Assembly (NCBI GenBank): GCA_038243415.1
Contig: JBBSRD010000001.1
Span: forward strand, 1 to 49,209
Direction: 5' to 3'
From: Actinomycetales bacterium
GTDB taxonomy: Bacteria > Actinomycetota > Actinomycetes > Actinomycetales > Quadrisphaeraceae
Length of the DNA stretch: 49,209 nucleotides
The notes below the pieces were generated by a model that did not search any database, was not told the origin of the DNA, and saw nothing but the letters and a program-made list of their open reading frames with translations. Shown here piece by piece: positions 1 to 49,209 of the stretch. How positions within the stretch are numbered: the first letter of the stretch is position 1; every line of letters begins with the position of its first letter. Position numbers and translations under genes: made by a program.

Positions 1-562
1 CGCGGCGCCGAGCACCCAGTCCGCGGGCATCGGCTCCTGCTCGGAGACGGCGCGCTCGAGGCGGTCGCGGTCGAGGAAGCGCTCCAGCTCGGCGCGCCCC
101 GTGGCGGTGCGGCCCAGGACCGTGCGGCGGTAGGCCACGGTCGCGGGGCGGTAGTACCGGAAGGCGGTGTGCTGCAGCGACCCGTCGTCGTTGCGGATCT
201 GGGGCGCGACCATCCCGCAGGTGCCGTCGGCGTCCAGGTGCGCGGCGAGGACGTCGAGGCAGCCGTCGTCCACGCGGACGTCGGCGTTGAGGACCATCGC
301 GTACTCGTCCGTGCTGGCGAGCAGGCCGCGGTTGACCAGGGCCCCGAAGCCGACGTTGCGGGGGACCGGCACGTAGGTCACCGGCAGGCGGTGGTGGTCG
401 ACGCGCGGGCGCAGGTCCGGCTGGGCCTCGGAGTCGACGACGAAGACCTCGCCGAGACGCTCGTTGCACGCGTCCGCGAGGGCGTCGAGGCAGCGCAGGA
501 GGGTCTCGGGGGAGCGGTAGTGGGTGATGACGACGCTGACGCGCGGCGCAGGGCGAACCATG
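1..562 (-). CDS. Family 2 glycosyltransferase (partial; C-terminus lies beyond the left edge)
   Basis: Not in the ORF track because it runs off the edge. Reverse complement from ATG at 562 reads MVRPAPRVSVVITHYRSPETLLRCLDALADACNERLGEVFVVDSEAQPD...PRNVGFGALVNRGL...MVLNADVRVDDGCLDVL, a typical GT-A/GT2 N-terminal fold. Confidence 0.8.
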
Positions 563-638
563 ACGCTCCTTGCAGGCGGAGGTTGCTGTGTGTGCAGCAC
601 TGGTCTCTTTGGGTAACCCGCAACGTAGTCCGGACCGC

Positions 639-2090
639 TCACCGAGCGTGCGGGAAACGCCAAAGAAACTCACTTTGTGCCAGCACGTATCGACGCAGAG
701 TGCTCCAGCGGGACGGCCTGGTCCGCTCGGGAGCGCCGTCACGCCCGGCGACGTCGGCGAGGAAGCGCTCCAGGTCCGCGGGGGACCCGCTGGCGTGCAG
801 CGCGGAGGCGGGCTCGTCCGCGGCGTCGACGAAGGCCCGACGACCCCGTCCGCCGGCAGCGAGCGCGAGGTGCGCGGGCCGGGGGCCCAGCCCCACCCAG
901 GACCTCGCGAGCCGCCACGCGGGGGTCCGCCCGCCGGCGGTGACCAGCGGCGGGAACCGGGCGTCGACCACCCGCTGCAGCGCCGCGTCGAGCGCGCCGA
1001 CCGCGCGCTGCTGCAGCGACGTGCCCCGGCGCAGCGACGACGCGGTGCTCAGCGCCCCGGGGACGTCGAGGGCGCCCGGCCCGAGCATCGCCGCGGCGCG
1101 CACCAGCGTCCCGGCGACGGCGCGCGGGGCGCGCCAGTCCCTCGCTGCGGCGGCGACCTCGCGCCAGCCGCCGGGCGTGGAGGGGGCGGCGGCGGCCACG
1201 TCGGCCATCCACCCGAGCCGGTCGGCCCCGGACGCGGCGGCGTGGACGCACAGGTGCACCAGGGTGTCGGCGTCGCCGAGGGTGGGGACCGCTGCTCCGC
1301 CGACGTCCACGGCCCCGGAGCGCTCGAACAGCGCCGCCGTGGTGGTGCCGACCCCGCGCGAGCGCACCCGCGTGGAGGTCAGCGCCCAGTGCAGGTCGAC
1401 GACCGTCCCCGAGGGCGCGAGCAGGTGCACCTCGGAGGGCACCACGTCGGCGAGCAGGGTGAGGTTCACGTCGGCCAGGCGCCATCCCGCGCCGGTGGCC
1501 GCGGCGAGCGCGGCGCCCAGGTCGGCGGGGGCGACGAGCAGGTCGAGGTCGTTCCAGGTCCTCGCGTCCGGGCGGGCGTAGCGGGCGGCGACCGCGGGGC
1601 CCTTGACCACTTGCCAGGCGATCCCCGCGGCGTCCATGAGGGCGCGCCAGGCGAGGAGGTCCGAGAGGGTCCGCAGGTGGCGCTCCACCCCGGCGGCGTA
1701 GGCTCGCTCGGCCTCGGCGGCGACGTCGGGCGCCAGCCCGTCGCGCCGCTGCCAGAGGTGCCCGAGCACCCGGTGGTGGGCGCGCCAGGAGGAGGCGTCG
1801 ACGGTCGGCGGGGGCTCGAGCGCCAGCGCCGTGACGGCGTCCGCGAGGCGAGCACCGTGCTGAGGTCCGGGACGGGTCCCGAGGTGGGCCCCGACCAGCG
1901 GCGCGCCGGCCGCCGCGAGGCGCAGCAGCGGGTCCGACGGCTTCTCGGCGTCGACCTCGCGGGCCGCCTCCCCCTCCAGGACCACGCACCTCCCGAGGCG
2001 CGGGCTGAACAGGGTCACCTCGCCGTCCAGGCCGACCCACGTGGCCGGGCCCGCCCTCACGAGCCCGGCCCCCACCGACGCGGCCCTCAC
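639..2090 (-). CDS. Nucleotidyltransferase-family protein (NTP_transf_5-like), probable lasso tailoring enzyme
   Basis: This is the protein-like part of listed ORF 639..2675. The GTG at 2090 overlaps the upstream stop (GTGA). Motifs seen: ARTWNDLDLLVAPADLGAA, VVDLHWAL, HLCVHAAASGADRLGWMADV. The rest of the listed ORF upstream of 2090 is Arg/Pro-rich and overlaps the ABC gene. The start codon is uncertain. Confidence 0.7.
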   Translation of the reverse strand: MRAASVGAGLVRAGPATWVGLDGEVTLFSPRLGRCVVLEGEAAREVDAEKPSDPLLRLAAAGAPLVGAHLGTRPGPQHGARLADAVTALALEPPPTVDASSWRAHHRVLGHLWQRRDGLAPDVAAEAERAYAAGVERHLRTLSDLLAWRALMDAAGIAWQVVKGPAVAARYARPDARTWNDLDLLVAPADLGAALAAATGAGWRLADVNLTLLADVVPSEVHLLAPSGTVVDLHWALTSTRVRSRGVGTTTAALFERSGAVDVGGAAVPTLGDADTLVHLCVHAAASGADRLGWMADVAAAAPSTPGGWREVAAAARDWRAPRAVAGTLVRAAAMLGPGALDVPGALSTASSLRRGTSLQQRAVGALDAALQRVVDARFPPLVTAGGRTPAWRLARSWVGLGPRPAHLALAAGGRGRRAFVDAADEPASALHASGSPADLERFLADVAGRDGAPERTRPSRWSTLRRYVLAQSEFLWRFPHAR

Positions 2091-4018
2091 GCGTCGACCT
2101 GCTGGTACCCCGCGGCCTGCAGCATGAACAGCTCGGCGTACAGCCCACCCGCGGCCATGAGGGCGGCGTGGTCGCCGACCTCGACGACGCGGCCCTCGCG
2201 CAGCACGGCGATCCGGTCGGCGCTGCGCACCGACGCGAGCCGGTGGGTGATGAGCACGACGGTGCGCCCGGCGAGCAACGTGCGCACGTGCCCGAACAGC
2301 TCGGCCTCCGCGCGGGGGTCCAGGGCGGCGCTCGGCTCGTCGAGCAAGAGGACGGGGGCGTCGCGGTACAGCGCACGGGCCACCGCGAGGCGCTGCCACT
2401 GGCCGCCGGAGAGGTCCGCGCCGCCGGGGGCGAAGCGCGAGAGCTGGGTGTCCACGCCGCTCGGCAGGGCCGCGAGCTCCTCCTGGAGCCCCACCTGGGC
2501 GAGCGCGCGCGCCACGGCGGCCGCGCGCTCCTGCGGGTCGGGGCGGGCGCCGACGCGGCCGAGGGCCACGTTGTCGCTCGCGGACGTCTCCCACCGGACG
2601 AAGTCCTGGAAGGCCACGGCCACCTGCTCGCGCACGCTGGCCGGGTCGAGGTGGCGCAGGTCGGCGCCGTCCCACGTCACCGCGCCGGCGGTGGGCTCGA
2701 CGAGGCCCGCGAGGAGCTTCGCAAGGGTGGACTTGCCGCTGCCGTTCTCCCCGACCAGGGCGAGCACCTCGCCGCGGCGCAGCTCCAGGTCGACACCGCT
2801 CACCGCGTCGCGCACCGCGCCCTCGTACCGGTAGCCGGCGCCGCGGGCTGCCAGCGCCTCGCGCAGCGGTCCGGCAGCAGGCAGCGGCCCGGCTGGGGGC
2901 AGCGCGCCAGCCGTGGGCAGGGGGCCGTCGCGCACGTCGACGACGTCGTCGTCGTCAGGGTCCGGTGCCGCCCCCGCGTCGGCTCCGCCGCCGTAGCGGT
3001 GCCGGAACAGCGCGAGGTCCCCCAGGAACAGCGCGGCCTCGTGGACCTTCCCGGCGCTGGTCGACGTCGCCGCCACCCGCCCGGACAGGAACCGCACCGC
3101 GAGCAGCGCCGCGGCGGCCGTCCCCAGGCTGATCGCCCCGCCGGCGACCAGCAGCACCACGCCCACCATCGAGGCCGCCACCACCAGCCCCGTGGCCGCC
3201 GCGGCCACCACGCCGACGCGCTGCTGGCCGCTCGCGTGGGTGCGCAGCCGGGCCAGCGCCGCGGCGTCGGCCCCCAGCAGGGTGGTCAGGAGGTGGTCGA
3301 CGAGCCCGTAGGCGCGCACCTCCCCGGCCTGCTCGCGCCCGGTGAGGACCTGCTGGAGGTACAGGCGGCGCCGCAGGTGCGTGATCTCCGTCGTGGAGAA
3401 GGCGTGCTCCGCCCGCGACGTGCGCCGCGAGGCCCACACCACCGGCAGCGCGGCCAGCAGCAGCACCGGGGTGATCCACGGCGCGATCACCAGCACCGAG
3501 GCCGCCATCGCCGCGATGGCCACCAGGCCCACCAGCGTCGTCACCAGAGCCTGGGTGATCGCCATCGAGCGCCCGGCCGCGGCGCCGCGCACCCGCTGGA
3601 GCAGGTCGTAGAACGCCGGGGACTCGTACGTGGCCAGCGGCACGCGTCCCGCGACGGCGACGACCCCCTGGGTGGTCCGCTGGGTCACGTGCTCGCCGAG
3701 CACCCGCCCGGCCGGCCCCGCGAACGCCGCGAGCACCCCGGAGAGCAGCACCAGTCCGGCCATGAGGCCCACGCCGGCCAGCACCCTCACGCCCACGTCG
3801 AGCCCCGCGACCGAGACCCGCGCCCCGCCCGGGTCGGACAGGGCGTCGATCACGGTGCGGGCGGCGAAGACCTGCCCCACGGTCGCCAGCACCCCGACCG
3901 CCTGGACCCCCAGCACCAGGGCCGCCCGGCGCGGGTCCGCGGTGACCACGAGCACGACGGCCTCGCGCACCACGCTCAGGCGCTCGCGGGCCGAGCCTCT
4001 GGCCGGCGCAGGGCTCAC
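2087..4018 (-). CDS. ABC exporter, fused TMD-NBD (lasso D-type transporter)
   Basis: Walker A GENGSGKST, signature LSGGQWQRLAVARAL and Walker B VLLLDEPSAALD are present, with a hydrophobic multi-helix N-terminal half. The GTG at 4018 overlaps the kinase stop (GTGA). Confidence 0.85.
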   Translation of the reverse strand: MSPAPARGSARERLSVVREAVVLVVTADPRRAALVLGVQAVGVLATVGQVFAARTVIDALSDPGGARVSVAGLDVGVRVLAGVGLMAGLVLLSGVLAAFAGPAGRVLGEHVTQRTTQGVVAVAGRVPLATYESPAFYDLLQRVRGAAAGRSMAITQALVTTLVGLVAIAAMAASVLVIAPWITPVLLLAALPVVWASRRTSRAEHAFSTTEITHLRRRLYLQQVLTGREQAGEVRAYGLVDHLLTTLLGADAAALARLRTHASGQQRVGVVAAAATGLVVAASMVGVVLLVAGGAISLGTAAAALLAVRFLSGRVAATSTSAGKVHEAALFLGDLALFRHRYGGGADAGAAPDPDDDDVVDVRDGPLPTAGALPPAGPLPAAGPLREALAARGAGYRYEGAVRDAVSGVDLELRRGEVLALVGENGSGKSTLAKLLAGLVEPTAGAVTWDGADLRHLDPASVREQVAVAFQDFVRWETSASDNVALGRVGARPDPQERAAAVARALAQVGLQEELAALPSGVDTQLSRFAPGGADLSGGQWQRLAVARALYRDAPVLLLDEPSAALDPRAEAELFGHVRTLLAGRTVVLITHRLASVRSADRIAVLREGRVVEVGDHAALMAAGGLYAELFMLQAAGYQQVDA

Positions 4019-5055
4019 CGGGTCGCCGCCACGGCGTCGCGCAGGTCGACGGTGCCCGCTGGCTCGACGGTGCCCGCCGGCCCGACGACGGCAGCCCGCT
4101 CCACGAGGGCCCGCCCGCTCTCCGGCGGCCACGGCGGGCCCCACGGGAGCACCGCGCGGGCGACGGGCACCGAGCGCACCAGCGCGGACAACCCCTCGAA
4201 GCCGGCGCGGACCCACCCGGGGTGCTCCAGGCCGACCAGGCGCGGGTACCGGGAGAGCTCGAGGAGCGCCGCGGCTCCGGTGAGCGGCTCGAACCGGGGG
4301 CCGGCGGTCTGCCGGTCCGGGGTCGGGACGAGCACCTCGACGAGGGGGAGCGGGGCCCCCGTGTCACCGTCGTCGCGCGCGGCGCCGGCGTGGCCGCCGG
4401 GGATCAGCGCGGTGCGCCCGTCGGCGGTGGACCGTGACCGGGCCTGCCAGCCGCTCCGTGCGTCCTCGCCGGGCAGCGCCAGCCCGGCGGCGGCCGGGCG
4501 CAGGCGGGACTCCGTGGTCCCCGGCCAGCACACCCACCCCCCACCGTCCGGTGACGGCGCGACGCGCAGCACGTCGTCGGAGACCAGCCGGGCGCCGGCC
4601 CGGCACGCCAGCACCCCCGAGGTCGACTTGCCCATCCCGGAGGCGCCCACCATCGCGACGGCGCGCCCGTCCACCGCGTAGGCCGTGGCGTGCAGCACCA
4701 GGTGCCCCCGCGCCGTGAGCAGCGCGGTGGCGACGTAGCCGTTGAGCAGCACCGCCGCCATGCCCGGGTCGGTGCGAGGGTCCAGGTGCAGGTCCACCTC
4801 GGTGAGGCTGGTGTCGATGCGGGCGCTGGCGAGGCGGGGGAAGTGCAGCAGCAGGCCGCGCCCGTCGCGCACCAGCGCGAACCGCAGGTGGCTGCCGGCG
4901 TGCAGCCGCGCCAGGACCTCGCCGTCGGGGAGCCCGTCGGCCACCGGGGCCTCAGGGCGGAGGCGGACCAGGACGTCGGCCGGTTCGAGGCTCGGGCGGT
5001 CCAGGTGGAGGTCGACGTCGCTGTCGATGACGAGGCCGTGCGCCGCCACCCTCAC
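4015..5055 (-). CDS. HPr kinase-like serine kinase (lasso precursor kinase candidate)
   Basis: This is the protein-like C-terminal part of listed ORF 4015..6252. It has the P-loop AMVGASGMGKSTSG followed by LVSDDV. The GTG at 5055 overlaps the B2 stop (GTGA). Confidence 0.75.
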   Translation of the reverse strand: MRVAAHGLVIDSDVDLHLDRPSLEPADVLVRLRPEAPVADGLPDGEVLARLHAGSHLRFALVRDGRGLLLHFPRLASARIDTSLTEVDLHLDPRTDPGMAAVLLNGYVATALLTARGHLVLHATAYAVDGRAVAMVGASGMGKSTSGVLACRAGARLVSDDVLRVAPSPDGGGWVCWPGTTESRLRPAAAGLALPGEDARSGWQARSRSTADGRTALIPGGHAGAARDDGDTGAPLPLVEVLVPTPDRQTAGPRFEPLTGAAALLELSRYPRLVGLEHPGWVRAGFEGLSALVRSVPVARAVLPWGPPWPPESGRALVERAAVVGPAGTVEPAGTVDLRDAVAATR

Positions 5056-5564
5056 GGCGCGGCGCTCCCCACCCTCACGGCGGGGACCAGCGAGGTCAGA
5101 GGCGTGTACTCGTGGGCGCTCGCGTCCAGGGCGAGGCCGCCGACCTCCACCCACGCGTGCGCGCGCACGCGGGCCGCGTGGTCGCCGGGGGCGACGCCGA
5201 TCCGCACCACCGGGTCCAGGGAGCGCAGCCGCCGGGCGAGCACGAGGGAACGGCGCAGGCACATCGCGGAGCCGGGCGGTCCGTCCTGGCCGAGCGGCCA
5301 CCGGCGCATCACCGCGGCGGTGGCGCGCAGGGGCTCCGACGTCCAGCGCGGCAGGCGGGCGAGCGGGGCGTCCGGGGCGGGCTCGCCCGAGCCGTGCGAT
5401 GGGGCCGACGGCGCAGCGACGACCAGCCCGAGCGCGCGGGCGGTCTCCGGGAGGGAGCGCCGCCGCAGCGCGAGCTCCACGCGGGCGGCCGCGGCCAGGC
5501 TCAGCGCCAGGTGCCACGCGGGCAGGCGTCGCAGCGCCGGGAGGGGGTGGAGAGCGGTGGCCAT
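5052..5564 (-). CDS. Lasso peptide biosynthesis B2 protein (transglutaminase-like leader peptidase)
   Basis: The internal ATG at 5564 of listed ORF 5052..5729 shares one nucleotide with the cyclase stop (TGATG). Motifs seen: AMCLRRSLVLARRL (catalytic Cys) and VRAHAWVEVGG (His). Confidence 0.85.
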   Translation of the reverse strand: MATALHPLPALRRLPAWHLALSLAAAARVELALRRRSLPETARALGLVVAAPSAPSHGSGEPAPDAPLARLPRWTSEPLRATAAVMRRWPLGQDGPPGSAMCLRRSLVLARRLRSLDPVVRIGVAPGDHAARVRAHAWVEVGGLALDASAHEYTPLTSLVPAVRVGSAAP

Positions 5565-6931
5565 CACGCCACCGCCGCGACGGAAGGGACGGCGGGCGCG
5601 GCCCCGGGTGCGGTGCGGCTGTGGTGGGCCGCGACGCCGACGGGGCGGCGCGGCAGGCCGGCGTCGTGCAGCCACGCCGCCTGGAGGGCGAGCATCGTGC
5701 CCGCCCACGGGGCCTCGCTGAGCCAGCACGCCCGCAGCGCTGCAGGGTCGACGAGGCCGTCATCGAGGCCCTGTCCGCTCCACCGCTGGGCGAAGGCTCG
5801 CGCCGCCGGCCCGAACGTCGGGGTGTGGAACCGCGCCTTGGTGCTCCGGTGCAGCACGGCGTGCGGCAGCAGCCCGTCGAAGACGCGGACCATCGCCGAG
5901 GTGCGGTTGCCGAACCCGAAGGGGTGGCCCTCGGCCGCGAGCGCGGCGGTGAAGCGGGCGTCGAGCAGCGGGTGGGCCTCCACCGCTCCGGCCGCAGCAG
6001 CCAGCGCGCCCGAGGTGGCGAGGCCGAGGGCGAACCCGCGGTCGCGCCGGTGGGCGGCGAGGGCGTCCGCGAACAGCAGGGGCTTGCCGCGCTCGCCGGC
6101 ACGGTCCGTCGCGCGGGTCCGTGCCAGGCCGGCCGGGGTGAGCCAGCCGGGCGCCGGCAGGTCGCGCTCCCTGCGGCGCCGGGCGCCGGCCCGGACCGCC
6201 TCGGGCGCCAGCGCCACGGCCGCGGCGGGCCGGTTCGCGCGCAGCCGCCCACGGCGACGGCGCAGCAGCGCCAGGGGTGCGCAGCGCTGCCCGGCGATCA
6301 CCTCGTCGCCGCCCTGGCCCGTCAGCACCGCGGCGCCCCGGGCGAGCGCCCACATCGAGGTGAGGCTGTGCACCGGGGCCGACCAGAGCAGGCCGTGCTC
6401 GCGCAGGCCGGCGGTGGCGGTCTCCCCGAGGAGGTCGAAGTGCGGCGCCGAGGGCACCCGGACGTGCTCGACGGGGGTGCCGGCCGCGGCGAGGTGGTCG
6501 AGGACGGCGTGCTGCCACTCCCGCTCGTCGGCCTCGGGGTCGCCCGGGAAGTCGTGGGTCGCGGCGATCGGCGCGGGCAGGCCCTCACGGGCGGCGACGT
6601 GGGCGGCCAGCGCCAGCACCGCGGAGGAGTCGCGCCCGCCGGAGAACGTCACCACGCAGGGGCCGCGCTGCAGGTGCTCGAGCAGCACGCCCTCCAGGGC
6701 GGTGCGGGCGGTGCCGCGGGGTGCGGGGTCGCGAGCCAGGTCTCGGAGCCGGTTGGCGGGTCCCGAGGCGGGTCCGGCATGACCGAGGGTCGCCCCGGCG
6801 CCGCCGTCGTGCAGGTGGCCGAGCGCCACCTCGTCGCCGGTGGGGCGGTACAGGCCGTCGGCGTCCAGCGCGGAGGTGAGGTCGAGGCTGGTGAACCCCG
6901 ACGTGGGCACGGCCAGCGTCGTGGGGCTCAC
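5564..6931 (-). CDS. Asparagine synthetase-like lasso cyclase (C protein), short N-terminal domain
   Basis: PP-loop VVTFSGGRDSSAVL is present. The start overlaps the B1 stop (ATGA, 6928-6931). Only about 95 residues precede the PP-loop. Confidence 0.85.
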   Translation of the reverse strand: MSPTTLAVPTSGFTSLDLTSALDADGLYRPTGDEVALGHLHDGGAGATLGHAGPASGPANRLRDLARDPAPRGTARTALEGVLLEHLQRGPCVVTFSGGRDSSAVLALAAHVAAREGLPAPIAATHDFPGDPEADEREWQHAVLDHLAAAGTPVEHVRVPSAPHFDLLGETATAGLREHGLLWSAPVHSLTSMWALARGAAVLTGQGGDEVIAGQRCAPLALLRRRRGRLRANRPAAAVALAPEAVRAGARRRRERDLPAPGWLTPAGLARTRATDRAGERGKPLLFADALAAHRRDRGFALGLATSGALAAAAGAVEAHPLLDARFTAALAAEGHPFGFGNRTSAMVRVFDGLLPHAVLHRSTKARFHTPTFGPAARAFAQRWSGQGLDDGLVDPAALRACWLSEAPWAGTMLALQAAWLHDAGLPRRPVGVAAHHSRTAPGAAPAVPSVAAVA

Positions 6932-7194
6932 GGGGCGGTGGTCTCCAGCAGCTCGCGCTCTCGCAGGTCGGCGAGGAGGGCAGCGACGTCCGCGGAGGCC
7001 TGAGGCGCGTCGACGTCGTAATCGGCCAGCAGCAGGGCCTCCAGCTCGGAGGCGGTGCGCTCGCCGGTGGCCAGGGCGTCGACGAGGTCGGCGCCGGTGG
7101 CGTTGACCGCGAAGTACGTCGAGGTGCGGAGGTCCAGCAGCACGGCGTCCTCGCCGAGGCGCTGCCAGCTGAGGTCGGCGCTGCGCAGTCTCAC
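6928..7194 (-). CDS. PqqD-family RiPP recognition element (lasso B1)
   Basis: 88 aa: LSWQRLGEDAVLLDLRTSTYFAVNATGADLVDALATGERTASELEALLLADYDV. GTG start, with AGGAG 7 nt upstream. Confidence 0.85.
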   Translation of the reverse strand: MRLRSADLSWQRLGEDAVLLDLRTSTYFAVNATGADLVDALATGERTASELEALLLADYDVDAPQASADVAALLADLRERELLETTAP

Positions 7195-7240
7195 GTCGTC
7201 TCCTGGGGAGGCTCTTGAGCGGTTCTGGCGGGATGTTCAG

Positions 7241-7271
7241 CGAGGGGCGGCGCCTGTGGCGCCGCCCCTCG
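7241..7271 (-). terminator. Perfect hairpin CGAGGGGCGGCGCC-TGT-GGCGCCGCCCCTCG between the precursor genes and B1; probable partial terminator or attenuator
   Basis: 14-bp G+C stem with a 3-nt loop, read directly. It lies in the 92-nt gap between the A2 stop (7287) and the B1 start (7194). No U-tract follows it. Confidence 0.55.
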
Positions 7272-7286
7272 GGTGGTCGGCCGTGC

Positions 7287-7439
7287 TCAGCTGCCGGTGA
7301 ACCCGGTGAAGCCGTCGGGGTTGTTGACGTCGATCGGGGTACCGAAGGCGACGTCGACGTTGTTGGCGCCGCCGCCCTGCTGGGTCAGGGCTCGGACGGT
7401 TCCGACGGTGGTGATGCAGGGAGTCTCATAAATCTTCAT
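7287..7439 (-). CDS. Lasso precursor peptide A2 (50 aa): MKIYETPCITTVGTVRALTQ / QGGGANNVDVAFGTPIDVNNPDGFTGFTGS
   Basis: This is the last 50 codons of spurious listed ORF 7287..8417. ATG at 7439 has GAGGA 7 nt upstream. The leader fits Y-x-x-P-x-(L/I)-x3-G-x5-T-x, and the peptide ends in Ser. It sits immediately upstream of B1/C/B2. Confidence 0.8.
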   Translation of the reverse strand: MKIYETPCITTVGTVRALTQQGGGANNVDVAFGTPIDVNNPDGFTGFTGS

Positions 7440-7482
7440 GGCGTGTCCTCGGAGATCAGGGGAGTGCAGGGCGACAGCGGGG

Positions 7483-7626
7483 TCAGGTGTTGAACGGAGG
7501 CTCTTCAGGCCCGGTGGGCAGGAGGCTCGACCCTGAGCCGTCCTCGACTCCCAGCGGTCCGTCCAGCTGGGTGAGGGTGCGGACCGTGCCGGCCTTGATG
7601 AGGGACGGTGAGGCGTAGCGGCGCAT
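7483..7626 (-). CDS. Lasso precursor peptide A1 (47 aa): MRRYASPSLIKAGTVRTLTQ / LDGPLGVEDGSGSSLLPTGPEEPPFNT
   Basis: Not in the ORF track (too short); translated by hand. The leader aligns with A2 position by position (Y4, P7, L/I9, G13, TVR, LTQ). No clear Shine-Dalgarno sequence is present. The start lies 31 nt after the upstream GT stop. Confidence 0.7.
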   Translation of the reverse strand: MRRYASPSLIKAGTVRTLTQLDGPLGVEDGSGSSLLPTGPEEPPFNT

Positions 7627-7657
7627 GGGCCAGACGCTAGGTGACCGAGTGTCAGAT

Positions 7658-8650
7658 TCATGGGACGCGCGCCCTCGGTGTCGTCGCTGGTGCGTCCAGC
7701 CGAAGGGGCTCCGGATCCGCCGTGCGACGCACGGAACGAGAGGCCGCCTCGAGCAGCACCTCGCGGGTGAGCCGCTCCGGGGGGCAGCAGATCGCCAGCC
7801 CGCGCGCGTCGAGCTCCGCGGCGACCTGCAGCTGGTGGTCGTCGACGTGCTCGCCGTGCGCTGCGAGCCGGGGCACGAGCACCGGGCACAGCCCCGCGTC
7901 CATGGCGGTCAGGGCCGCGCCGGTGCCGGAGTGCGCGACCACCACGTCGGCGCGGTGGACGGCGGCGAGCATCTCGTCGTGCGGCACCGACTCGCGGGCG
8001 TCGATCGCGCGGCCAGTGGACTGCAGGCCGGCGGTGTCGGTGACGCCGGTCTGCCAGAGCACGTCCGCTCCGTCCAGCGCGGGCGCCGCAGCGTCCAGCA
8101 TCCGCCGGAAGCCGTAGGACTCCGTGGTGCCGAGGGTGACCACGGCCCGCCGCAGCGCCACGTCGGCGACGAGGCGAGCGGGCCCGGGCTCGAAGGAGTC
8201 GAAGATCGAGCCGGCGTAGCGCCACGGGCCGCCCGCCCACGCGGGGTACTGCGTGAACGTCGCGATGCGCGGCAGCGGACGCAGGATCCGCCCTGTCATG
8301 GAGGGCCCCGTCGCTCGGGCCGCGGTCTCGATGAAGTACGCGGGGATGCCGAGCGCGGCGGCGACGGGCAGGACGTTCACAGCGAGCGACGAGCCGGTGC
8401 TCACCACGGCGGTCCACCGCTTCGACGCGACGACCTTGGCGCCCAGCACCTGGTTACGCGCGATGTTCAGCACGTCCCGCGGAGCGGCGTAGGTGGCGAA
8501 GCGGACGTCCTCCCCCGCGAGCAGGCCGCGGCTCAGGCCGGTGTCGAAGGTGAGCCAGGTGCGCTCCTCGTCGGCCCAGGGCAGGCGGCCGGCGAGCTGG
8601 TGGAGCTGCTTGAGGTGTCCGCCGCCGGAGCACGCCAGGAGGATCGCCAC
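7658..8650 (-). CDS. Fused Alg14-like/Alg13-like (GT28 C-terminal domain) glycosyltransferase
   Basis: N-terminal half: VAILLACSGGGHLKQL...STGSSLAVNVLPVAAALGIPAYFIETAARATGPSMTGRIL (Alg14/PssD-like). C-terminal half: VVTLGTT...ADVVVAHSGTGAALTAMDAGLCPVLVPR...DDHQLQVAAEL (Alg13/Cps14G-like). I prefer the GTG at 8650, 1 nt after the upstream stop. The listed ORF start at 8719 is the alternative. Confidence 0.75.
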   Translation of the reverse strand: MAILLACSGGGHLKQLHQLAGRLPWADEERTWLTFDTGLSRGLLAGEDVRFATYAAPRDVLNIARNQVLGAKVVASKRWTAVVSTGSSLAVNVLPVAAALGIPAYFIETAARATGPSMTGRILRPLPRIATFTQYPAWAGGPWRYAGSIFDSFEPGPARLVADVALRRAVVTLGTTESYGFRRMLDAAAPALDGADVLWQTGVTDTAGLQSTGRAIDARESVPHDEMLAAVHRADVVVAHSGTGAALTAMDAGLCPVLVPRLAAHGEHVDDHQLQVAAELDARGLAICCPPERLTREVLLEAASRSVRRTADPEPLRLDAPATTPRARVP

Positions 8651-8651
8651 G

Positions 8652-9725
8652 TCAGCGGGCCGCCGTGTCGTGAGCAGCGCGGTTGGCGGTGACGTCGATG
8701 ACGGCGTCACGGCAGCCACGGGTCACCGGGCCGGAGTCCGAAGCGACCGTCAGCGGTGGTCGCGGCACGTCCGCCCATCCCTGCAGCCACAAGGACCGCT
8801 GTGCGAACGCGGTGCGCCAGGCGTGGTCGCCACCGGTGACCTTCTCGCGCAGCGCACGAAGGCCGACCCCGAGGGCGAGCATCGTGCGGCTCGCCGTCCA
8901 CGTCATGGCGCCGGCATCGCGCTGATAGAGCGTCGCCTTGCCCCGCATCACCATGAGGACCTTCGCCGCGGACGAGGACGTGGCTCCCTTGGCGTGGACG
9001 ACCGCCGCGGCGGGGGTGAACGAGGGCCGGTAGCCCGCTGTCCTGGCGCGCACGGAGAGGTCGACGTCCTCGCCGTACATGAAGAAGGACTCGTCGAAGC
9101 CGCCGAGCATCTCGAAGACCTCGCGGGGAGCCATGAGCAGGCACCCGGTGATGACGCCGACCTCGCGCACGGTGTCGTAGCCCCACCACCCCAGCGACTC
9201 GGGGTCGAACGTACGGGTCCCGGCGAAGACGGTGCTCAGCCCGGTGGCGAAGCAGGCCTGGCTCCACAGGGTCGGCTCGCCCCACACCGACGCGGGGTCG
9301 GGCTCACCGTCGGGGGTGAGGGTGCGGCCGCCGACGAGCCCGCGGGAGGGGTCCTCGTCGAGGAAGGCAGCGAGTGCGTCGACCGCACCGGGGAGCACCT
9401 CGGTGTCGGGGTTGAGGAACAGCACCCGCTCACCGCGGGCCAGCGACGCGCCGAGGTTGCAGGCCCTCCCGAAGCCGACGTTCTGCTCCAGCTCGATAAG
9501 GCGCAGGCGCGTGAGGTCAGCGGTCAGCGTCTCGCGCAGCGGAGGCATCGAGGCGTTGTCGACGAGGACCACCTCATGGGTGAGGGCCGGCTCTCCCTCG
9601 CCGGCCAGGGAGGCCAGGCAGCGGTCCAGCCACTGGGGGGCGCCATAGCCGACGACGACGATCGAGACCTCGACGGCCGGTGCCTGACCACCGGTCGGGC
9701 CGGTCTCTGCCGGGGGGTGAACCAT
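8652..9725 (-). CDS. Family 2 glycosyltransferase
   Basis: VSIVVVGYGAPQWLDRCLASL...VLVDNAS...NVGFGRACNLG...FLNPDTEV...FFMYGEDVDLS. I prefer the ATG at 9725, which has GGAGAGGAG upstream. The listed start 9734 is a GTG. Confidence 0.85.
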   Translation of the reverse strand: MVHPPAETGPTGGQAPAVEVSIVVVGYGAPQWLDRCLASLAGEGEPALTHEVVLVDNASMPPLRETLTADLTRLRLIELEQNVGFGRACNLGASLARGERVLFLNPDTEVLPGAVDALAAFLDEDPSRGLVGGRTLTPDGEPDPASVWGEPTLWSQACFATGLSTVFAGTRTFDPESLGWWGYDTVREVGVITGCLLMAPREVFEMLGGFDESFFMYGEDVDLSVRARTAGYRPSFTPAAAVVHAKGATSSSAAKVLMVMRGKATLYQRDAGAMTWTASRTMLALGVGLRALREKVTGGDHAWRTAFAQRSLWLQGWADVPRPPLTVASDSGPVTRGCRDAVIDVTANRAAHDTAAR

Positions 9726-9844
9726 CCGAAACACTCCTCTCCACAGCGCATGGGCCGTCGCTTGGTTGCAGAGTGCGACGGATTGTCACAGTGAAACAGG
9801 CGCAGGCGGGCACGGGGAGCAGACCGGAACACTGCCGCAGCAGG

Positions 9845-9985
9845 CCACCGGACTCCACCAGGGTCGGCGGCACAGGCGTCGCAAGCTGCGGTGAAGGCGG
9901 GGACCACAGCGATGAAGGCGCGACACTGCTCAGCGTTGAGCGTCGTGAAGTCCCGATCGAAGCGTGGCGTCGACTCGTACTTCAC
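9845..9985 (-). pseudogene. Possible truncated toxin gene of a toxin-antitoxin pair
   Basis: The GTG at 9985 overlaps the upstream stop (GTGA). The first ~47 codons (VKYESTPRFDRDFTTLNAEQCRAFIAVVPAFTAACDACAADPGG) look protein-like. After that, listed ORF 9524..9985 becomes Arg/Ser/Pro junk and runs into the GT2 gene. Confidence 0.3.
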
Positions 9986-10269
9986 GCCGGGGCCGGGCCG
10001 TGGCTGCCCGCAGCCTCTTCTCGTCCTGCGTGTTCGTCGAGCTCTTTCAGGTGCTCGACGAACACGTCGGACGACTCGTGCCGGACCACCTCGCCCCGCT
10101 GCAGGTGCTCCTCGACCCGGTGCTCACCGCCCTGCCAGCGCTCGCTCCAGAACCATGCCTGGTCTGCCGGGACTGCAGCGGTGGGACGTACCTCCAGCAC
10201 GCCGTCCTCGCGCTCGATGATCTCCACCTGCGCGCCGGGCCGGTCAAGGCCGTAGCCCCGGATCGCCAC
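9982..10269 (-). CDS. AbrB/SpoVT-like antitoxin-type small protein (N-terminus uncertain or truncated)
   Basis: VAIRGYGLDRPGAQVEIIEREDGVLEVRP...AWFWSERWQGGEHRVEEHLQRGEVVRHESSDVFVEHLKELD. The looped-hinge-like segment plus the WFW..W motif recall MazE/AbrB-type antitoxins. The GTG at 10269 is the first canonical in-frame start after the upstream gene. Confidence 0.4.
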   Translation of the reverse strand: MAIRGYGLDRPGAQVEIIEREDGVLEVRPTAAVPADQAWFWSERWQGGEHRVEEHLQRGEVVRHESSDVFVEHLKELDEHAGREEAAGSHGPAPA

Positions 10270-10321
10270 GCACGCGACGGCGTCGAGCCGAGCCAGCAGC
10301 TGGTCCGGCCCTGCGCTCCGG

Positions 10322-11188
10322 TCAGCTCCACCCGTTCTTGCCCGTGGCCAGCCGGCGCACCCGCCGCCTGGCATGGATGAACTTTCGCCGCCACCCGATG
10401 GAGTGGCGCAGGTCGAGCGTGGCGACCTGCACGTGAGCAGCGTCGTTCCTCGTCTGTGCCAGCCACTCAGCCAGGGTGGTGGCGCCCGTCGCCCTCGCCG
10501 AGAGCGGCATCGCCGCCTGGTAGGCGGCCTCGTCCGTGAAGGCTGTCAGCGGATGACGAGGATCGTCGAGGTGCTCCTCGGCGACGAGCGGCAACGGCCA
10601 CCCGTTGACGTAGCCGGCCTTCGCGGCCTGCAGGCACCAGCCGACGAAGCTCAGCCCGGGGCGTAGCGGACCCAGCTCGCGGACGAGGTCGCGGCGCAGC
10701 ATGTGCCCGCTGCCCTGCACCCAGTGGTTGCGCAGCAGGCGGACACCGTGAACCTCGGCGATCTTGGGCGAGGCGCGCACCTCGTCCCAGTCCTCGGGCA
10801 GGAACCGCCACGATCCCAGCACCCCGAGACCGTCCCAGGCGTCCAGCGCGCTCGACAGGTGCTCGACCCAGCCGGGCTCCATCAGCGAGTCGTCGTCGAC
10901 CTTGGAGACGAACCGCCCCTCCGCCTCCGTCCACACCCAGTTGATCGCCGCCTGCAGGCCCAGGTTCTCGGGGGAGTGGTGGAAGCGGTGCAGCCGCGGG
11001 TGGTCCAGGTGCGGTTCGATGACGTCGAGCACCTCGCGGTCGTCCCCGTTGTGCCACACCCACACCCGCCCGTCCGCCGGCATCGTGGAGAGCAGCCGCG
11101 GCAGCGACAGCGAGGTGTAGCGGGGACGGTCGTGGGTGATCAGCACGACGTCGAGCCCGGTCCCCGGTGTGGCGGGGCCCGGGCTCAT
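10322..11188 (-). CDS. GT-A fold (GT2-like) glycosyltransferase
   Basis: The internal ATG at 11188 overlaps the upstream stop (ATGA). LDVVLITHDRPRYTSLSLPRLL...VSKVDDDSLMEPGW. Confidence 0.7.
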   Translation of the reverse strand: MSPGPATPGTGLDVVLITHDRPRYTSLSLPRLLSTMPADGRVWVWHNGDDREVLDVIEPHLDHPRLHRFHHSPENLGLQAAINWVWTEAEGRFVSKVDDDSLMEPGWVEHLSSALDAWDGLGVLGSWRFLPEDWDEVRASPKIAEVHGVRLLRNHWVQGSGHMLRRDLVRELGPLRPGLSFVGWCLQAAKAGYVNGWPLPLVAEEHLDDPRHPLTAFTDEAAYQAAMPLSARATGATTLAEWLAQTRNDAAHVQVATLDLRHSIGWRRKFIHARRRVRRLATGKNGWS

Positions 11189-12036
11189 GACGCCACCCGG
11201 CTGGAGCGATCGTGGTTCCAGCCGATGACCGCGCCGCCAGCCAGCGCGAGCCGGAGCCGGACCAGCACGGTGAGCGCGACGAAGGAGCCCACCCACGGCC
11301 ACGTCCGGGGCGAGCGCAGGAGAGGCAGGAGCGCCCGCGCCCCGGTCACCCCTGGCTGGGGGACGAGCGCTATGCCGCTCGCAGCGAGCTGCACGTTGCC
11401 GGTGCGGCCGCGCAGCGCGCGCGCGACGTACGAGCGCACCGTGCGCGGCGGACGGACCTCATAGGTGCCCTCGCTCGTCGTGCGCTCCCCTGGGGCGAAG
11501 GAGCGGCGGACGTAGTCGTCATCGGCTATCACGTCGGGGAAGGGAGCGATGCGGGCGTGGCCCGCCTCGGACACGGCGTACACGCCCGAGCCGAGGTAGC
11601 CCTCGCGCGTCACCGGCAGAGAGGCCCACGCCCGGTAGTGCCAGGCCACCACGGGGGAGACCCCGTCAGTGACGAGCCGGACGTGCGGGGCACCTGCGAG
11701 CGCGGGGCCAGCCCTGAGGGCGGCGGCGAGGGTCCGGGCATCGCGGGTGCTGAGGACCGCGTCGGCGTCGAGGTAGATGCGCGGGAACGACGATGCCGCG
11801 GCGTCGCCGGCGTTGATCGCACCGATCTTCCCGGGCTCTGGCAGCTCGATGACCCGGACGTCGCGGTGACGCCGGGCGCGCTCGGCGGTGTCGTCGCTGC
11901 AGGCGTTGGCGGCGACGACCACCTCGAGCTCGCCGGGCTCCGCGTCCGCCATCAAGGCAGCGAGACAGCGGTCGATGACCTCCGCCTCGTCATGGGCAGG
12001 CACGATCACGGACATCTCGCTCACCACACGGTTCAT
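11185..12036 (-). CDS. Family 2 glycosyltransferase
   Basis: MSVIVPAHDEAEVIDRCLAAL...VVVAANACSDDTAE...GKIGAINAGD...IYLDADAVL. Confidence 0.85.
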   Translation of the reverse strand: MNRVVSEMSVIVPAHDEAEVIDRCLAALMADAEPGELEVVVAANACSDDTAERARRHRDVRVIELPEPGKIGAINAGDAAASSFPRIYLDADAVLSTRDARTLAAALRAGPALAGAPHVRLVTDGVSPVVAWHYRAWASLPVTREGYLGSGVYAVSEAGHARIAPFPDVIADDDYVRRSFAPGERTTSEGTYEVRPPRTVRSYVARALRGRTGNVQLAASGIALVPQPGVTGARALLPLLRSPRTWPWVGSFVALTVLVRLRLALAGGAVIGWNHDRSSRVAS

Positions 12037-12122
12037 GCTAGTGACTCTGTGTGGCGAGTGCGGGCGCTCGCGGGTATTGGGTCAGGGCTCTCCGAAGCAT
12101 CGAGAGGTCAGTCCCAGACACC

Positions 12123-13274
12123 TCAGCGGGCGCGGGCGGTGGGGACCTCCGAGCCGCTGCCCGTGAACCGGTTTCCGCCGGCCAGCAGGACCGAGCGCGG
12201 GGACAGCACCTGGCCGTACCGGCTCGTCGTCCCGAACGTGTTGTTGCGGATGACGAGGTCGGTCGCGGTGATGTCGGCGCGCACGTTGAGCGTGTAGTTC
12301 CCGCCGTCGAGGTGGTTGTCCTCGATCAGGACGCGTTCGACCTTGCGGCCCCCGGTCTCAGAGCCCAGCATGATCGCGGCGTTGTTGTAGTCCCCGCGGC
12401 TGGTGTTGTTCGCGTCGAGCGTGTTGCCCCGGACGACGACGTCGGTCGCGGACGTGGTCTGCACGGCGTCGGAGTGCAGCGTCCGGATGCGGACCAGGTC
12501 GTGGATCCAGCTGTTCTCGATGAGCACCCGGTGGCCGAAGCGGGCGCCGTCGGCGCAGCCGTGGACGTTCACCCTGCGCAGGGTGTACCGGCTGTACCCG
12601 ACACAGACCGCGGTGGAGCCGCGCCCGTCGATCTCGACGTCCTCCACGGTCAGGCGGTCGCCGGAGTCGGCGATCGCGACGGCGACCTGGCCCTCGGCTG
12701 AGGCGCACCTGATGCGGCTGGAGCGGATGGTCACGTCTTTCGCCCTCACCTGGACGCACCCGTCGATGTCCAGACCCTCGACCACGGCTCCGTCCTGCGT
12801 GATGCTGATCGAGCCCGAGGGCGCGAGCCTGGTCCCGGCGGGGACGCCGGTGCTCGCGGCTCCGGCGCGCGAGCCGGGTGCTCCGGGATCGACCGCCCTG
12901 AACCACCGCGTGACGACACGGGTCCCGCGGTCGGGCGTCTCGATGACCGTCCGGAGCTTCGTGAGGCCGCGGAGCCCCGACAGGTCGACGTCGGCGCTCG
13001 CCGTGAACGCCCCCCGATACGGCTCGATGCTGGTGTCCTCCGCCAGCGCCCGGCCGTCGACCGTGAACTGCACGCGATCGGCGGCCGTGCTGGAGATCGC
13101 GTCGAGGCGCACGAGCCCGGCCGGCACGCTGGACAGCGTGATGCTCGACCCGGCGTAGCGCACCTGGTCGGGGCTCGCGGCCTCGGCGTGGGCGGGGACG
13201 CTGACCGCGGACAGGGCGAGCGCGACGGCACCGACGAGGACGAGACGGCGCACCGCGGCGCGGGCAGCGGTCAC
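12123..13274 (-). CDS. Secreted right-handed beta-helix protein, paralog 1 (candidate glycanase, lyase or epimerase)
   Basis: The GTG at 13274 overlaps the upstream stop. Signal peptide VTAARAAVRRLVLVGAVALALSAVSVPAHA. Shared core: RYTLRRVNVHGCADGARFGHRVLIENSWIHDL...LHSDAVQTTSA...NNAAIMLGSETG...DNHLDGGNYTLNVR. Confidence 0.7.
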   Translation of the reverse strand: MTAARAAVRRLVLVGAVALALSAVSVPAHAEAASPDQVRYAGSSITLSSVPAGLVRLDAISSTAADRVQFTVDGRALAEDTSIEPYRGAFTASADVDLSGLRGLTKLRTVIETPDRGTRVVTRWFRAVDPGAPGSRAGAASTGVPAGTRLAPSGSISITQDGAVVEGLDIDGCVQVRAKDVTIRSSRIRCASAEGQVAVAIADSGDRLTVEDVEIDGRGSTAVCVGYSRYTLRRVNVHGCADGARFGHRVLIENSWIHDLVRIRTLHSDAVQTTSATDVVVRGNTLDANNTSRGDYNNAAIMLGSETGGRKVERVLIEDNHLDGGNYTLNVRADITATDLVIRNNTFGTTSRYGQVLSPRSVLLAGGNRFTGSGSEVPTARAR

Positions 13275-14443
13275 GGCGCGACCACGCGGACCGGTCCGCC
13301 GGTGGCGGCGTAGACGTTGCCGGTCCCGAGGGGCACCTGTGCGGGCGTCAGGACGGAGCCGAACCTGGTGGAGTCGCCGAAGGAGTTGTCGCGGATCACG
13401 ACGCCGGAGACGTTGATGTCCCCGCGGACGTTGAGCGCGTAGTTGCCGCCGTCGAGGTGGTTGCCCTCCACGATGAGCCGGGTGACGATCCGGCTCCCGG
13501 TCTCGGACCCGAGCATCAGAGCCGCGTTGGCGAACTTGCCGTCGGGCTCCCGCGCGTCCAAGGTGCTGCGTCGGATCACGACGTCGGAGGCGGACGTCGT
13601 CTGCAGGGCGTCGGAGTGCAGCGTCCCGATGCGCGCGAGGTCGTGCACCCAGCTGTCCTCGATCAGGACCCGGTGACCGAAGCGTGCCCCGTCGGCGCAC
13701 CCGTGCAGGTCCACCCGGCGCAGGGTGTAGTCGCCCCATCCCACGCACACCGGCGTGGTGCCCAGCCCGTCGACCTCGACACCCTCGAGCGTGAGGTTCT
13801 TCGCCCCACCACCCAGGAGGACGGCGACGCCGCTGCTGGGGCCATCACAGCGGATCCTCGTGTTCCGGATGGTCACGTCGGAGGCGCGGACGTTGACGCA
13901 TCCCTGCACGTCCAGGCCGTCGACGACGGTGCCGGCCCGCCAGATGCTGAGCGCGCCGCTCGGCGTGAGGGTTGTGCCGGAGGGCACCCCGGTGAGGGAG
14001 GTGTCGGGGAGCGGCACGCCGGAGACCGGCGGTGCGTCGGGGGACGAGTTGCCCGACGGCGGAGGGGGGATCGCCCGGAAGAACTTCCACACCCTCCGGC
14101 TGGACTTCCCGGTCTGGAACTTCACGGTCAGCTCCGTGAGCCCGTGGAACCCCGTCAGGTCCACCTCGGTGGAGGCGAGCCAGCTGTCACCCTCCTGGAC
14201 GACCGTCGTGTCCTGGCCGAGCACCTGGGAGCCGATGGAGTACGTCGCAGAAGATGCCGGGGTCGTGGAGAGAGCATCGATGGTGACGACCTGCGCCGGT
14301 ACCCGCGCCATGTTGAGGCTGGCGCCGTCGTAGCGCAGGAAGTCGCTGGCTGCGGCGGCGGGTGATGCGCCGGCGATGGTGACGAGCACCGCGGCGAGCG
14401 CCGCTGCTGGGGCGATCCGGCGGGCGCGCGGTCGTGCGGTCAT
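13271..14443 (-). CDS. Secreted right-handed beta-helix protein, paralog 2
   Basis: The ATG at 14443 lies inside listed ORF 13271..15967. Signal peptide MTARPRARRIAPAAALAAVLVTIAGASPAAAA. It has the same conserved core as paralog 1: DYTLRRVDLHGCADGARFGHRVLIEDSWVHDL...LHSDALQTTSA. Confidence 0.7.
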   Translation of the reverse strand: MTARPRARRIAPAAALAAVLVTIAGASPAAAASDFLRYDGASLNMARVPAQVVTIDALSTTPASSATYSIGSQVLGQDTTVVQEGDSWLASTEVDLTGFHGLTELTVKFQTGKSSRRVWKFFRAIPPPPSGNSSPDAPPVSGVPLPDTSLTGVPSGTTLTPSGALSIWRAGTVVDGLDVQGCVNVRASDVTIRNTRIRCDGPSSGVAVLLGGGAKNLTLEGVEVDGLGTTPVCVGWGDYTLRRVDLHGCADGARFGHRVLIEDSWVHDLARIGTLHSDALQTTSASDVVIRRSTLDAREPDGKFANAALMLGSETGSRIVTRLIVEGNHLDGGNYALNVRGDINVSGVVIRDNSFGDSTRFGSVLTPAQVPLGTGNVYAATGGPVRVVAP

Positions 14444-14554
14444 GGGGTCCTCCGTCGATGGTGATCGCGAGGGCCATCGACATGAGATCACGCACCGTGA
14501 ACCCTGGTCGGTCATCTCCACCCGTTCGGTGCAAGCGCCACCTAGCCTGGCCGG

Positions 14555-15454
14555 GTGCTCGTCCGCCGCGTCGCCGGAGGCTGGATGGCCGTCCTCGTCG
14601 GGATCTCCCTGAGCCTGGCCAGCTGCTCCTCCGCGCGCTCCCCGCTCCCGCAGAGCACGCCGGGCGTCGAGCAGTCGCCGAACGTCGCACTGCCGGAGAG
14701 GTCGGGGCCGGTCGACCCCAGAGACACCGGGGTTCCCGCTGGCGTGAGCCTGAAGCCGTCGAAGGGGCTGCGGATCACCGAGGACGACACCGTGGTCGAC
14801 GGGATGGACGTCGACGGGTGCGTCCTGGTCGAGGCGGACGACGTCATCATCCGCAACACCCGGATCCGCTGCGACGACCGGGAGAGACAGCTGGTGGTGC
14901 AGGTCGGCGACGAGGCGCAGAACCTCGTCGTCGAGCGCAGCGAGATCGACGGGCGCGGGCGGATGGCGGTCGGGATCGGGTGGTCGCGCTACACCCTCAC
15001 GAACGTGGACGTCCACGGCGTCGCCGACGGTGCGCGGTTCGGGCACGGGGTGCTCATCGAGAACAGCTGGGTCCACGACATGGCGCGCATCGGTTCGCTG
15101 CACTCCGACGCGCTGCAGACCACCTCGGCCTCGGACGTCGTCATCCGGGGCAACGTGCTGGACCCCACGCGGGGCCGTGACGGCGACTACAACAACGCTG
15201 CCCTGATGATCGGCTCCGAGACGGGCAGCAAGCTGGTGCGCGACGTGCTCGTGGAGGGCAACTCGCTCGACGGCGGCAACTACAGCCTCAACGTCCGGGC
15301 CGACGCCACGGTCCAGGGGCTGGTCGTCCGGGGCAACGTCTTCGGGGACGACTCCCGCTACGGCCCGGTGCTGGCTCCCGGCGCGGTGACGCTCGACGAG
15401 GACAACGTGACGGTCTCCGGCGACGCCGTGAAGGTGGTCCGCGCCAAGCCCTGA
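14555..15454 (+). CDS. Beta-helix lipoprotein, paralog 3 (lacks the N-terminal domain of paralogs 1 and 2)
   Basis: Lipobox LSLASC. Core: RYTLTNVDVHGVADGARFGHGVLIENSWVHDM...LHSDALQTTSA...NNAALMIGSETG...GNSLDGGNYSLNVR. Confidence 0.7.
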   Translation: MLVRRVAGGWMAVLVGISLSLASCSSARSPLPQSTPGVEQSPNVALPERSGPVDPRDTGVPAGVSLKPSKGLRITEDDTVVDGMDVDGCVLVEADDVIIRNTRIRCDDRERQLVVQVGDEAQNLVVERSEIDGRGRMAVGIGWSRYTLTNVDVHGVADGARFGHGVLIENSWVHDMARIGSLHSDALQTTSASDVVIRGNVLDPTRGRDGDYNNAALMIGSETGSKLVRDVLVEGNSLDGGNYSLNVRADATVQGLVVRGNVFGDDSRYGPVLAPGAVTLDEDNVTVSGDAVKVVRAKP

Positions 15455-16764
15455 GGTTCCTCGCCGCGCCCGGGGGGCGGGAGCACCACGGCGGCGGAGA
15501 GCCCGACGAGCAGGAACAGGAACATCGCTGCCTGGCCGAAGGACATCAGGTCGAAGACTCCCCCGGAGACCGCCAGCGCGCACAGGGCCCCGGCCATCGC
15601 CGCCGCCAGGCTGGCCCGGCGCGGGTCGGTGCGTCGCGAGCGCCAGCCGGCGGCCGCCAGCCCGGCCAGCGGGGCGCCGATGAGCAGGGTGAACGCGAGC
15701 ACGCCCACGAGCCCGCGGCTGGCGAGCAGCTCGAGCCACTGGTTGTCCAGGATGAGGCCCTGGGGCAGCGGGGCGCCGCCCAGCCACGGGTTGGCGTTGA
15801 AGGCTGCGTCGATGATGGGGAAGTCGTCCGTCCGCCCGGTGATCGAGGGATCGGTGCTCTCGTCGGCGAAGAGGCGGACCAGCGCTCCGGACAGGCTGGG
15901 GGCCAGCACGTAGGCACCGCACGCGGACAGCACGCCGAGCACCGCAGTCGCTGCCCGGACCGTCCACGGCTGCGCGGTGAGGAAGACGAGCACCGCGGTG
16001 GCGATGCAGATGAGCCCGCCGCGGGAGAGGGCGAACGGCAGCGCGAGAGCCATGAGGGCGGCGGCGACGGTGGCGAGGCGCCGCGCCCGCTGGGTGGCCG
16101 CGTGGAGCACGAGGTGCAGCGCCAGCGGCAGGCAGCAGCCGAGGACCACCCCGAACTCGATCGGGTGGGACGCGGTGCCCACGACGCGGCGGAACCCGAA
16201 GCGTGAACCGCCCCCGCCGGTGCCCGACACCTGGTCGAACCCCGGCAGCGTCACCAGGTCAGCCCACTTGACCGGAGACCCGACCGCCTGGGTCATGGCG
16301 ACGACCGCGCTCAGCGCGCACCCGGCGACGACCACGCCGAGCACCTGGTGCACCGTCGTGATGCTGCGTGCGCGGCTGGCCGCGTAGAGCGCGATGCCGC
16401 AGGCGCTCGCGGAGAAGAGGAGCTCGCGCAGCAGCCCGGCCGGATCCCGCTCACCTGCCAGCGTCTGCCAGCCGTAGAAGAAGATGGCTTGCGCCAGGTA
16501 GAGCAGGAGCAGGACGACGATCGGCGGCGCGACCGCCGCCTGACCGCGACGTCCGCGCAGCAGCTCCAGGGCGACCAGGACGAGCGCGACCATGCCGACC
16601 AGGCGGGCGGGCGACCCGTTGCTGCGCAGCGGTCCGGCCAGGGCGACCTCGCTGGGGAAGAAGAACAGGAGGGCAGCGAAGAGCAGGAGGACCGTCGGCG
16701 GTGGCCGTCGAGGGCGCACGCGCTGGACGGGGGACGGCGTTCCGGCGTCGACGAGAGCGCTCAT
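15358..16764 (-). CDS. wzy: O-antigen ligase/polymerase-like membrane protein (Wzy-type)
   Basis: This is the multi-TM protein-like part of listed ORF 15358..17331, starting from the ATG at 16764 (alternative 16818). It has many hydrophobic helices and a loop VGTASHPIEFGVVLG. Its 3' end overlaps the convergent gene by 97 nt. Confidence 0.7.
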   Translation of the reverse strand: MSALVDAGTPSPVQRVRPRRPPPTVLLLFAALLFFFPSEVALAGPLRSNGSPARLVGMVALVLVALELLRGRRGQAAVAPPIVVLLLLYLAQAIFFYGWQTLAGERDPAGLLRELLFSASACGIALYAASRARSITTVHQVLGVVVAGCALSAVVAMTQAVGSPVKWADLVTLPGFDQVSGTGGGGSRFGFRRVVGTASHPIEFGVVLGCCLPLALHLVLHAATQRARRLATVAAALMALALPFALSRGGLICIATAVLVFLTAQPWTVRAATAVLGVLSACGAYVLAPSLSGALVRLFADESTDPSITGRTDDFPIIDAAFNANPWLGGAPLPQGLILDNQWLELLASRGLVGVLAFTLLIGAPLAGLAAAGWRSRRTDPRRASLAAAMAGALCALAVSGGVFDLMSFGQAAMFLFLLVGLSAAVVLPPPGRGEEPQGLARTTFTASPETVTLSSSSVTAPGASTGP

Positions 16765-16854
16765 GCCCGTCGCCTGGCCGTCGCTCCCACGGTGAGGGAT
16801 GGTACCGATCGTCACCATCCGTGGTTGGCAGATGCCAGGATGTGACGAACCCCC

Positions 16855-17670
16855 GTGGCTCCGCCCCGGCCCGATCCCACAGGAGGAACGTCCTTGGACC
16901 TGCTCGGCGTCCTGAGAGCCTGCGTCCGCCGCTGGTGGGTCTTCCTGCCCGTGGTGGGGCTGACCGCGTGGCTGTGCTGGCAGCAGTACCAGGACGCGGA
17001 GCCCGAGTACACCGCGACCGCGTCGGTGGTCGTCGCCCCCTCGCCGGACCTGGTGATCAGCCGGGGCCGCCAGGCGGAGAACGGCCCACCGGTGACCACG
17101 CCCTTCAACGGCGGGGAAGGACCCAGGGTGCTCTCCGGCCTGCTGGTGCGCGCCCTGAACACCGCGGTGGTCCGTGAGCAGCTCCTGCCCGCAGGGGGCG
17201 CTGCGCTGGTGGCGAGCCGTGACGTGCAGGAGGACGCGACCGTGGTCGACCTGCAGGTGGTCGCGCAGGACGCGGCCTCGGACGTCGAGGCGCTCGCCGC
17301 GGTGCGCGCCGGTGTCAACGACGTCGTGCACCAGGTCCAGCTCGAGGCCGGCGCGCAGCAGGGTCAGCTGTACGACGCCGTCTCGGGCGGTCCGGTGGAC
17401 CCGCCGTTGGTCACCTACCCCGACCGGGTGCGCGGCGTCGTGGCGATCGGCCTGGCCGGGATGCTGGCCGCCGTGGTGCTGAGCGTCCTGGCGCAGTCTC
17501 TGCTGGGGGGGCGGCGCAAGCCGTCCGAGAAGAAGCAGCGGAAGCAGCGAACGTCACGAGGGAGCCGTCATCCCGTCGCCACCAGGCACTCGGCGGCGGG
17601 CCGGTCGGAGGAGACCTCCACCGACGTGCTCGACCTCGCCGGCGACCGAGCGTCCACCCCGGTCCGGTGA
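16855..17670 (+). CDS. Wzz-like polysaccharide chain-length determinant (no kinase domain)
   Basis: N-terminal TM WWVFLPVVGLTAWLCW, an extracytoplasmic segment, a C-terminal TM VVAIGLAGMLAAVVLSVLA, and a basic tail. Confidence 0.55.
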   Translation: MAPPRPDPTGGTSLDLLGVLRACVRRWWVFLPVVGLTAWLCWQQYQDAEPEYTATASVVVAPSPDLVISRGRQAENGPPVTTPFNGGEGPRVLSGLLVRALNTAVVREQLLPAGGAALVASRDVQEDATVVDLQVVAQDAASDVEALAAVRAGVNDVVHQVQLEAGAQQGQLYDAVSGGPVDPPLVTYPDRVRGVVAIGLAGMLAAVVLSVLAQSLLGGRRKPSEKKQRKQRTSRGSRHPVATRHSAAGRSEETSTDVLDLAGDRASTPVR

Positions 17671-18611
17671 CCGTCATCCCCCTCGACGACGGAGCGCTGC
17701 CGTCAGCGCTCGCAGTGACGGTGATCGTCCCGGTGCACGAGGACGCGGCGGCCCTCCGCCGATGCCTGGCCGCGCTGCGCGCGCAGGACTTGGCCGCCGG
17801 CTCCTTCGACGTCGTGGTGTGCGACAACGCCTCGGTCCACGACCGGGTGCTCGCGGCCGACGTCGCGCTCCAGGAAGGACAGCACGGCCCGCAGGTGACG
17901 TTGGTGGAGTCCGCCGAGCCCGGCTCCTACCGGGCGCGCAACAGGTGCCTGCCGCAGGCGCGAGGAGCGGTGCTGGCCTTCACCGACGCCGACTGCCGTC
18001 CTCACCCCACGTGGCTCTCGGAGGGGCTGGCCGCGCTGCAGGGTGAGGGCGAGAACGAGCGGCCCGACCTCGTGGCGGGCCGGGTGGCCGTCCACGCCCA
18101 GCACGTCCCCGCCCGGCCCGTCGAGCTCTACGAGGTCGAGACGGCGTTCCCGCAGGAGAAGTACGTGAGGACCATGAGCTTCGGCGTCACCGCGAACCTC
18201 TTCGTGCGCCGCTCGGTGGTCGAGGACGTGGGCCCGTTCGACGAGTCCCTCCTCAGCGGCGGCGACCGCGAGTTCTGCGAGCGGGCGGTCCGGCGCGGGC
18301 ACCGCATCGCCTATGCCGCGTCCGCCGTCGTCGACCACCCTGCGCGAGCCAGCGTGGCGGAGCTGCGCACGAAGGCGACGCGCGTGCTGGTCGGTGCCCG
18401 AGCCGACGGGCGCCTCGGGCCCTGGTCCGGGCTGCTCCGTCAGGCCCGTCCCCCCCTGGGTGCGATCCAGCGCGCCAGGCGCTCGCCGCGCCTGGCGACG
18501 GCGCGGGACAGGGCGATGTACGTGGCCGGCGAGGTGACCGCGCACTACGTCCGCGTGATCGCTGAGGTGCGCGTGCGCACATCACCCGGAGGAGCCGTGC
18601 GGCGGCGCTGA
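17667..18611 (+). CDS. Family 2 glycosyltransferase
   Basis: GTGA overlap with the upstream stop. VTVIVPVHEDAAALRRCLAAL...VVVCDNAS...AFTDADCRPHPTWL. Confidence 0.85.
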   Translation: MTVIPLDDGALPSALAVTVIVPVHEDAAALRRCLAALRAQDLAAGSFDVVVCDNASVHDRVLAADVALQEGQHGPQVTLVESAEPGSYRARNRCLPQARGAVLAFTDADCRPHPTWLSEGLAALQGEGENERPDLVAGRVAVHAQHVPARPVELYEVETAFPQEKYVRTMSFGVTANLFVRRSVVEDVGPFDESLLSGGDREFCERAVRRGHRIAYAASAVVDHPARASVAELRTKATRVLVGARADGRLGPWSGLLRQARPPLGAIQRARRSPRLATARDRAMYVAGEVTAHYVRVIAEVRVRTSPGGAVRRR

Positions 18612-18625
18612 ACGCCCCCGCCGAC

Positions 18626-19237
18626 GTGCCTCTCGCGCTTACGGTGCTGGGCATGGCACCACCGCTCCCGCTGTCCTCCCGTCTGACCGGTGGCGTCCGC
18701 CGGCTGCTGCGCCCCTCGCTGTGGCTGCACCTCGTCCGCCTGGCCAACGCGGCGGGCTACGCGCACGCCGACCAGCGCGCGACGATGTCCGCCGGCCCTG
18801 GCCTGGCGATGGCCCCGTCCGTGAGCCTGCGCAACGGCGAGCGCATCGAGTGCGGACGCGAGGTGCACGTGGGGGAGAGGTGCTCGCTGTGGGCGGGCGA
18901 CACCGCCGGGCGCATCGTCCTGGGCGACAACGCGTTGCTCGCTCCCGAGGTGTTCATCACCGCGAGCAACTACGGCACGCGATGGGGCACCGGCGTGCCG
19001 ATCATGCACCAGCCCAAGGTCGAGGCCGACGTGCTGATCGGTGCTGACGCCTGGCTGGGCGCCCGCGTCACGGTGCTGCCCGGCATCTCGATCGGTCAGG
19101 GGGCCGTCGTGGCGGCCGGCGCGGTGGTGACGAAGGACCTGCCCGCCGGGTGCATCGCTGGCGGCGTGCCCGCGCGGGTCATCGGTTGGCGCGAGGGCGT
19201 CCCCGAGGCGATGCGGGGGGAGGCCGTCCGTGGGTGA
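18626..19237 (+). CDS. Hexapeptide-repeat (LbH) O-acetyltransferase
   Basis: VLIGADAWLGARVTVLPGISIGQGAVVAAGAVVTKDLPAGCIAGGVPARVIG. The start is uncertain. Confidence 0.75.
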   Translation: MPLALTVLGMAPPLPLSSRLTGGVRRLLRPSLWLHLVRLANAAGYAHADQRATMSAGPGLAMAPSVSLRNGERIECGREVHVGERCSLWAGDTAGRIVLGDNALLAPEVFITASNYGTRWGTGVPIMHQPKVEADVLIGADAWLGARVTVLPGISIGQGAVVAAGAVVTKDLPAGCIAGGVPARVIGWREGVPEAMRGEAVRG

Positions 19238-20285
19238 CGCCTCTCTCGAGCCTCGTCGTGCACGCGTGCTGAGCAACGTCGTGGTGGCGCGGTCCAACCC
19301 CTGGGTCACGTCCTGGCTCGAGGCCTCGAAGGCGGCCGGCGTCGACGTGGTCGACCTCAGCACGGCCGCCGTGCTGGCGCGCGGTGCGGACGCGCCGTCG
19401 GGCGCCCACCTGCAGTGGCCGGAACGCATGCTCAACCCCGCCTCGCCGCTGGCGGCCGCGAGGCTCGTGCTGCGCCTGCTCCTCCTCTGCGCCCTGCTGC
19501 GGCTGCGCGGGCGGACCGTGCTCCTCACCGCCCACAACGTCCGGGCCCACGAGCGTCGCCACCCGCTGCTGAGCACGGTCCTGTGGTGGGCGTTGGACCG
19601 GTTGGTGACCGACGTCCACGTCCTGTCAGCCGCGGGCCGACGTGAGGTCGAACAGGCTCATCCGCTCCTGGCGCGCCGCACCTGGCACGTGATCCCCCAC
19701 GGGGACTACCTGGCGCAGACGGCTGGGGCTCCCTCACGCACCGACGCCCGCGCGCGCCTGAGCCTGCCGGCCGACGCCACGGTCCTCACGACCGTCGGCG
19801 GCCTGCGCGCCTACAAGGGCGCGACCGACCTGGTCTCGACGTTTCGCCGCTGGGACCGGCGCGACGCGGTGCTGCTGATGGCCGGCCGACCGGCGGGCCC
19901 GGAGGAGGCGAGAGATCTGCGCGACGCGGCCGGCGACGACCCCCGCCTGCACCTGACCCTGGAGCACATCGACGACGACGAGCTGAGCGGACGGGTGGCA
20001 GCCGCCGACCTGGTCGTCCTGCCCTACCGGGCCGTCTTGAACTCCGGCAGCGCGATGTACGCCCTCTCCGCCCGGCGACCCGTGCTCGTCCCGTCCACCC
20101 CCACCTTCACCGAGCTCGGCGAGCAGGTGGGGCCGGGCTGGGTGCGAACGTATGAGGGCGACCTGGGCGTCGACGACCTGCTCCGGGCCAGCGACGAGCC
20201 GCCTCCCGCCCGTCCCCCCGAGATGGCCTGGTGCTCCTGGTCGACCATCACCGAGCAGATCGCCGGCCTCTGGGGGACACGATGA
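19230..20285 (+). CDS. GT-B fold glycosyltransferase (GT4/GT1-like)
   Basis: C-terminal half: VGGLRAYKG...LVVLPYRAVLNSGSAMYALSARRPVLVP. This is typical retaining GT-B architecture. Confidence 0.65.
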   Translation: MGDASLEPRRARVLSNVVVARSNPWVTSWLEASKAAGVDVVDLSTAAVLARGADAPSGAHLQWPERMLNPASPLAAARLVLRLLLLCALLRLRGRTVLLTAHNVRAHERRHPLLSTVLWWALDRLVTDVHVLSAAGRREVEQAHPLLARRTWHVIPHGDYLAQTAGAPSRTDARARLSLPADATVLTTVGGLRAYKGATDLVSTFRRWDRRDAVLLMAGRPAGPEEARDLRDAAGDDPRLHLTLEHIDDDELSGRVAAADLVVLPYRAVLNSGSAMYALSARRPVLVPSTPTFTELGEQVGPGWVRTYEGDLGVDDLLRASDEPPPARPPEMAWCSWSTITEQIAGLWGTR

Positions 20286-21217
20286 GCGCGCTGCAGCGCC
20301 CGAGCGTCTCGGTGATCATCCCCGTCCGCGACGGAGCCGCCCAGCTCGACGGCTGCCTCGGCGCCCTCGACGTCCAGGACTACGACGGCGACCTCGAGGT
20401 GCTCGTCGTCGACAACGGGTCCCGCGAGGACATCGGTGCCGTGGTCTCTCGTCACGCCGGGGCCCGGATGCTGCGCGAACCTCGGCCCGGGTCGTACGCC
20501 GCACGCAACCTCGCCCTCACCTCCGCCGTCGGTGAGGTGCTGGCCTTCACGGACGGCGACTGCACGCCGAGGCCTGACTGGGTCGGGCGAGCCGTCGAGG
20601 AGCTCTCGCGCGACCCCGCGGCGGACATGGTGGGTGGGCGGGTGGAGATCACGTACTCCCACGGTGCGCCCAGGACCCCCAGCGAGCTGTTCGAGGCCGT
20701 CCACGGTTTCCCGCAGGAGCGCTACCTGGCCGACCAGCGGTACGCGGTCACCGCGAACATGATCACCTGGCGTCACGTCGTGGACCGGGTCGGGCCGTTC
20801 GACGCCGCTCTCGCCTCGCGCGGCGACGCCAACTGGGGCCAGCGCGTCGCTGCCGCCGGGGGGACCCAGCGCTACGCAGGGCTGGCCGTCGTGCGCCACC
20901 CGGCACGGTCGACGTGGGGGGAGTCCTTGGAGAAGTGGCGGCGCGTGGCGCGTGGTCGGGTCGCCAACGACCTGAACGCCGGGCGGCGCCCGCGGCACTT
21001 CGTCGGCATGGCCGTGAGCCAGCTGCGCGACGTGGCTCGCCTCCTGCCGAGGCTGAGCACGACGAGCCACCTCGACGGTCGTGGTCAGCGTGCGCGGTAC
21101 CTCCTGGCCTTCACGGTGTGCCGCGGCCTCACGGCGGCAATCTTCGCGCGCGGAGCCGTCGCATCCTCTTTGCGCCGATCTTCATCGCAGACCGCATCGA
21201 GCCCCTACGCTCAGTGA
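20282..21217 (+). CDS. Family 2 glycosyltransferase
   Basis: The internal ATG at 20282 overlaps the upstream stop (ATGA). VSVIIPVRDGAAQLDGCLGAL...VLVVDNGS...AFTDGDCTPRPDWV. Confidence 0.85.
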   Translation: MSALQRPSVSVIIPVRDGAAQLDGCLGALDVQDYDGDLEVLVVDNGSREDIGAVVSRHAGARMLREPRPGSYAARNLALTSAVGEVLAFTDGDCTPRPDWVGRAVEELSRDPAADMVGGRVEITYSHGAPRTPSELFEAVHGFPQERYLADQRYAVTANMITWRHVVDRVGPFDAALASRGDANWGQRVAAAGGTQRYAGLAVVRHPARSTWGESLEKWRRVARGRVANDLNAGRRPRHFVGMAVSQLRDVARLLPRLSTTSHLDGRGQRARYLLAFTVCRGLTAAIFARGAVASSLRRSSSQTASSPYAQ

Positions 21218-21278
21218 TGCTCCTTCACGACGTCGTGGCTCGGAGCGCCACGACGAGAGGAACGGGAGGACGCACGGC

Positions 21279-22775
21279 ATGAGCCAACTGCGTGCCAGCG
21301 CCGCGACGGGCGTCGCATGGACGGCCGTCCAGATCTGGACGGTCCGGCTGACCACCGCGGGCGCCTTCATCGTCCTGTCCCGGCAGCTCCAGCCGAACGA
21401 GTTCGGGCTGGTCGCCCTGGCGATGGCCGTGATCGGCGTTCTGAGCCTGTTCGGGGACAGCGGCATCCCGGTCTACGTCCAACGGGTCAAAGAGATCGAC
21501 AAGCGCACGCTCGACACAGCCTTTTGGACCACCGTCGCCATGGGCACCGTGCTGGCGGGCGCGCTCGCGCTGGTCGCCGCCCCCGTCGCGGCCCTGTTCG
21601 ACGCGCCCGGCCTCACGCCAGTGCTCCAGGTGCTCAGCATCGGGCTGGTGCTCAACAGCCTCAACAGCATCCAGTCAGCCCTGCTCAAGCGGCAGATGCG
21701 CTTCAAGACACTCGCCATCCGCGGCACCATCGCCACCGGCATCGGGTCGATCGTCGCGATCACCATGGCGCTCAACGGTTTCGGCGTCTGGGCGCTGGTC
21801 GCACAGTCACTGGTGCGCAGCGCCGTCTCGGTGCTCATCATCTGGACGTCGGTGTCGTGGTATCCAGGCTTGTCGTGGAGCCGAGCGCGAGCCGGCGAGA
21901 TGATCGGCTTCGGTAGCAAGCTGCTCTCCATCAGCCTTCTGATGACCCTACGGGACCGCGGGGAAGACTTCCTTCTCGCCGGCCTCAGTGGCACGGGCGT
22001 GCTGGGTCTGTGGGCCGTCGCCAACCGGCTCGTCCGCATCATCCAGGAGACGGGCTCCTCCGTCGTGAGCTCGGTGGCCACCCCGGCGTTCGCCAAGCTC
22101 CAGGGCGAGCCGAAGCGGCTGTACGGGGCGTACGAGACCAGCATGACCGCGACCAGCAGCGTCATGTTCCCCGCTCTGGGCCTGCTCGCCGTGATCAGCC
22201 CCGTCCTGGTCCCCACCGTCCTCGGGCAGCAGTGGCAGCAGACAGCGGAGGCTGCGCAGATCATCGCGCTGACAGCCATCGTGGGCGTCTTCGTCTACTT
22301 CGACCGGCCGATCTTCATCGCCTTCAACCGTCTGCGCCCGGAGATCATCCTGGTCGCGTTCATCGTCGCCGCACACCTGTCGATCGTCGTCCTCGTCGCG
22401 CCCCTGGGCCTGACCCCTCTCGCGCTGGCGCTGCTGGCTCGTTCCCTGGTCACCTGGCCGATCCGGATGGTGGTGCTGCACCGCACCACGGGTGTTCCGT
22501 ACCGCTCGGTGCTGCGTCCGCTGAGGGTGCTCGCCGCCGCCGGGGTCATGGCCGGGTCTGTGGTCCTCGCGCTGGCGATCATCGGCGATGGCTCCGACTG
22601 GCTGAAGATCGGTGTTTCGGTGGGGGTCGCCCTGCTTGTCTATCCGGTGGCGCTGCTGCTGCTCGCCCGGTCTGTGGTCCTGGACCTCATGTCGGACGTC
22701 AAGCGGGTGCGCTGCCCGATCGTGCTCCCAGAATCCATGACGGAGGAGGTGCGAGATGTTCAGGTCAGCCGCTGA
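21279..22775 (+). CDS. wzx: Wzx-type polysaccharide flippase (MOP superfamily)
   Basis: The ATG at 21279 is preceded by GGGAGGA. About 12-14 hydrophobic helices. N-terminus: AATGVAWTAVQIWTVRLTTAGAFIVLSRQLQPNEFGLVALAMAV. Confidence 0.85.
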   Translation: MSQLRASAATGVAWTAVQIWTVRLTTAGAFIVLSRQLQPNEFGLVALAMAVIGVLSLFGDSGIPVYVQRVKEIDKRTLDTAFWTTVAMGTVLAGALALVAAPVAALFDAPGLTPVLQVLSIGLVLNSLNSIQSALLKRQMRFKTLAIRGTIATGIGSIVAITMALNGFGVWALVAQSLVRSAVSVLIIWTSVSWYPGLSWSRARAGEMIGFGSKLLSISLLMTLRDRGEDFLLAGLSGTGVLGLWAVANRLVRIIQETGSSVVSSVATPAFAKLQGEPKRLYGAYETSMTATSSVMFPALGLLAVISPVLVPTVLGQQWQQTAEAAQIIALTAIVGVFVYFDRPIFIAFNRLRPEIILVAFIVAAHLSIVVLVAPLGLTPLALALLARSLVTWPIRMVVLHRTTGVPYRSVLRPLRVLAAAGVMAGSVVLALAIIGDGSDWLKIGVSVGVALLVYPVALLLLARSVVLDLMSDVKRVRCPIVLPESMTEEVRDVQVSR

Positions 22776-23757
22776 CCCTGCCGAGCACGTCGATGCCCTG
22801 CGCCTCACCGCGCTCTCGCGCCTCGCTGAGCACCTGCCCCGGTACGACCGGTGGACGGCGATCGACTACCCGATGCACTTCAACGTGGGTGATGCGGCGA
22901 TCACTTTGGGCCAGGCTCGATTGGCCACCGAGGTGGGAGCATCGCTCGGCGCCGTCCTCGATCGTGTCTCGTACAGGTCCAGACTGGTGAGCCCAGGCTC
23001 ATTGCCAGTGATTGCTGGGGGTGGGAATTGGGGAGGCCTCTACCCGACCCACCACAAGCTCCGACTCCGCGCGCTCCACGATCTTCGCGGACGTGACGTC
23101 GTGCAGATGCCCCAGTCGATCCAGTACGCCTCGCAGGAGCACCGCGAGCAGCTGCGTCGTGCTGTCGGCGAGCACGGGCGGCTGACCTTGCTCGTCCGCG
23201 ACGAGCGCAGCTACAACGTCGCGGTGGCAGACTACGACTGTGCCGTGCACCTCGTCCCCGACCTGGTCTTCACCCTCGGGCGGCTGAGCACGCCCGGACC
23301 GAGCACCGACGTGGTGGTGCAGGGACGCACCGACCGTGAGGCGCAAGAGTCCTCCACCGACCTGTCAACCTTCGACTGGCTCGAACCGCCATGCGCGTCC
23401 CTGTCTCGGATCGCCTTCCGCGCTGCCCGCCTGGCCAACCGCGCCCAGCGGCGGGTACCCCAGCAGATCGCAGGTCGAGCGACCGTCGCGACCACCAGGG
23501 TGTTGGCGGAGGTCAATCTGCGCCGGGGGACCGCCCTGCTCGGAAGGGGGCGCTATGTCGCTACCGACCGGTTGCACGGCCACGTCCTCTCGTACCTGAT
23601 CGGTCGACCCCACGTCGTGGTCGACGACCGGTACAGCAAGATCCGCGCGCTGCACGAGACGTGGCTCGTCGATGATCCGCAGAGCATTCTGGTCTCCTCG
23701 TGGGCAGAGGTTCCCGCTGCGCTGGACGATCTGCGAAAGCGTTTCCCTGACGCATGA
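22756..23757 (+). CDS. Polysaccharide pyruvyl transferase family protein
   Basis: HFNVGDAAITLGQ...VIAGGGNWG...VATDRLHGHVLSYLIGRPHVVVDD. These are CsaB/WcaK/ExoV-type motifs. Confidence 0.75.
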   Translation: MFRSAADPAEHVDALRLTALSRLAEHLPRYDRWTAIDYPMHFNVGDAAITLGQARLATEVGASLGAVLDRVSYRSRLVSPGSLPVIAGGGNWGGLYPTHHKLRLRALHDLRGRDVVQMPQSIQYASQEHREQLRRAVGEHGRLTLLVRDERSYNVAVADYDCAVHLVPDLVFTLGRLSTPGPSTDVVVQGRTDREAQESSTDLSTFDWLEPPCASLSRIAFRAARLANRAQRRVPQQIAGRATVATTRVLAEVNLRRGTALLGRGRYVATDRLHGHVLSYLIGRPHVVVDDRYSKIRALHETWLVDDPQSILVSSWAEVPAALDDLRKRFPDA

Positions 23758-24659
23758 CCCTCCATGACGGTTCGCCTCGCATGACACCCCCTGACGTCAC
23801 TGTCGTGATTCCCTGCCGAGACGTGGTGGGCACGATCGAGGAGCAGCTGGCCGCGCTCGCCGAGCAGGACTTCGTCGGCACTGTCGAGATCCTGCTCAGC
23901 GATAACGGCTCGCGCGACGGGTTGGCCGATCACCTGGACACTTGGAGGCAGCAGTACGGGTTGGCACTCCGTCACGTCGACGCCTCAGCGCGAGCGGGTG
24001 TCAGCCACGCTCGGAACATCGGGCTGCGCGCTGCATCGTCAAGCGTCGTCGCCGTCTGCGACGCCGACGACGTGGTCAGCCCCAGGTGGCTCGCCGCGCT
24101 CGTCGAGCAGGTCCGGGCCGGTTTCTCCGTGGTGGGAGGTGCTATCGACGTCACCGTTCTGAACGATGAGGTCCGGCAGGCCTGGCGGCCCGGCCCCCCG
24201 AACGACCGACTACCGGCCAAGCTGGGTTTCAAGCCGTACGCCATCGGCGCCAACCTCGCCGTGCAGCGCGACGACGCGCTCGCCATCGGCGGGTGGGATG
24301 AGGACTACGTGGCCGGGGGCGACGACGTCGACTTCTCGTGGCGCATCCAGCTCGCCGGCCACCACATCGGGTTCGCACCTGACGCCCTGGTCCATTATCG
24401 GTATCGGGCCGACTTAAAGGGCACTGCACGCCAGGCCCGCGCGTATGCCCGCTGCGAAGCGCGGCTCCTCGCGCAGTACGCCGACCGAGGAGCGCATGCC
24501 TATCGACCTTCGCGTACCAGAATCGAATTGTCGTGGCTACGGCACAACGTTCGCGACCTCGTCACCTCGGAAGCCAGCCGTGGCCGGTGGATCTACAAAG
24601 CATCGACCGTCGCCGGTCGACTCAGCGGCGCGGTTAGTGAGCGACGCTGGGTCGGCTGA
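23754..24659 (+). CDS. Family 2 glycosyltransferase
   Basis: VTVVIPCRDVVGTIEEQLAAL...ILLSDNGSRD...AVCDADDVVSPRWL...GGDDVDFSWR. Confidence 0.85.
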   Translation: MTLHDGSPRMTPPDVTVVIPCRDVVGTIEEQLAALAEQDFVGTVEILLSDNGSRDGLADHLDTWRQQYGLALRHVDASARAGVSHARNIGLRAASSSVVAVCDADDVVSPRWLAALVEQVRAGFSVVGGAIDVTVLNDEVRQAWRPGPPNDRLPAKLGFKPYAIGANLAVQRDDALAIGGWDEDYVAGGDDVDFSWRIQLAGHHIGFAPDALVHYRYRADLKGTARQARAYARCEARLLAQYADRGAHAYRPSRTRIELSWLRHNVRDLVTSEASRGRWIYKASTVAGRLSGAVSERRWVG

Positions 24660-24720
24660 AGGGAATCTGCCGGTGCGGCGCTTCTACGTCAGCAGCTGAA
24701 TAAAAGGATCTCTCGATCCA

Positions 24721-26121
24721 TCATCTTTGCCACAGCGCCAGCTCGAAGCTGCCGAAGTCCTCCCGCTCAACCTCGGCGTAGCCAGCCCCCAAGCCGATGC
24801 GGTCCGCCGTCAGTGGCTGAGCGCTCGCGAGCGGCGCAGAGACCACCCACACCCGGGAGTGCTTGAAGAGCGCAGCGGTCCGAGCCGCACCTTCGAGCTC
24901 CCGGCCGGAGATGGTGTTGCTCGCCGTGGGGGGGCTGGTGAGCAGCGGATCGTCGAGGCGGATTCCGTCGGGGAGGTACATCTGCGTCAGGCCGCGGGCC
25001 GTGGTCCCCACGAACACCACAGCGTCACCGGCTTGCCACCGTGAGGCCAGCGCCTGCGTCGCGGACCGTGGATCGTCGGACACGTAGGACTGCTCGCGCA
25101 GGTGGGCCGCTGACATGACCAGGGGAACTGTCAGAGCGACCAGGACTGCCGCTGCCACGGTTGCTGCGACGGTTTGGCGGAGCGCGACCACCGCATGCTG
25201 AAGGCCTGCCGCCGCCAGGATGGCGACCGCCGGGGCACCCGCCGAGACGTATCGGGTCTGGAAGTACGAACCGGCCAGGCTCAGCGCAACGACCGCGATG
25301 AAGGGCATGAGCAGCCACGCCACGACGAGCAGGTGAGTCCCGCCATGCCCTTTCGACCGGAAGTTGCGGTGTGCGGCCATCGCCCCGAGAACGATCAGGA
25401 CGGCAAGGACCACGGCCGTCCACCATGCACCAGCGATGACCAGGGGCAGGCGAAGCAACTGCTCGGCTCCTGCGCTGCTCGGGACCCCATCTGCCTGACG
25501 GAGACCCACGGCGACCAGGCCCAGTCCCACGAGGGCGGCGGGCACTGCTGTGAGGGTCACGGTCTTACGGGCAGCGTGCCCGGGTGCGACGAGCAGCGCG
25601 AGGACCATGCCGACAACAGCGGGCAGCCCGACGATGGGGTGAAGGAAGCCAGGCAGAGCGGCGACGACGGCGAACGTCCAGACCCGTCCCGCCGTCGGGC
25701 GCTCGCGTAGTCGCATCGCCACCAGCGCGGTCGCCGTGATCGCGAGCAGCACCAGCGGGTACGCGCGAGCTTCCTGGGCGTGCGAGGTGACCGCCGGCAT
25801 CGCGGCGACCAGGACGCCAGCCGCTGTGGCAGCACCGGTATCCGTGAGCCGTGTCGTCACGAGCACGACGAGAGCAGGGAGGACAACGGTGCACACGGCT
25901 GCCGGCAGACGGAGCCATGCCACAGAGTCGTCGATGAGCAACCACACGTGCATGACGCCGTAGAACCCGGTGAGGCCGCCGTCCGAGACCCGCAGAAGAT
26001 CGATCATGTCGACCAGAGGACGTCTGGCGGTGCTCAGCGTGTAGAACTCGTCGCGCCACAGCGGCTTGGACGAGTACTGCCATGCCGTGAGCAGGGCGGA
26101 CAGCAGGACGCCGGGAAGCAT
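24721..26121 (-). CDS. GT-C fold membrane glycosyltransferase (GT39/ArnT-like)
   Basis: Polytopic membrane protein with an early loop SKPLWRDEFYT and a C-terminal soluble domain. I prefer the ATG at 26121. In-frame alternatives exist up to 26361. Confidence 0.55.
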   Translation of the reverse strand: MLPGVLLSALLTAWQYSSKPLWRDEFYTLSTARRPLVDMIDLLRVSDGGLTGFYGVMHVWLLIDDSVAWLRLPAAVCTVVLPALVVLVTTRLTDTGAATAAGVLVAAMPAVTSHAQEARAYPLVLLAITATALVAMRLRERPTAGRVWTFAVVAALPGFLHPIVGLPAVVGMVLALLVAPGHAARKTVTLTAVPAALVGLGLVAVGLRQADGVPSSAGAEQLLRLPLVIAGAWWTAVVLAVLIVLGAMAAHRNFRSKGHGGTHLLVVAWLLMPFIAVVALSLAGSYFQTRYVSAGAPAVAILAAAGLQHAVVALRQTVAATVAAAVLVALTVPLVMSAAHLREQSYVSDDPRSATQALASRWQAGDAVVFVGTTARGLTQMYLPDGIRLDDPLLTSPPTASNTISGRELEGAARTAALFKHSRVWVVSAPLASAQPLTADRIGLGAGYAEVEREDFGSFELALWQR

Positions 26122-26376
26122 CGCCACCACCTGCGCGTGCCGGTCCCTGCCGGGGCGCTCGGACTGCAGCGACGGGTGCTCGTCCGTCTCCTGGCTGCTG
26201 TCGAGAACGTCGCTCACCAGGCCAGATTGGCAGCCGGGGTCCCGCCTGTGTCGGCCTTTGACCAAGTCGTCCGATCCACTCCCGAGCGATGCCGTCCTGC
26301 TGGCTGCAGGGGCCGAACGGGTGATCGCCTGCGCGAGCTCCTGCACCTGGAGCTGCGTCATCCCGATGGGTTCTTC

Positions 26377-27408
26377 ATGCGCGCCATCACCCGCACGGCA
26401 CTCGCCGCCGTCGCCACCACCGGGGCCCTCTGCGTGGTCCCCGCCTCGACGGTGCTCGCCACCCCCGCCGTCGTCGAGGTCTCGGCGCAGACGGCCGCTG
26501 CCTCGTCGCCCGGTCCCAGCCCGGTCCGCCTGTCCGGTCCCGACCGCCTCGCCACCGCTGTGGCCACCTCGCAGCGCCTCTTCCCTGACCCCGTCGAGAC
26601 CGTGGTGGTGGCTTCCTCGCAGACCTACGCCGACTCCATCGGCGGTGCCACGCTGGCAGGGCTGGCTGGAGGGCCGCTGCTGCTCGTCGAGCCCACCGCG
26701 CTGCCCGACACCGTGCGCACCGAGGTCGACCGCCTGCTCCACGGCGGCGGGATCGTCTATCTGCTCGGCGGCGAGAAGGCCGTCAGCTCCGCGGTCGCCA
26801 CAGCGTTGAAGGCCCCGGGTCGCCGCGTCGAGCGCATCAGCGGAGCCGACCGCTACGCCACCGCCGTGGCCGTCGCCCGGACCATCGCCGGTGACGGACC
26901 GTCCGCGGTATACCTGGCCTCGGGCACCACGTACCCCGACGGGCTCTCGGTGGCGCCTCTCGCGACCTCTGAGGGCGCCGTCGTCCTGCTCACCGATGGT
27001 GCGGCCATGCCGGAGGCCACGGCCGGGTTCCTGGCGACCGCGGACCCGGGTGGTCAGCGCACCGTCGCCGTCGGCGGCGCGGCGGCGAAGGCTGCTCCGC
27101 AGGTCCGTGCCGTGGTGGGTGCAGACCGGTACGACACCTCGGCGCGCGCCGCGGGTCTGTATGGCGGCGAGATCGGCGCGGTGGGGTTCTCCACCGGGCA
27201 GGACTGGCCGGACGCGCTGGTCGGCGCTGCGGCCATGGGCACGCTGGGCGGGCCGCTGCTGCTCACGGACGGCAGCGACCTCGGCCCGGCAAGAGGAGCA
27301 GCCGCCACCATCGCCGCCCAGCGCGAGGGCCTGCCGGCGGTGACCCTGTTCGGCGGCGAGAAGGCGATGGGTCGGGGCCTCAGCGATCAGATCGCGGGGC
27401 TGTCTTAG
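26377..27408 (+). CDS. Secreted protein with three cell-wall-binding repeat 2 (CWB2) modules
   Basis: The ATG at 26377 lies inside listed ORF 25780..27408, followed by a signal peptide. There are three repeats of the type GPDRLATAVA...ASSQTYADSIGGATLAG..GPLLLV, GADRYATAVAVA...GTTYPDGLSVAPLA and GADRYDTSARAA...GQDWPDALVGAAAMG..GPLLLT. Confidence 0.75.
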   Translation: MRAITRTALAAVATTGALCVVPASTVLATPAVVEVSAQTAAASSPGPSPVRLSGPDRLATAVATSQRLFPDPVETVVVASSQTYADSIGGATLAGLAGGPLLLVEPTALPDTVRTEVDRLLHGGGIVYLLGGEKAVSSAVATALKAPGRRVERISGADRYATAVAVARTIAGDGPSAVYLASGTTYPDGLSVAPLATSEGAVVLLTDGAAMPEATAGFLATADPGGQRTVAVGGAAAKAAPQVRAVVGADRYDTSARAAGLYGGEIGAVGFSTGQDWPDALVGAAAMGTLGGPLLLTDGSDLGPARGAAATIAAQREGLPAVTLFGGEKAMGRGLSDQIAGLS

Positions 27409-27465
27409 CCAGCGGGGGGCCTGAGCCTGGTCGCACGTCTTCTGCCGCTGATCTTTGCTTCCACA

Positions 27466-28158
27466 TCACCGCACGGGCTCTTCTGCTGGTGGCACGGAGA
27501 CTGAGGCGCCGCAGGGTGCTCCCTGACACCAGGCGATGACTTCACCAAGGATCGCGTGCGGGCGCCACTGCATCGAGGCTCCGGCGGCCAGGAGGCCGGC
27601 GATGAGCAGAAGGATGGCTGTGAGCGTCTCGGTGGTGTCCTCCACCGCCTCCAGCAGGAACATCGTCCACCCGCTGGTGAAGAGGCCGGCGACGCTGGCG
27701 CAGCTCTGCGAGACGATCAGGACCGCTGCTGCAGCGACCAGCGACCGTGCCGGACGGCCGCGGGTGCTCCATGCCACCAGGAGCAGGAAGCCGGCAACGC
27801 CTGCAGCAGCTATCGGCTGGGTGAGCGACAGGGTCGTCTCCGCGCCGAGCTCACGCCCGGCGACCTCGTGCAGGGACGCGGTCTCGTCGACGCTGAAGGC
27901 GAGACACAGGGCCGCCAGCCCCAGCCAGCACAGCCGCCGCGCTCCGACCGAGCGCCCGACCACGACGAGCGCCGTGACGGCGGCGGCAGAGAAGTGGAAG
28001 CTGGAATACCAGGTGGGGAGGTTGTTCTCCAGGTCCGCGTCAACGAGGCGCGAGTTGATCGTGACGTGGTTGACCAGGTGCAGCACGGTCAAGATGCCGA
28101 GGCCCAGAAGGCTTGCCGCCACGGCTGCGGAAAGTGGCGGACGAGGACTGTGTGTCAC
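27466..28158 (-). CDS. Hypothetical integral membrane protein
   Basis: About 6 hydrophobic helices and no recognised motif. I prefer the GTG at 28158 over the listed start at 28296, whose first 46 residues are Arg/Ser-rich. Confidence 0.45.
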   Translation of the reverse strand: MTHSPRPPLSAAVAASLLGLGILTVLHLVNHVTINSRLVDADLENNLPTWYSSFHFSAAAVTALVVVGRSVGARRLCWLGLAALCLAFSVDETASLHEVAGRELGAETTLSLTQPIAAAGVAGFLLLVAWSTRGRPARSLVAAAAVLIVSQSCASVAGLFTSGWTMFLLEAVEDTTETLTAILLLIAGLLAAGASMQWRPHAILGEVIAWCQGAPCGASVSVPPAEEPVR

Positions 28159-28515
28159 CGGGCAGACGCTACGTCCGGTGAAAGAGGTTCGACCAGCGAA
28201 CGAGCCACTGGCCGTAGCCGATCGTCGCCACGCCGTGCAGGGCCGGGATGCGCGGGCGGGACGGCACCGCGAAGGGTGGGTGAGTGCGCCGAGCACCTCC
28301 TCCTCCTCTGGGATCCCGCGACACCGAGATCGTCACGGAGCGGCCGTGATCGACCTCTGGGTGGTGAACGCCGGAAGGATCGTCGAGGACGGGTCGCGGC
28401 CGTCGTCGCTCGCGCTCCAGGCAGCACGGCGATCACCGCTGGCAGCCAGGCGACGCCGCACGCGGTCGATGCGCAGACCTGGGTGCCGACGCGGAGGTGA
28501 CCAAGGTCATTCCTG

Positions 28516-28535
28516 CTTGTCATGACAGGATGTCA
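28516..28535. promoter_or_regulatory. Operator copy 1: CTTGTCATGACAGGATGTCA (contains the perfect palindrome TGTCATGACA), candidate GntR/HutC-family binding site
   Basis: Identical 20-mer to 35116..35135. It lies ~60 nt upstream of the ATG at 28595 and is followed by a TATAGT -10-like hexamer at 28542..28547. Confidence 0.6.
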
Positions 28536-28594
28536 TGTGGCTATAGTGAGCCGCGCCGTCACCGCTGACGGCCATCGCAGAGGAGGACGGCGGC

Positions 28595-29221
28595 ATGGGC
28601 GCAGCCCCGCACGCACCCGAGCCGGCAGAGCCCGGCCTCCTGTCGATCGCCGCGGGCGGCGCCATGGGCGGGTCCACCGGCAGCTATACCAAGCACCTCG
28701 GCGACATGGCCGGCGTCTACCGCGACGGTGCCGCCTACGAGGCCAGCCTCGCCGAGCGCGGGGCCGACGCGCTGGCGTACCGCGTGGAGGAGCACCGCGC
28801 CGGCGAGGGCTCCGGTGCGCTCATCATCGGCACCAGCACCCTGCAGCCGGGGCGCTACGGCGACGAGCTCGCGCTCACCCGCGGCCACCTGCACGCCCGC
28901 CCCGACCGCGCGGAGCTCTACCACTGCCTCTCCGGCCGCGGCGTGATGCTGCTCGAGACCCTCGACGGCCGCAGCCGCGCCCTGCCGCTGGAGGCCGGCG
29001 GCGCCGTCCACGTCCCCGGGCACTGGGTGCACCGCAGCGTGAACGTCGGCGACGAGCCCTTCGTCTCCCTGTTCTGCTACGACGCCGACGCCGGCCAGGA
29101 CTACGCGCTCATAGAGGCGGCCGGCGGGATGGCCCAGCTGGTCGTCACTGACGGGAACGGCGGCTGGACCACGCGACCGAACCCCGACCACGTCGGCTAT
29201 CCCGGAGGCCGCCCGTGCTGA
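28595..29221 (+). CDS. Cupin-type glucose-6-phosphate isomerase family protein
   Basis: AGAGGAGGA lies upstream of the ATG. TRGHLHARPDRAELYHCLSGRGVMLLE...VHVPGHWVHRSVNVGDEPF is a cupin His/Glu metal motif of the archaeal-type PGI kind. Confidence 0.65.
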   Translation: MGAAPHAPEPAEPGLLSIAAGGAMGGSTGSYTKHLGDMAGVYRDGAAYEASLAERGADALAYRVEEHRAGEGSGALIIGTSTLQPGRYGDELALTRGHLHARPDRAELYHCLSGRGVMLLETLDGRSRALPLEAGGAVHVPGHWVHRSVNVGDEPFVSLFCYDADAGQDYALIEAAGGMAQLVVTDGNGGWTTRPNPDHVGYPGGRPC

Positions 29222-29640
29222 AGACCGTCGACCCGCTGCTCACCGGTCGCCTGCTGCACCTGCTCGACGACCTCGGGCACGGCGACGTGCTGGGCCTGGT
29301 GGACCGCAACTTCCCCGCCCACCGCTACGGCGTGCCGGTGGTTGACCTGCGCGGGGCGGACACCGCCGCAGCGGCCGCCGCCCTGCTGAGCGTCCTGCCG
29401 CTGGACTCCTTCATCGACGCACCGGTGCAGCGGATGGAGGTCGACGGCGCGCCCGGCGAGGAGACCCCGGCCACGGCGGCGCTCACGGCGGCAGCGCGCG
29501 CCGCCGAGGGCCGCGAGGTGGGCGTCGAGAGCGTCGAGCGGTTCGCCTTCTACGACGTCGCCCGCGCCGCCCACGTGTTCGTGCAGACCGGCGAGACCGT
29601 GCCCTTCAGCTGCTACCTGCTCCGCAAGGGCGTCGTCTAG
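29215..29640 (+). CDS. RbsD/FucU family sugar mutarotase/pyranase
   Basis: MLKTVDPLLTGRLLHLLDDLGHGDVLGLVDRNFP...ERFAFYDVARAAHVFVQTGE. Confidence 0.8.
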   Translation: MLKTVDPLLTGRLLHLLDDLGHGDVLGLVDRNFPAHRYGVPVVDLRGADTAAAAAALLSVLPLDSFIDAPVQRMEVDGAPGEETPATAALTAAARAAEGREVGVESVERFAFYDVARAAHVFVQTGETVPFSCYLLRKGVV

Positions 29641-29654
29641 CTCCTCCATCCTCG

Positions 29655-31172
29655 ATGAAACAGGTGAGCAGAGTGGCTTCACTCCTGACCGTGGAGGGCG
29701 TCCGCAAGGGCTTCCCCGGTGTCCAGGCGCTCGACGGTGTCGAGTTCGAGCTCCATCGCGGGGAGGTGCTGGCCCTCGTCGGGGAGAACGGGGCCGGCAA
29801 GTCGACCCTCATGAAGATCCTGTCGGGGATCTACACGATGGACGAGGGCTCCATCAGCATCGACGGCCGCGTCGTGGCGATCGACAGCCCCCGCACGGCG
29901 CGCGAGCTGGGCGTCAGCATCATCCACCAGGAGATCCACCTCATGCCCCACCTCACGGTGGCGCAGAACATCTGGATCGGCCGGGAGGTCCGGCGCGGAC
30001 CCTTCCTCGACGAGGGCGCCTCGAACCGCAAGACACGGGACTTCCTGGCCGACCTCGGCATCGACCTCGACCCGAGGTGGGTCGTCGGCGACCTGACCGT
30101 CGCCCAGCAGCAGATGGTCGAGATCGCCAAGTCGCTGTCCTACGACGCGACCAAGATCCTCATCATGGACGAGCCCACCTCGGCCATCAGCGCCTCGGAG
30201 ACCGAGGTGCTCTTCGCGCTCATCCGCGCCCTGCAGGCCCGGGACGTCGGCATCGTCTACATCTCCCACCGCATGGAGGAGCTGCGGCAGATCGCCGACC
30301 GGGTCACCGTGCTGCGCGACGGCCGCTACATCGGCACCCGGCCGATCGCCGAGGTCGACGACGCGGAGATCATCACCATGATGGTGGGCCGCGAGATCGC
30401 CCACCAGGCCCACGCCGCCCCGCACGTCCCGGCCCCCGACGCCGACGTCGTCCTCTCCGTCCAGGGCCTGTGCACCCGTGACCTGCTGAAGGACGTCTCC
30501 TTCGAGCTGCGCCGCGGGGAGATCCTCGGGTTCGCCGGGCTCATGGGCGCGGGGCGCACCGAGACGGCCCGCGCGGTCATCGGCGCCGACGCGATCACCG
30601 CCGGGACGATCCGCGTCAACGGCCAGGAGGTGAAGATCACCCGGCCCGACATCGCGGTCGGTCACGGCATCGGCTACCTGCCCGAGGACCGCAAGCTCCA
30701 CGGCCTCATGCTCGAGCGGGACGTCGACTTCAACACCCAGATCGCCTCGCTCCGCGACTACTGCGGCCTCCTCGGGCTGATGCAGGCCGGCAAGGGCCGC
30801 CGCATGACCGAGGGCTTCATCACGTCGCTGCGGGTCAAGACGCCGTCGAGCCGCGCCACGGTCAAGAACCTGTCGGGCGGAAACCAGCAGAAGATCGTCA
30901 TCGCCAAGTGGCTCGCGCGCCGCTGCGACGTGCTGATCTTCGACGAGCCGACCCGCGGGATCGACGTCGGCGCGAAGGAGGAGATCTACAAGCTCCTGGG
31001 GGACCTCGTCGACGAGGGAAAGTCGATCATCGTCATCTCCTCCGAGCTCCCCGAGGTCCTCCGCCTGGCCCACCGCGTGGTGGTCATGGCGGGCGGGGTC
31101 ATCACCGGCGAGCTCGAACAGGGCGACGCGGACCAGGAAACCATCATGGCCCTGGCCACCCGGAACGTGTGA
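29655..31172 (+). CDS. Sugar ABC transporter ATP-binding protein (duplicated NBD, RbsA-like)
   Basis: GENGAGKSTLMK, ILIMDEPTSA, LSGGNQQKIVIAKWL, LIFDEPTRGIDV. Confidence 0.9.
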   Translation: MKQVSRVASLLTVEGVRKGFPGVQALDGVEFELHRGEVLALVGENGAGKSTLMKILSGIYTMDEGSISIDGRVVAIDSPRTARELGVSIIHQEIHLMPHLTVAQNIWIGREVRRGPFLDEGASNRKTRDFLADLGIDLDPRWVVGDLTVAQQQMVEIAKSLSYDATKILIMDEPTSAISASETEVLFALIRALQARDVGIVYISHRMEELRQIADRVTVLRDGRYIGTRPIAEVDDAEIITMMVGREIAHQAHAAPHVPAPDADVVLSVQGLCTRDLLKDVSFELRRGEILGFAGLMGAGRTETARAVIGADAITAGTIRVNGQEVKITRPDIAVGHGIGYLPEDRKLHGLMLERDVDFNTQIASLRDYCGLLGLMQAGKGRRMTEGFITSLRVKTPSSRATVKNLSGGNQQKIVIAKWLARRCDVLIFDEPTRGIDVGAKEEIYKLLGDLVDEGKSIIVISSELPEVLRLAHRVVVMAGGVITGELEQGDADQETIMALATRNV

Positions 31173-31186
31173 GGGATGGGATCAGC

Positions 31187-32227
31187 ATGAGCACCAGCAG
31201 CGGCACCGAGCTCCAGAAGAACGAGGCGTCCGGCCCTGGAGGGCCGGCGAAGCGGAAGGGTGGGCTGGCCGCGGGGCTCGGTCAGAGCCTGCAGCAGGCG
31301 CTGGCCGCCGGCACCCTGCTGCTCCTCGTCGTCGCGTTCTGGATCGCGAGCCCCAACTTCCTCACCATCAGCAACATCACGACCATCCTCCTGTCGACCG
31401 CGGTCATCGGGATCCTGGCGCTGGGGACGACGTTCGTCATCATCACCGGCGGCATCGACCTCTCGCTGGGGACGGGGATGGCGCTGTGCTCCGTGGTCAC
31501 CGGCCTGCTGCTCGTCGACTTCGGGCTGCCGCTGGTCGTGGGGGTGATCGGCGGGATCCTCATGGGTGCGCTCATCGGCGCTGTCAACGGGTTCAACGTC
31601 ACCGTCCTCGGGCTGCCGCCGTTCATCGCGACGCTGGGCATGATGCTCATCGCGCAGGGGCTCGCGCTGGTGCTCTCCGGCGTCCGGCCGATCTACCTCA
31701 CCGAGGTCGCCGGCTTCCGCCAGATCGCCCTCGGCACCCTCGTCCCGGGGGTGCCCAACGCCGTCCTCATCCTCTTCGTCCTCACCGTCGTCTTCGGGAT
31801 CGTCCTGTCGAAGACGATGCTGGGCCGCATCACCTACGCCATCGGCAGCAACGAGGAGGCGACGCGGCTCTCCGGCATCAACACCCGGCGCTGGACCCTC
31901 GGCGTGTACGTGATGGCGGGCGCTCTCACCGGTGTGGCCGGCGTGGTCATCGCCTCGCGCCTCTCCTCGGCGCAGCCGCAGCTGGGCGTCGGCTACGAGC
32001 TGCAGGCGATCGCCGCGGTGATCATCGGCGGCACGTCGCTGCTCGGCGGGCGCGGCTCGGTCCTCGGCACGCTCATCGGCGCGCTGATCATGAGCGTCCT
32101 CATCAACGGGCTGCGCATCCTCGCGATCCAGACCGAGTGGCAGAACGTCGTCGTCGGGGTGGTCGTGATCATCGCCGTCTACGCCGACAACCTGCGCCGC
32201 CGCCGCGCCCAGGGTGGTGGTCGATGA
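31187..32227 (+). CDS. Sugar ABC transporter permease (RbsC-like)
   Basis: The ATG at 31187 lies inside listed ORF 30908..32227. TFVIITGGIDLSLG...AIGSNEEATRLSGIN...IIGGTSLLGGRGSVLGTLIGALIM. Confidence 0.9.
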   Translation: MSTSSGTELQKNEASGPGGPAKRKGGLAAGLGQSLQQALAAGTLLLLVVAFWIASPNFLTISNITTILLSTAVIGILALGTTFVIITGGIDLSLGTGMALCSVVTGLLLVDFGLPLVVGVIGGILMGALIGAVNGFNVTVLGLPPFIATLGMMLIAQGLALVLSGVRPIYLTEVAGFRQIALGTLVPGVPNAVLILFVLTVVFGIVLSKTMLGRITYAIGSNEEATRLSGINTRRWTLGVYVMAGALTGVAGVVIASRLSSAQPQLGVGYELQAIAAVIIGGTSLLGGRGSVLGTLIGALIMSVLINGLRILAIQTEWQNVVVGVVVIIAVYADNLRRRRAQGGGR

Positions 32228-32301
32228 CGGTCGGCTAGCGGCACCCACGGGCGGCTCGTCGGGCCGCCTGACCCTCGCAGCACCTTCGAAGGAGCAGGAC
32301 C

Positions 32302-33282
32302 GTGAAGCGTACGAGGTTGATGATGACCGCAGCATCCGCAGCCGTGGTGGTGATGGCTGTCAGCGGCTGCAACCGCGGCAGCGACGCCGCCGGTGGCGGT
32401 GGCGAGGGCGAGCTCGAGGTCGCCCTGATCTCCAAGGGGTTCCAGCAGCAGTTCTGGCAGGCCGTCAACACGGGAGCCCAGGAGGAGGCCGACAAGCTCG
32501 GCGTCAAGCTCACCTTCGACGGTCCGCCCGACGAGACCCAGGTCGACGCGCAGCTGCAGCAGCTGCAGACGGCGATCGACCGCAAGCCCGACGCGATCGG
32601 CTACGCGGCCCTGGACCCCAAGGCCTGCATCCCGTTGCTCGAGGGCGCGAAGGCCGCCGACATCCCCGTCGTGGAGTTCGACGCCGGGTGCGACTCCCCG
32701 GTGCCGGTCAGCATCTCCAAGACCGACAGCAAGGTCGCCGGGGCGCTCGCGGCCGACCACATGGCAGAGCTCATCGGCGGCGCCGGCAAGATCAGCATCG
32801 TCGGCCACAGCCAGATCAACTCGACCGGCGTGGAGCGCCGCGACGGCTTCATCGAGAAGATGAAGTCCGACCACCCGGACGTCGAGATCGTGGACATCCA
32901 ATACGGCGACGGCGACCAGCTGAAGTCCGCGGACATCACCAAGGCCATGATCGCGGCCAACCCGGACCTCAAGGGCATGTACGGCACCAACGAGGGGTCG
33001 GCGATCGGCATCGTCAACGCCGTCAAGGAGCTGGGCGTCGACCCCGGGCAGCTCACGATCATCGGCTTCGACTCCGGTGAGGCACAGATCAGCGCGATCA
33101 AGAGCGGGCTCATGGCCGGCGCGATCACGCAGGACCCGATCGGCATCGGCCGCTCCACCGTCGAGCAGGCCGTCAAGGCGATCAAGGGCGAGCAGGTCGA
33201 GAAGGTCGTCGACACCGGTTCGTACTGGTACGACTCGTCGAACATCGACAGCAAGGAGATCAAGCCCAAGCTCTACCAGTGA
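32302..33282 (+). CDS. Sugar ABC transporter substrate-binding lipoprotein (RbsB-like)
   Basis: Lipobox AVSGC, then a periplasmic-binding-protein type I fold: VALISKGFQQQFWQAV...GFDSGEAQISAIKSGLMAGAITQDP. Confidence 0.9.
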   Translation: MKRTRLMMTAASAAVVVMAVSGCNRGSDAAGGGGEGELEVALISKGFQQQFWQAVNTGAQEEADKLGVKLTFDGPPDETQVDAQLQQLQTAIDRKPDAIGYAALDPKACIPLLEGAKAADIPVVEFDAGCDSPVPVSISKTDSKVAGALAADHMAELIGGAGKISIVGHSQINSTGVERRDGFIEKMKSDHPDVEIVDIQYGDGDQLKSADITKAMIAANPDLKGMYGTNEGSAIGIVNAVKELGVDPGQLTIIGFDSGEAQISAIKSGLMAGAITQDPIGIGRSTVEQAVKAIKGEQVEKVVDTGSYWYDSSNIDSKEIKPKLYQ

Positions 33283-33287
33283 GGTCC

Positions 33288-33332
33288 GGGCCGCTGACCG
33301 GGCCGCCGCCGCGGTGGCCCGGTCAGCGGTCC
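33288..33332. terminator. Inverted repeat GGGCCGCTGACCGGGCC / GGCCCGGTCAGCGGTCC between convergent genes (bidirectional terminator candidate)
   Basis: 17-nt arms with one mismatch and an 11-nt spacer. The right arm overlaps the ribokinase-like stop codon. Confidence 0.5.
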
Positions 33333-34150
33333 TCAGGCAGCGGCGGCTGGGCGCCGTGGTGCTGGACGCACGCCGCGGCCGCGGCCGACGCCGCCACCAT
33401 CGCGGGGTGAGGCTCGTCCCCGTCCACCAGCCGGGCGGCGAGGGTGCCGCAGTACGCGTCGCCGGCGCCGGTGGTGTCCACCGCCGTCACCGGCGTGGCG
33501 GCCACGTGCACCTCTCCCCACCGCGAGCCAGCAGGCCCGAGGGTGATGAGCAGGGACCCCACCGGCAACCCGGCCTCGGCGAGCAGCGCCGCCTCGTGCT
33601 CGTTGACGATCACGGGGTCGCACGCTGCGAGCACGGCTGCGGGGAGCGGGGCGAACGGCGCCAGGTTGAGGATCACGCGGGCCCCCCGAGCGGTCGCGGC
33701 CTCGATCGCGGCGATCACGACGGGGTGCTCCAGCTCCAGCGGCATGAGGAGGACGTCGTCGGCGGCGAGGTCGTCGAGGAATCCGAGGTCCTCGGGGGTG
33801 ATCCGGTGGTTGGCGCCCGGGGCGACGACGATCATGTTCTCGCCGTCGTCGTCGTTGTAGATGATCGCGGTGCCCGTGGGGGCCTGTGCGTCCACCTGCA
33901 TCAGCGACGTGTCCACCCCGAAGGCGGCCAGGCGCCGCAGGTACTCCCGGCCGGGCGGGTCGTCGCCGACCTTCGCGACGAGCACCGTGGAGGCCCCCGC
34001 ACGCACCGCGGCGACGGCCTGGTTCGCGCCCTTGCCGCCGAAGCGGCGCTCGAGGTCCCCGGACATCACCGCCTCGCCGGTGCTCGGGTGGCGCGGCACG
34101 TGCAGGTGCAGGTCCTGGCTCAGCGAGCCGAGGACGACGACTCTCCCCAT
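33323..34150 (-). CDS. PfkB-family sugar kinase (ribokinase-like)
   Basis: VVVLGSLSQDL...GGKGANQAVAA...DTTGAGDAYCGTLAARL. Confidence 0.85.
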   Translation of the reverse strand: MGRVVVLGSLSQDLHLHVPRHPSTGEAVMSGDLERRFGGKGANQAVAAVRAGASTVLVAKVGDDPPGREYLRRLAAFGVDTSLMQVDAQAPTGTAIIYNDDDGENMIVVAPGANHRITPEDLGFLDDLAADDVLLMPLELEHPVVIAAIEAATARGARVILNLAPFAPLPAAVLAACDPVIVNEHEAALLAEAGLPVGSLLITLGPAGSRWGEVHVAATPVTAVDTTGAGDAYCGTLAARLVDGDEPHPAMVAASAAAAACVQHHGAQPPLPEDR

Positions 34151-34253
34151 CGGTGGTCACCTCCGGTGCGGGGGCGCGAGGGTCGGTGCGTCGTCATCGG
34201 CTGGCCCCGCCCCGGTGCGGGCCGGCCGAGGCGGCGACCCTACGGGGACCGGT

Positions 34254-35072
34254 TCAGGTCGGCGGCGGCGGTCGGACCGGGTTGAGGGTCAGCAGGGGGG
34301 TGAGCGCCCCGGGGTCGTCGTGGGCGAGGTGGACCTCGAAGCGGCTGCGATCGCCGCGGTGGTAGGCCCTGAAGTGCTCCACCGGGTGGCCGTCGGCCCG
34401 GTAGCCGACGCTGCTGAGCAGCAGCAGCGGGGCGGTGGGCGCCACGCCCAGGGCGCGGGTCACGTCGCTGCTGCCGTGGCGGGCCTCGATGATCCGCCTG
34501 CCCTGGGCGGGACGCTGGCCGAGGGAGGCCATCAGCGCGTAGAGCGAGCCTCTCTCGAGGTCGAAGTCCCTCAGCGCGGGCATCAGGTCGGCGTGGAGGT
34601 AGGTCGAGACCAGCACCCAAGGCTCGCCGTCGACGAGGCGCAGCCGCTCCAGGAGCACGACGTCGCTGCTGTTCGCGACGTCCAGCGCCGCGGCCACGGG
34701 CGGGTCGGCGGGCACCAGCTCCAGGCGGCGGACACGGCTGACCAGCGGCAGGCCGAGGCTGGCCATGTCCTCGAACTGCCCGGTCAGGGACTGCACCAGG
34801 CCCTGGGGCGGGCGCGGCTGGGCCACGAACGTCCCCCTCCCCTTGGCGCGCTCGATGAGCCCCGCGTGCTCGAGGTCGACGAGCGACTGCCGCACCACGG
34901 TCCGTGAGACGCCGTACTGCTCGCACAGGCGCAGCTCACCGGGCAGCGCGTCCCCGGGCACCAGCGCTCCGCCGTCGATGAGGGCCCGCAGGGCCAGCTG
35001 GAGCTGGTGGTGGAGAGGCACCCACGAGGAGCGGTCCAGCGGCTGGGCCTCCTGGGGGAGGGGTGGCGCCAT
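34254..35072 (-). CDS. GntR-family transcriptional regulator, HutC subfamily (UTRA effector domain)
   Basis: The internal ATG at 35072 lies inside listed ORF 34254..35123. LPGELRLCEQYGVSRTVVRQSLVDLEHAGLIERAKGRGTFV, followed by a UTRA-like C-terminal half. Confidence 0.9.
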   Translation of the reverse strand: MAPPLPQEAQPLDRSSWVPLHHQLQLALRALIDGGALVPGDALPGELRLCEQYGVSRTVVRQSLVDLEHAGLIERAKGRGTFVAQPRPPQGLVQSLTGQFEDMASLGLPLVSRVRRLELVPADPPVAAALDVANSSDVVLLERLRLVDGEPWVLVSTYLHADLMPALRDFDLERGSLYALMASLGQRPAQGRRIIEARHGSSDVTRALGVAPTAPLLLLSSVGYRADGHPVEHFRAYHRGDRSRFEVHLAHDDPGALTPLLTLNPVRPPPPT

Positions 35073-35115
35073 GCCGGTCTCCTCGATTCCTCTCCGGCGG
35101 CGCCGGAGACTTGCA

Positions 35116-35135
35116 CTTGTCATGACAGGATGTCA
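35116..35135. promoter_or_regulatory. Operator copy 2: CTTGTCATGACAGGATGTCA, in the divergent GntR / FGGY-kinase intergenic region
   Basis: Identical 20-mer to 28516..28535. It lies between the GntR start (35072, minus) and the kinase start (35201, plus). Confidence 0.6.
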
Positions 35136-35200
35136 GGATACCGACCCGTCGGGTCAATGAGCGATCCGACCGTGCTGACGTCGGTCAGGAAGGGGTCGCA

Positions 35201-36724
35201 GTGCTCCTCGCCCACGATCTCGGCACCACCGGTGACAAGGCGTCGCTCCACGACGACGACGGCGCCCTGGTCGCTGCTGTCACCGAGACGTACCCCACCC
35301 GCTACGACCGCGGGGGCGTGGTCGAGCAGGATCCCGACCAGTGGTGGGCCGCGGTCTGCCGGGCCACCCGGCGCCTGCTGGCGAGCACGGGCACCAGCAA
35401 GGGTGACGTGAGGGCGATGGCGCTCTCCGGGCAGATGATGGGCGTGGTCCTCCTCGGCGCCGACCAGCGCCCGGTGCGGCCCTCGATCATCTGGGCCGAC
35501 ACCCGCAGCCACGCCCAGTGCGACCGGCTGGTCGAGGCGGTCGGCGAGCAGGAGGCCTACCGCACCCTGGGGCACCGGCTGAACCCGACCTACTCGCTGA
35601 GCAAGATCATGTGGGTGAGGGAGAACGAGCCCGAGGCCTTCGCCCGGGCGACCTCGTTCTGCCTGGCCAAGGACTACGTCGTCGCCCGCCTCACCGGCGT
35701 GGTCGCCACCGACCCCTCCGACGCCTCGTCGACCAACGCCTACGACCAGCGCGCCGGTGCGTGGTCGCCTCAGCTGCTCGCCGCCGCCGACCTGCCGTCC
35801 TCGCTCTTCCCCGAGGTGACGGCCTCGACCACGGTGGTCGGCCGCGTGCGCCCCGACGCCGCCGACGCCACGGGGCTGGCCGCCGGTACGCCCGTGGTGA
35901 TGGGCGGCGGCGACGGTCCGATGGCGGCGGTCGGTGCCGGCGTCATCGAGCCCGCGGACGGTGCCTACGTCTGCCTCGGGTCCTCCTCGTGGGTCTCGCT
36001 GAGCGCGAGGGAGCCGCTGCTGGACCTCCCGGCGATGCGCACCATGACGTTCGACCACGTGGTGCCCGGCTCCTTCGTGCCCACCGCCACGATGCAGGCC
36101 GGCGGCGCGGCGCTGACGTGGATCGCCGACCTGCTGGCCGGGCCGGAGGACGGGGCCCGCTTCGAGAGGCTCGTGAGCCGCGCCGGCGAGGTCGGCGCCG
36201 CCGAGGACGACCTCTACTTCCTCCCGCACCTCATGGGCGAGCGGTCCCCGCACTGGAACCCCCGGGCCCGTGGCGCCTTCGTCGGGCTCGCCCGCCACCA
36301 CGACCAGGCCCACCTGACCCGTGCGGTGCTCGAGGGGGTGGCCTTCACCCTGGCCACCTGCATCGAGGCGTTCCGCGGTGCCGGCGTGAGCGTCGACCAG
36401 GTCGACGCGATCGGCGGCGGGGCCGCCTCGGACGTGTGGCTGCAGATCCTCGCCGACACCTGGGGCGCCACCGTGCGCCGGCGCAGCGTGGTCGAGGAGG
36501 CCAACAGCCTCGGCGCCGCGGTCACCGCCGGGGTGGGCGTCGGTCTGCTGGACTTCCCCGTGGCCCGCGACCTCAGCACGGTGGTCGCGGTCTTCGAGCC
36601 CGACCCTGGCGCCCACGAGGCCTCGCTGGCCCGCCACGCCCGCTTCACCGACGCCTACGGCCACCTCGAGCCGTGGTTCGACGCCGCACCCTCCTCGGCG
36701 CCCTCTCGCGCGGTGACGCCGTGA
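35201..36724 (+). CDS. FGGY-family carbohydrate kinase (xylulokinase-like)
   Basis: GTG start with AGGAAGGGG upstream. LLAHDLGTTGDKASL...IIWADTR...LPHLMGERSPHWNP...AIGGGAASDVWLQILAD. Confidence 0.9.
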   Translation: MLLAHDLGTTGDKASLHDDDGALVAAVTETYPTRYDRGGVVEQDPDQWWAAVCRATRRLLASTGTSKGDVRAMALSGQMMGVVLLGADQRPVRPSIIWADTRSHAQCDRLVEAVGEQEAYRTLGHRLNPTYSLSKIMWVRENEPEAFARATSFCLAKDYVVARLTGVVATDPSDASSTNAYDQRAGAWSPQLLAAADLPSSLFPEVTASTTVVGRVRPDAADATGLAAGTPVVMGGGDGPMAAVGAGVIEPADGAYVCLGSSSWVSLSAREPLLDLPAMRTMTFDHVVPGSFVPTATMQAGGAALTWIADLLAGPEDGARFERLVSRAGEVGAAEDDLYFLPHLMGERSPHWNPRARGAFVGLARHHDQAHLTRAVLEGVAFTLATCIEAFRGAGVSVDQVDAIGGGAASDVWLQILADTWGATVRRRSVVEEANSLGAAVTAGVGVGLLDFPVARDLSTVVAVFEPDPGAHEASLARHARFTDAYGHLEPWFDAAPSSAPSRAVTP

Positions 36725-37758
36725 GCGACGTCGTCCTGGTCACCACCCGGTCTTTCTCCTCCGGCGACGTCGACGTCGAGGCCCGGCTGGCCGAGGCCGG
36801 CCACGAGGTGGTGCGCGGGGACACCGCCCACGACCTCGACGCCCTGCGACCGGACCTGGCGCGGGCCACGGCGTGGATCGCCGGAGCCAAGGCCGTGACC
36901 GCCGACCACCTGGCCGCAGCGCCCCACCTGCGGGTGCTGGCGCGCTACGGCGTCGGGGTGGACGCCGTGGACCTGGCCGCCGCCGCGCGGGCGGGGATCA
37001 CGGTGACCAACACCCCCGGCGCCAACAGCGGGGCGGTCGCTGAGCACGCGCTGGCCCTGCTCCTCACGCTGCTGCGCCACGTGGTCGACGGGGACGCCGG
37101 GGTCCGCTCCGGGGACTGGTCGATCACGCGCACCCGTCAGCTCGCCTCGCTGACCGTCGGCGTGGTCGGGTTCGGTCGGATCGGCCGGCTGCTGACCGCC
37201 CACCTGGTCGCGCTGGGCGTCCGCGTGCTCGCCGCCGACCCCGTCGTGCCCGACGACGCGGTGCGGGCAGCCGGCGCGGAGCCCGTCGGCGCCGTCGAGA
37301 TCGCGGCCCGCTGCGACGCGGTGTCCCTGCACGCCCCCGGCGAGGCGGTGCTCGTCGACGCCGCGTGGCTCGCCCGGGCCCGCCCCGGGCTGATGGTCGT
37401 CAACACCGCGCGCGCCGCGCTCGTCGACGAGGGGGCCGTCGCGGCGTCGCTGCGGTCGGGGGTACTGGCCGCCTACGCCGCCGACGACGTGGGCGCCGGC
37501 GTCGGCGACGGGAGCGAGCCCGCCAGCCCGCTGCTCGCTCCCGATCTCGCCGGTCGCGTCGTGCTCACGCCGCACAGCGCCGCGCAGACGGTCGAGGCCG
37601 TCGACGGCATGGGCGTGGGCGCCGTCGACAACGTCCTCGCGGTGCTCGCCGGGCGTGAGCCGCTCAACCCCGTCGTCCCGGCACCAGCACCAGCACCAGC
37701 ACCGACGCCGTCAGCGCCGGTCGCGGGTCGGCCCCGAACCACCGGAGGCACGCCATGA
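36721..37758 (+). CDS. D-isomer-specific 2-hydroxyacid dehydrogenase family protein
   Basis: GTGA overlap with the upstream stop. VGVVGFGRIGRLL (NAD-binding), VNTARAALVDE, TPHSAAQT. The C-terminus has a PAPAPAPAPT tail. Confidence 0.85.
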   Translation: MSDVVLVTTRSFSSGDVDVEARLAEAGHEVVRGDTAHDLDALRPDLARATAWIAGAKAVTADHLAAAPHLRVLARYGVGVDAVDLAAAARAGITVTNTPGANSGAVAEHALALLLTLLRHVVDGDAGVRSGDWSITRTRQLASLTVGVVGFGRIGRLLTAHLVALGVRVLAADPVVPDDAVRAAGAEPVGAVEIAARCDAVSLHAPGEAVLVDAAWLARARPGLMVVNTARAALVDEGAVAASLRSGVLAAYAADDVGAGVGDGSEPASPLLAPDLAGRVVLTPHSAAQTVEAVDGMGVGAVDNVLAVLAGREPLNPVVPAPAPAPAPTPSAPVAGRPRTTGGTP

Positions 37759-38420
37759 CCGCACCGCCCACGCTGGAGACCCTGCGGGAGACGGCGATCG
37801 TCGCCGTGCTGCGCGCCCCCACCCCCGAGGCCGCGCTCGGCGCCGTGGACGCGCTGGTCGCCGGCGGGGTCACCGGCATCGAGGTCACCTACAGCACTCC
37901 CGACGCTCCCGCCGTCATCGCCGAGGTCGCCCGCCGCCACGGCGACGCGGTGATGCTCGGCGCCGGCACCGTGACCACCGCGGAGCAGGCCGACGAGGCC
38001 GTCCGCGCCGGCGCCGAGTTCCTCGTCAGCCCCGGCACCGTGCGCGAGGTGGCCGCGGCGATGAAGGAGACCGGGGTGACCATCATGCTCGGTGCGCTCA
38101 CGCCCAGCGAGGTGATGCTCGCCACCGCCCTGGGCGCCGACGTGGTGAAGATCTTCCCCGCGGTCCAGGGCGGCGTGGAGTTCCTCAAGGCGCTGAAGGG
38201 GCCCTTCCCCGACGTGCCGATGATGCCCACCGGCGGGGTCGACGCGGCCAACCTCGGGCAGTGGCTGAGCGCCGGCGCCGTGGCGGGCGGCGCCGGGAGC
38301 ACCCTCGTCCCCACCGCAGCGCTCGCCGCCGGGCGCTTCGAGGAGATCGAGGACGCGGCTCGGGCTTTCGTGGCGGCCCTCGCCGGGCACCGCGCGTCCG
38401 TGGCGGGGCGGCGGTCATGA
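37755..38420 (+). CDS. KDPG/KHG aldolase family protein
   Basis: ATGA overlap. IVAVLRAP...GVTGIEVTYSTPDA...GAGTV...VKIFPA...PTGGV. Confidence 0.85.
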   Translation: MTAPPTLETLRETAIVAVLRAPTPEAALGAVDALVAGGVTGIEVTYSTPDAPAVIAEVARRHGDAVMLGAGTVTTAEQADEAVRAGAEFLVSPGTVREVAAAMKETGVTIMLGALTPSEVMLATALGADVVKIFPAVQGGVEFLKALKGPFPDVPMMPTGGVDAANLGQWLSAGAVAGGAGSTLVPTAALAAGRFEEIEDAARAFVAALAGHRASVAGRRS

Positions 38421-39394
38421 GCCCGTCCGCCGCGTCCCCGTCCGCCGCGTCCCCGTCCGGCGGGTCGGACGCGACCGGTGACGGCACGTGCATGGTCTTC
38501 GTCGGCGTCAGCACCGGCGGGTCCTCGATCCGGCGGGTCTTCCCCTCGTGGGCGCGGGCCCTGGGCCTGCCGACCGACGTGCTGTCCGGACGTGACGTGC
38601 CGCTCGGTGCCTCCGACGAGGACTACCGGGCCCTGGTGATCTCGCTGCGCAACGACCCGAGCGTGCGCGGCGCGCTCGTGACGACCCACAAGGTCGGCGT
38701 TCACCGGGCCGCCGCCGACCTCTTCGACGAGCTGGACCCGCTGGCGCAGACCTTCGGGGAGATCAGCTCGATCTACCGCCGTGACGGCCGCTGGTGCGGC
38801 GCCGCCAAGGACCCGGTGACGGTGCGCCTGGCCCTGGAGGAGCTTCTCGCCCCCGACCACTTCGCCTCCACCGGCGGTGAAGCGCTGGTGCTCGGCTCCG
38901 GCGGCTCGGGGATGGCGCTGTCCCACCAGCTGGGGGAGCGCGGCGACGCCCCGACGCGCATCACCTGCACCGCGCTGCGCCAGGACCAGCTCGACCACGT
39001 GCGGGACCTCCACGAGCGCTCCGGCCTGGCCGGCGACCGGTACCGCTACGTGCTGACCCCCGAACCCACCGACGCCGACGCGCTGGTCGCCGCGCTGCCG
39101 CCGGCCTCGCTGGTGGCCAACGCGACCGGGCTCGGCAAGGACCGCCCCGGCTCGCCGCTCAGCGACGCCGTGGTCTTCCCGGAGCGAGGCCTGGTGTGGG
39201 AGTTCAACTACCGCGGCTCCCTCGAGATGCTCGCCCAGGCCCGCGCCCAGCGTGAGGAGCGGGACCTCGTGGTGGAGGACGGCTGGCGGTACTTCGTGCA
39301 CGGCTGGTCCTCGGTGGTGGCGGACGTCTTCGACGTCGCGATGCCGCACGAGCGCGTCGAGGAGCTCTCGGCGGTGGCCGCGAGGTCGCGGTGA
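38417..39394 (+). CDS. Shikimate/quinate dehydrogenase-like protein
   Basis: ATGA overlap. GALVTTHKV...ALVLGSGGSGMAL...FNYRGSLEML. The N-terminus carries a PSAAS-PSAAS tandem repeat. Confidence 0.65.
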   Translation: MSPSAASPSAASPSGGSDATGDGTCMVFVGVSTGGSSIRRVFPSWARALGLPTDVLSGRDVPLGASDEDYRALVISLRNDPSVRGALVTTHKVGVHRAAADLFDELDPLAQTFGEISSIYRRDGRWCGAAKDPVTVRLALEELLAPDHFASTGGEALVLGSGGSGMALSHQLGERGDAPTRITCTALRQDQLDHVRDLHERSGLAGDRYRYVLTPEPTDADALVAALPPASLVANATGLGKDRPGSPLSDAVVFPERGLVWEFNYRGSLEMLAQARAQREERDLVVEDGWRYFVHGWSSVVADVFDVAMPHERVEELSAVAARSR

Positions 39395-40446
39395 GCCCGT
39401 CACCGCCGACGCTGGCCCGCACCGTCCTGGGGGACGTGCCGGCGACCGCGCTCGGGGCGGTGGACTACCACGAGCACCTCTTCCAGGTCACGCCGCTGCT
39501 GCTCGGCGACGAGCTCGACGACGAGGCGGCCTCCACCGCGGAGGCGGCGTCGCTGGTCGGCTCGGGGTTCACCGCGATGGTCGACGCGACCCCGGTCGGT
39601 CTCGGCCGTGACCCCGAGGCGCTCGCTCGGGCCAGCGCCGCGTCGGGCCTCGCCGTCGTGGCCACGACCGGTGCCCACCGCGAGGCGCACCACGGCTCGA
39701 GCCACTGGCTGCTGGACGCGAGCGTCGAGACCCTCGCCGAGCGCTTCGTCGCGGAGCTGGACCTGGGCATGCCCGTCGTCGACGGTCCACGGGACCAGGT
39801 GGCGCTGGCACGGGGGCCGGGCGGTGGGCCGGTGCGCGCCGGCATGCTCAAGGCGGGCATCGGGTACTGGTCGATCACCGCCTTCGAGCGGCGCGTGCTC
39901 GAGGCGGTGGCCGTCGCGCACCGGTCGACCGGGGCGCCGGTGATGGTCCACACCGAGCACGCCTCGGCCACCCACGAGGTCCTCGACCTCTTGGCCGCCG
40001 ACGGCGTCGAGGAGAGCGCGGTGGTGCTCGCCCACGTGGACCGCAACCCTGATCCCGGGCTGCACGCCGAGCTGGCGGCCCGCGGTGCCTACCTGGGCTA
40101 CGACGGCCCGGCCCGCCACCGCGAGCACCCCGACGCGGTGCTGCTGGACTGCTTGGCCGCTGCCGCGTCGCGGGGGGCCTCCGCGCGGATCGTGCTGGGA
40201 GGGGACGTGGCGCGCGCCACGCGCTATCGGCACTACCAGCCCCGCAGGCCCGAGGATCCCGTGGCCGGGCGCCCTGGGCTCGCCTACCTGGGGGAGCGGT
40301 TCGTGCCGCGCCTCGCCGCCCTCGGCGAGGAGCTGTGCGAGGCGGTGCTGAGGGACAACCCGCAGCGGCTCCTCGGTCGGTTCCGGTCCGACGCCACAGG
40401 CACCACCGTTGCCACCGACGCGCCACCGACCGGGGAGGCCCCGTGA
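39391..40446 (+). CDS. Phosphotriesterase-homology (PTE/Php-like amidohydrolase) protein, probable lactonase
   Basis: GTGA overlap. GAVDYHEHLF (HxH metal motif)...MLKAGIGYW...VMVHTEH...LAHVD...VLGGDVA. Confidence 0.8.
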   Translation: MSPSPPTLARTVLGDVPATALGAVDYHEHLFQVTPLLLGDELDDEAASTAEAASLVGSGFTAMVDATPVGLGRDPEALARASAASGLAVVATTGAHREAHHGSSHWLLDASVETLAERFVAELDLGMPVVDGPRDQVALARGPGGGPVRAGMLKAGIGYWSITAFERRVLEAVAVAHRSTGAPVMVHTEHASATHEVLDLLAADGVEESAVVLAHVDRNPDPGLHAELAARGAYLGYDGPARHREHPDAVLLDCLAAAASRGASARIVLGGDVARATRYRHYQPRRPEDPVAGRPGLAYLGERFVPRLAALGEELCEAVLRDNPQRLLGRFRSDATGTTVATDAPPTGEAP

Positions 40447-41486
40447 GGGCCGTCGTGTACGACCGCCCCGGATCGTTCGGGATCACCGAGGTGCCCGACC
40501 CGCACCCGGGCCGGGACGAGGTGCGCCTGCGGGTGCTCCTCGCCGGGGTCTGCGGCACCGACGTGACGCTCCACGGGGGTGGCTTCGACCCTGTGTACCC
40601 CCTGACGCCCGGCCACGAGGTCGTCGGGGAGGTGGACGAGGTGGGCTCCGGCGTCGACACCCTGGAGGTGGGGCAGCGGGTCGCCCTCGACAACCAGGTC
40701 CCGTGCGGTCTCTGCCGGATGTGTCAGCGCGGTGTGCCGGTCCAGTGCGTCCGCCTCGTCGCGCAGGGCGTCAGCGTCCCCGGGGGCTTCGCCGAGCACG
40801 TCGTCGCCCTCGCCGCCAAGTGCCACCCCGTCGACGACCTGGAGCCGGAGCTCGCGGTCCTCGCCGAGCCCACCGCGTGCGTGGTGCACGGTCTCGACCT
40901 GCTCGCGCTGCGACCCGGCAGCGACGTCCTGGTGCTCGGCGCGGGTCCCACCGGTCTGATCCTCACCCAGCTGCTGCGGGCCGCCGGCGCGTTCAGCGTC
41001 ACGGTGGCCGCACCGACCCCCTCGAAGCTCACGCTCGCCGCCCGGCTCGGTGCGGACGCCACGGTGCTGCTGGACCGCGACCGCCCGGAAGAGACGGTCG
41101 AGCGCCTCGGCGGTCCCGCCGACCCTCGCGGCGACAGCGGGTTCGACGTCGTGATCGACGCGACCGGGGCGGCGCAGGTCCTCCAGCAGACCATCGCGCT
41201 GACCCGGACCCGCGGGACGGTCTTCGTCTACGGGATGCCGCACGAGGGGGACCGGTGGGCCGTCCCGGCGCACGACGTCTTCCGTCGGGAGCTGACCATC
41301 AAGGGCTCGTGCTCCCAGCTCAACACGTTCGACCGGGCCGTCCGGGCGCTGCGGACCGGCCGCGTGCGGGTGGACGGGATGATCACCCACCGCTTCCCCC
41401 TGGAGGACTACGGGGCGGCGCTCGCGGCGGTCGGCGACCATGCGTGCGTCAAGGCGGTCGTGGCGCCACCTTTTGATGCCTCGTGA
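40443..41486 (+). CDS. Zinc-dependent medium-chain alcohol/polyol dehydrogenase
   Basis: GTGA overlap. GVCGTDV..H...PGHEVVGEV...CGLCRMCQRG...VLGAGPTGL. Confidence 0.9.
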   Translation: MRAVVYDRPGSFGITEVPDPHPGRDEVRLRVLLAGVCGTDVTLHGGGFDPVYPLTPGHEVVGEVDEVGSGVDTLEVGQRVALDNQVPCGLCRMCQRGVPVQCVRLVAQGVSVPGGFAEHVVALAAKCHPVDDLEPELAVLAEPTACVVHGLDLLALRPGSDVLVLGAGPTGLILTQLLRAAGAFSVTVAAPTPSKLTLAARLGADATVLLDRDRPEETVERLGGPADPRGDSGFDVVIDATGAAQVLQQTIALTRTRGTVFVYGMPHEGDRWAVPAHDVFRRELTIKGSCSQLNTFDRAVRALRTGRVRVDGMITHRFPLEDYGAALAAVGDHACVKAVVAPPFDAS

Positions 41487-42129
41487 TGATCGTGTCCATG
41501 GAACCATGACCAGCGTCGATCCAGGCGGACGGGTGCAGTTCACGGAAGACCTCAGACCATCGACGAGCAGCGGCACCAGTACCTGTCAGCCGCCACTGGC
41601 CACGGAAGACCGTGCGATCTCCACGCTTGCGACCTTGGCGCAGCATCCGAGGCTGCCGACCTGCTGAATGGATCTCGATGATCGAGAGTAAGCCTTTCTC
41701 GGTAGGCTTTCTCCATACGTGTCAGGACGAGGGCTGCGGCGGCTATGGCGCCGATGCGGTGGGGGTCGAGGGTGACGTGCTCGAGGGCGCGCCAGCGGAT
41801 CTTGAGCACGGAGATCGCTCGCTCGACCGGGGCGTGGTAGGTGTTGATGGAGGAGTTCCAACCGGTGGCGGCTGGATCGAGCTCGGCGCCGTCGCGGCGG
41901 CGTCGGACGGGGACTCGGATGCCAGCGCCGGCGCTGGTGTAGCCCTTGTCGGCGAGGACTGGCAGCCCGCGGACGGCGGCGGGGTAGAGCGCTGGGAGGG
42001 CGTGGCGGCGTGCTGAGGTGAGGTCGTGGGTGGAGCCGGGCTCGACCGGGGAGGTCCAGATCGGCCAGCCGTCGGGGGTGGAGATGAACTGGATGTTGGC
42101 GCCGTGGCGGCGGTGCTTGCTGGAGTACC

Positions 42130-42158
42130 ATCCCCCGCAAACGGGAGGTACCCCCAGG
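42130..42158. repeat. Palindromic element copy B: TCCCCCGCAAACGGGAGGTACCCCCAGGT
   Basis: Read directly. It matches copy A at 26 of 29 positions. It lies in frame inside the transposase, encoding LGVPPVCGG on the minus strand. Confidence 0.6.
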
Positions 42159-42317
42159 TCAACGGCGCGCTCGGGGTCGTGGACGCGGTCGGTGGCGATC
42201 AGCGTGCCGTCCAGCAGCAGGTGCTGCAGCCCGTCGTTGCTGGCGTCGGCGATGACGTCGTGGAGGTCAGGGGCTTGGTCGGCGAGGACGTCGATGCCCT
42301 CGTGGACGTAGCGGCAC

Positions 42318-42345
42318 TCCCCCGCGAGCGGGGGTACCCCCAGGT
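42318..42345. repeat. Palindromic element copy A: TCCCCCGCGAGCGGGGGTACCCCCAGGT
   Basis: Contains CCCCCG-CGAG-CGGGGG and the palindrome GGGGGTACCCCC. It is one nucleotide shorter than copy B and coincides with the transposase frameshift. Confidence 0.6.
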
Positions 42346-42836
42346 GGCCAGGGAGATGCCTGTGTCGCGGGCCAGGGCGGCGATGCGGGTGGCGTCGCGG
42401 AAGAACCGCAAGATCAGCACGGCCTGGGTCCAGCAGGTCAGCCCCCGCGTGTGCCTGCGGGTGCGCAGTCGTCGCCGGTTGGCTGAGAGCAGGCGCGCCA
42501 AGGCGGTGGCGAGGTCACGGGAGACGTCGAGGATGGCAGAGTAGGAGACTGCGCGGGGCCTTCGGTGTGGTCGGTCAGATCCTGGTAGTGACGATCTTCC
42601 CACCGCTGGTCCCGCGTGCCCCGCCAAAACCGTGCTCATCGTCGAGCGGAGGTCACCTCAGCGTTGCTGAGAAAGGCTCACTGACATGGACCAGGAGAGA
42701 AGCACAAGGTGTCCGGCGAGAAGATCGCCCCTCGACATCTGTGATCGTGGTTCGGCGATCGAGCACCATGATCGACAAAGATCATACGAGAGGCATGACC
42801 GACCTCTTCGCCGTCGATGTGGGGCTGCAGGCTCGA

Positions 42837-44267
42837 TCAGCCGAGCCGGCCCGGGGCCGCGGCGGGACTGTCGACGTCACGAGCCTCCGCGCGCGGCTTC
42901 GTCATCAGGCTGACCAGCACCAGCGCCACCAGCGCCACCGGCAACGAGACGATGATGGCGTTGACGTTCTCGGAGAGCCCCGCGCTCTCCCAGACGAGGG
43001 TCATGACCGTGCCCAGGATCATCGAGGACAGCACCCCGGCCGTCGTCGCGCGCGGCCAGAACAGCACGGCGAAGACGGCGGGGGCGATGGCGACGCCGTA
43101 GACGGTGTATGCGTAGACCTGCAGCGCCAGCACCGAGGGGAAGAACTGCCCGAGCCCGTAGGCAGCCGCGGCGATGACCAGCACGGAGAGCCGGTGGACC
43201 ATGAGGCGCCGGCGGTCTCCCACCTCGTGGCGGGAAAAGCGGGTGTAGAGGTCGTAGACGATGTTCCCGGCGCTGGAGAGCAGGAACGACGAGCCGGTCG
43301 TCACGATGAAGGCGAAGGCCCCCGCCAGGATCAGCCCGCCGACGACGACGGGCACGAGGCCCTCCGAGGCCAGGGCGAGCACGCCGGTGTCGGGGTCGAT
43401 CCCGGGCAGGAGGAAAGAGGCGGCCGAGGCGAGCAGGATCACCGGGATCGTGACGAGGAAGCTGGAGAAGAAGAACCCGATCGTGGAGCTCCTGGCCGTC
43501 CCGGCGTCCTGCGCTGCGGCGAGGCGCTGGTACAGGTTCTGGTCGGCGATGACCAGGAGGAAGAGCGGGAGGAAGTAGCCGAGCATCTGCACGGGGGTCA
43601 GGCCGCCGGAGAACGTGACCATGGGCGCCGCCAGCTGGTCCGCGTAGCTGCCGAACCCGCCCACGTCCTGCACGAACACGTAGCCGAGGGCGATGAAGAG
43701 CGTCACGACGATGACCACCGCCGACATGAAGTCCGTCCACGCGACGGAGAGCAGGCCGCCGCCGACGGCCAGGAAGGCGACGAGCAGCGCCGTCAGCACG
43801 GTCGCCTGGCCCTGGCTGAGCGGGGTGATGAGGCTGAGGATGTAGCCGCCCCCGATGAACTGGTAGGCCACGATTCCGACGTAGGCCAGCACCGTGATGA
43901 CGACGGCGACCATGCGGGTGGTCGTCCCGAAGCGCTCCTCGAGCAGCTCGGGCACCGTGTGCTTGGCGGCCTCGCGGACCTTGCCGGCGATGAGGAAGAG
44001 CACGATGATCCCCACGGGCGTGCCGGCGAAGAAGAAGATCGACGCGAACGGCCCGTAGGTGTAGGCGAAGTTCGCTCCGCCGATGATCGTGCCCGAGCCC
44101 ACCCAGGTGGCGAGCAGCGTGCCGATCAGCACCGGCCGAGGGAGGCGCCTGCCGGCGAACATGAAGTCGTCGGCGCCGGCGACCTGGCTGGCGCGGCTGA
44201 ACCACAGGCCGATCGCCACCATGAGCGCCAGGTAGATGACGAGGACGATGACGTGGACCGTGTTCAC
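42837..44267 (-). CDS. Sodium:solute symporter family transporter
   Basis: 476 aa with ~13 TM helices. N-terminus: IVLVIYLALMVAIGLWFSR...DFMFAGRRLP...TLLATWVGSGTIIG. Confidence 0.9.
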   Translation of the reverse strand: MNTVHVIVLVIYLALMVAIGLWFSRASQVAGADDFMFAGRRLPRPVLIGTLLATWVGSGTIIGGANFAYTYGPFASIFFFAGTPVGIIVLFLIAGKVREAAKHTVPELLEERFGTTTRMVAVVITVLAYVGIVAYQFIGGGYILSLITPLSQGQATVLTALLVAFLAVGGGLLSVAWTDFMSAVVIVVTLFIALGYVFVQDVGGFGSYADQLAAPMVTFSGGLTPVQMLGYFLPLFLLVIADQNLYQRLAAAQDAGTARSSTIGFFFSSFLVTIPVILLASAASFLLPGIDPDTGVLALASEGLVPVVVGGLILAGAFAFIVTTGSSFLLSSAGNIVYDLYTRFSRHEVGDRRRLMVHRLSVLVIAAAAYGLGQFFPSVLALQVYAYTVYGVAIAPAVFAVLFWPRATTAGVLSSMILGTVMTLVWESAGLSENVNAIIVSLPVALVALVLVSLMTKPRAEARDVDSPAAAPGRLG

Positions 44268-44395
44268 GAGGACCTCCGAGCGAGGGGCTCACGATCGAGC
44301 ACGGCGCCGTCGCCGATGTCCGAGTTGACCACATCTGTGACCGCGGGTCCAGGATGGGTGACGGTCGCTACGAGAGCGGCCCGTGACGGACAGGG

Positions 44396-45649
44396 GTGTC
44401 TACGATGACCAGCGACTCGACCGGCTCGGTGCTCGTGACGAACGGGCGGGTGCTCGACGCGGGCCGCGGCGTCTGGACGGAGGCGTCCCGGGTGCTCGTC
44501 CAAGGAGGCCGGGTGATGGCCGTCGGCGGCGACGAGGTCACCGCGCCCGACGACGTGCTGCGCATCGACGCGAACGGCGCCACGGTCATGCCCGGGCTCG
44601 TCGACGCCCACGTCCACGTCACCGCTGCGACCGCGAACCTCGCCGACCAGACCGAGTGGTCCGGGGCCTACGTCACCGCCCACGCCGCCGGGATCATGGC
44701 GGGGATGCTCGCGCGCGGCTTCACGTCCGTGCGCGACGTCGGGGGAGCGGACCACGGCCTGGCCGCCGCGGTCGACGAGGGGCTGCTGCCCGGGCCCCGG
44801 CTCTTCTTCGGCGGCAAGGCGCTGAGCCAGACCGGCGGTCACGGCGACGGGCGCGGCCCGGGGCGCACCGCAGTCCTCGACACCTCGTGCAGCCACGGGC
44901 TCTCGCTGGTGTGCGACGGGGCCGATGCCTTCCGCCTCGCGGCCCGCGAGCAGCTCCGCACCGGGGCCCACCACGTCAAGATCATGCTGTCCGGAGGGGT
45001 CGCCTCACCGACCGACCGGGTGGACTCCACGCAGAGCAGCGACGACGAGATCCGCGCCGTCGTCGAGGAGGCGGCTGCGCAGAACCGCTACGTCACCGGG
45101 CACGCCTACACCGCGCGGGCCGTCAACCGCGGCCTGCGCCTGGGGGTGCGCGGGATCGAGCACGGCAACCTCATCGACGCCGAGAGCCTGGAGCTGTTCC
45201 TCGAGCACGGGGCGTTCTTGATCCCCACGCTCGTGACCTATCAGAACCTCGCCCGGGAGGGCGCTGAGTTCGGTCTGCCGCCAGCGAGCGTCGCCAAGGT
45301 CGCCGACGTGCTCGACGCCGGCCTCGACGCGCTGGATCGGGCGACGAGGGCGGGGGTGGACGTCGTCTTCGGCACCGACCTGCTGGGGGGCATGCACCGT
45401 CACCAGAGCGAAGAGTTCGCCATCCGCGCGCAGGTCCAGTCCAGCGAGCAGGTGCTGGCCTCAGCCACGACGACCGCCGCGCGGCTGCTGCAGCGAGGCG
45501 GCGAGATCGGCGTGCTGGAGCCCGGTGCGCTGGGGGACCTGCTCGTCGTCGACGGCGACCCGCTGGACGACGTCACGGTGCTCGCGCGCCCGGAGGAGAA
45601 CCTGCGGGTGGTGGTGCAGAACGGTCGGGTGGTCCACGACCGTCGGTGA
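44396..45649 (+). CDS. Metal-dependent amidohydrolase family protein
   Basis: PGLVDAHVHV (HxH)...HVKIMLSGGV...VTGHAYT...IEHGNLI...FGTDL. The start may be the ATG at 44405. Confidence 0.85.
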   Translation: MSTMTSDSTGSVLVTNGRVLDAGRGVWTEASRVLVQGGRVMAVGGDEVTAPDDVLRIDANGATVMPGLVDAHVHVTAATANLADQTEWSGAYVTAHAAGIMAGMLARGFTSVRDVGGADHGLAAAVDEGLLPGPRLFFGGKALSQTGGHGDGRGPGRTAVLDTSCSHGLSLVCDGADAFRLAAREQLRTGAHHVKIMLSGGVASPTDRVDSTQSSDDEIRAVVEEAAAQNRYVTGHAYTARAVNRGLRLGVRGIEHGNLIDAESLELFLEHGAFLIPTLVTYQNLAREGAEFGLPPASVAKVADVLDAGLDALDRATRAGVDVVFGTDLLGGMHRHQSEEFAIRAQVQSSEQVLASATTTAARLLQRGGEIGVLEPGALGDLLVVDGDPLDDVTVLARPEENLRVVVQNGRVVHDRR

Positions 45650-45682
45650 CCAGGCCCACCTCTCGAGGTGTTCGCGGCCCCT

Positions 45683-46972
45683 CTACGGCCTGGAGGGGAC
45701 GGCGTCGCCGAGGCTCCTCCGGTACTCGTGCGTGGTCCCGATCAGCACCTTGTCGCTGATCGTCGACTCGACCTCCCCGGGCGACCGGTACGCGACCTCA
45801 CCGCGGTTCGGCTGCCGCCCGAGCAGGTCGTCGTAGGTCAGGCCGACGGGCCGGGTGACGGCCTCGGGCGGGTGGTACATCTCGCGCAGCGCCGCCAGGC
45901 GTCCAACGGTGCGGACCCGCCCCGTCCAGTACCGCGCGTCGGGGTCGAAGGGGCGGTCCAGGAACTCGTCGTACCACGCGGTGATCAGCAGCTCACGGTC
46001 CCGCTCGGAGCCCCGGGGGGCGAACCAGGCCAGGGTGCTCCGGTACCTGACGTGGGATCCGTCGCTCGGCACGGTGACGTCGACGTCGACGGCGATGTCC
46101 TCGCGCGGGTCGGCGCCGTCCGTCGCGTTCGCGGTGATCCGCGGCTCGAAGACGACGCGGTCGCGTCCGGACGCGACCACCGGCGCCTGCACCGCGCGGC
46201 CGTCGGCGGTGACCGCAGCGGTGGCGCCGGTGAGGTCGCGCCCCTCCTGCTGCTGCGGCACCGACCAGCGGGCGGGCGCCTCGAGCCGGGGGAGGTGGCC
46301 CCGCGGGGGCCGCAGCACGATGCCCTGGCCCTCCCTGGACGGGCCGTCGGGCGAGGGGGGGACGGCCACGGAGACGGCCAGGCTGTCGGCTGGACCGCCC
46401 TGGTAGGGCATGGCCCCGATCCCGACGGTGCGCAGCGCCGGGGCCAGCAGACCGGCGCGCCGGCTCACGGAGGCGTCGTCGGGCTCGGCGTTCTCGACGA
46501 GGCGGTCCACGCCGGCTGCCCCGTGAGCACCCAGCGTCGTGAGGGACTCGCTGGGGCCAGCGGCTCCCTCGGGGCTCCAGCACCGCCAGCCCTGCGGCGG
46601 GTCGCCACCGACCTGCCCCTGCGCCGAGATGATCAGAGCAGCGGCCTGGGCCCGGGCGGACCGCGCCGGGTCGACCGCGAGCGAGGCGTCGACGCCGGCC
46701 ATGGCCCGGTCGAAGGACACCCGGTCCGTGACCGCCCGCTCGTACTCCGGGCTAAGGGCGACGTTCTGGCAGCGCGAGGCGAAGCCGACGGGCGTGTAGA
46801 TCCACGGGTCCTTCGACAGCTCGTCCCACCACGCGTCCATCACGGCGTCGCGCGCGCCCGTGTCCGTCCATCCCGGTGCGGCGGCTCCGGTGCTCGGCAG
46901 CGCGGTGACCAGCAGCGCCCCGGTCAGGGCCGTCGCGGCGACGGCGCGGGGGAGGGACGGGCGGCGGGTCAT
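45683..46972 (-). CDS. Secreted protein: CAP/SCP-like region plus C-terminal DUF4214-like repeats
   Basis: Signal peptide MTRRPSLPRAVAATALTGALLVTALPSTGAAA. A..RAQAAALIISAQGQVGGDPP...SRRAGLLAPALRTVGIGAM is CAP-like. AWYDEFLDRPFDPDARYWTGRV and TYDDLLGRQPNRGEVAY are DUF4214-like. Confidence 0.55.
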   Translation of the reverse strand: MTRRPSLPRAVAATALTGALLVTALPSTGAAAPGWTDTGARDAVMDAWWDELSKDPWIYTPVGFASRCQNVALSPEYERAVTDRVSFDRAMAGVDASLAVDPARSARAQAAALIISAQGQVGGDPPQGWRCWSPEGAAGPSESLTTLGAHGAAGVDRLVENAEPDDASVSRRAGLLAPALRTVGIGAMPYQGGPADSLAVSVAVPPSPDGPSREGQGIVLRPPRGHLPRLEAPARWSVPQQQEGRDLTGATAAVTADGRAVQAPVVASGRDRVVFEPRITANATDGADPREDIAVDVDVTVPSDGSHVRYRSTLAWFAPRGSERDRELLITAWYDEFLDRPFDPDARYWTGRVRTVGRLAALREMYHPPEAVTRPVGLTYDDLLGRQPNRGEVAYRSPGEVESTISDKVLIGTTHEYRRSLGDAVPSRP

Positions 46973-47374
46973 GACGCCACGGTGGGAGCGGTCGGGGCCC
47001 GGGGCGGCCTGGAGGCGCTGGACCTGCCGAGCGTCGTGGCGTCACCGGCGCGGCGATGGCTGACCACGGACTCCACCCTGACCCGCGACGGCCCCGCGGC
47101 TCGACTTGCGCTCAGCGATGGACTCGGAGGGGGGCAGCGCGAGTTGGCCGGCGAACCGCCTTCCCATGAGCATCGGCGTGGGCCATGATGACCGGGTGTG
47201 ACATCGCCGGACGGGAGGCGCACGGCCATGGCGATCGGACTCGCTCTGATGGTGCGGGCAGCGCCGCTCCACGTGCTCGGTGTGTCGTGAACGCGGACGG
47301 TACCTGCGACCAGCTCTCCGCCGACGACCACGACGGCGTCGACCTTGTCCACTGGAGCGGCGTCCCCGTGGGCC

Positions 47375-47485
47375 ATGGTGTCCGAAAACCTGGGCCAGCG
47401 TCCCTCAACGGCTGGCCGGGCGCGGGAGATCTACGAGAAGGTGCTCGAAGAAAACTCAGAGAACGTTGAATCGCTGTGCGCCTGA
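47375..47485 (+). CDS. Possible 36-codon ORF (MVSENLGQRPSTAGRAREIYEKVLEENSENVESLCA), TPR-fragment-like
   Basis: Not in the ORF track. Its stop shares a nucleotide with the next ATG (TGATG at 47483-47487). It uses A/T-ending codons, which are unusual for this window. It may be a gene remnant rather than a functional ORF. Confidence 0.25.
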   Translation: MVSENLGQRPSTAGRAREIYEKVLEENSENVESLCA

Positions 47486-49209
47486 TGCTGGTGGTTGCCG
47501 CGCCAGGCAGTTTCGGCGAGAGGGTCAAACAGGGCTGGTCGGCGTTCAGCGTGTCGGTGATCGATCCTTGGCAGACGATCCTGCTGCCGGTGCTGGCGGT
47601 GGTGCTGGTCCTGCTGGTCGCTGCGCGGCTCCTGACCAGCCGGGTGGTGCCTGGCAGCACGCCTGCCGTACCAGCCTCGCGCCGCCGCACAGCGGGCGGG
47701 GCGGGAACTGCTCTGGTGCTCGCTGCAGCCGCCGTCGTGCCGATCTGGGCGATAGCGCAGGAGGGCGGCGGACGTGCGCTCGCCTGGGCCTTGTTCGGCG
47801 TGATGGGAGCCGTCCTGATCCTCGTGGGGATGGTGTGCGCCTCGCCGTCCGAGCGGTCCGTCGACGATCACGAGCAGAAACCCGCTGACGATGGCGCGAG
47901 GCAAGCCACGACAGGGCGCCATGGCCGCCTCATGGTCGCTTCGTGGCAGGTGGCTCTGGTCTTCCTCGCGGTCACCACCTTGTTCGCCGCCCTGCTCGTG
48001 GGCTTGGCAGACCTTGACCTCGGGGTTCCGGACGGGCTTCCCTGGTTGCTGTCGGCCGTCTTGGGGGCGGGTGGGGTGCTCATCCTGGCTGCGGCGCAGG
48101 GTCAGCAACTGAGGGTGCAGCTGGCCGTGAACGACGTGAAGGGCGCCGTCGATCTGAACAGCACGGCGTGCCTGACCGGCCAGCTGTACCGGCTGGGCAG
48201 CGAGGGGCCCCGCGGGTTCCGCGTCGCTGCCGGCACGGACGTCACAGCCCTCCCGGACGGCGCGCTCACGTCGCTGCCCGAAGGGAAGCTGGCTGTCGCT
48301 GCGATCACCGCCCTGCGGGCGTTCCTGCCCGTGGTGCCGTGGCGGGCGACCGTGAGCCTGATGGACGACTCGACCGCCGACCTCGCCATCACCCGCAACC
48401 GGGCCAGGATGGACGACGACAGCCGCCTGATCCGACGCTCAGACCTCGGGTTGCCGCCGCTGGAGAACGACGCGTCCGAGCACGACAAGAGCGTGGCGCG
48501 CGAAGAGCTGCTCGTCGCGGCAGCAGCCGCGATCCTGCTGGCGTTGAAGAAGGGCCACCCGGACCTGGCGTACGGGCTCTGCGGTGCGAGCGACTACCGG
48601 GCGGTAGCGCTGCAGTACATCGCCTCGACGATGCCCCGGGGGGCACCGTCCAAGCGGCGCAACCTGCTGTACCGGGCTGTCGCACTGGACCCGCACAACG
48701 ACCTCGCGCGGCTGTCCTGGCTGAGCGACGAGGTGCCTCTCCCCCCGCGCACCTGGGAGCATGTGGCACAGGCACTCGACCTGATGGACAAGGGTCTCGT
48801 CACCAGGGGAAAGATCGCCGGACCTCCCACCGCTGTGAAAGCAGCCGGTGGCGGACAGGTCGATGTCGCGACGGAGGCCGGAGGTACTGACAAGGAGAAG
48901 GGGTATGAGGCCCTGGGGATGCGCCTCGCGTACAACCGAACAGTGGCGTGGCTGAATGCCTGCACCCACCAGCGCGGGTGCACCGAGCTGAAACATGTGA
49001 CGCGAGCGTTGGGCGACCTCAGGAAGCGTCTGGTCGACCGTGAGAAGAAGGCGCCGATCCTTGCCCGGCAGTTGACGGCCAACCTTCCGTATCTGGAGGC
49101 CAACCTGGCGGTTCTCCGAAAGCCTCCACAGGCCCCCTCCGAGGAGCTGATGGCCAGCGGTTATCTCACGGGTAAGGCGGCGTACGGGCGGGCCTGCGTG
49201 GTGGCCAGC
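47485..49209 (+). CDS. Hypothetical membrane-anchored protein with a helical-repeat (TPR-like) C-terminal region; partial, continues beyond the right edge
   Basis: Not in the ORF track because no stop falls inside the window. I translated all 575 codons by hand and found no stop. It has ~4 N-terminal TM helices (LLPVLAVVLVLLVAARLL, ALVLAAAAVVPIWAI, LAWALFGVMGAVLILVGMV, VALVFLAVTTLFAALLVGL/WLLSAVLGAGGVLILAA), then a soluble region with normal K/E/D/N content. An alternative GTG start lies at 47476. Confidence 0.65.
   Translation, partial: MLVVAAPGSFGERVKQGWSAFSVSVIDPWQTILLPVLAVVLVLLVAARLLTSRVVPGSTPAVPASRRRTAGGAGTALVLAAAAVVPIWAIAQEGGGRALAWALFGVMGAVLILVGMVCASPSERSVDDHEQKPADDGARQATTGRHGRLMVASWQVALVFLAVTTLFAALLVGLADLDLGVPDGLPWLLSAVLGAGGVLILAAAQGQQLRVQLAVNDVKGAVDLNSTACLTGQLYRLGSEGPRGFRVAAGTDVTALPDGALTSLPEGKLAVAAITALRAFLPVVPWRATVSLMDDSTADLAITRNRARMDDDSRLIRRSDLGLPPLENDASEHDKSVAREELLVAAAAAILLALKKGHPDLAYGLCGASDYRAVALQYIASTMPRGAPSKRRNLLYRAVALDPHNDLARLSWLSDEVPLPPRTWEHVAQALDLMDKGLVTRGKIAGPPTAVKAAGGGQVDVATEAGGTDKEKGYEALGMRLAYNRTVAWLNACTHQRGCTELKHVTRALGDLRKRLVDREKKAPILARQLTANLPYLEANLAVLRKPPQAPSEELMASGYLTGKAAYGRACVVAS

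Follow-up and report, generated by a model that had tools for sequence, protein, structure and literature searches.

The window analysed here is a 49,209-nt stretch of DNA from an Actinomycetales bacterium. Positions 639-7626, on its minus strand, hold a real and intact gene cluster for two lasso peptides, and its gene order and coordinates agree with the initial annotation. The two precursor genes, A1 (7483-7626, 47 aa) and A2 (7287-7439, 50 aa), are followed by a hairpin with a perfect 14-bp stem and a 3-nt loop (7241-7271), and then by genes for B1, a discrete PqqD-like RiPP recognition element (RRE; 6928-7194, 88 aa), C, an Asn-synthetase-like lasso cyclase (5564-6931, 455 aa), B2, a transglutaminase-like leader peptidase (5052-5564, 170 aa), an HprK-like precursor-peptide kinase (4015-5055, 346 aa), an ABC exporter with fused permease and ATPase (2087-4018, 643 aa), and NT, a PsmN-like protein of the NTP_transf_5 nucleotidyltransferase fold (639-2090, 483 aa). 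All operon genes were assigned, and no extra ORF was found.

Successive genes from B1 to NT are joined by five start/stop overlaps. Four of these read exactly as first described (TGATG at 5562-5566 for C/B2, and GTGA at 5052-5055, 4015-4018 and 2087-2090 for B2/kinase, kinase/ABC and ABC/NT, respectively), whereas the B1/C overlap at 6928-6931 is GTGA on the coding strand and not ATGA. Overlapping GTGA/ATGA junctions are commonplace in high-G+C operons, and the five successive overlaps show tight operon packing, with no anomaly. Every reading frame is intact; GC3 is 0.93-0.97 in the enzyme genes, and A1 and A2 have values of 0.83-0.86. Purifying selection acts on the operon genes, with dN/dS of 0.25-0.49 for A2, B1, C, B2 and the kinase in comparison with one ~80%-identical relative. 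The tests of selection and the conserved synteny, together with HMM matches and catalytic motifs, back the original view of a complete, translationally coupled lasso operon with kinase, nucleotidyltransferase and exporter.

Precursor peptides and the intergenic hairpin

The leader of A1, MRRYASPSLIKAGTVRTLTQ, contains a YxxPxL motif (Y4-P7-L9) and Thr(-2) at T19, and its predicted core, LDGPLGVEDGSGSSLLPTGPEEPPFNT, would form a ring between L1 and D9 (or E8) and ends in Thr. In A2 the leader, MKIYETPCITTVGTVRALTQ, has Y4-P7-I9 and T19, and the predicted core, QGGGANNVDVAFGTPIDVNNPDGFTGFTGS, has a putative Q1-D9 ring and the canonical C-terminal Ser. The two different substrates proposed at the outset are both present; only A2 carries the canonical terminus. 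Both have the hallmarks of lasso precursors, namely a YxxPxL-type leader with Thr(-2) and an acidic residue at core positions 7-9 (E8/D9 in A1, D9 in A2). A1 scored 19.8 bits against the lasso leader model NF033521 (cut-off 19), and A2 stayed below threshold with lasso_cyano as well as with the leader model. Gln or Leu at core position 1 is unusual for lasso peptides; the Gln1 assignment is backed by QANLF/QQNLF homology among precursors. Thr-terminated orthologues of A1 occur in the related loci L001 and L002, and such a second precursor is confined to the source operon's own clade, while the A2 core has a near-identical counterpart in loci L089/L090. The ribosome-binding site of A2 is GAGGA; the region upstream of A1 contains no Shine-Dalgarno sequence, and the hexamer TAGCGT occurs 7 nt ahead of its ATG.

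The 96-nt spacer between A2 and B1, which contains the G+C-rich hairpin stem, folds at -44.9 kcal/mol (z -4.3), and no T-tract follows the hairpin. Loci L001, L002 and L089 have strong hairpins of other sequence at the equivalent position. The element is probably an attenuator or mRNA-stabilising structure that sets the precursor:enzyme ratio.

Maturation enzymes and exporter

B1 matches PqqD (PF05402) with an E-value of 7.8e-16 (58.6 bits, cut-off 23.4). Its family profile finds TbiB1 (2.4e-21), TfuB1 (2e-14) and the paeninodin-like PbaB1 (2.5e-11); B1 is closest to structurally characterised lasso RREs. B2 matches Transglut_core3 (PF13471; E 1.8e-8, 34.7 bits, cut-off 26) and the lasso B2 model NF033537 (44.4 bits, cut-off 33), with Cys102/His136 as the putative catalytic pair. 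The exporter matches ABC_tran (PF00005; E 4.6e-33) and MsbA/CydC-type NCBIfam models.

Residues 88-406 of C match Asn_synthase (PF00733; E 6.5e-18, 65.9 bits, cut-off 21). The protein consists of the synthetase (PP-loop) domain alone; the N-terminal glutaminase-like domain is absent, 87 residues precede the synthetase domain, and the C profile aligns solely to AsnB residues 204-358. Scores against the NCBIfam lasso cyclase models are far under cut-off. In the AF2 model (pLDDT 87), C is predicted to have the AsnB/beta-lactam-synthetase synthetase fold, and Foldseek matched it to TsnB9, beta-lactam synthetase, carbapenam synthetase and ASNS at E-values of 1e-6 to 1e-4. A short cyclase is the norm of the actinobacterial family, in which roughly 100 homologues are all about 346-507 aa long. 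To our knowledge, however, characterised lasso cyclases possess the N-terminal domain, and since C does not, threading of the products is not guaranteed.

Kinase and nucleotidyltransferase

The motifs quoted in the initial annotation were all found: SGGRDSS at residues 97-103 of C, GASGMGKST at residues 137-145 of the kinase, and the Cys/His pair of B2. The PqqD, Asn_synthase, Transglut_core3 and NTP_transf_5 assignments passed their cut-offs as well, whereas that of the kinase to Hpr_kinase_C (PF07475) did not (19.4 bits, cut-off 33.3). The kinase also fell below the cut-off of TIGR00679 (19.1 bits, cut-off 240) and gave further sub-threshold matches to TIGR04355 and TIGR04352, PDB HprK chains matched it at E >0.3 only, and a precomputed annotation labels it PF27840 ScmC. 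Failing the trusted cut-offs of PF07475 and TIGR00679, it was rejected as an HPr kinase/phosphorylase proper. H122, G137-x-S-G-x-G-K143(S) and D160-D161 are invariant across 22 kinase homologues, and a His/Lys/Asp-Asp motif is essential in lasso-precursor kinases (PMC9266682, PMC10368454), a catalytic motif that this kinase keeps. PadeK, ThcoK, SyanK and PsmK take linear precursors as substrates and phosphorylate their C-terminal Ser (PMC9266682, PMC6993621, PMC8498205). By analogy, phosphorylation of the A2 Ser is likely. For the A1 Thr it is uncertain: LppK rejected a Ser-to-Thr substitution (PMC13381572) and BsfK accepted one (PMC10368454).

NT matches NTP_transf_5 (PF14907) with an E-value of 2.1e-32 (113 bits, cut-off 31.2). 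Its invariant residues are K163-G-P, R177, D181-x-D183, H234 and H283, and its N-terminus bears a clade-specific, apparently disordered extension of ~75-100 aa. The fold of its AF2 model (pLDDT 82.6) weakly resembles those of ANT(2'')-Ia (TM 0.65), LnuA and FKRP. PsmN, which is required for attaching hexose to the phosphate (PMC6993621), would belong to the same Pfam family, judging by its published description.

Comparison with known systems

The closest counterpart is the pseudomycoidin (psm) cluster of Bacillus pseudomycoides, which has the same modules (A, B1, B2, C, HprK-like kinase, an 'uncharacterised nucleotidyltransferase' and ABC exporter) and a precursor with a C-terminal Ser, like A2, and a 9-residue macrolactam (Ala1-Glu9 in psm), the ring size predicted here (PMC6993621). 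The DxD motif required in PsmN corresponds to D181/D183 of NT, and resemblance to ANT(2'')-Ia was likewise published for PsmN (PMC6993621). The source operon differs in phylum and gene order, in its YxxP leaders and an RRE nearer TbiB1/TfuB1 than the paeninodin-type RRE, and in having two unlike precursors (one Thr-ended), a synthetase-only cyclase and dedicated same-strand glycosyltransferases on its flanks. The paeninodin (pade) cluster shares the split B protein and ABC exporter, and PadeK, ThcoK and SyanK, with their His-Lys-Asp-Asp motif, modify the linear precursor at its C-terminal Ser (PMC9266682, PMC8498205), but pade lacks the NT found here. Paeninodins have WxxP leaders and are limited to Bacillota according to Popov et al. 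2026 (PMC13381572). The source leaders are YxxP and the B1 profile ranks TbiB1 and TfuB1 over PbaB1; we therefore rejected membership in the Bacillota paeninodin clade and regard the operon as working like the paeninodin/pseudomycoidin family without belonging to that clade.

The bsf cluster of Bradymonas sediminis also combines a kinase and a nucleotidyltransferase, and there B1 accelerates phosphorylation and the kinase tolerates Thr; however, it is deltaproteobacterial, BsfK targets Ser3 in the ring instead of the C-terminus, and its leader has Ile(-2) (PMC10368454). Clusters for linear polyphosphorylated peptides (LPP) and paeninodin-like clusters of Bacilli resemble the source operon in their core of RRE, HprK-like kinase, NTP transferase and MsbA-like exporter within glycosyltransferase-rich polysaccharide loci, but LPP clusters encode a SipW-like signal peptidase and no cyclase (PMC13381572). 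LPP identity was rejected, as the source operon has B2 and C and no signal peptidase gene. Davasins, made with IgtG, are actinobacterial lasso peptides with sugars on a Ser, yet there a GT2/deacetylase fusion O-glycosylates the mature lasso directly, and neither a kinase nor an NT is involved (PMC11912497).

We identified 121 relatives of the cluster among species-representative genomes of Actinomycetota, and the high-G+C version is thus a widespread family and not rare. C-terminal Ser is found in 88 of 99 candidate precursors from 74 related actinobacterial loci. When the Thr(-2) rule was applied to 90 family precursors, core position 9 was Asp/Glu in 77, position 1 was G/A in 73 and Q in 7, and Thr(-2), acidic position 9 and C-terminal Ser held together for most. 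B2, C and the acidic position 9 are conserved family-wide. The literature searched contained no characterised actinobacterial product, in line with the earlier statement. The related claim that only Firmicutes have characterised clusters with kinase and nucleotidyltransferase comes close but is incomplete, given SyanK of the proteobacterium Sphingobium, which has been characterised (PMC9266682), and the Bradymonas bsf cluster, which has both genes and a characterised kinase (PMC10368454). The operon is an uncharacterised high-G+C cousin of the known Bacillus/Paenibacillus systems.

Genomic context

The operon sits co-directionally inside a Wzx/Wzy-type glycosyltransferase locus for a cell-surface polysaccharide. 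Upstream, a candidate accessory gene on the minus strand (7658-8719) encodes a GT28_C-type glycosyltransferase, a fused PssD/PssE resembling WelK (PF04101, E 8.9e-11; NF046028 WelK, E 1.5e-33, sub-threshold). It ends 31 nt before A1 and has a dN/dS of 0.10, and its place immediately before the precursor genes is conserved in L001, L002 and L089. The GT28 gene is abutted by a candidate accessory GT2 gene (8652-9734, minus strand; PF00535, E 2.5e-19), whose orthologue in L089 is part of one contiguous GT-GT28-A-B1-C string. Downstream, another candidate GT2 gene (1-561, minus strand; PF00535, E 2.4e-16) is truncated at the window edge; it starts with an ATG at 561, which has an AAGGAG ribosome-binding site and lies 77 nt past the NT stop. 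A GT2 gene also follows NT in L001 and L085. The functional unit may extend beyond 639-7626 into the same-strand glycosyltransferase genes on both sides. In Bacilli, Popov et al. 2026 described clusters of the paeninodin-like and LPP types that lie inside loci for capsular polysaccharide and are co-induced with an EPS gene, and suspected a partner of the NTP transferase outside the core cluster (PMC13381572).

Proposed pathway and alternative interpretations

We consider the locus to be probably a functional class-II-type lasso cluster of the kinase/nucleotidyltransferase kind, working like those of paeninodin and pseudomycoidin; both products are probably phosphorylated and sugar-decorated at the tail end. 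All chemical steps of the pathway are inferred by homology. Transcription of the precursor genes would come by read-through from the glycosyltransferase genes and possibly also from a separate promoter close to the start of A1, on its upstream side, and the hairpin after A2 would lower or stabilise transcripts, so that precursors exceed enzymes. B1 would bind the YxxP(L/I) leader motif, and the kinase would phosphorylate the hydroxyl of the C-terminal residue while the precursor is still linear. B2 would then cleave after Gln(-1), placed two residues past the conserved Thr(-2), and C would adenylate the Asp9 side chain and join it to the new N-terminus, Leu1 in A1 and Gln1 in A2, to give a macrolactam of 9 residues. 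NT would add a further group, most likely one or more hexoses, to the phosphate, and the ABC pump would export the products. The computed monoisotopic masses to be expected are 2663.260 Da for A1 and 2906.311 Da for A2, to which each phosphate would add 79.966 and each hexose 162.053.

That the locus is a decaying or non-functional remnant resembling a lasso operon is very improbable. The shortened cyclase (compared to textbook enzymes) and the missing Shine-Dalgarno sequence of A1 would fit such decay, but intact frames, the GC3 values given above, dN/dS below 0.5 and invariant catalytic residues speak against it, and short cyclases are usual in the family. Also quite unlikely is that a synthetase-only cyclase cannot pre-fold its substrate and that the products are, for this reason, branched-cyclic or even linear phosphopeptides and not threaded lassos. 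C does lack the whole N-terminal domain, pseudomycoidin without its modifications was unthreaded (PMC6993621), and linear polyphosphorylated peptides arise from the same set of kinase, NT, RRE and exporter (PMC13381572); family-wide conservation of B2, C and the acidic position 9 speaks against this reading, however, and bulky Phe/Leu residues in the tails could serve as plugs.

A larger functional unit, in which the lasso operon is integral to the glycan-assembly locus, is a tenable though less than probable interpretation. The kinase would make a C-terminal (poly)phosphate as acceptor, and NT with the adjacent WelK/PssDE-like GT28 and GT2 enzymes would build an oligosaccharide on it. The result would be a lasso peptide with a phosphoglycan tail, or a peptide that regulates the surface polysaccharide or is attached to it. 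Besides the same-strand glycosyltransferases abutting both ends of the operon, this is suggested by the L089 string GT2-GT2-GT4-GT4-GT2-GT28-A-B1-C, joined by overlaps or very short gaps, by NT-GT4 fusion proteins (one beside two PqqD genes), and by loci of Cellulomonas carbonis and Amycolatopsis that repeat the theme with different GT families. Among 53 related loci with flanks, a glycosyltransferase lies within 3 kb in 28, a pyruvyl transferase within 8 kb in 26 and a PAP2 phosphatase within 3 kb in 18, and a same-strand glycosyltransferase abuts 17 of 57 NT genes, often with a 23-nt overlap; these counts are not independent events, because the synteny reflects to a large extent common descent within families (Pseudonocardiaceae and the source operon's clade). 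The polysaccharide-locus association recurs in Bacilli (PMC13381572). Against the larger unit, 13 of the 53 loci have no nearby glycan gene, and hexosylation by PsmN in E. coli needed no glycosyltransferase from the cluster (PMC6993621). Moreover, G+C content is higher in the lasso genes (78-80%) than in the glycosyltransferase genes (72-75%), and the lasso genes evolve faster, which fits an inserted module.

A more specific form, which we think rather unlikely, is that the peptide with its C-terminal (poly)phosphate acts as a soluble, polyprenyl-phosphate-like acceptor, which NT would prime with a sugar or sugar-phosphate and the WelK/PssDE-like and GT2 enzymes would extend to a phosphoglycan-tailed product or one coupled, physically or through regulation, to the polysaccharide. 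If true, Actinomycetota and Bacillota would share a conserved peptide-polysaccharide coupling, and this would account for the lack of antibiotic activity in these RiPPs.

Organization of the lasso operon

The lasso operon on the minus strand at 639-7626 is a member of a widespread, uncharacterised actinobacterial branch. Its initial annotation as a lasso operon with a kinase, a nucleotidyltransferase and an exporter was borne out by profile HMMs and conserved motifs, and the gene order was found exactly as claimed. Two precursor genes, A1 (7483-7626, 47 aa) and A2 (7287-7439, 50 aa), are followed by the genes for B1, a PqqD-like RRE (6928-7194), the cyclase C (5564-6931, 455 aa), the transglutaminase-like leader peptidase B2 (5052-5564), the HprK-like kinase K (4015-5055, 346 aa), the ABC exporter (2087-4018), and NT, a PsmN-like protein of nucleotidyltransferase fold (639-2090, 483 aa). 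The boundaries given for K, NT and C agree with the gene calls in the database. From B1 onwards, start and stop codons overlap at all five junctions, four of them as originally written, but B1/C reads GTGA and not ATGA. Runs of 4-nt overlaps are usual in high-G+C operons and mean tight packing, nothing odd.

A hairpin with a perfect 14-bp stem and a 3-nt loop lies between A2 and B1 (7241-7271), and the 96-nt spacer that includes it folds at -44.9 kcal/mol (z -4.3). Strong hairpins also follow the last precursor gene in three related loci (L001, L002, and L089). Since the position is kept while the sequences differ, this comparison favours a conserved attenuator or stabiliser. Nothing was detected in scans for Rfam families, tRNAs, or sigma-70 promoters and terminators. 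The motif TAGCGTC(T/C)GG is located 5' of the first precursor gene in the window and in L002 (about 50 nt upstream in the latter). In the window, the TAGCGT hexamer (7634-7639, minus strand) ends 7 nt before the A1 ATG; A1 lacks a Shine-Dalgarno sequence, and TAGCGT could be the -10 element for a leaderless A1 transcript.

Precursor peptides

Both leaders carry YxxP(L/I) and a Thr two residues before the predicted cut, and A1 passes the threshold of NF033521, a model of lasso leaders. The core is predicted to be LDGPLGVEDGSGSSLLPTGPEEPPFNT in A1 and QGGGANNVDVAFGTPIDVNNPDGFTGFTGS in A2, with computed lasso masses of 2663.260 Da and 2906.311 Da, respectively; a G1-D8 ring in A2 would give 2778.252 Da. 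Scanning 84 related loci with the leader pattern, we obtained 99 candidate precursors in 74 loci. The C-terminal residue is Ser in 88 of the 99 candidates and Thr in three (A1 and the orthologous precursors of L001 and L002); candidates with other termini are mostly false positives. The Thr(-2) rule was run on the 90 Ser/Thr-ending candidates, and placed Gly (37), Ala (36) or Gln (7) at core position 1, with an acidic residue at position 9 in 77 of the 90. Gln at position 1 is backed by clear QANLF.../QQNLF... core homology.

The A1 class is a variable, clade-specific addition, because the closest relatives (L089 and L090, with C 84% identical) have an A2-type precursor only, its core nearly identical, and L002 has three precursors. 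Such compact operons present one kinase and one cyclase with two unlike substrates, Ser- and Thr-terminated. Two precursor classes, with cores ending in ...GDLTFS and ...GD(N/D)xYS, also occur in Prauserella and Amycolatopsis loci with two cyclase genes (L004, L009, L010, L014, L020, and L038), where a PAP2 phosphatase gene adjoins B1 and a glycosyltransferase (GT) gene of the GT4 family overlaps NT. In contrast to these Pseudonocardiaceae loci, the window has one cyclase for its two precursor classes, and a PAP2 gene is absent.

Modification enzymes and proposed pathway

The Pfam families initially proposed for four of the proteins were recovered: PqqD for B1 (E 7.8e-16), Asn_synthase for C (E 6.5e-18), Transglut_core3 for B2 (E 1.8e-8, alongside an above-threshold score with NF033537 for lasso B2), and NTP_transf_5 for NT (E 2.1e-32). 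The exporter matched ABC_tran (E 4.6e-33). HprK models also matched the kinase as anticipated, but below threshold (19.4 bits versus 33.3 for PF07475), and K is therefore ruled out as a true HprK/P. Aligning 22 homologues showed H122, G137-x-S-G-x-G-K143 and D160-D161 of K to be invariant; the same motif is essential in lasso-precursor kinases, as established by mutagenesis (PMC9266682, PMC10368454). Invariant residues of NT are K163-G-P, R177, D181-x-D183, H234 and H283, and the corresponding DxD is required in the pseudomycoidin enzyme PsmN (PMC6993621). In fold comparison, the AF2 model built for NT (pLDDT 82.6) matched ANT(2'')-Ia, LnuA and the CDP-ribitol phosphotransferase FKRP consistently, though weakly; an ANT(2'') match has likewise been reported for PsmN (PMC6993621). 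Searches of the PDB with single sequences of K, NT and C returned no useful match.

The cyclase is short. Asn_synthase spans residues 88-406 of 455, the alignment of the C-family profile to E. coli AsnB is limited to residues 204-358, and the AF2 model (pLDDT 87) matches the synthetase domains of TsnB9, beta-lactam synthetase, carbapenam synthetase and human ASNS (E 1e-6 to 1e-4). All 97 homologues found are 346-507 aa long with PF00733 as their sole domain, and are annotated at source as "asparagine synthase-related protein". The absence of an N-terminal glutaminase-like domain is thus a family trait, not decay. Such a minimal synthetase-only cyclase would be of use in mechanistic and engineering studies.

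NT carries an N-terminal extension of about 75-100 aa (within residues 1-100) that is limited to the clade of the window (P0121-P0125), has a conserved W-x-G-x-DG-x-VTL-x-SPR-x-G-x-C motif and a low-confidence structure prediction, and belongs to no detectable family. A fused PqqD-like RRE was considered for it and rejected: the expected strands aligned, though with an hhalign probability of 2%, Pfam returned nothing, and AF2 pLDDT is below 50 at residues 1-39 and 58-72.

The best-supported reading is a pathway like those of paeninodin and pseudomycoidin, with each step assigned by homology. B1 would bind the leader, K would phosphorylate the C-terminal hydroxyl (probably of the Ser in A2, possibly of the Thr in A1), B2 would cleave after Gln(-1), C would close a 9-residue macrolactam, NT would decorate the phosphate, and the ABC pump would export the product. 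Paeninodin and pseudomycoidin are without antibacterial activity. Work on paeninodin, ThcoK/SyanK and pseudomycoidin has established that the linear precursor is (poly)phosphorylated at its C-terminal Ser and that addition of a hexose to the phosphate is PsmN-dependent (PMC9266682, PMC6993621, PMC8498205). The Bradymonas bsf cluster, with a kinase and a nucleotidyltransferase, directs Ser3 phosphorylation and tolerates Thr (PMC10368454).

Distribution and relation to known systems

Clustered at 90%, the relatives of K number at least 129. Species-representative genomes contain 121; all 80 loci retrieved for the latter belong to Actinomycetota. The genera include Prauserella, Amycolatopsis, Actinophytocola, Pseudonocardia, Nocardioides, Jiangella, Tessaracoccus, Georgenia, Isoptericola, Cellulosimicrobium, Actinotalea and Occultella, with identities to K of at most 44% (best 41-44%, in Prauserella and Cellulomonas carbonis). 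The nearer relatives (63-88% identical) are on metagenome or MAG contigs, so that the source lineage is poorly sampled. NT is present in 57 of about 84 loci, as counted with iterated HMMs. The Pseudonocardiaceae loci were NT-negative in a first-pass phmmer search, a false negative exposed by a Pfam-annotated Amycolatopsis locus, and the phmmer-based "NT+ versus NT-" contrast in GT adjacency is invalid.

Judged from published descriptions, the operon works like the phospho-lasso systems of Bacillota and lies outside their clade. It is distinguished by the synthetase-only cyclase, Gln1/Leu1 cores, a Thr-terminated second substrate and co-directional GTs. Among solved lasso RREs, the B1-family profile matched TbiB1 (2.4e-21) and TfuB1 (2e-14), with weaker matches to the paeninodin-like PbaB1 (2.5e-11) and to LppB (1.4e-10). 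The window reveals a phylogenetically separate branch of such clusters in Actinomycetota, whose RRE lies nearer to TbiB1. As the initial annotation had supposed, no characterised high-G+C product was found: neither reviews to mid-2026 nor the open-access literature searched contain an actinobacterial phosphorylated lasso peptide.

Association with polysaccharide loci

In silico, clusters combining a kinase, a nucleotidyltransferase and a GT2 have been noted in Butyrivibrio (PMC7533575). In Bacilli, Popov et al. 2026 described paeninodin-like and linear polyphosphorylated peptide clusters that lie within capsular polysaccharide loci and are induced together with an EPS gene; the NTP transferase showed no activity when expressed heterologously, an outside partner was suspected, and the families were said to be restricted to Bacillota, with roles unknown (PMC13381572). 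The Actinomycetota branch shares with the Bacillus-type clusters both the enzyme set and the embedding in polysaccharide loci, so that a peptide-glycan link becomes testable in a second phylum.

The lasso operon is embedded in a polysaccharide locus and runs in the same direction as the adjoining genes. The region 7658-24659 is a Wzx/Wzy-type locus, with the operon at its edge, that encodes a WelK/PssDE-like GT28_C protein, about six GT2, one GT4, two beta-helix proteins, a Wzy_C protein (15358-17331), a Polysacc_synt_3 flippase (Wzx, 21081-22775) and a pyruvyl transferase (22756-23757). A gap of 31 nt separates the end of the GT28_C gene from A1; further upstream are three GT2 genes, a beta-helix gene and the Wzy_C gene, and more GT2/GT4 genes are found with the flippase and pyruvyl transferase genes at 17.6-24.7 kb. 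Past the operon, 77 nt beyond NT, comes the start of a GT2 gene (1-561), which has a good ribosome-binding site and is cut by the window edge. In L089, the genes for the GTs, GT28, precursor, B1 and C follow one another in a single string, either overlapping or separated by very short gaps.

In the 53 related loci whose flanks extend for 3 kb or more, and with counts inflated by shared ancestry, a GT lies within 3 kb in 28, a PAP2 phosphatase within 3 kb in 18, a pyruvyl transferase within 8 kb in 26, and at least one glycan gene occurs in 40; by the same kind of count, NT is directly adjoined by a same-strand GT gene (mostly GT4) in 17 of 57 loci, typically with 23 nt of overlap. The GT in this branch is often fused to NT or overlaps its gene, and NT-GT4 fusion proteins were found, one of them beside two PqqD genes. 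Several families nevertheless have different GT types, so that more than one event underlies the association.

The fusion beside PqqD genes is a 705-aa NTP_transf_5-GT4 protein on a JGI metagenome contig (L084, 7930-10047), whose neighbours also include a sigma-70/GerE regulator, a DegT aminotransferase, a halogenase, a sulfotransferase and an FkbH/ACP pair; the contig may hold another kind of RiPP-like cluster built around the same NT module. Cellulomonas carbonis (L086, 10001-21215) has the order NT-B1-B2-C, a divergent 275-aa kinase, A and ABC, directly followed by two pyruvyl transferases, a GT4 and a flippase, the same peptide-glycan neighbourhood in another arrangement. Elsewhere in the window, 29655-36724 and 39391-45649 hold ordinary sugar-utilisation genes (ABC ATPase, periplasmic sugar-binding protein, PfkB kinase, GntR/UTRA regulator and FGGY kinase, then a phosphotriesterase-family protein and an amidohydrolase) that are unrelated to the lasso operon.

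Selection and composition

The operon genes are live, with dN/dS relative to L089/L090 of 0.28 (A2), 0.49 (B1), 0.25 (C), 0.33 (B2) and 0.43 (K), and GC3 of 0.93-0.97 in the enzyme genes and 0.83-0.86 in A1 and A2. The G+C content is 78-80% in the lasso genes and 72-75% in the flanks. This step is weak evidence for horizontal transfer, because all three codon positions are raised, GC3 only slightly. At 21000-25000, which holds the flippase, the pyruvyl transferase and a GT2, G+C is about 67-68% and GC3 0.79-0.87. The mosaic composition suggests that the glycan locus was assembled from parts of different origin.

Follow-up and report, generated by a model that had tools for sequence, protein, structure and literature searches.

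A lasso peptide cluster with a putative HprK-like kinase and NTP_transf_5-family tailoring pair in a high-GC actinobacterium

Our analysis suggests that positions 639–5055 of the window (the whole stretch of DNA analysed, 49,209 nucleotides) most likely encode the half of a paeninodin/pseudomycoidin-type lasso peptide pathway that handles tailoring and export in a high-GC actinobacterium. The cluster to which this region belongs is a high-GC actinobacterial lasso cluster with a known pair of enzymes, an HprK-like kinase (K) and a nucleotidyltransferase-family protein (N), and is an as yet uncharacterised representative of a known system, with a few unusual details. Because this tailoring pair is located in a lasso cluster, the peptides are very probably phosphorylated at the last residue and then decorated further. 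Gene identities, catalytic motifs, translational coupling, the linkage of K and N across lasso clusters and the invariant Ser (or Thr) at the end of the precursors were established in the analysis. Current understanding is not overturned. The chemistry predicted for the cluster is the one known from paeninodin and pseudomycoidin. In the literature that we searched, phosphorylated or phospho-glycosylated lasso peptides were characterised from Bacillota and Proteobacteria only and no actinobacterial example was found. The actinobacteria in which the K/N module is widespread are a convenient place to look for new enzymes and substrates, and the presence of Ser- and Thr-ended precursors beside a single kinase provides a natural experiment on kinase specificity.

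Organization of the cluster and its two precursors

Open reading frame calls place eight genes on the minus strand in the order A1-A2-B1-C-B2-K-D-N (Table 1), and this order is kept in the closest relatives (loci L034–L040). Every junction from B1 through N, six genes in all, is a 4-nt GTGA overlap. B2 directly precedes K, while the ABC exporter D sits between K and N. The sequence-only reading had placed both tailoring genes between B2 and the end of the operon; both are indeed present there on the minus strand, but N is perhaps not the final gene of the operon, as a GT2 glycosyltransferase gene with its own ribosome-binding site starts a short distance downstream on the same strand.

Table 1. 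Features of the lasso cluster and its flanks, in window coordinates.
Feature	Coordinates	Strand	Description
GT2 glycosyltransferase downstream of N	1..561	-	Runs off window; Pfam Glycos_transf_2 E=3e-16; own AAGGAG ribosome-binding site; 77 nt after N stop
N, NTP_transf_5 nucleotidyltransferase-fold protein, 483 aa	639..2090	-	Pfam domain 1080-1781; D181xD183 in WNDLDLLV, residues 179-186 (1533-1556)
Conserved part of N extension, residues 14-65	1896..2051	-	GPATWVGLDGEVTLFSPRLGRCVVLEGEAAREV...DPLLRLAA
D, ABC exporter, permease and ATPase fused, 643 aa	2087..4018	-	Pfam ABC_tran E=5e-33; MsbA-like NCBIfam matches; GTGA overlaps with K and N
K, HprK-like P-loop peptide kinase, 346 aa	4015..5055	-	H122 (4690-4692); P-loop GASGMGKST, residues 137-145 (4621-4647); D160-D161 (4573-4578)
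B2, transglutaminase-like leader peptidase, ~170 aa	5052..5567	-	NCBIfam lasso_biosyn_B2 43.8 bits vs 33-bit cut-off; Pfam Transglut_core3 match
C, Asn-synthase-like lasso macrolactam cyclase, 455 aa	5564..6931	-	Pfam Asn_synthase E=6.5e-18; GTGA overlap with B1
B1, PqqD-type RiPP recognition element, 88 aa	6928..7194	-	Pfam PqqD E=7.8e-16; NCBIfam lasso_PqqD_Strm E=6e-14
Perfect 14-bp G+C hairpin	7241..7271	-	Right after A2 stop codon; CGAGGGGCGGCGCC-ACA-GGCGCCGCCCCUCG
A2 precursor, 50 aa	7287..7439	-	Leader MKIYETPCITTVGTVRALTQ; predicted core QGGGANNVDVAFGTPIDVNNPDGFTGFTGS; C-terminal Ser (...FTGFTGS); NCBIfam lasso matches
A1 precursor, 47 aa	7483..7626	-	Leader MRRYASPSLIKAGTVRTLTQ; predicted core LDGPLGVEDGSGSSLLPTGPEEPPFNT; C-terminal Thr (...PFNT)
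GT28_C (MurG/Alg13-like) glycosyltransferase	7658..8719	-	Pfam Glyco_tran_28_C E=9e-11; ends 31 nt upstream of A1
GT2 glycosyltransferase flanking cluster	8652-9734	-	

The hairpin that follows A2 is probably an attenuator or partial terminator separating the precursor genes from the enzyme genes, and the 106-nt region bearing it has a z-score of -2.9 against shuffles. An Rfam scan of the window gave no match, and scans of positions 1-10500 found neither promoters nor terminators.

Translation of the two precursor frames agrees with the earlier observation that one precursor is Ser-ended and the other Thr-ended. A1 scores 19.8 bits with NCBIfam lasso_leader_L3 (cut-off 19 bits) and contains the YxxPx[L/I]...T(-2) leader motif, and A2 has a GAGGA ribosome-binding site 7 nt upstream. 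Complete A2 orthologues in L034, L035 (two copies), L036, L038 and L040 all terminate in Ser, and the A1-type orthologues in L034, L035 and L040 all terminate in Thr. Calculated monoisotopic masses of the unmodified lasso peptides are 2663.260 Da (A1) and 2906.311 Da (A2).

Kinase K and its likely substrates

K carries the lasso-kinase motif, comprising H122, G137xSGxGKS144 and D160-D161. Residues H122, G137, G140, G142, K143, D160 and D161 are invariant in 26 K homologues and S144 is nearly so (at least 90%). Spacing of the motif equals that of BsfK from Bradymonas sediminis (H148-G163-G166-G168-K169-S170-D186-D187), whose catalytic residues H148...D187 have been validated by mutagenesis (PMC10368454). 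With BsfK, K shares 29% identity over 211 aa (E=1e-9), and with the paeninodin-type kinase of Gorillibacterium 28% over 240 aa (L026; E=1e-12). A profile of the 26 homologues matches HPr kinase/phosphorylase structures across the H...P-loop...DD region (E=4.5e-6), and the AlphaFold model of K (pLDDT 91, pTM 0.89) has a two-domain PEPCK/HprK-superfamily fold.

HPr kinase/phosphorylase (HprK/P) has in common with K the P-loop domain of this superfamily together with the His, Walker A and Asp-Asp residues, but its N-terminal domain is different and the K gene is located in a RiPP operon. K does not reach the curated thresholds of HPr kinase/phosphorylase proper: Pfam Hpr_kinase_C gives E=1e-3 and 19.1 bits (cut-off 33.3 bits), TIGR00679 gives 18.8 bits against a threshold of 240 bits, and the NCBIfam HprK-related A and B matches are weak and below their curated cut-offs. 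As judged from these comparisons, K is HprK-like and not an orthologue of HprK/P. A role of K and N in anti-phage defence was also considered and rejected, PADLOC giving no match.

Motif, homology, location in a lasso cluster and the Ser-ended precursor A2 all place K in the class of lasso-precursor kinases (PadeK/ThcoK/PsmK/SyanK/BsfK), while the Thr end of A1 departs from the Ser-end rule of the subclass acting on C-terminal Ser. [quoted passage not shown]

Homologues of K were found in 23 actinobacterial loci, 20 of which are long enough to be judged. A lasso cluster is present in all 20 and an N homologue in 19 of them; an N homologue also occurs in a Gemmatimonadaceae locus (L029). The K/N module, accompanied in every case by Ser-ended precursors, is found in Pseudonocardiaceae, Nocardioides, Isoptericola, Cellulosimicrobium and their relatives. 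Outside the small clade of this cluster, the precursors predicted from related K loci end in Ser without exception (23/23, of which 22 are distinct sequences, from 20 loci) and none ends in Thr. Comparative support for C-terminal phosphorylation is strong, and the kinase part of the earlier proposal gains from the complete motif, the BsfK-like spacing, the homology and the Ser-ended precursors of the relatives.

It had been asked earlier whether one kinase serves both precursors or only A2 is modified, and this question can now be narrowed. Related loci commonly have a single K for two divergent precursors (L003, L009 and L011). The published relatives disagree on the acceptance of Thr: BsfK phosphorylates an S3T variant efficiently (PMC10368454), and LppK, the kinase of linear polyphosphorylated peptides (LPP), phosphorylates neither S3T nor S3Y variants (PMC13381572). 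A BsfK/LppK-style phosphorylation of Ser3 itself is excluded here, since core position 3 is Gly in both A1 and A2 and offers no Ser or Thr. The A1-type precursors in the four loci carrying them end in FNT, ITT, ITT and TTT, and the core of A1 in this cluster is almost unrelated to those of the other three loci. Because the Thr end is nevertheless kept in all four, the terminal hydroxyl of A1-type precursors appears to be under selection. A1 would probably be modified by K as well.

Alternatively, only A2 with its Ser end might be a substrate of K, and A1 peptides would be matured by B1, B2 and C and exported plain, giving one modified and one plain peptide per operon. Since LppK is inactive on the S3T variant, A1 may indeed stay unmodified; reviews also state that PadeK and ThcoK specifically recognise C-terminal Ser, and the uniform Ser ends of the 23 precursors outside the clade point the same way. 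However, the retention of Thr in near-unrelated A1-type cores and the activity of BsfK on its S3T variant argue against restriction to A2, which we regard as conceivable but the less probable outcome.

Protein N and the neighbouring glycosyltransferases

N matches Pfam NTP_transf_5 (PF14907) over residues 104-337 with E=2.1e-32 and 113.1 bits (cut-off 31.2 bits). D181 and D183 are invariant among 17 N homologues, and the DxD lies within β-strand 181-186 of the AlphaFold model, the core of which (residues 76-471) is confident (pTM 0.79). N resembles PsmN-like enzymes in its PF14907 score above the gathering threshold, its DxD and its co-occurrence with an HprK-like kinase. Its link to PsmN consists of the common Pfam family and the same weak structural match to ANT(2'')-Ia, the template also reported for PsmN (PMC6993621). 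PsmN has been reported to give additions of +162 Da (hexose) that depend on prior phosphorylation and are lost in the D134A/D136A mutant (PMC6993621). The nucleotidyl or glycosyl tailoring that had been proposed for N is thus upheld as to family membership and to co-occurrence with K in 19/20 loci, while its chemistry, presumably transfer of hexose onto the phosphate, follows the PsmN precedent only.

The fold of N also allows for another activity. A fold search of the PDB returned Pol-β-fold matches to the adenylyltransferases ANT(2'')-Ia and LnuA and to FKRP, a CDP-ribitol phosphotransferase, and it is possible that N is a true nucleotidyltransferase or NDP-X phosphotransferase which adds NMP or an alcohol-phosphate to the (phospho)peptide or makes an activated donor for another enzyme. 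The nucleotidyltransferase fold and DxD site of N are in line with such a possibility, and the authors of the pseudomycoidin study left open a role of PsmN as maker of a substrate for a host glycosyltransferase (PMC6993621). Similarly, in a heterologous host no effect was detected for LppN, an N-family protein with an HprK-like kinase partner, and its authors suspect an external partner (PMC13381572). In view of this result, N may depend on an additional partner or donor, or may catalyse a reaction that is not a glycosylation. However, all of the fold matches are weak (E at least 0.02; query-normalised TM-score ≤0.27) and hence no substrate can be inferred from them, and the sole experimental read-out for the family is the PsmN-dependent +162 Da on a phosphopeptide, which the D134A/D136A mutation abolishes. 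We therefore consider a nucleotidyl- or phosphotransferase activity of N doubtful, and hexose transfer is preferred.

An unusual feature of N is its N-terminal extension. Rather than the ~60 residues estimated earlier, ~75 residues precede the confidently folded core and ~103 precede the Pfam match. The AlphaFold model has pLDDT <50 for residues 1-74, and no fold could be assigned to this segment. The extension is conserved in P0121-P0125 and L039 and is missing from the 370-400-aa members of the family, and a phmmer search of 1.84 billion proteins gave only a single, close representative cluster. The extension is thus real and specific to the closest relatives. It weakly resembles PqqD: hhalign against 32 B1/PqqD sequences gives a score of 18.2 (P=0.005; probability only 7%), in register with the first strands, whereas column shuffles give 9.6 ± 2.2 and none of 60 reaches 18.2. 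The PqqD profile and Pfam gave no match to the extension at E values up to 10. Given the missing Pfam match, the low pLDDT and the low hhalign probability, identity with a RiPP recognition element (RRE) was demoted to an idea of low probability.

The glycosyltransferases around the cluster raise the question of whether they contribute to tailoring. The three flanking genes of Table 1 could build a glycan on the phosphopeptides, either with N or replacing it. They lie on the same strand as the cluster and close to its ends, and the arrangement recurs in L034, L035, L036, L037 and L040, with the same downstream GT2 neighbour in L034 and L037. In L020, a distant Nocardioides lasso cluster with K and N, the gene right after D encodes a GT2 of 43% identity, and Zyubko et al. 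noted that a cyanobacterial lasso cluster with a kinase also encodes a recognisable glycosyltransferase (PMC6993621). However, locus L041 keeps the same glycosyltransferase-rich polysaccharide locus, ended by a 68%-identical GT28 and followed by prs and glmU-like genes, and has no lasso genes. The GT28 is also far commoner than K (1283 homologues, widespread in Actinomycetota, against 129), an adjacent glycosyltransferase is missing from most of the distant K/N lasso loci, and further genes in the window region (Wzy, Wzx, GT4 and acetyltransferase) are of the kinds usually seen in a cell-wall/exopolysaccharide locus. A part for the flanking genes in tailoring is therefore improbable and was largely rejected on account of L041 and the K/N loci lacking such neighbours. 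We assign the GT28 to the polysaccharide locus, and the downstream GT2 probably belongs there as well, outside the lasso pathway.

Proposed pathway and comparison with known systems

In the pathway that we propose, B1 would bind the linear precursors at their common YxxPx[L/I]...T(-2) leader, and K, with ATP or a different NTP as donor, would phosphorylate the C-terminal residue on its side-chain hydroxyl, at Ser50 in A2 and probably at Thr47 in A1, maybe more than once. B2 would then take off the leader and C would close a nine-residue ring onto Asp9. N, with its Pol-β fold and DxD metal site, would add a further group to the phosphate, which may be a hexose by analogy with PsmN, and D would export the finished product. 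We infer the whole of this chemistry, as well as the order of the steps, the acceptance of Thr by K and the group added by N. A more elaborate version, in which one K serves both precursor classes, the extension of N is a degenerate RRE-like leader-binding module and N uses sugar donors of the polysaccharide locus for a phosphodiester-linked glycan on two lasso peptides, is very unlikely to hold in all its parts. If it did, A1-type peptides would be the first natural Thr-ended substrates of a lasso kinase and N would act on leader-bearing phosphopeptides.

The pseudomycoidin cluster of Bacillus pseudomycoides (psmCAKB1B2ND) likewise combines an HprK-like kinase, an NTP_transf_5-type protein, split B1/B2, C and an ABC exporter in one operon. 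Both clusters have the DD in K and the DxD in N, the pseudomycoidin precursor is Ser-ended like A2, and its ring is also of nine residues (Ala1-Glu9 there, residue 1-Asp9 predicted here). However, pseudomycoidin comes from Bacillota and this cluster from Actinomycetota, the gene order differs (C-A-K-B1-B2-N-D against A-A-B1-C-B2-K-D-N), and only here are two precursor classes present, one of them Thr-ended, together with an N that carries an additional segment of ~75 residues at its N-terminus.

Paeninodin-type systems (PadeK and ThcoK, with the Gorillibacterium L026 cluster as proxy) have a homologous kinase with the same H...GxSGxGKS...DD motif, a Ser-ended precursor and a ring from residue 1 to Asp9, as predicted here. 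The precursor core in L026 is AGPGKAFPD...NHS. Unlike the present cluster, these systems lack an N gene, follow the order C-A-K-B1-B2-D and have a single precursor.

BsfK is homologous to K with identical catalytic spacing, its cluster also contains an N gene, and the stimulation of the kinase by B1 in that system can be counted as a further likeness. In contrast to the C-terminal modification predicted here, BsfK phosphorylates Ser3 of the core, a position that is neither Ser nor Thr in A1 and A2. BsfA has a C-terminal Asp, with Ile at the -2 position, whereas A1 and A2 both have Thr at -2.

The LPP clusters (LppK, LppN; Nat Commun 2026, PMC13381572) possess the same module of HprK-like kinase, NTP transferase, RRE and MsbA-like exporter. 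Unlike this cluster, they have neither a cyclase nor B2 and use an SpI-type leader peptidase instead; they also belong to Bacillota, and their kinase acts on Ser3 and refuses Thr. LPP clusters have likewise been described inside glycosyltransferase-rich loci (PMC13381572).

Gene set and organization of the lasso cluster

A tailoring module of the paeninodin/pseudomycoidin type, comprising a kinase, a nucleotidyltransferase-family enzyme and an exporter, is present in this actinobacterial lasso cluster. In the literature searched, characterised examples of such tailoring come from Bacillota and Proteobacteria only, and the present cluster differs from them in its phylum (Actinomycetota), its gene order, a second, Thr-terminated class of precursor and an N-terminal extension of the nucleotidyltransferase-fold protein N. 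Gene boundaries were obtained by start-codon analysis and families by Pfam and NCBIfam profile searches. The lasso genes all lie on the minus strand of the window, whose G+C content is ~75%, and the six genes from B1 to N are translationally coupled since a 4-nt GTGA overlap occurs at each junction. The P-loop (GASGMGKST) and the nucleotidyltransferase motif (WNDLDLLV) pointed out in the sequence-only reading are located at residues 137–145 of the kinase K (positions 4621–4647) and 179–186 of N (1533–1556). The observation is confirmed, and its interpretation, C-terminal phosphorylation and further nucleotidyl or glycosyl tailoring of the lasso peptides, is supported as a prediction. Directly 3′ of the A2 stop and ahead of B1, a perfect 14-bp G+C hairpin (CGAGGGGCGGCGCC-ACA-GGCGCCGCCCCUCG, 7241–7271, minus strand) is present, which is probably an attenuator setting the precursor:enzyme ratio.

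Lasso genes and surrounding polysaccharide genes in the window
Feature	Coordinates	Strand	Assignment
A1	7626-7483	-	precursor, 47 aa
A2	7439-7287	-	precursor, 50 aa
B1	7194-6928	-	PqqD, E=8e-16
C	6931-5564	-	Asn_synthase, E=7e-18
B2	5567-5052	-	lasso_biosyn_B2, score exceeds cut-off
K	5055-4015	-	kinase, 346 aa
D	4018-2087	-	ABC exporter
N	2090-639	-	NTP_transf_5, 483 aa
GT2	1-561		
GT28_C	7658-8719		
GT2	8652-9734		
GT2	10322-11458		
GT2	11185-12081		
Wzy-like	15358-17553		
Hexapeptide acyltransferase	18566-19237		
GT4	19131-20285		
GT2	20156-21217		
Wzx-type flippase	21057-22775		

The kinase and the C-terminal residue of the precursors

HPr kinase/phosphorylase (HprK/P) is a member of the PEP-carboxykinase fold superfamily. 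Direct scanning of K with the Pfam HPr-kinase model gives a weak score of 19.1 bits, below the 33.3-bit cut-off. K is not an HprK/P orthologue. A profile built from 26 homologues of K matches HPr kinase/phosphorylase structures across the His-P-loop-AspAsp stretch (E=4.5e-6), and AlphaFold predicts K with confidence (pLDDT 91, pTM 0.89), the model matching the PEP-carboxykinase fold. Mutagenesis of the Bradymonas sediminis kinase BsfK has validated the residue set H148-G163-G166-G168-K169-S170-D186-D187 (PMC10368454). The set H122-G137-G140-G142-K143-S144-D160-D161 of K has identical spacing and is invariant across the 26 homologues except for S144, which is nearly so. K is 29% identical to BsfK (E=1e-9) and 28% identical (E=1e-12) to a Gorillibacterium kinase encoded in a C-A-K-B1-B2-D cluster, whose precursor, MKKEWKQPELEVLSVQMTM followed by AGPGKAFPD...NHS, is plainly paeninodin-like. 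Every feature of the lasso-kinase family that can be recognised in sequence is present in K.

A homologue scan covering a single genome of each species yielded 33 loci, 23 of them from Actinomycetota. In all 20 actinobacterial loci with adequate flanking DNA, K is accompanied by B1 (the PqqD-type RRE), B2 (leader peptidase), C (cyclase) and an ABC exporter, and in 19 of these 20 also by a homologue of N. By leader-motif searches, 23 precursors (22 distinct) were recovered from 20 loci, every one of which ends in Ser. The kinases PadeK and ThcoK of paeninodin-type systems act on the C-terminal residue (PMC9266682), and the pseudomycoidin kinase PsmK likewise targets it (PMC6993621). The invariant terminal Ser is the strongest single evidence that the clade of K acts in the same manner. 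Together with motif spacing and lasso context, it supports, as a prediction, the earlier proposal that K phosphorylates the C-terminus. It has been reported that BsfK (PMC10368454) and LppK, the kinase of linear polyphosphorylated peptides (PMC13381572), target Ser3 instead; this possibility is ruled out here by Gly at core position 3 in both A1 and A2. More remotely related kinases from Proteobacteria and Gemmatimonadota (L024, L029, L030) accompany precursors which are not Ser-terminated, one of which (...TAGGSSGKSE...) has Ser close to the core start; these are consistent with a separate, BsfK-like Ser3 class.

The closest relatives (L034–L040) are metagenomic contigs in which gene order is kept and K is 63–75% identical. 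All six complete A2-type copies outside the window (two in L035, one each in L034, L036, L038 and L040) have Gly-Ser at the C-terminus. The A1 type is represented in the window, L034, L035 and L040, with the endings FNT, ITT, ITT and TTT, respectively. The core of the window A1 shows almost no relationship to those of the other three and yet the terminal Thr is kept, which is suggestive of selection for a terminal hydroxyl. There is one K per locus, and in L003, L009 and L011 a single K stands beside two divergent Ser-terminated precursors, so that one kinase for several precursors is normal in this family. An S3T variant was efficiently phosphorylated by BsfK (PMC10368454) but not by LppK (PMC13381572). 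On balance, we lean towards A1 also being a substrate of K. The L040 A1-type gene (~11220–11400) is split by a frameshift (sequencing error or pseudogene), and its frame still ends ...GTTT. L009 (Cellulosimicrobium arenosum, 14339–17192) has two C genes beside its two very different precursors.

Core position 9 is Asp or Glu in most precursors of the K loci, and the cores of A1 (LDGPLGVED) and A2 (QGGGANNVD) fit a nine-residue ring as in paeninodin and pseudomycoidin. The Thr(-2) rule yields unusual first core residues (window 7287–7626), Leu1 in A1 and Gln1 in A2 (Lys1 in one L035 copy). Because the GGG following residue 1 is conserved in the A2 type while residue 1 itself varies, ring closure between Gly1 and Asp8, which puts Thr at position -3, is an alternative.

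The nucleotidyltransferase-fold protein and its N-terminal extension

N scores 113 bits against Pfam NTP_transf_5 (cut-off 31.2 bits). D181 and D183, invariant across 17 homologues, are the counterparts of D134/D136 in the pseudomycoidin enzyme PsmN, whose mutation abolishes hexosylation (PMC6993621). Every PsmN-like family trait recognisable at the sequence level is present in N. In the AlphaFold model (pTM 0.79), residues 76–471 are confidently predicted. The PDB matches of this model are Pol-beta-fold enzymes (LnuA, ANT(2'')-Ia, FKRP), ANT(2'')-Ia being the template reported for PsmN (PMC6993621). All are weak (E of at least 0.02), so the chemistry of N is read from the pseudomycoidin precedent alone. 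By this analogy, N would add hexose to the phosphate. The authors of the PsmN study could not rule out that PsmN just supplies substrate to a host glycosyltransferase (PMC6993621), and deletion of LppN, the corresponding linear-peptide enzyme, was without effect upon heterologous expression (PMC13381572).

Family members are typically 370–400 aa long; an additional N-terminal segment is found in N and in the five proteins closest to it. The sequence-only reading had noticed this segment but put it at about 60 residues; its length is ~75. It contains a conserved block (GPATWVGLDGEVTLFSPRLGRCV.LEG.AA...DPL.RLA, residues 14–65) followed by a variable linker, and it is translated, because the GTGA-coupled start is conserved. 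The extension is, by these comparisons, real and lineage-specific. A Pfam search with it gave zero matches, just one representative cluster among 1.84 billion proteins matches it, and the structure prediction proposed earlier for this region gave pLDDT <50 (AlphaFold). Profile-profile alignment with 32 B1/PqqD proteins places it in register with the first RRE strands at an hhalign probability of just 7%; it scores 18.2, whereas column shuffles give 9.6 ± 2.2 (0/60 reach 18.2). Fusions of N with B2 have been reported in Bacillota (PMC8498205), so a leader-binding add-on to N, which is our speculation for this extension, would not be unprecedented.

Polysaccharide genes around the cluster

The lasso cluster sits inside a polysaccharide-biosynthesis region (a cell-wall or exopolysaccharide locus), and the same setting is found in L034, L035, L037 and L040. 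In L034 (1657–2960) and L040 (8555–9858), a toxin-antitoxin-like RES-domain and HTH_17 pair lies between GT2 and GT28, which is absent from the corresponding place in the window. A further locus, L041, has the same glycosyltransferase array ending in a 68%-identical GT28; prs and glmU-like genes come next and lasso genes are absent, so the lasso cluster looks like an insertion beside GT28. GT28 homologues number 1283 across Actinomycetota, and adjacent glycosyltransferases are absent from most distant K/N lasso loci. These observations, together with L041, disfavour the flanking glycosyltransferases as lasso tailoring enzymes and assign them best to the polysaccharide locus. An exception is L020 (Nocardioides sp. 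YIM 152315, 12348–15035), a distantly related K/N lasso cluster in which a GT2 43% identical to the window GT2 at 8652–9734 directly follows D and is adjoined by a homologue of the GT2 at 11185–12081; some functional link of this GT2 type with K/N lasso clusters could exist.

Follow-up and report, generated by a model that had tools for sequence, protein, structure and literature searches.

Two tandem precursor genes in a kinase-associated lasso-peptide operon of an uncultured high-G+C actinobacterium

Paeninodin from Paenibacillus dendritiformis C454 reportedly has a 9-residue ring closed between Ala1 and Asp9. Its biosynthetic system, like those of the kinases ThcoK and SyanK, combines split B1 and B2 proteins, a C cyclase and an ABC exporter with an HPr-kinase-like enzyme; all have Firmicute or proteobacterial hosts and a single precursor with Ala1, which in paeninodin ends in Ser. 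In these systems the kinase acts ahead of cleavage, phosphorylating the still linear precursor on its C-terminal Ser (PMC9266682, PMC8498205). In the pseudomycoidin (psm) cluster of Bacillus pseudomycoides DSM 12442 the kinase PsmK is accompanied by an NTP_transf_5-type protein, PsmN; the ring is closed between Ala1 and Glu9, and one or two PsmN-dependent hexoses are added to the C-terminal Ser after its (poly)phosphorylation (PMC6993621). A kinase and a nucleotidyltransferase, BsfK and BsfN, are likewise found in the bsf lasso cluster of Bradymonas sediminis, where B1 stimulates both phosphorylation and cleavage (PMC10368454). Ring-forming first residues other than Gly, Ala, Ser or Cys, with Thr retained as the penultimate leader residue (Thr(-2)), are known from metanodin, for which Asn1 with Thr(-2) was established by experiment in 2025 and a relative of which has Gln predicted in the Asn1 position (PMC12670498), and from the citrulassins, which have a ring of eight, the Leu1-Asp8 linkage being experimentally established in citrulassin N (PMC12971885).

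The window, i.e. the whole 49,209-nt stretch of DNA analysed, contains an operon of the paeninodin/pseudomycoidin kind, and no new kind of system, with the gene order A1-A2-B1-C-B2-K-D-N (Table 1). It differs from the paeninodin system in its pair of precursors, for which Leu1 and Gln1 are predicted and of which one ends in Thr, in a cyclase without an N-terminal domain and in an added PsmN-like gene. The enzyme set matches that of psm, although the latter has another gene order, one precursor and a low-G+C Firmicute host, and a flanking polysaccharide locus has not been reported for it, whereas the operon in the window is embedded in one. The bsf cluster shares the kinase and nucleotidyltransferase but differs in that BsfK targets Ser3 of the ring rather than the C-terminus, the leader has Ile(-2) and the precursor ends in Asp. 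The metanodin and citrulassin clusters, from a gammaproteobacterial metagenome and Streptomyces, respectively, resemble the window in the predicted type of first residue with Thr(-2) and are otherwise unrelated, having neither a kinase nor a nucleotidyltransferase.

Table 1. Features of the lasso-peptide operon in the window
Feature	Coordinates	Strand	Description
TAGCGT hexamer	7634..7639	minus	TANNNT, -10-like; 7 nt upstream of A1 ATG
A1 precursor gene	7626..7483	minus	ATG, 47 aa plus stop; translation MRRYASPSLIKAGTVRTLTQLDGPLGVEDGSGSSLLPTGPEEPPFNT
A1 leader	7626..7567	minus	MRRYASPSLIKAGTVRTLTQ
A1 predicted core	7566..7486	minus	LDGPLGVEDGSGSSLLPTGPEEPPFNT; predicted Leu1-Asp9 ring, C-terminal Thr
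A2 Shine-Dalgarno (SD)	7446..7450	minus	GAGGA; 6 nt before ATG
A2 precursor gene	7439..7287	minus	ATG, 50 aa plus stop; translation MKIYETPCITTVGTVRALTQQGGGANNVDVAFGTPIDVNNPDGFTGFTGS
A2 leader	7439..7380	minus	MKIYETPCITTVGTVRALTQ
A2 predicted core	7379..7290	minus	QGGGANNVDVAFGTPIDVNNPDGFTGFTGS; predicted Gln1-Asp9 ring, C-terminal Ser
Stem-loop	7241..7271	minus	14 bp, G+C-rich, between A2 stop and B1 start; CGAGGGGCGGCGCC-ACA-GGCGCCGCCCCTCG; no U-tract after
B1, PqqD-like RiPP recognition element	6928..7194	minus	88 aa, GTG, AGGAGA SD; PF05402, 7.8e-16
C, single-domain Asn-synthase-like lasso cyclase	5564..6931	minus	455 aa; PF00733, 6.5e-18, residues 88-406
B2, transglutaminase-like leader peptidase	5052..5564	minus	170 aa; PF13471, 1.8e-08
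K, HPr-kinase-like peptide kinase	4015..5055	minus	346 aa; weak Hpr_kinase_C and HprK-related matches over P-loop
D, ABC exporter, fused permease/ATPase	2087..4018	minus	643 aa; PF00005, 5.4e-33; MsbA/bacteriocin-exporter-like NCBIfam matches
N, PsmN-like "uncharacterised nucleotidyltransferase"	639..2090	minus	483 aa; PF14907 NTP_transf_5, 2.1e-32

The initial annotation held in every element open to testing by sequence. Pfam and NCBIfam matches place the two small ORFs immediately 5' of B1, C, B2, kinase, ABC and nucleotidyltransferase genes. All eight genes lie on the minus strand, and the six downstream of A2 are translationally coupled, with 1- or 4-nt overlaps throughout: the C start overlaps the B1 stop by 4 nt and the B2 ATG shares 1 nt with the C stop. 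B2 scored 43.8 bits against NF033537 (lasso_biosyn_B2; cut-off 33), and B1 matched NF033530 (lasso_PqqD_Strm) below its cut-off (6e-14). The cyclase family profile aligned only to the AsnB synthetase domain (residues 207-357), a PDB sequence search with the cyclase alone gave no match, and the window cyclase was distant from the cyanobacterial cyclase model NF033535 (18 bits, cut-off 525). All Pfam and NCBIfam matches of K were under their cut-offs, and a PDB sequence search with K gave only marginal matches to HPr kinase P-loops. The kinase motif H-x14-GASGMGKS-x15-DD, read from the translation, is nevertheless intact, and its spacing is identical to that of H...GxxGxGKS...DD in BsfK (H148/G163/G166/G168/K169/S170/D186/D187; PMC10368454). 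The kinase homologues also matched Pfam PF27840 ("ScmC") weakly; a literature search on "ScmC" found nothing relevant.

Translation of 7287-7626 gave two tandem precursor ORFs exactly as initially described. A1 had escaped the ORF track because it is shorter than the 60-aa cut-off, and A2 lay hidden as the in-frame tail of a 376-aa GTG ORF (7287..8417). The description of both as unlisted holds for that track but not for a public protein collection, in which they are called as P0001 and P0007. Upstream of A2 the 376-aa ORF has GC1 of 0.92 and GC3 of 0.58 and crosses, out of frame, a real GT28-like gene (8719..7658; GC3 0.92); this base composition and out-of-frame course mark it as spurious, and it was ruled out as a gene. 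The opening A2 codons ATT, TAT and ACT, singled out as atypical, are real but peculiar to the window, the orthologues having ACC/AGC, TAC and ACG.

As first proposed, both A1 and A2 match the lasso leader motif YxxPxLx3Gx5Tx with Thr penultimate in the leader. The two leaders are identical at 10 of 20 positions and their alignment score of 51 far exceeded that of shuffled sequences (-9.6 +/- 7.5; none of 2000 as high), whilst the cores scored -19, equalled or bettered by 80% of shuffles, so that a common leader joined to cores without detectable likeness is confirmed. When a six-frame translation of the 49-kb window was searched with a leader expression (aromatic-xxPx-aliphatic-x3Gx5Tx followed by 10-45 residues to a stop), exactly two matches, A1 and A2, were obtained against a mean of 0.07 in dinucleotide shuffles; further precursors elsewhere in the window were thereby rejected. 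A1 exceeded the cut-off of 19 bits for NCBIfam NF033521 (lasso_leader_L3) with 19.8 bits, and A2 fell below it (16.5). A2 also aligned over positions 3-35 of the 35 in NF033528 (lasso_cyano) with 20.8 bits, under the cut-off of 33, which its distant relatives P0112 (36.4) and P0116 (37.3) exceed; A1 gave no match to this model.

Related loci were sought by a GTDB scan with 33 diverse cyclases, an earlier alignment of four close cyclases having been too specific, with nothing confirmed. In all, 415 relatives of the window cyclase were found in GTDB genomes, none of the 185,579 species genomes holding one above 46% identity. From sequence comparison the operon appears to belong to a large family, comprising 415 GTDB loci, in which the cyclase has a single domain and the cores mostly end in Ser and are predicted to form 9-residue rings. 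No prior characterisation of this family was found in the literature, and a literature search on truncated lasso cyclases was uninformative. A survey of 91 unique cores from 78 independent related actinobacterial loci was compiled, and 48 of 80 loci had a kinase homologue. Tandem precursors that share a leader but not a core were seen at 16 of the 78 loci, and 30 of the 91 cores have a first residue predicted to be neither Gly nor Ala; neither feature is therefore unusual here, and the rarity implied initially was overstated.

Counting from Thr(-2), the cores were predicted to begin with Leu1 in A1 and Gln1 in A2, each with Asp at position 9 (A1 also has Glu8), and comparison of homologues backs this register. 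Asp or Glu occurs with a frequency of 0.66 at position 9 of the 91 cores, 0.21 at position 8 and 0.02-0.18 elsewhere, and position 9 is the sole position acidic in every A1-type and every A2-type core. These data support 9-residue rings, Leu1-Asp9 in A1 and Gln1-Asp9 in A2, as the predicted structures, and the rings given above for paeninodin and pseudomycoidin, both joined at residue 9, agree with this register. The column following Thr-x holds Q, A, L, M or R in the ungapped homologue alignment, and the wider family from profile searches adds K, H and S; there the A2 pattern is T-x-[QKHS]-GG[GP]-x3-4-DVPxGTP and the junctions of P0112 and P0116 read LTQ-QGGG and LTQ-QTGG. Homologues with Ala, Ser, Lys or His in the Gln1 column of A2 were seen. 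Leu and Gln depart from the Gly, Ala, Ser or Cys usual at core position 1; since Leu1 and Asn1 are proven elsewhere and 30 of 91 survey cores are predicted to start with neither Gly nor Ala, one of those four residues at position 1 is typical of lasso precursors rather than strictly defining. The view that a Gln1 core would be unusual is weakened by the same survey, yet stands in so far as no experimental precedent for a ring-forming Gln1 was found in the searchable literature. A free N-terminal Gln is able to cyclise to pyroglutamate.

Because Gly lies 1-3 residues after the predicted core start in A2 and 2 residues after it in A1, a shifted cut is chemically possible, and both peptides could be real precursors cleaved later than Thr(-2)+2 to yield canonical Gly1 lasso peptides with smaller rings. 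The A2 core would then start GGGANNVD..., close its ring between Gly1 and Asp8 and have Thr at -3; the A1 core would start GPLGVED..., close its ring between Gly1 and Asp7 and have Thr at -4. In favour of this reading, the experimental first residues cited in PMC12670498 were all Gly, Cys, Ser or Ala until Asn1, a ring size of 7-8 is permissible, position 8 is acidic in 21% of survey cores, and every A2-type core has GGG immediately after its Gln. In the related KPGxxFD group some junctions read LTQ-[GAS]KPG, which puts the acid at 8, and others LTQ-MSKPG, which puts it at 9, indicating that a one-residue ambiguity at the junction exists in the family. Thr(-2) is, however, the best-established B2 recognition element, the sole exception found being Ile(-2) at the same position (PMC10368454), and for A1 Thr would have to act from -4 with Asp/Glu7 of the shifted register as ring acceptor. 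The same dilemma was resolved experimentally in favour of Thr(-2) with Asn1 in metanodin (PMC12670498), and Leu1 is proven in citrulassin N (PMC12971885). Within the family, the A1-type sequence of L007, L013 and P0113 have Ala or Ser where the window peptides have Gln or Leu, and their acid stays at +9; the residue preceding Gln varies (Q/A), as position -1 should, while the Gln at +1 is invariant among A2-family sequences. Later cleavage is considered unlikely on this evidence, and from sequence we infer a leader cleavage site in front of Gln1 rather than of a later Gly.

Conservation of the small ORFs in homologous loci, on which the initial annotation had been prepared to stand or fall, was observed, and both are under purifying selection. 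The A2 family is present in L001-L008, five homologous clusters showing 72-88% identity, and A1 orthologues occur in L003, L004 and L005 with a more diverged one in L007, which has the same operon in the same order including N (C identity 64%). Precursor copies per cluster in the clade number one to three. No relatives were found in JGI metagenomes scanned with the A1 and A2 alignments. For A2, pN/pS was 0.48 overall and 0.39 in the core compared with 0.8-2.5 in other frames (GC3 0.86). The C-terminal Ser of A2 is shared by all ten A2-type sequences from related loci and the C-terminal Thr of A1 by all five A1-type sequences, confirming both assignments as family traits; Ser ends 67 of the 91 survey cores. 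Few bulky plug candidates were seen in A1.

A different reading holds A2 to be the working precursor and A1 an accessory or decaying paralogue, either with poor translation or with a product that this machinery does not process or phosphorylate. A1 is absent from L001 and L002, where the GT28 gene directly precedes A2, and only a weak remnant is present in L008 (E 1.3); its C-terminal third is variable, with indels, and its terminal Thr recurs in just 3 of the 91 survey cores, Thr as acceptor for a C-terminal lasso kinase being undocumented in the literature found. The lack of an SD before A1, noted initially, was borne out and extends to L003 and L004, while every A2-type gene of the related loci is preceded by a purine-rich SD at the spacing seen in A2. 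Against this, A1 pN/pS is 0.38 in the annotated frame and 0.58-2.8 in the other five (GC3 0.83), the leader motif, Thr(-2), the acid at position 9 and terminal Thr are kept in five of five A1-type sequences, one of them from the cluster at 64% C identity, and the NF033521 leader cut-off is passed. The related kinase BsfK, moreover, tolerates a Ser-to-Thr change at its target site (S3T) (PMC10368454). The -10-like hexamer recurs in L003 and L004, equally spaced and reading TAGCGT or TACCGT, which is compatible with leaderless translation, and in the diverged L007 homologue an SD, GGAAGGAG, before a GTG takes its place. An accessory or decaying A1 is accordingly judged quite unlikely.

That both ORFs are chance, non-coding open frames in G+C-rich intergenic DNA has next to no probability: short ORFs are plentiful here (110 of at least 30 aa in 16 kb) and neither peptide has a Pfam match, but the leader statistics given above together with pN/pS and GC3 by frame effectively refute it, and the placement directly 5' of B1, orthologues on at least nine contigs with frame-specific synonymous bias and the NCBIfam leader matches also speak against it. 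A1 and A2 are real precursor genes, conserved among relatives, in a lasso-peptide operon that includes a kinase gene; the host is an uncultured high-G+C actinobacterium, as judged by the affinity of the cyclase family.

Leaderless translation is common in actinobacteria, and the conserved TANNNT by itself suggests TAGCGT as a possible promoter from which A1-A2 would be transcribed without a leader. A scan of 7150-7800 gave neither a sigma-70 consensus promoter nor a U-tract terminator. The 95-nt A2-B1 spacer folds with a minimum free energy of -44.7 kcal/mol (z -4.5; none of 200 shuffles as stable), and its stem-loop is kept in L001, L003, L005 and L006; across these loci a compensatory change has turned one G-C pair into A-U, and there is a single G-U wobble. 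It is probably a partial terminator or an mRNA-stabilising hairpin that would set the precursor:enzyme ratio. Rfam gave no matches in the whole window, and so no known riboswitch or sRNA accounts for the intergenic conservation.

Taken together, A1 and A2 are likely both to be functional precursor genes, belonging to a single lasso-peptide operon of the class-II, split-B type. By analogy with the characterised homologous systems, from which its mechanism is drawn, and with ring size, phosphorylation, lasso topology and transcript structure all as predictions, such an operon would work as follows. A1 may be translated from a leaderless transcript, and the conserved hairpin 3' of A2 would probably keep precursor mRNA above enzyme mRNA. 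The B1 recognition element would bind the YxxPxL...G...T leader common to both precursors, and K would phosphorylate the C-terminal hydroxyl residue of the linear precursor, Ser50 of A2 and possibly Thr47 of A1, after which the PsmN-like N may extend the phosphate. B2 would cleave after Thr(-2)-Gln(-1), and the short cyclase would link the newly exposed alpha-amine, that of Leu1 in A1 and of Gln1 in A2, with the Asp9 side chain to close a 9-residue ring threaded by the tail, before export of the products by the ABC protein D. A fuller version, in which two 9-ring lasso peptides are made, with a Gln1-closed ring, phosphorylation of a C-terminal Thr and, on both peptides, sugars added to the terminal phosphate jointly by the PsmN-like enzyme and the glycosyltransferases encoded in the polysaccharide locus, is decidedly improbable as a whole; if phosphoglycosylation of this kind were true, the lasso system would be functionally tied to cell-envelope glycan synthesis.

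Two genes masked by a length-filtered ORF track are now correctly annotated, and a compact 7-kb lasso operon is defined from an uncultured actinobacterial lineage. It is of note mainly for the predicted ring closure through an N-terminal Gln, and offers a test case for cyclase use of Gln as residue 1, which is predicted in several families, for the use of Thr by C-terminal lasso kinases and for the role of the PsmN-like enzyme in actinobacteria.

Translation of the minus strand between 7200 and 7720 reproduced exactly the two peptides of the initial annotation (see table). A2 had been described there as hidden within a spurious 376-aa ORF, and it does form the in-frame tail of a GTG ORF at 7287..8417. 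The upstream part of this ORF (GC1 0.92, GC2 0.75, GC3 0.58) has the composition of a frame shifted relative to the true GT28-like glycosyltransferase gene at 8719..7658 (GC3 0.92), and the 376-aa ORF was therefore ruled out as a real gene. A2 and A1 themselves have GC3 values of 0.86 and 0.83, respectively. Since short ORFs are plentiful in the surrounding DNA of 72–80% G+C, ORFs alone mean little; A1 and A2 are nonetheless genes by four independent lines, namely motif, position, conservation and selection. Across all six reading frames of the window, a leader regular expression matched at A1 and A2 only, compared with 0.07 matches per dinucleotide shuffle. A1 passes the NCBIfam model NF033521 (lasso_leader_L3) and A2 falls just under its cut-off, with a partial match to NF033528 (lasso_cyano). 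The description of one shared leader with two unrelated cores holds quantitatively, the leaders being identical at 10 of 20 positions (alignment score 51 versus -9.6 ± 7.5 for shuffled sequences, none of 2000 as good) and the cores no more similar than shuffled sequences.

Features of the lasso operon and its flank in the window
Feature	Position	Strand	Description
Polysaccharide locus genes	7658-22775	minus	GT28-like, several GT2, GT1, beta-helix, Wzy_C, flippase
A1	7626..7483	minus	47-aa ATG ORF; leader MRRYASPSLIKAGTVRTLTQ, core LDGPLGVEDGSGSSLLPTGPEEPPFNT
A2	7439..7287	minus	leader MKIYETPCITTVGTVRALTQ, core QGGGANNVDVAFGTPIDVNNPDGFTGFTGS
Stem-loop	7271..7241	minus	14-bp G+C stem-loop between A2 stop and B1 SD (AGGAGA)
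B1	7194..6928	minus	PqqD-like
C	6931..5564	minus	Asn-synthase-like cyclase
B2	5564..5052	minus	transglutaminase-like
K	5055..4015	minus	HPr-kinase-like
D	4018..2087	minus	ABC exporter
N	2090..639	minus	NTP_transf_5 gene

Both precursor genes lie directly 5' of six genes (B1-C-B2-K-ABC-NTP_transf_5), which are joined by start/stop overlaps of 1 or 4 nt. A1 and A2 are both called proteins in the public protein collection, where A2 has five homologous clusters (72–88% identity) and A1 has one (80% identity, with 85% of the query aligned), and contigs bearing these homologues carry the same B1-C-B2-K genes. In the related locus L007 the cyclase is just 64% identical, yet the whole operon is kept, including a single gene of each precursor type. 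With all pairs summed, pN/pS for A2 was 0.48 in the annotated frame (core 0.39, leader 0.57) versus 0.80–2.54 in the other five, and for A1 codons 1–37 it was 0.38 versus 0.58–2.78. Conservation of the small ORFs in homologous loci, on which the initial annotation had made its reading depend, was thus observed, both as homologues and as lowest pN/pS in the annotated frames. Within the window clade, sampled on only about nine contigs, the number of precursors per locus ranges from one (L001 and L002, where A2 alone follows the GT28 gene directly) through two (window, L005, L007) to three (L003 and L004, with A1, A2 and A2'); two further copies, an A1 in L005 and a second A2 in L006, are truncated by contig ends. 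From this variation A1 is accessory, yet kept under selection wherever present. Upstream of the single A2-type gene of L008, a weak A1-like stretch (372-614, plus strand; …AVAGSVAALTRHDTGDDQEFGSLLPSEDPVTTT…; tblastn E 1.3) may be a decaying A1 copy, as it has neither the YxxP motif nor a proper stop. No relatives of the window clade were found in the JGI metagenomes scanned.

Usual lasso cyclases are of about 550–650 aa and have an N-terminal glutaminase-like domain. The cyclase family studied here consists of single-domain proteins of 370–510 aa (the Asn_synthase domain of the window cyclase starts at about residue 88), and its profile aligned to residues 207–357 only of AsnB, indicating that the N-terminal glutaminase-like domain is missing. 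A profile of 33 diverse homologues identified 415 relatives in GTDB species genomes, every one at most 46% identical to the window cyclase; those named are all Actinomycetota (Occultella, Isoptericola, Georgenia, Nocardioides, Jiangella, Motilibacter, Amycolatopsis thermalba, Acidimicrobiia, Solirubrobacterales, Gaiellaceae). Eighty loci were kept, of which 78 yielded 94 precursors with 91 unique cores under the leader regular expression, and 16 of the 78 contain two precursors.

The Thr(-2) register, proposed to give Leu1 in A1, Gln1 in A2 and Asp9 in both, was favoured by these data. Counted from Thr(-2), the frequency of Asp or Glu was 0.66 at position 9, 0.21 at position 8 and 0.02–0.18 elsewhere, with a search pattern that ignores the core but demands Thr at -2 and is hence blind to other registers. 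First residues were G (42), A (19), T (7), Q (6), M, E and V (3 each), I, L and S (2 each), R and N (1 each), with Gln1 cores predicted in the cultured Motilibacter deserti (QSTAGSQTDVPIGTP...) and Amycolatopsis thermalba (QNLFGSSPD...). In the ungapped homologue alignment Thr-x is followed by Q, R, A, L or M, with an acid fixed eight residues on. The A2 family has a variable -1 residue (Q/A) followed by an invariant Gln, and A1-type cores start with L, M or A, position 9 being their sole invariably acidic site. Searching 1.84 billion representative proteins with a profile added just 11 A2 relatives; these have the pattern T-x-[QKHS]-GG[GP]-x3-4-DVPxGTP in common, and two of them pass lasso_cyano. 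One homologous protein, P0107, close to the A2-type precursor at L007:7509-7661, has a core predicted to begin with Lys in place of Gln (LTA-KGGGIDQVD...); other wider-family relatives have His or Ser in that position.

A leader cut one to three residues later, exposing Gly, is unlikely: it needs Thr at -3 or -4, although a one-residue ambiguity at the junction is visible in the related [GAS]KPG/MSKPG group. Experiment gave Thr(-2) with Asn1 in metanodin (PMC12670498), citrulassin N has a proven Leu1 (PMC12971885), and the pseudomycoidin ring is Ala1-Glu9 (PMC6993621). With these precedents, the acid peak, the homologue alignment and the wider family, Leu1-Asp9 and Gln1-Asp9 are the favoured predicted rings for A1 and A2, respectively. 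In the KPGxxFDFP group (L012, L020, L028, L062, L063, L082, L088, L090), precursors near the cyclase read LTQ-[G/A/S]KPGxxFDFP (acid 8) or LTQ-MSKPGxxFDFP (acid 9), the one-residue insertion falling exactly at the leader-core junction, so that close relatives must differ in either ring size or the Thr(-2) register. Other survey loci (L023, L025, L031, L051 and others) have their sole nearby acid at position 10 from Thr(-2) (GYKPLMQHLD, EFDPTGPILD, GNKAPVTSLD, GMHHVPTSLD), a spacing that would call for rings of 10 residues or for cleavage elsewhere.

Library matches of K are weak; its translation contains the kinase motif H-x14-GASGMGKS-x15-DD, and a kinase homologue was detectable in 48 of 80 survey loci. 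Characterized lasso kinases act on the linear precursor, phosphorylating its C-terminal Ser with help from B1, and hexose addition to this phosphate requires PsmN-type proteins (PMC9266682, PMC8498205, PMC6993621). The terminal Ser of A2 and Thr of A1, both pointed out initially, are shared by all A2-type and all A1-type cores (PFNT, SFPT in three sequences, ITT), respectively, and 67 of the 91 survey cores end in Ser. Conservation of the terminal Thr suggests that the terminal hydroxyl of A1-type cores is important; BsfK accepts a Ser-to-Thr change at the site it modifies (PMC10368454).

A2, like all A2-type genes, has an SD (GAGGA, 6 nt before its ATG), and its atypical first codons (ATT, TAT, ACT) are real and peculiar to the window among related loci. 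The sequence upstream of the A1 ATG bears out the absence of an SD. The 31-nt spacer following the GT28 stop contains TAGCGT 7 nt before this ATG; L003 and L004 retain the hexamer (TAGCGT or TACCGT), and the diverged A1 homologue of L007 has GGAAGGAG-N6-GTG in its place. Leaderless transcripts are common in actinobacteria, and a TANNNT -10 element so placed would fit one for A1; a consensus promoter scan around A1/A2 found nothing. The A2-B1 spacer folds at -44.7 kcal/mol (z = -4.5), and its stem-loop is kept in four related loci, where one G-C pair has changed to A-U in a compensatory manner and one G-U wobble occurs. Hairpins commonly proposed for RiPP operons are precursor-mRNA stabilizers or partial terminators, and this one may be either; no Rfam families were found in the window.

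A Wzx/Wzy-type polysaccharide locus precedes the operon on the same strand, 31 nt upstream. Two candidate ORFs of 153 and 130 aa without Pfam matches (9524-10374, minus strand) break its glycosyltransferase run between the GT2 genes at 8652-9734 and 10322-11302. G+C is 77–80% over most of the lasso operon (window 1-7000), about 70–73% in the adjoining polysaccharide genes and 67–69% at 21–25 kb. Like embedding was observed in L001 (1-9942), L007 (1-7114 and 14495-17290), L011, L012 and distant relatives including Isoptericola. Glycan genes occur within 6 kb in 27 of 55 full-flank survey loci, a count made without a control set, and GT2/EpsH are also present at Butyrivibrio kinase/NTase lasso clusters.

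By analogy, the window system appears to work in the manner of the paeninodin and pseudomycoidin lasso clusters, the pseudomycoidin cluster having the same enzyme set. It differs in its actinobacterial host, its single-domain cyclase, its two cores predicted to start with Leu and Gln, one of them Thr-terminated, and its location where a polysaccharide locus ends. All sequence-testable features of the lasso family were found apart from a G/A/S/C first residue, which is typical of lasso peptides but not strictly defining, and a C-terminal Ser in A1. No experimental Gln1 lasso peptide was found in the literature searched; Gln1 is implicitly predicted by the lasso_cyano model, which relatives of A2 pass, and has already been predicted in a relative of metanodin (PMC12670498). 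The annotation of A1 and A2 is correct and useful, and offers a good way to probe Gln1 and Thr-phosphate chemistry experimentally.
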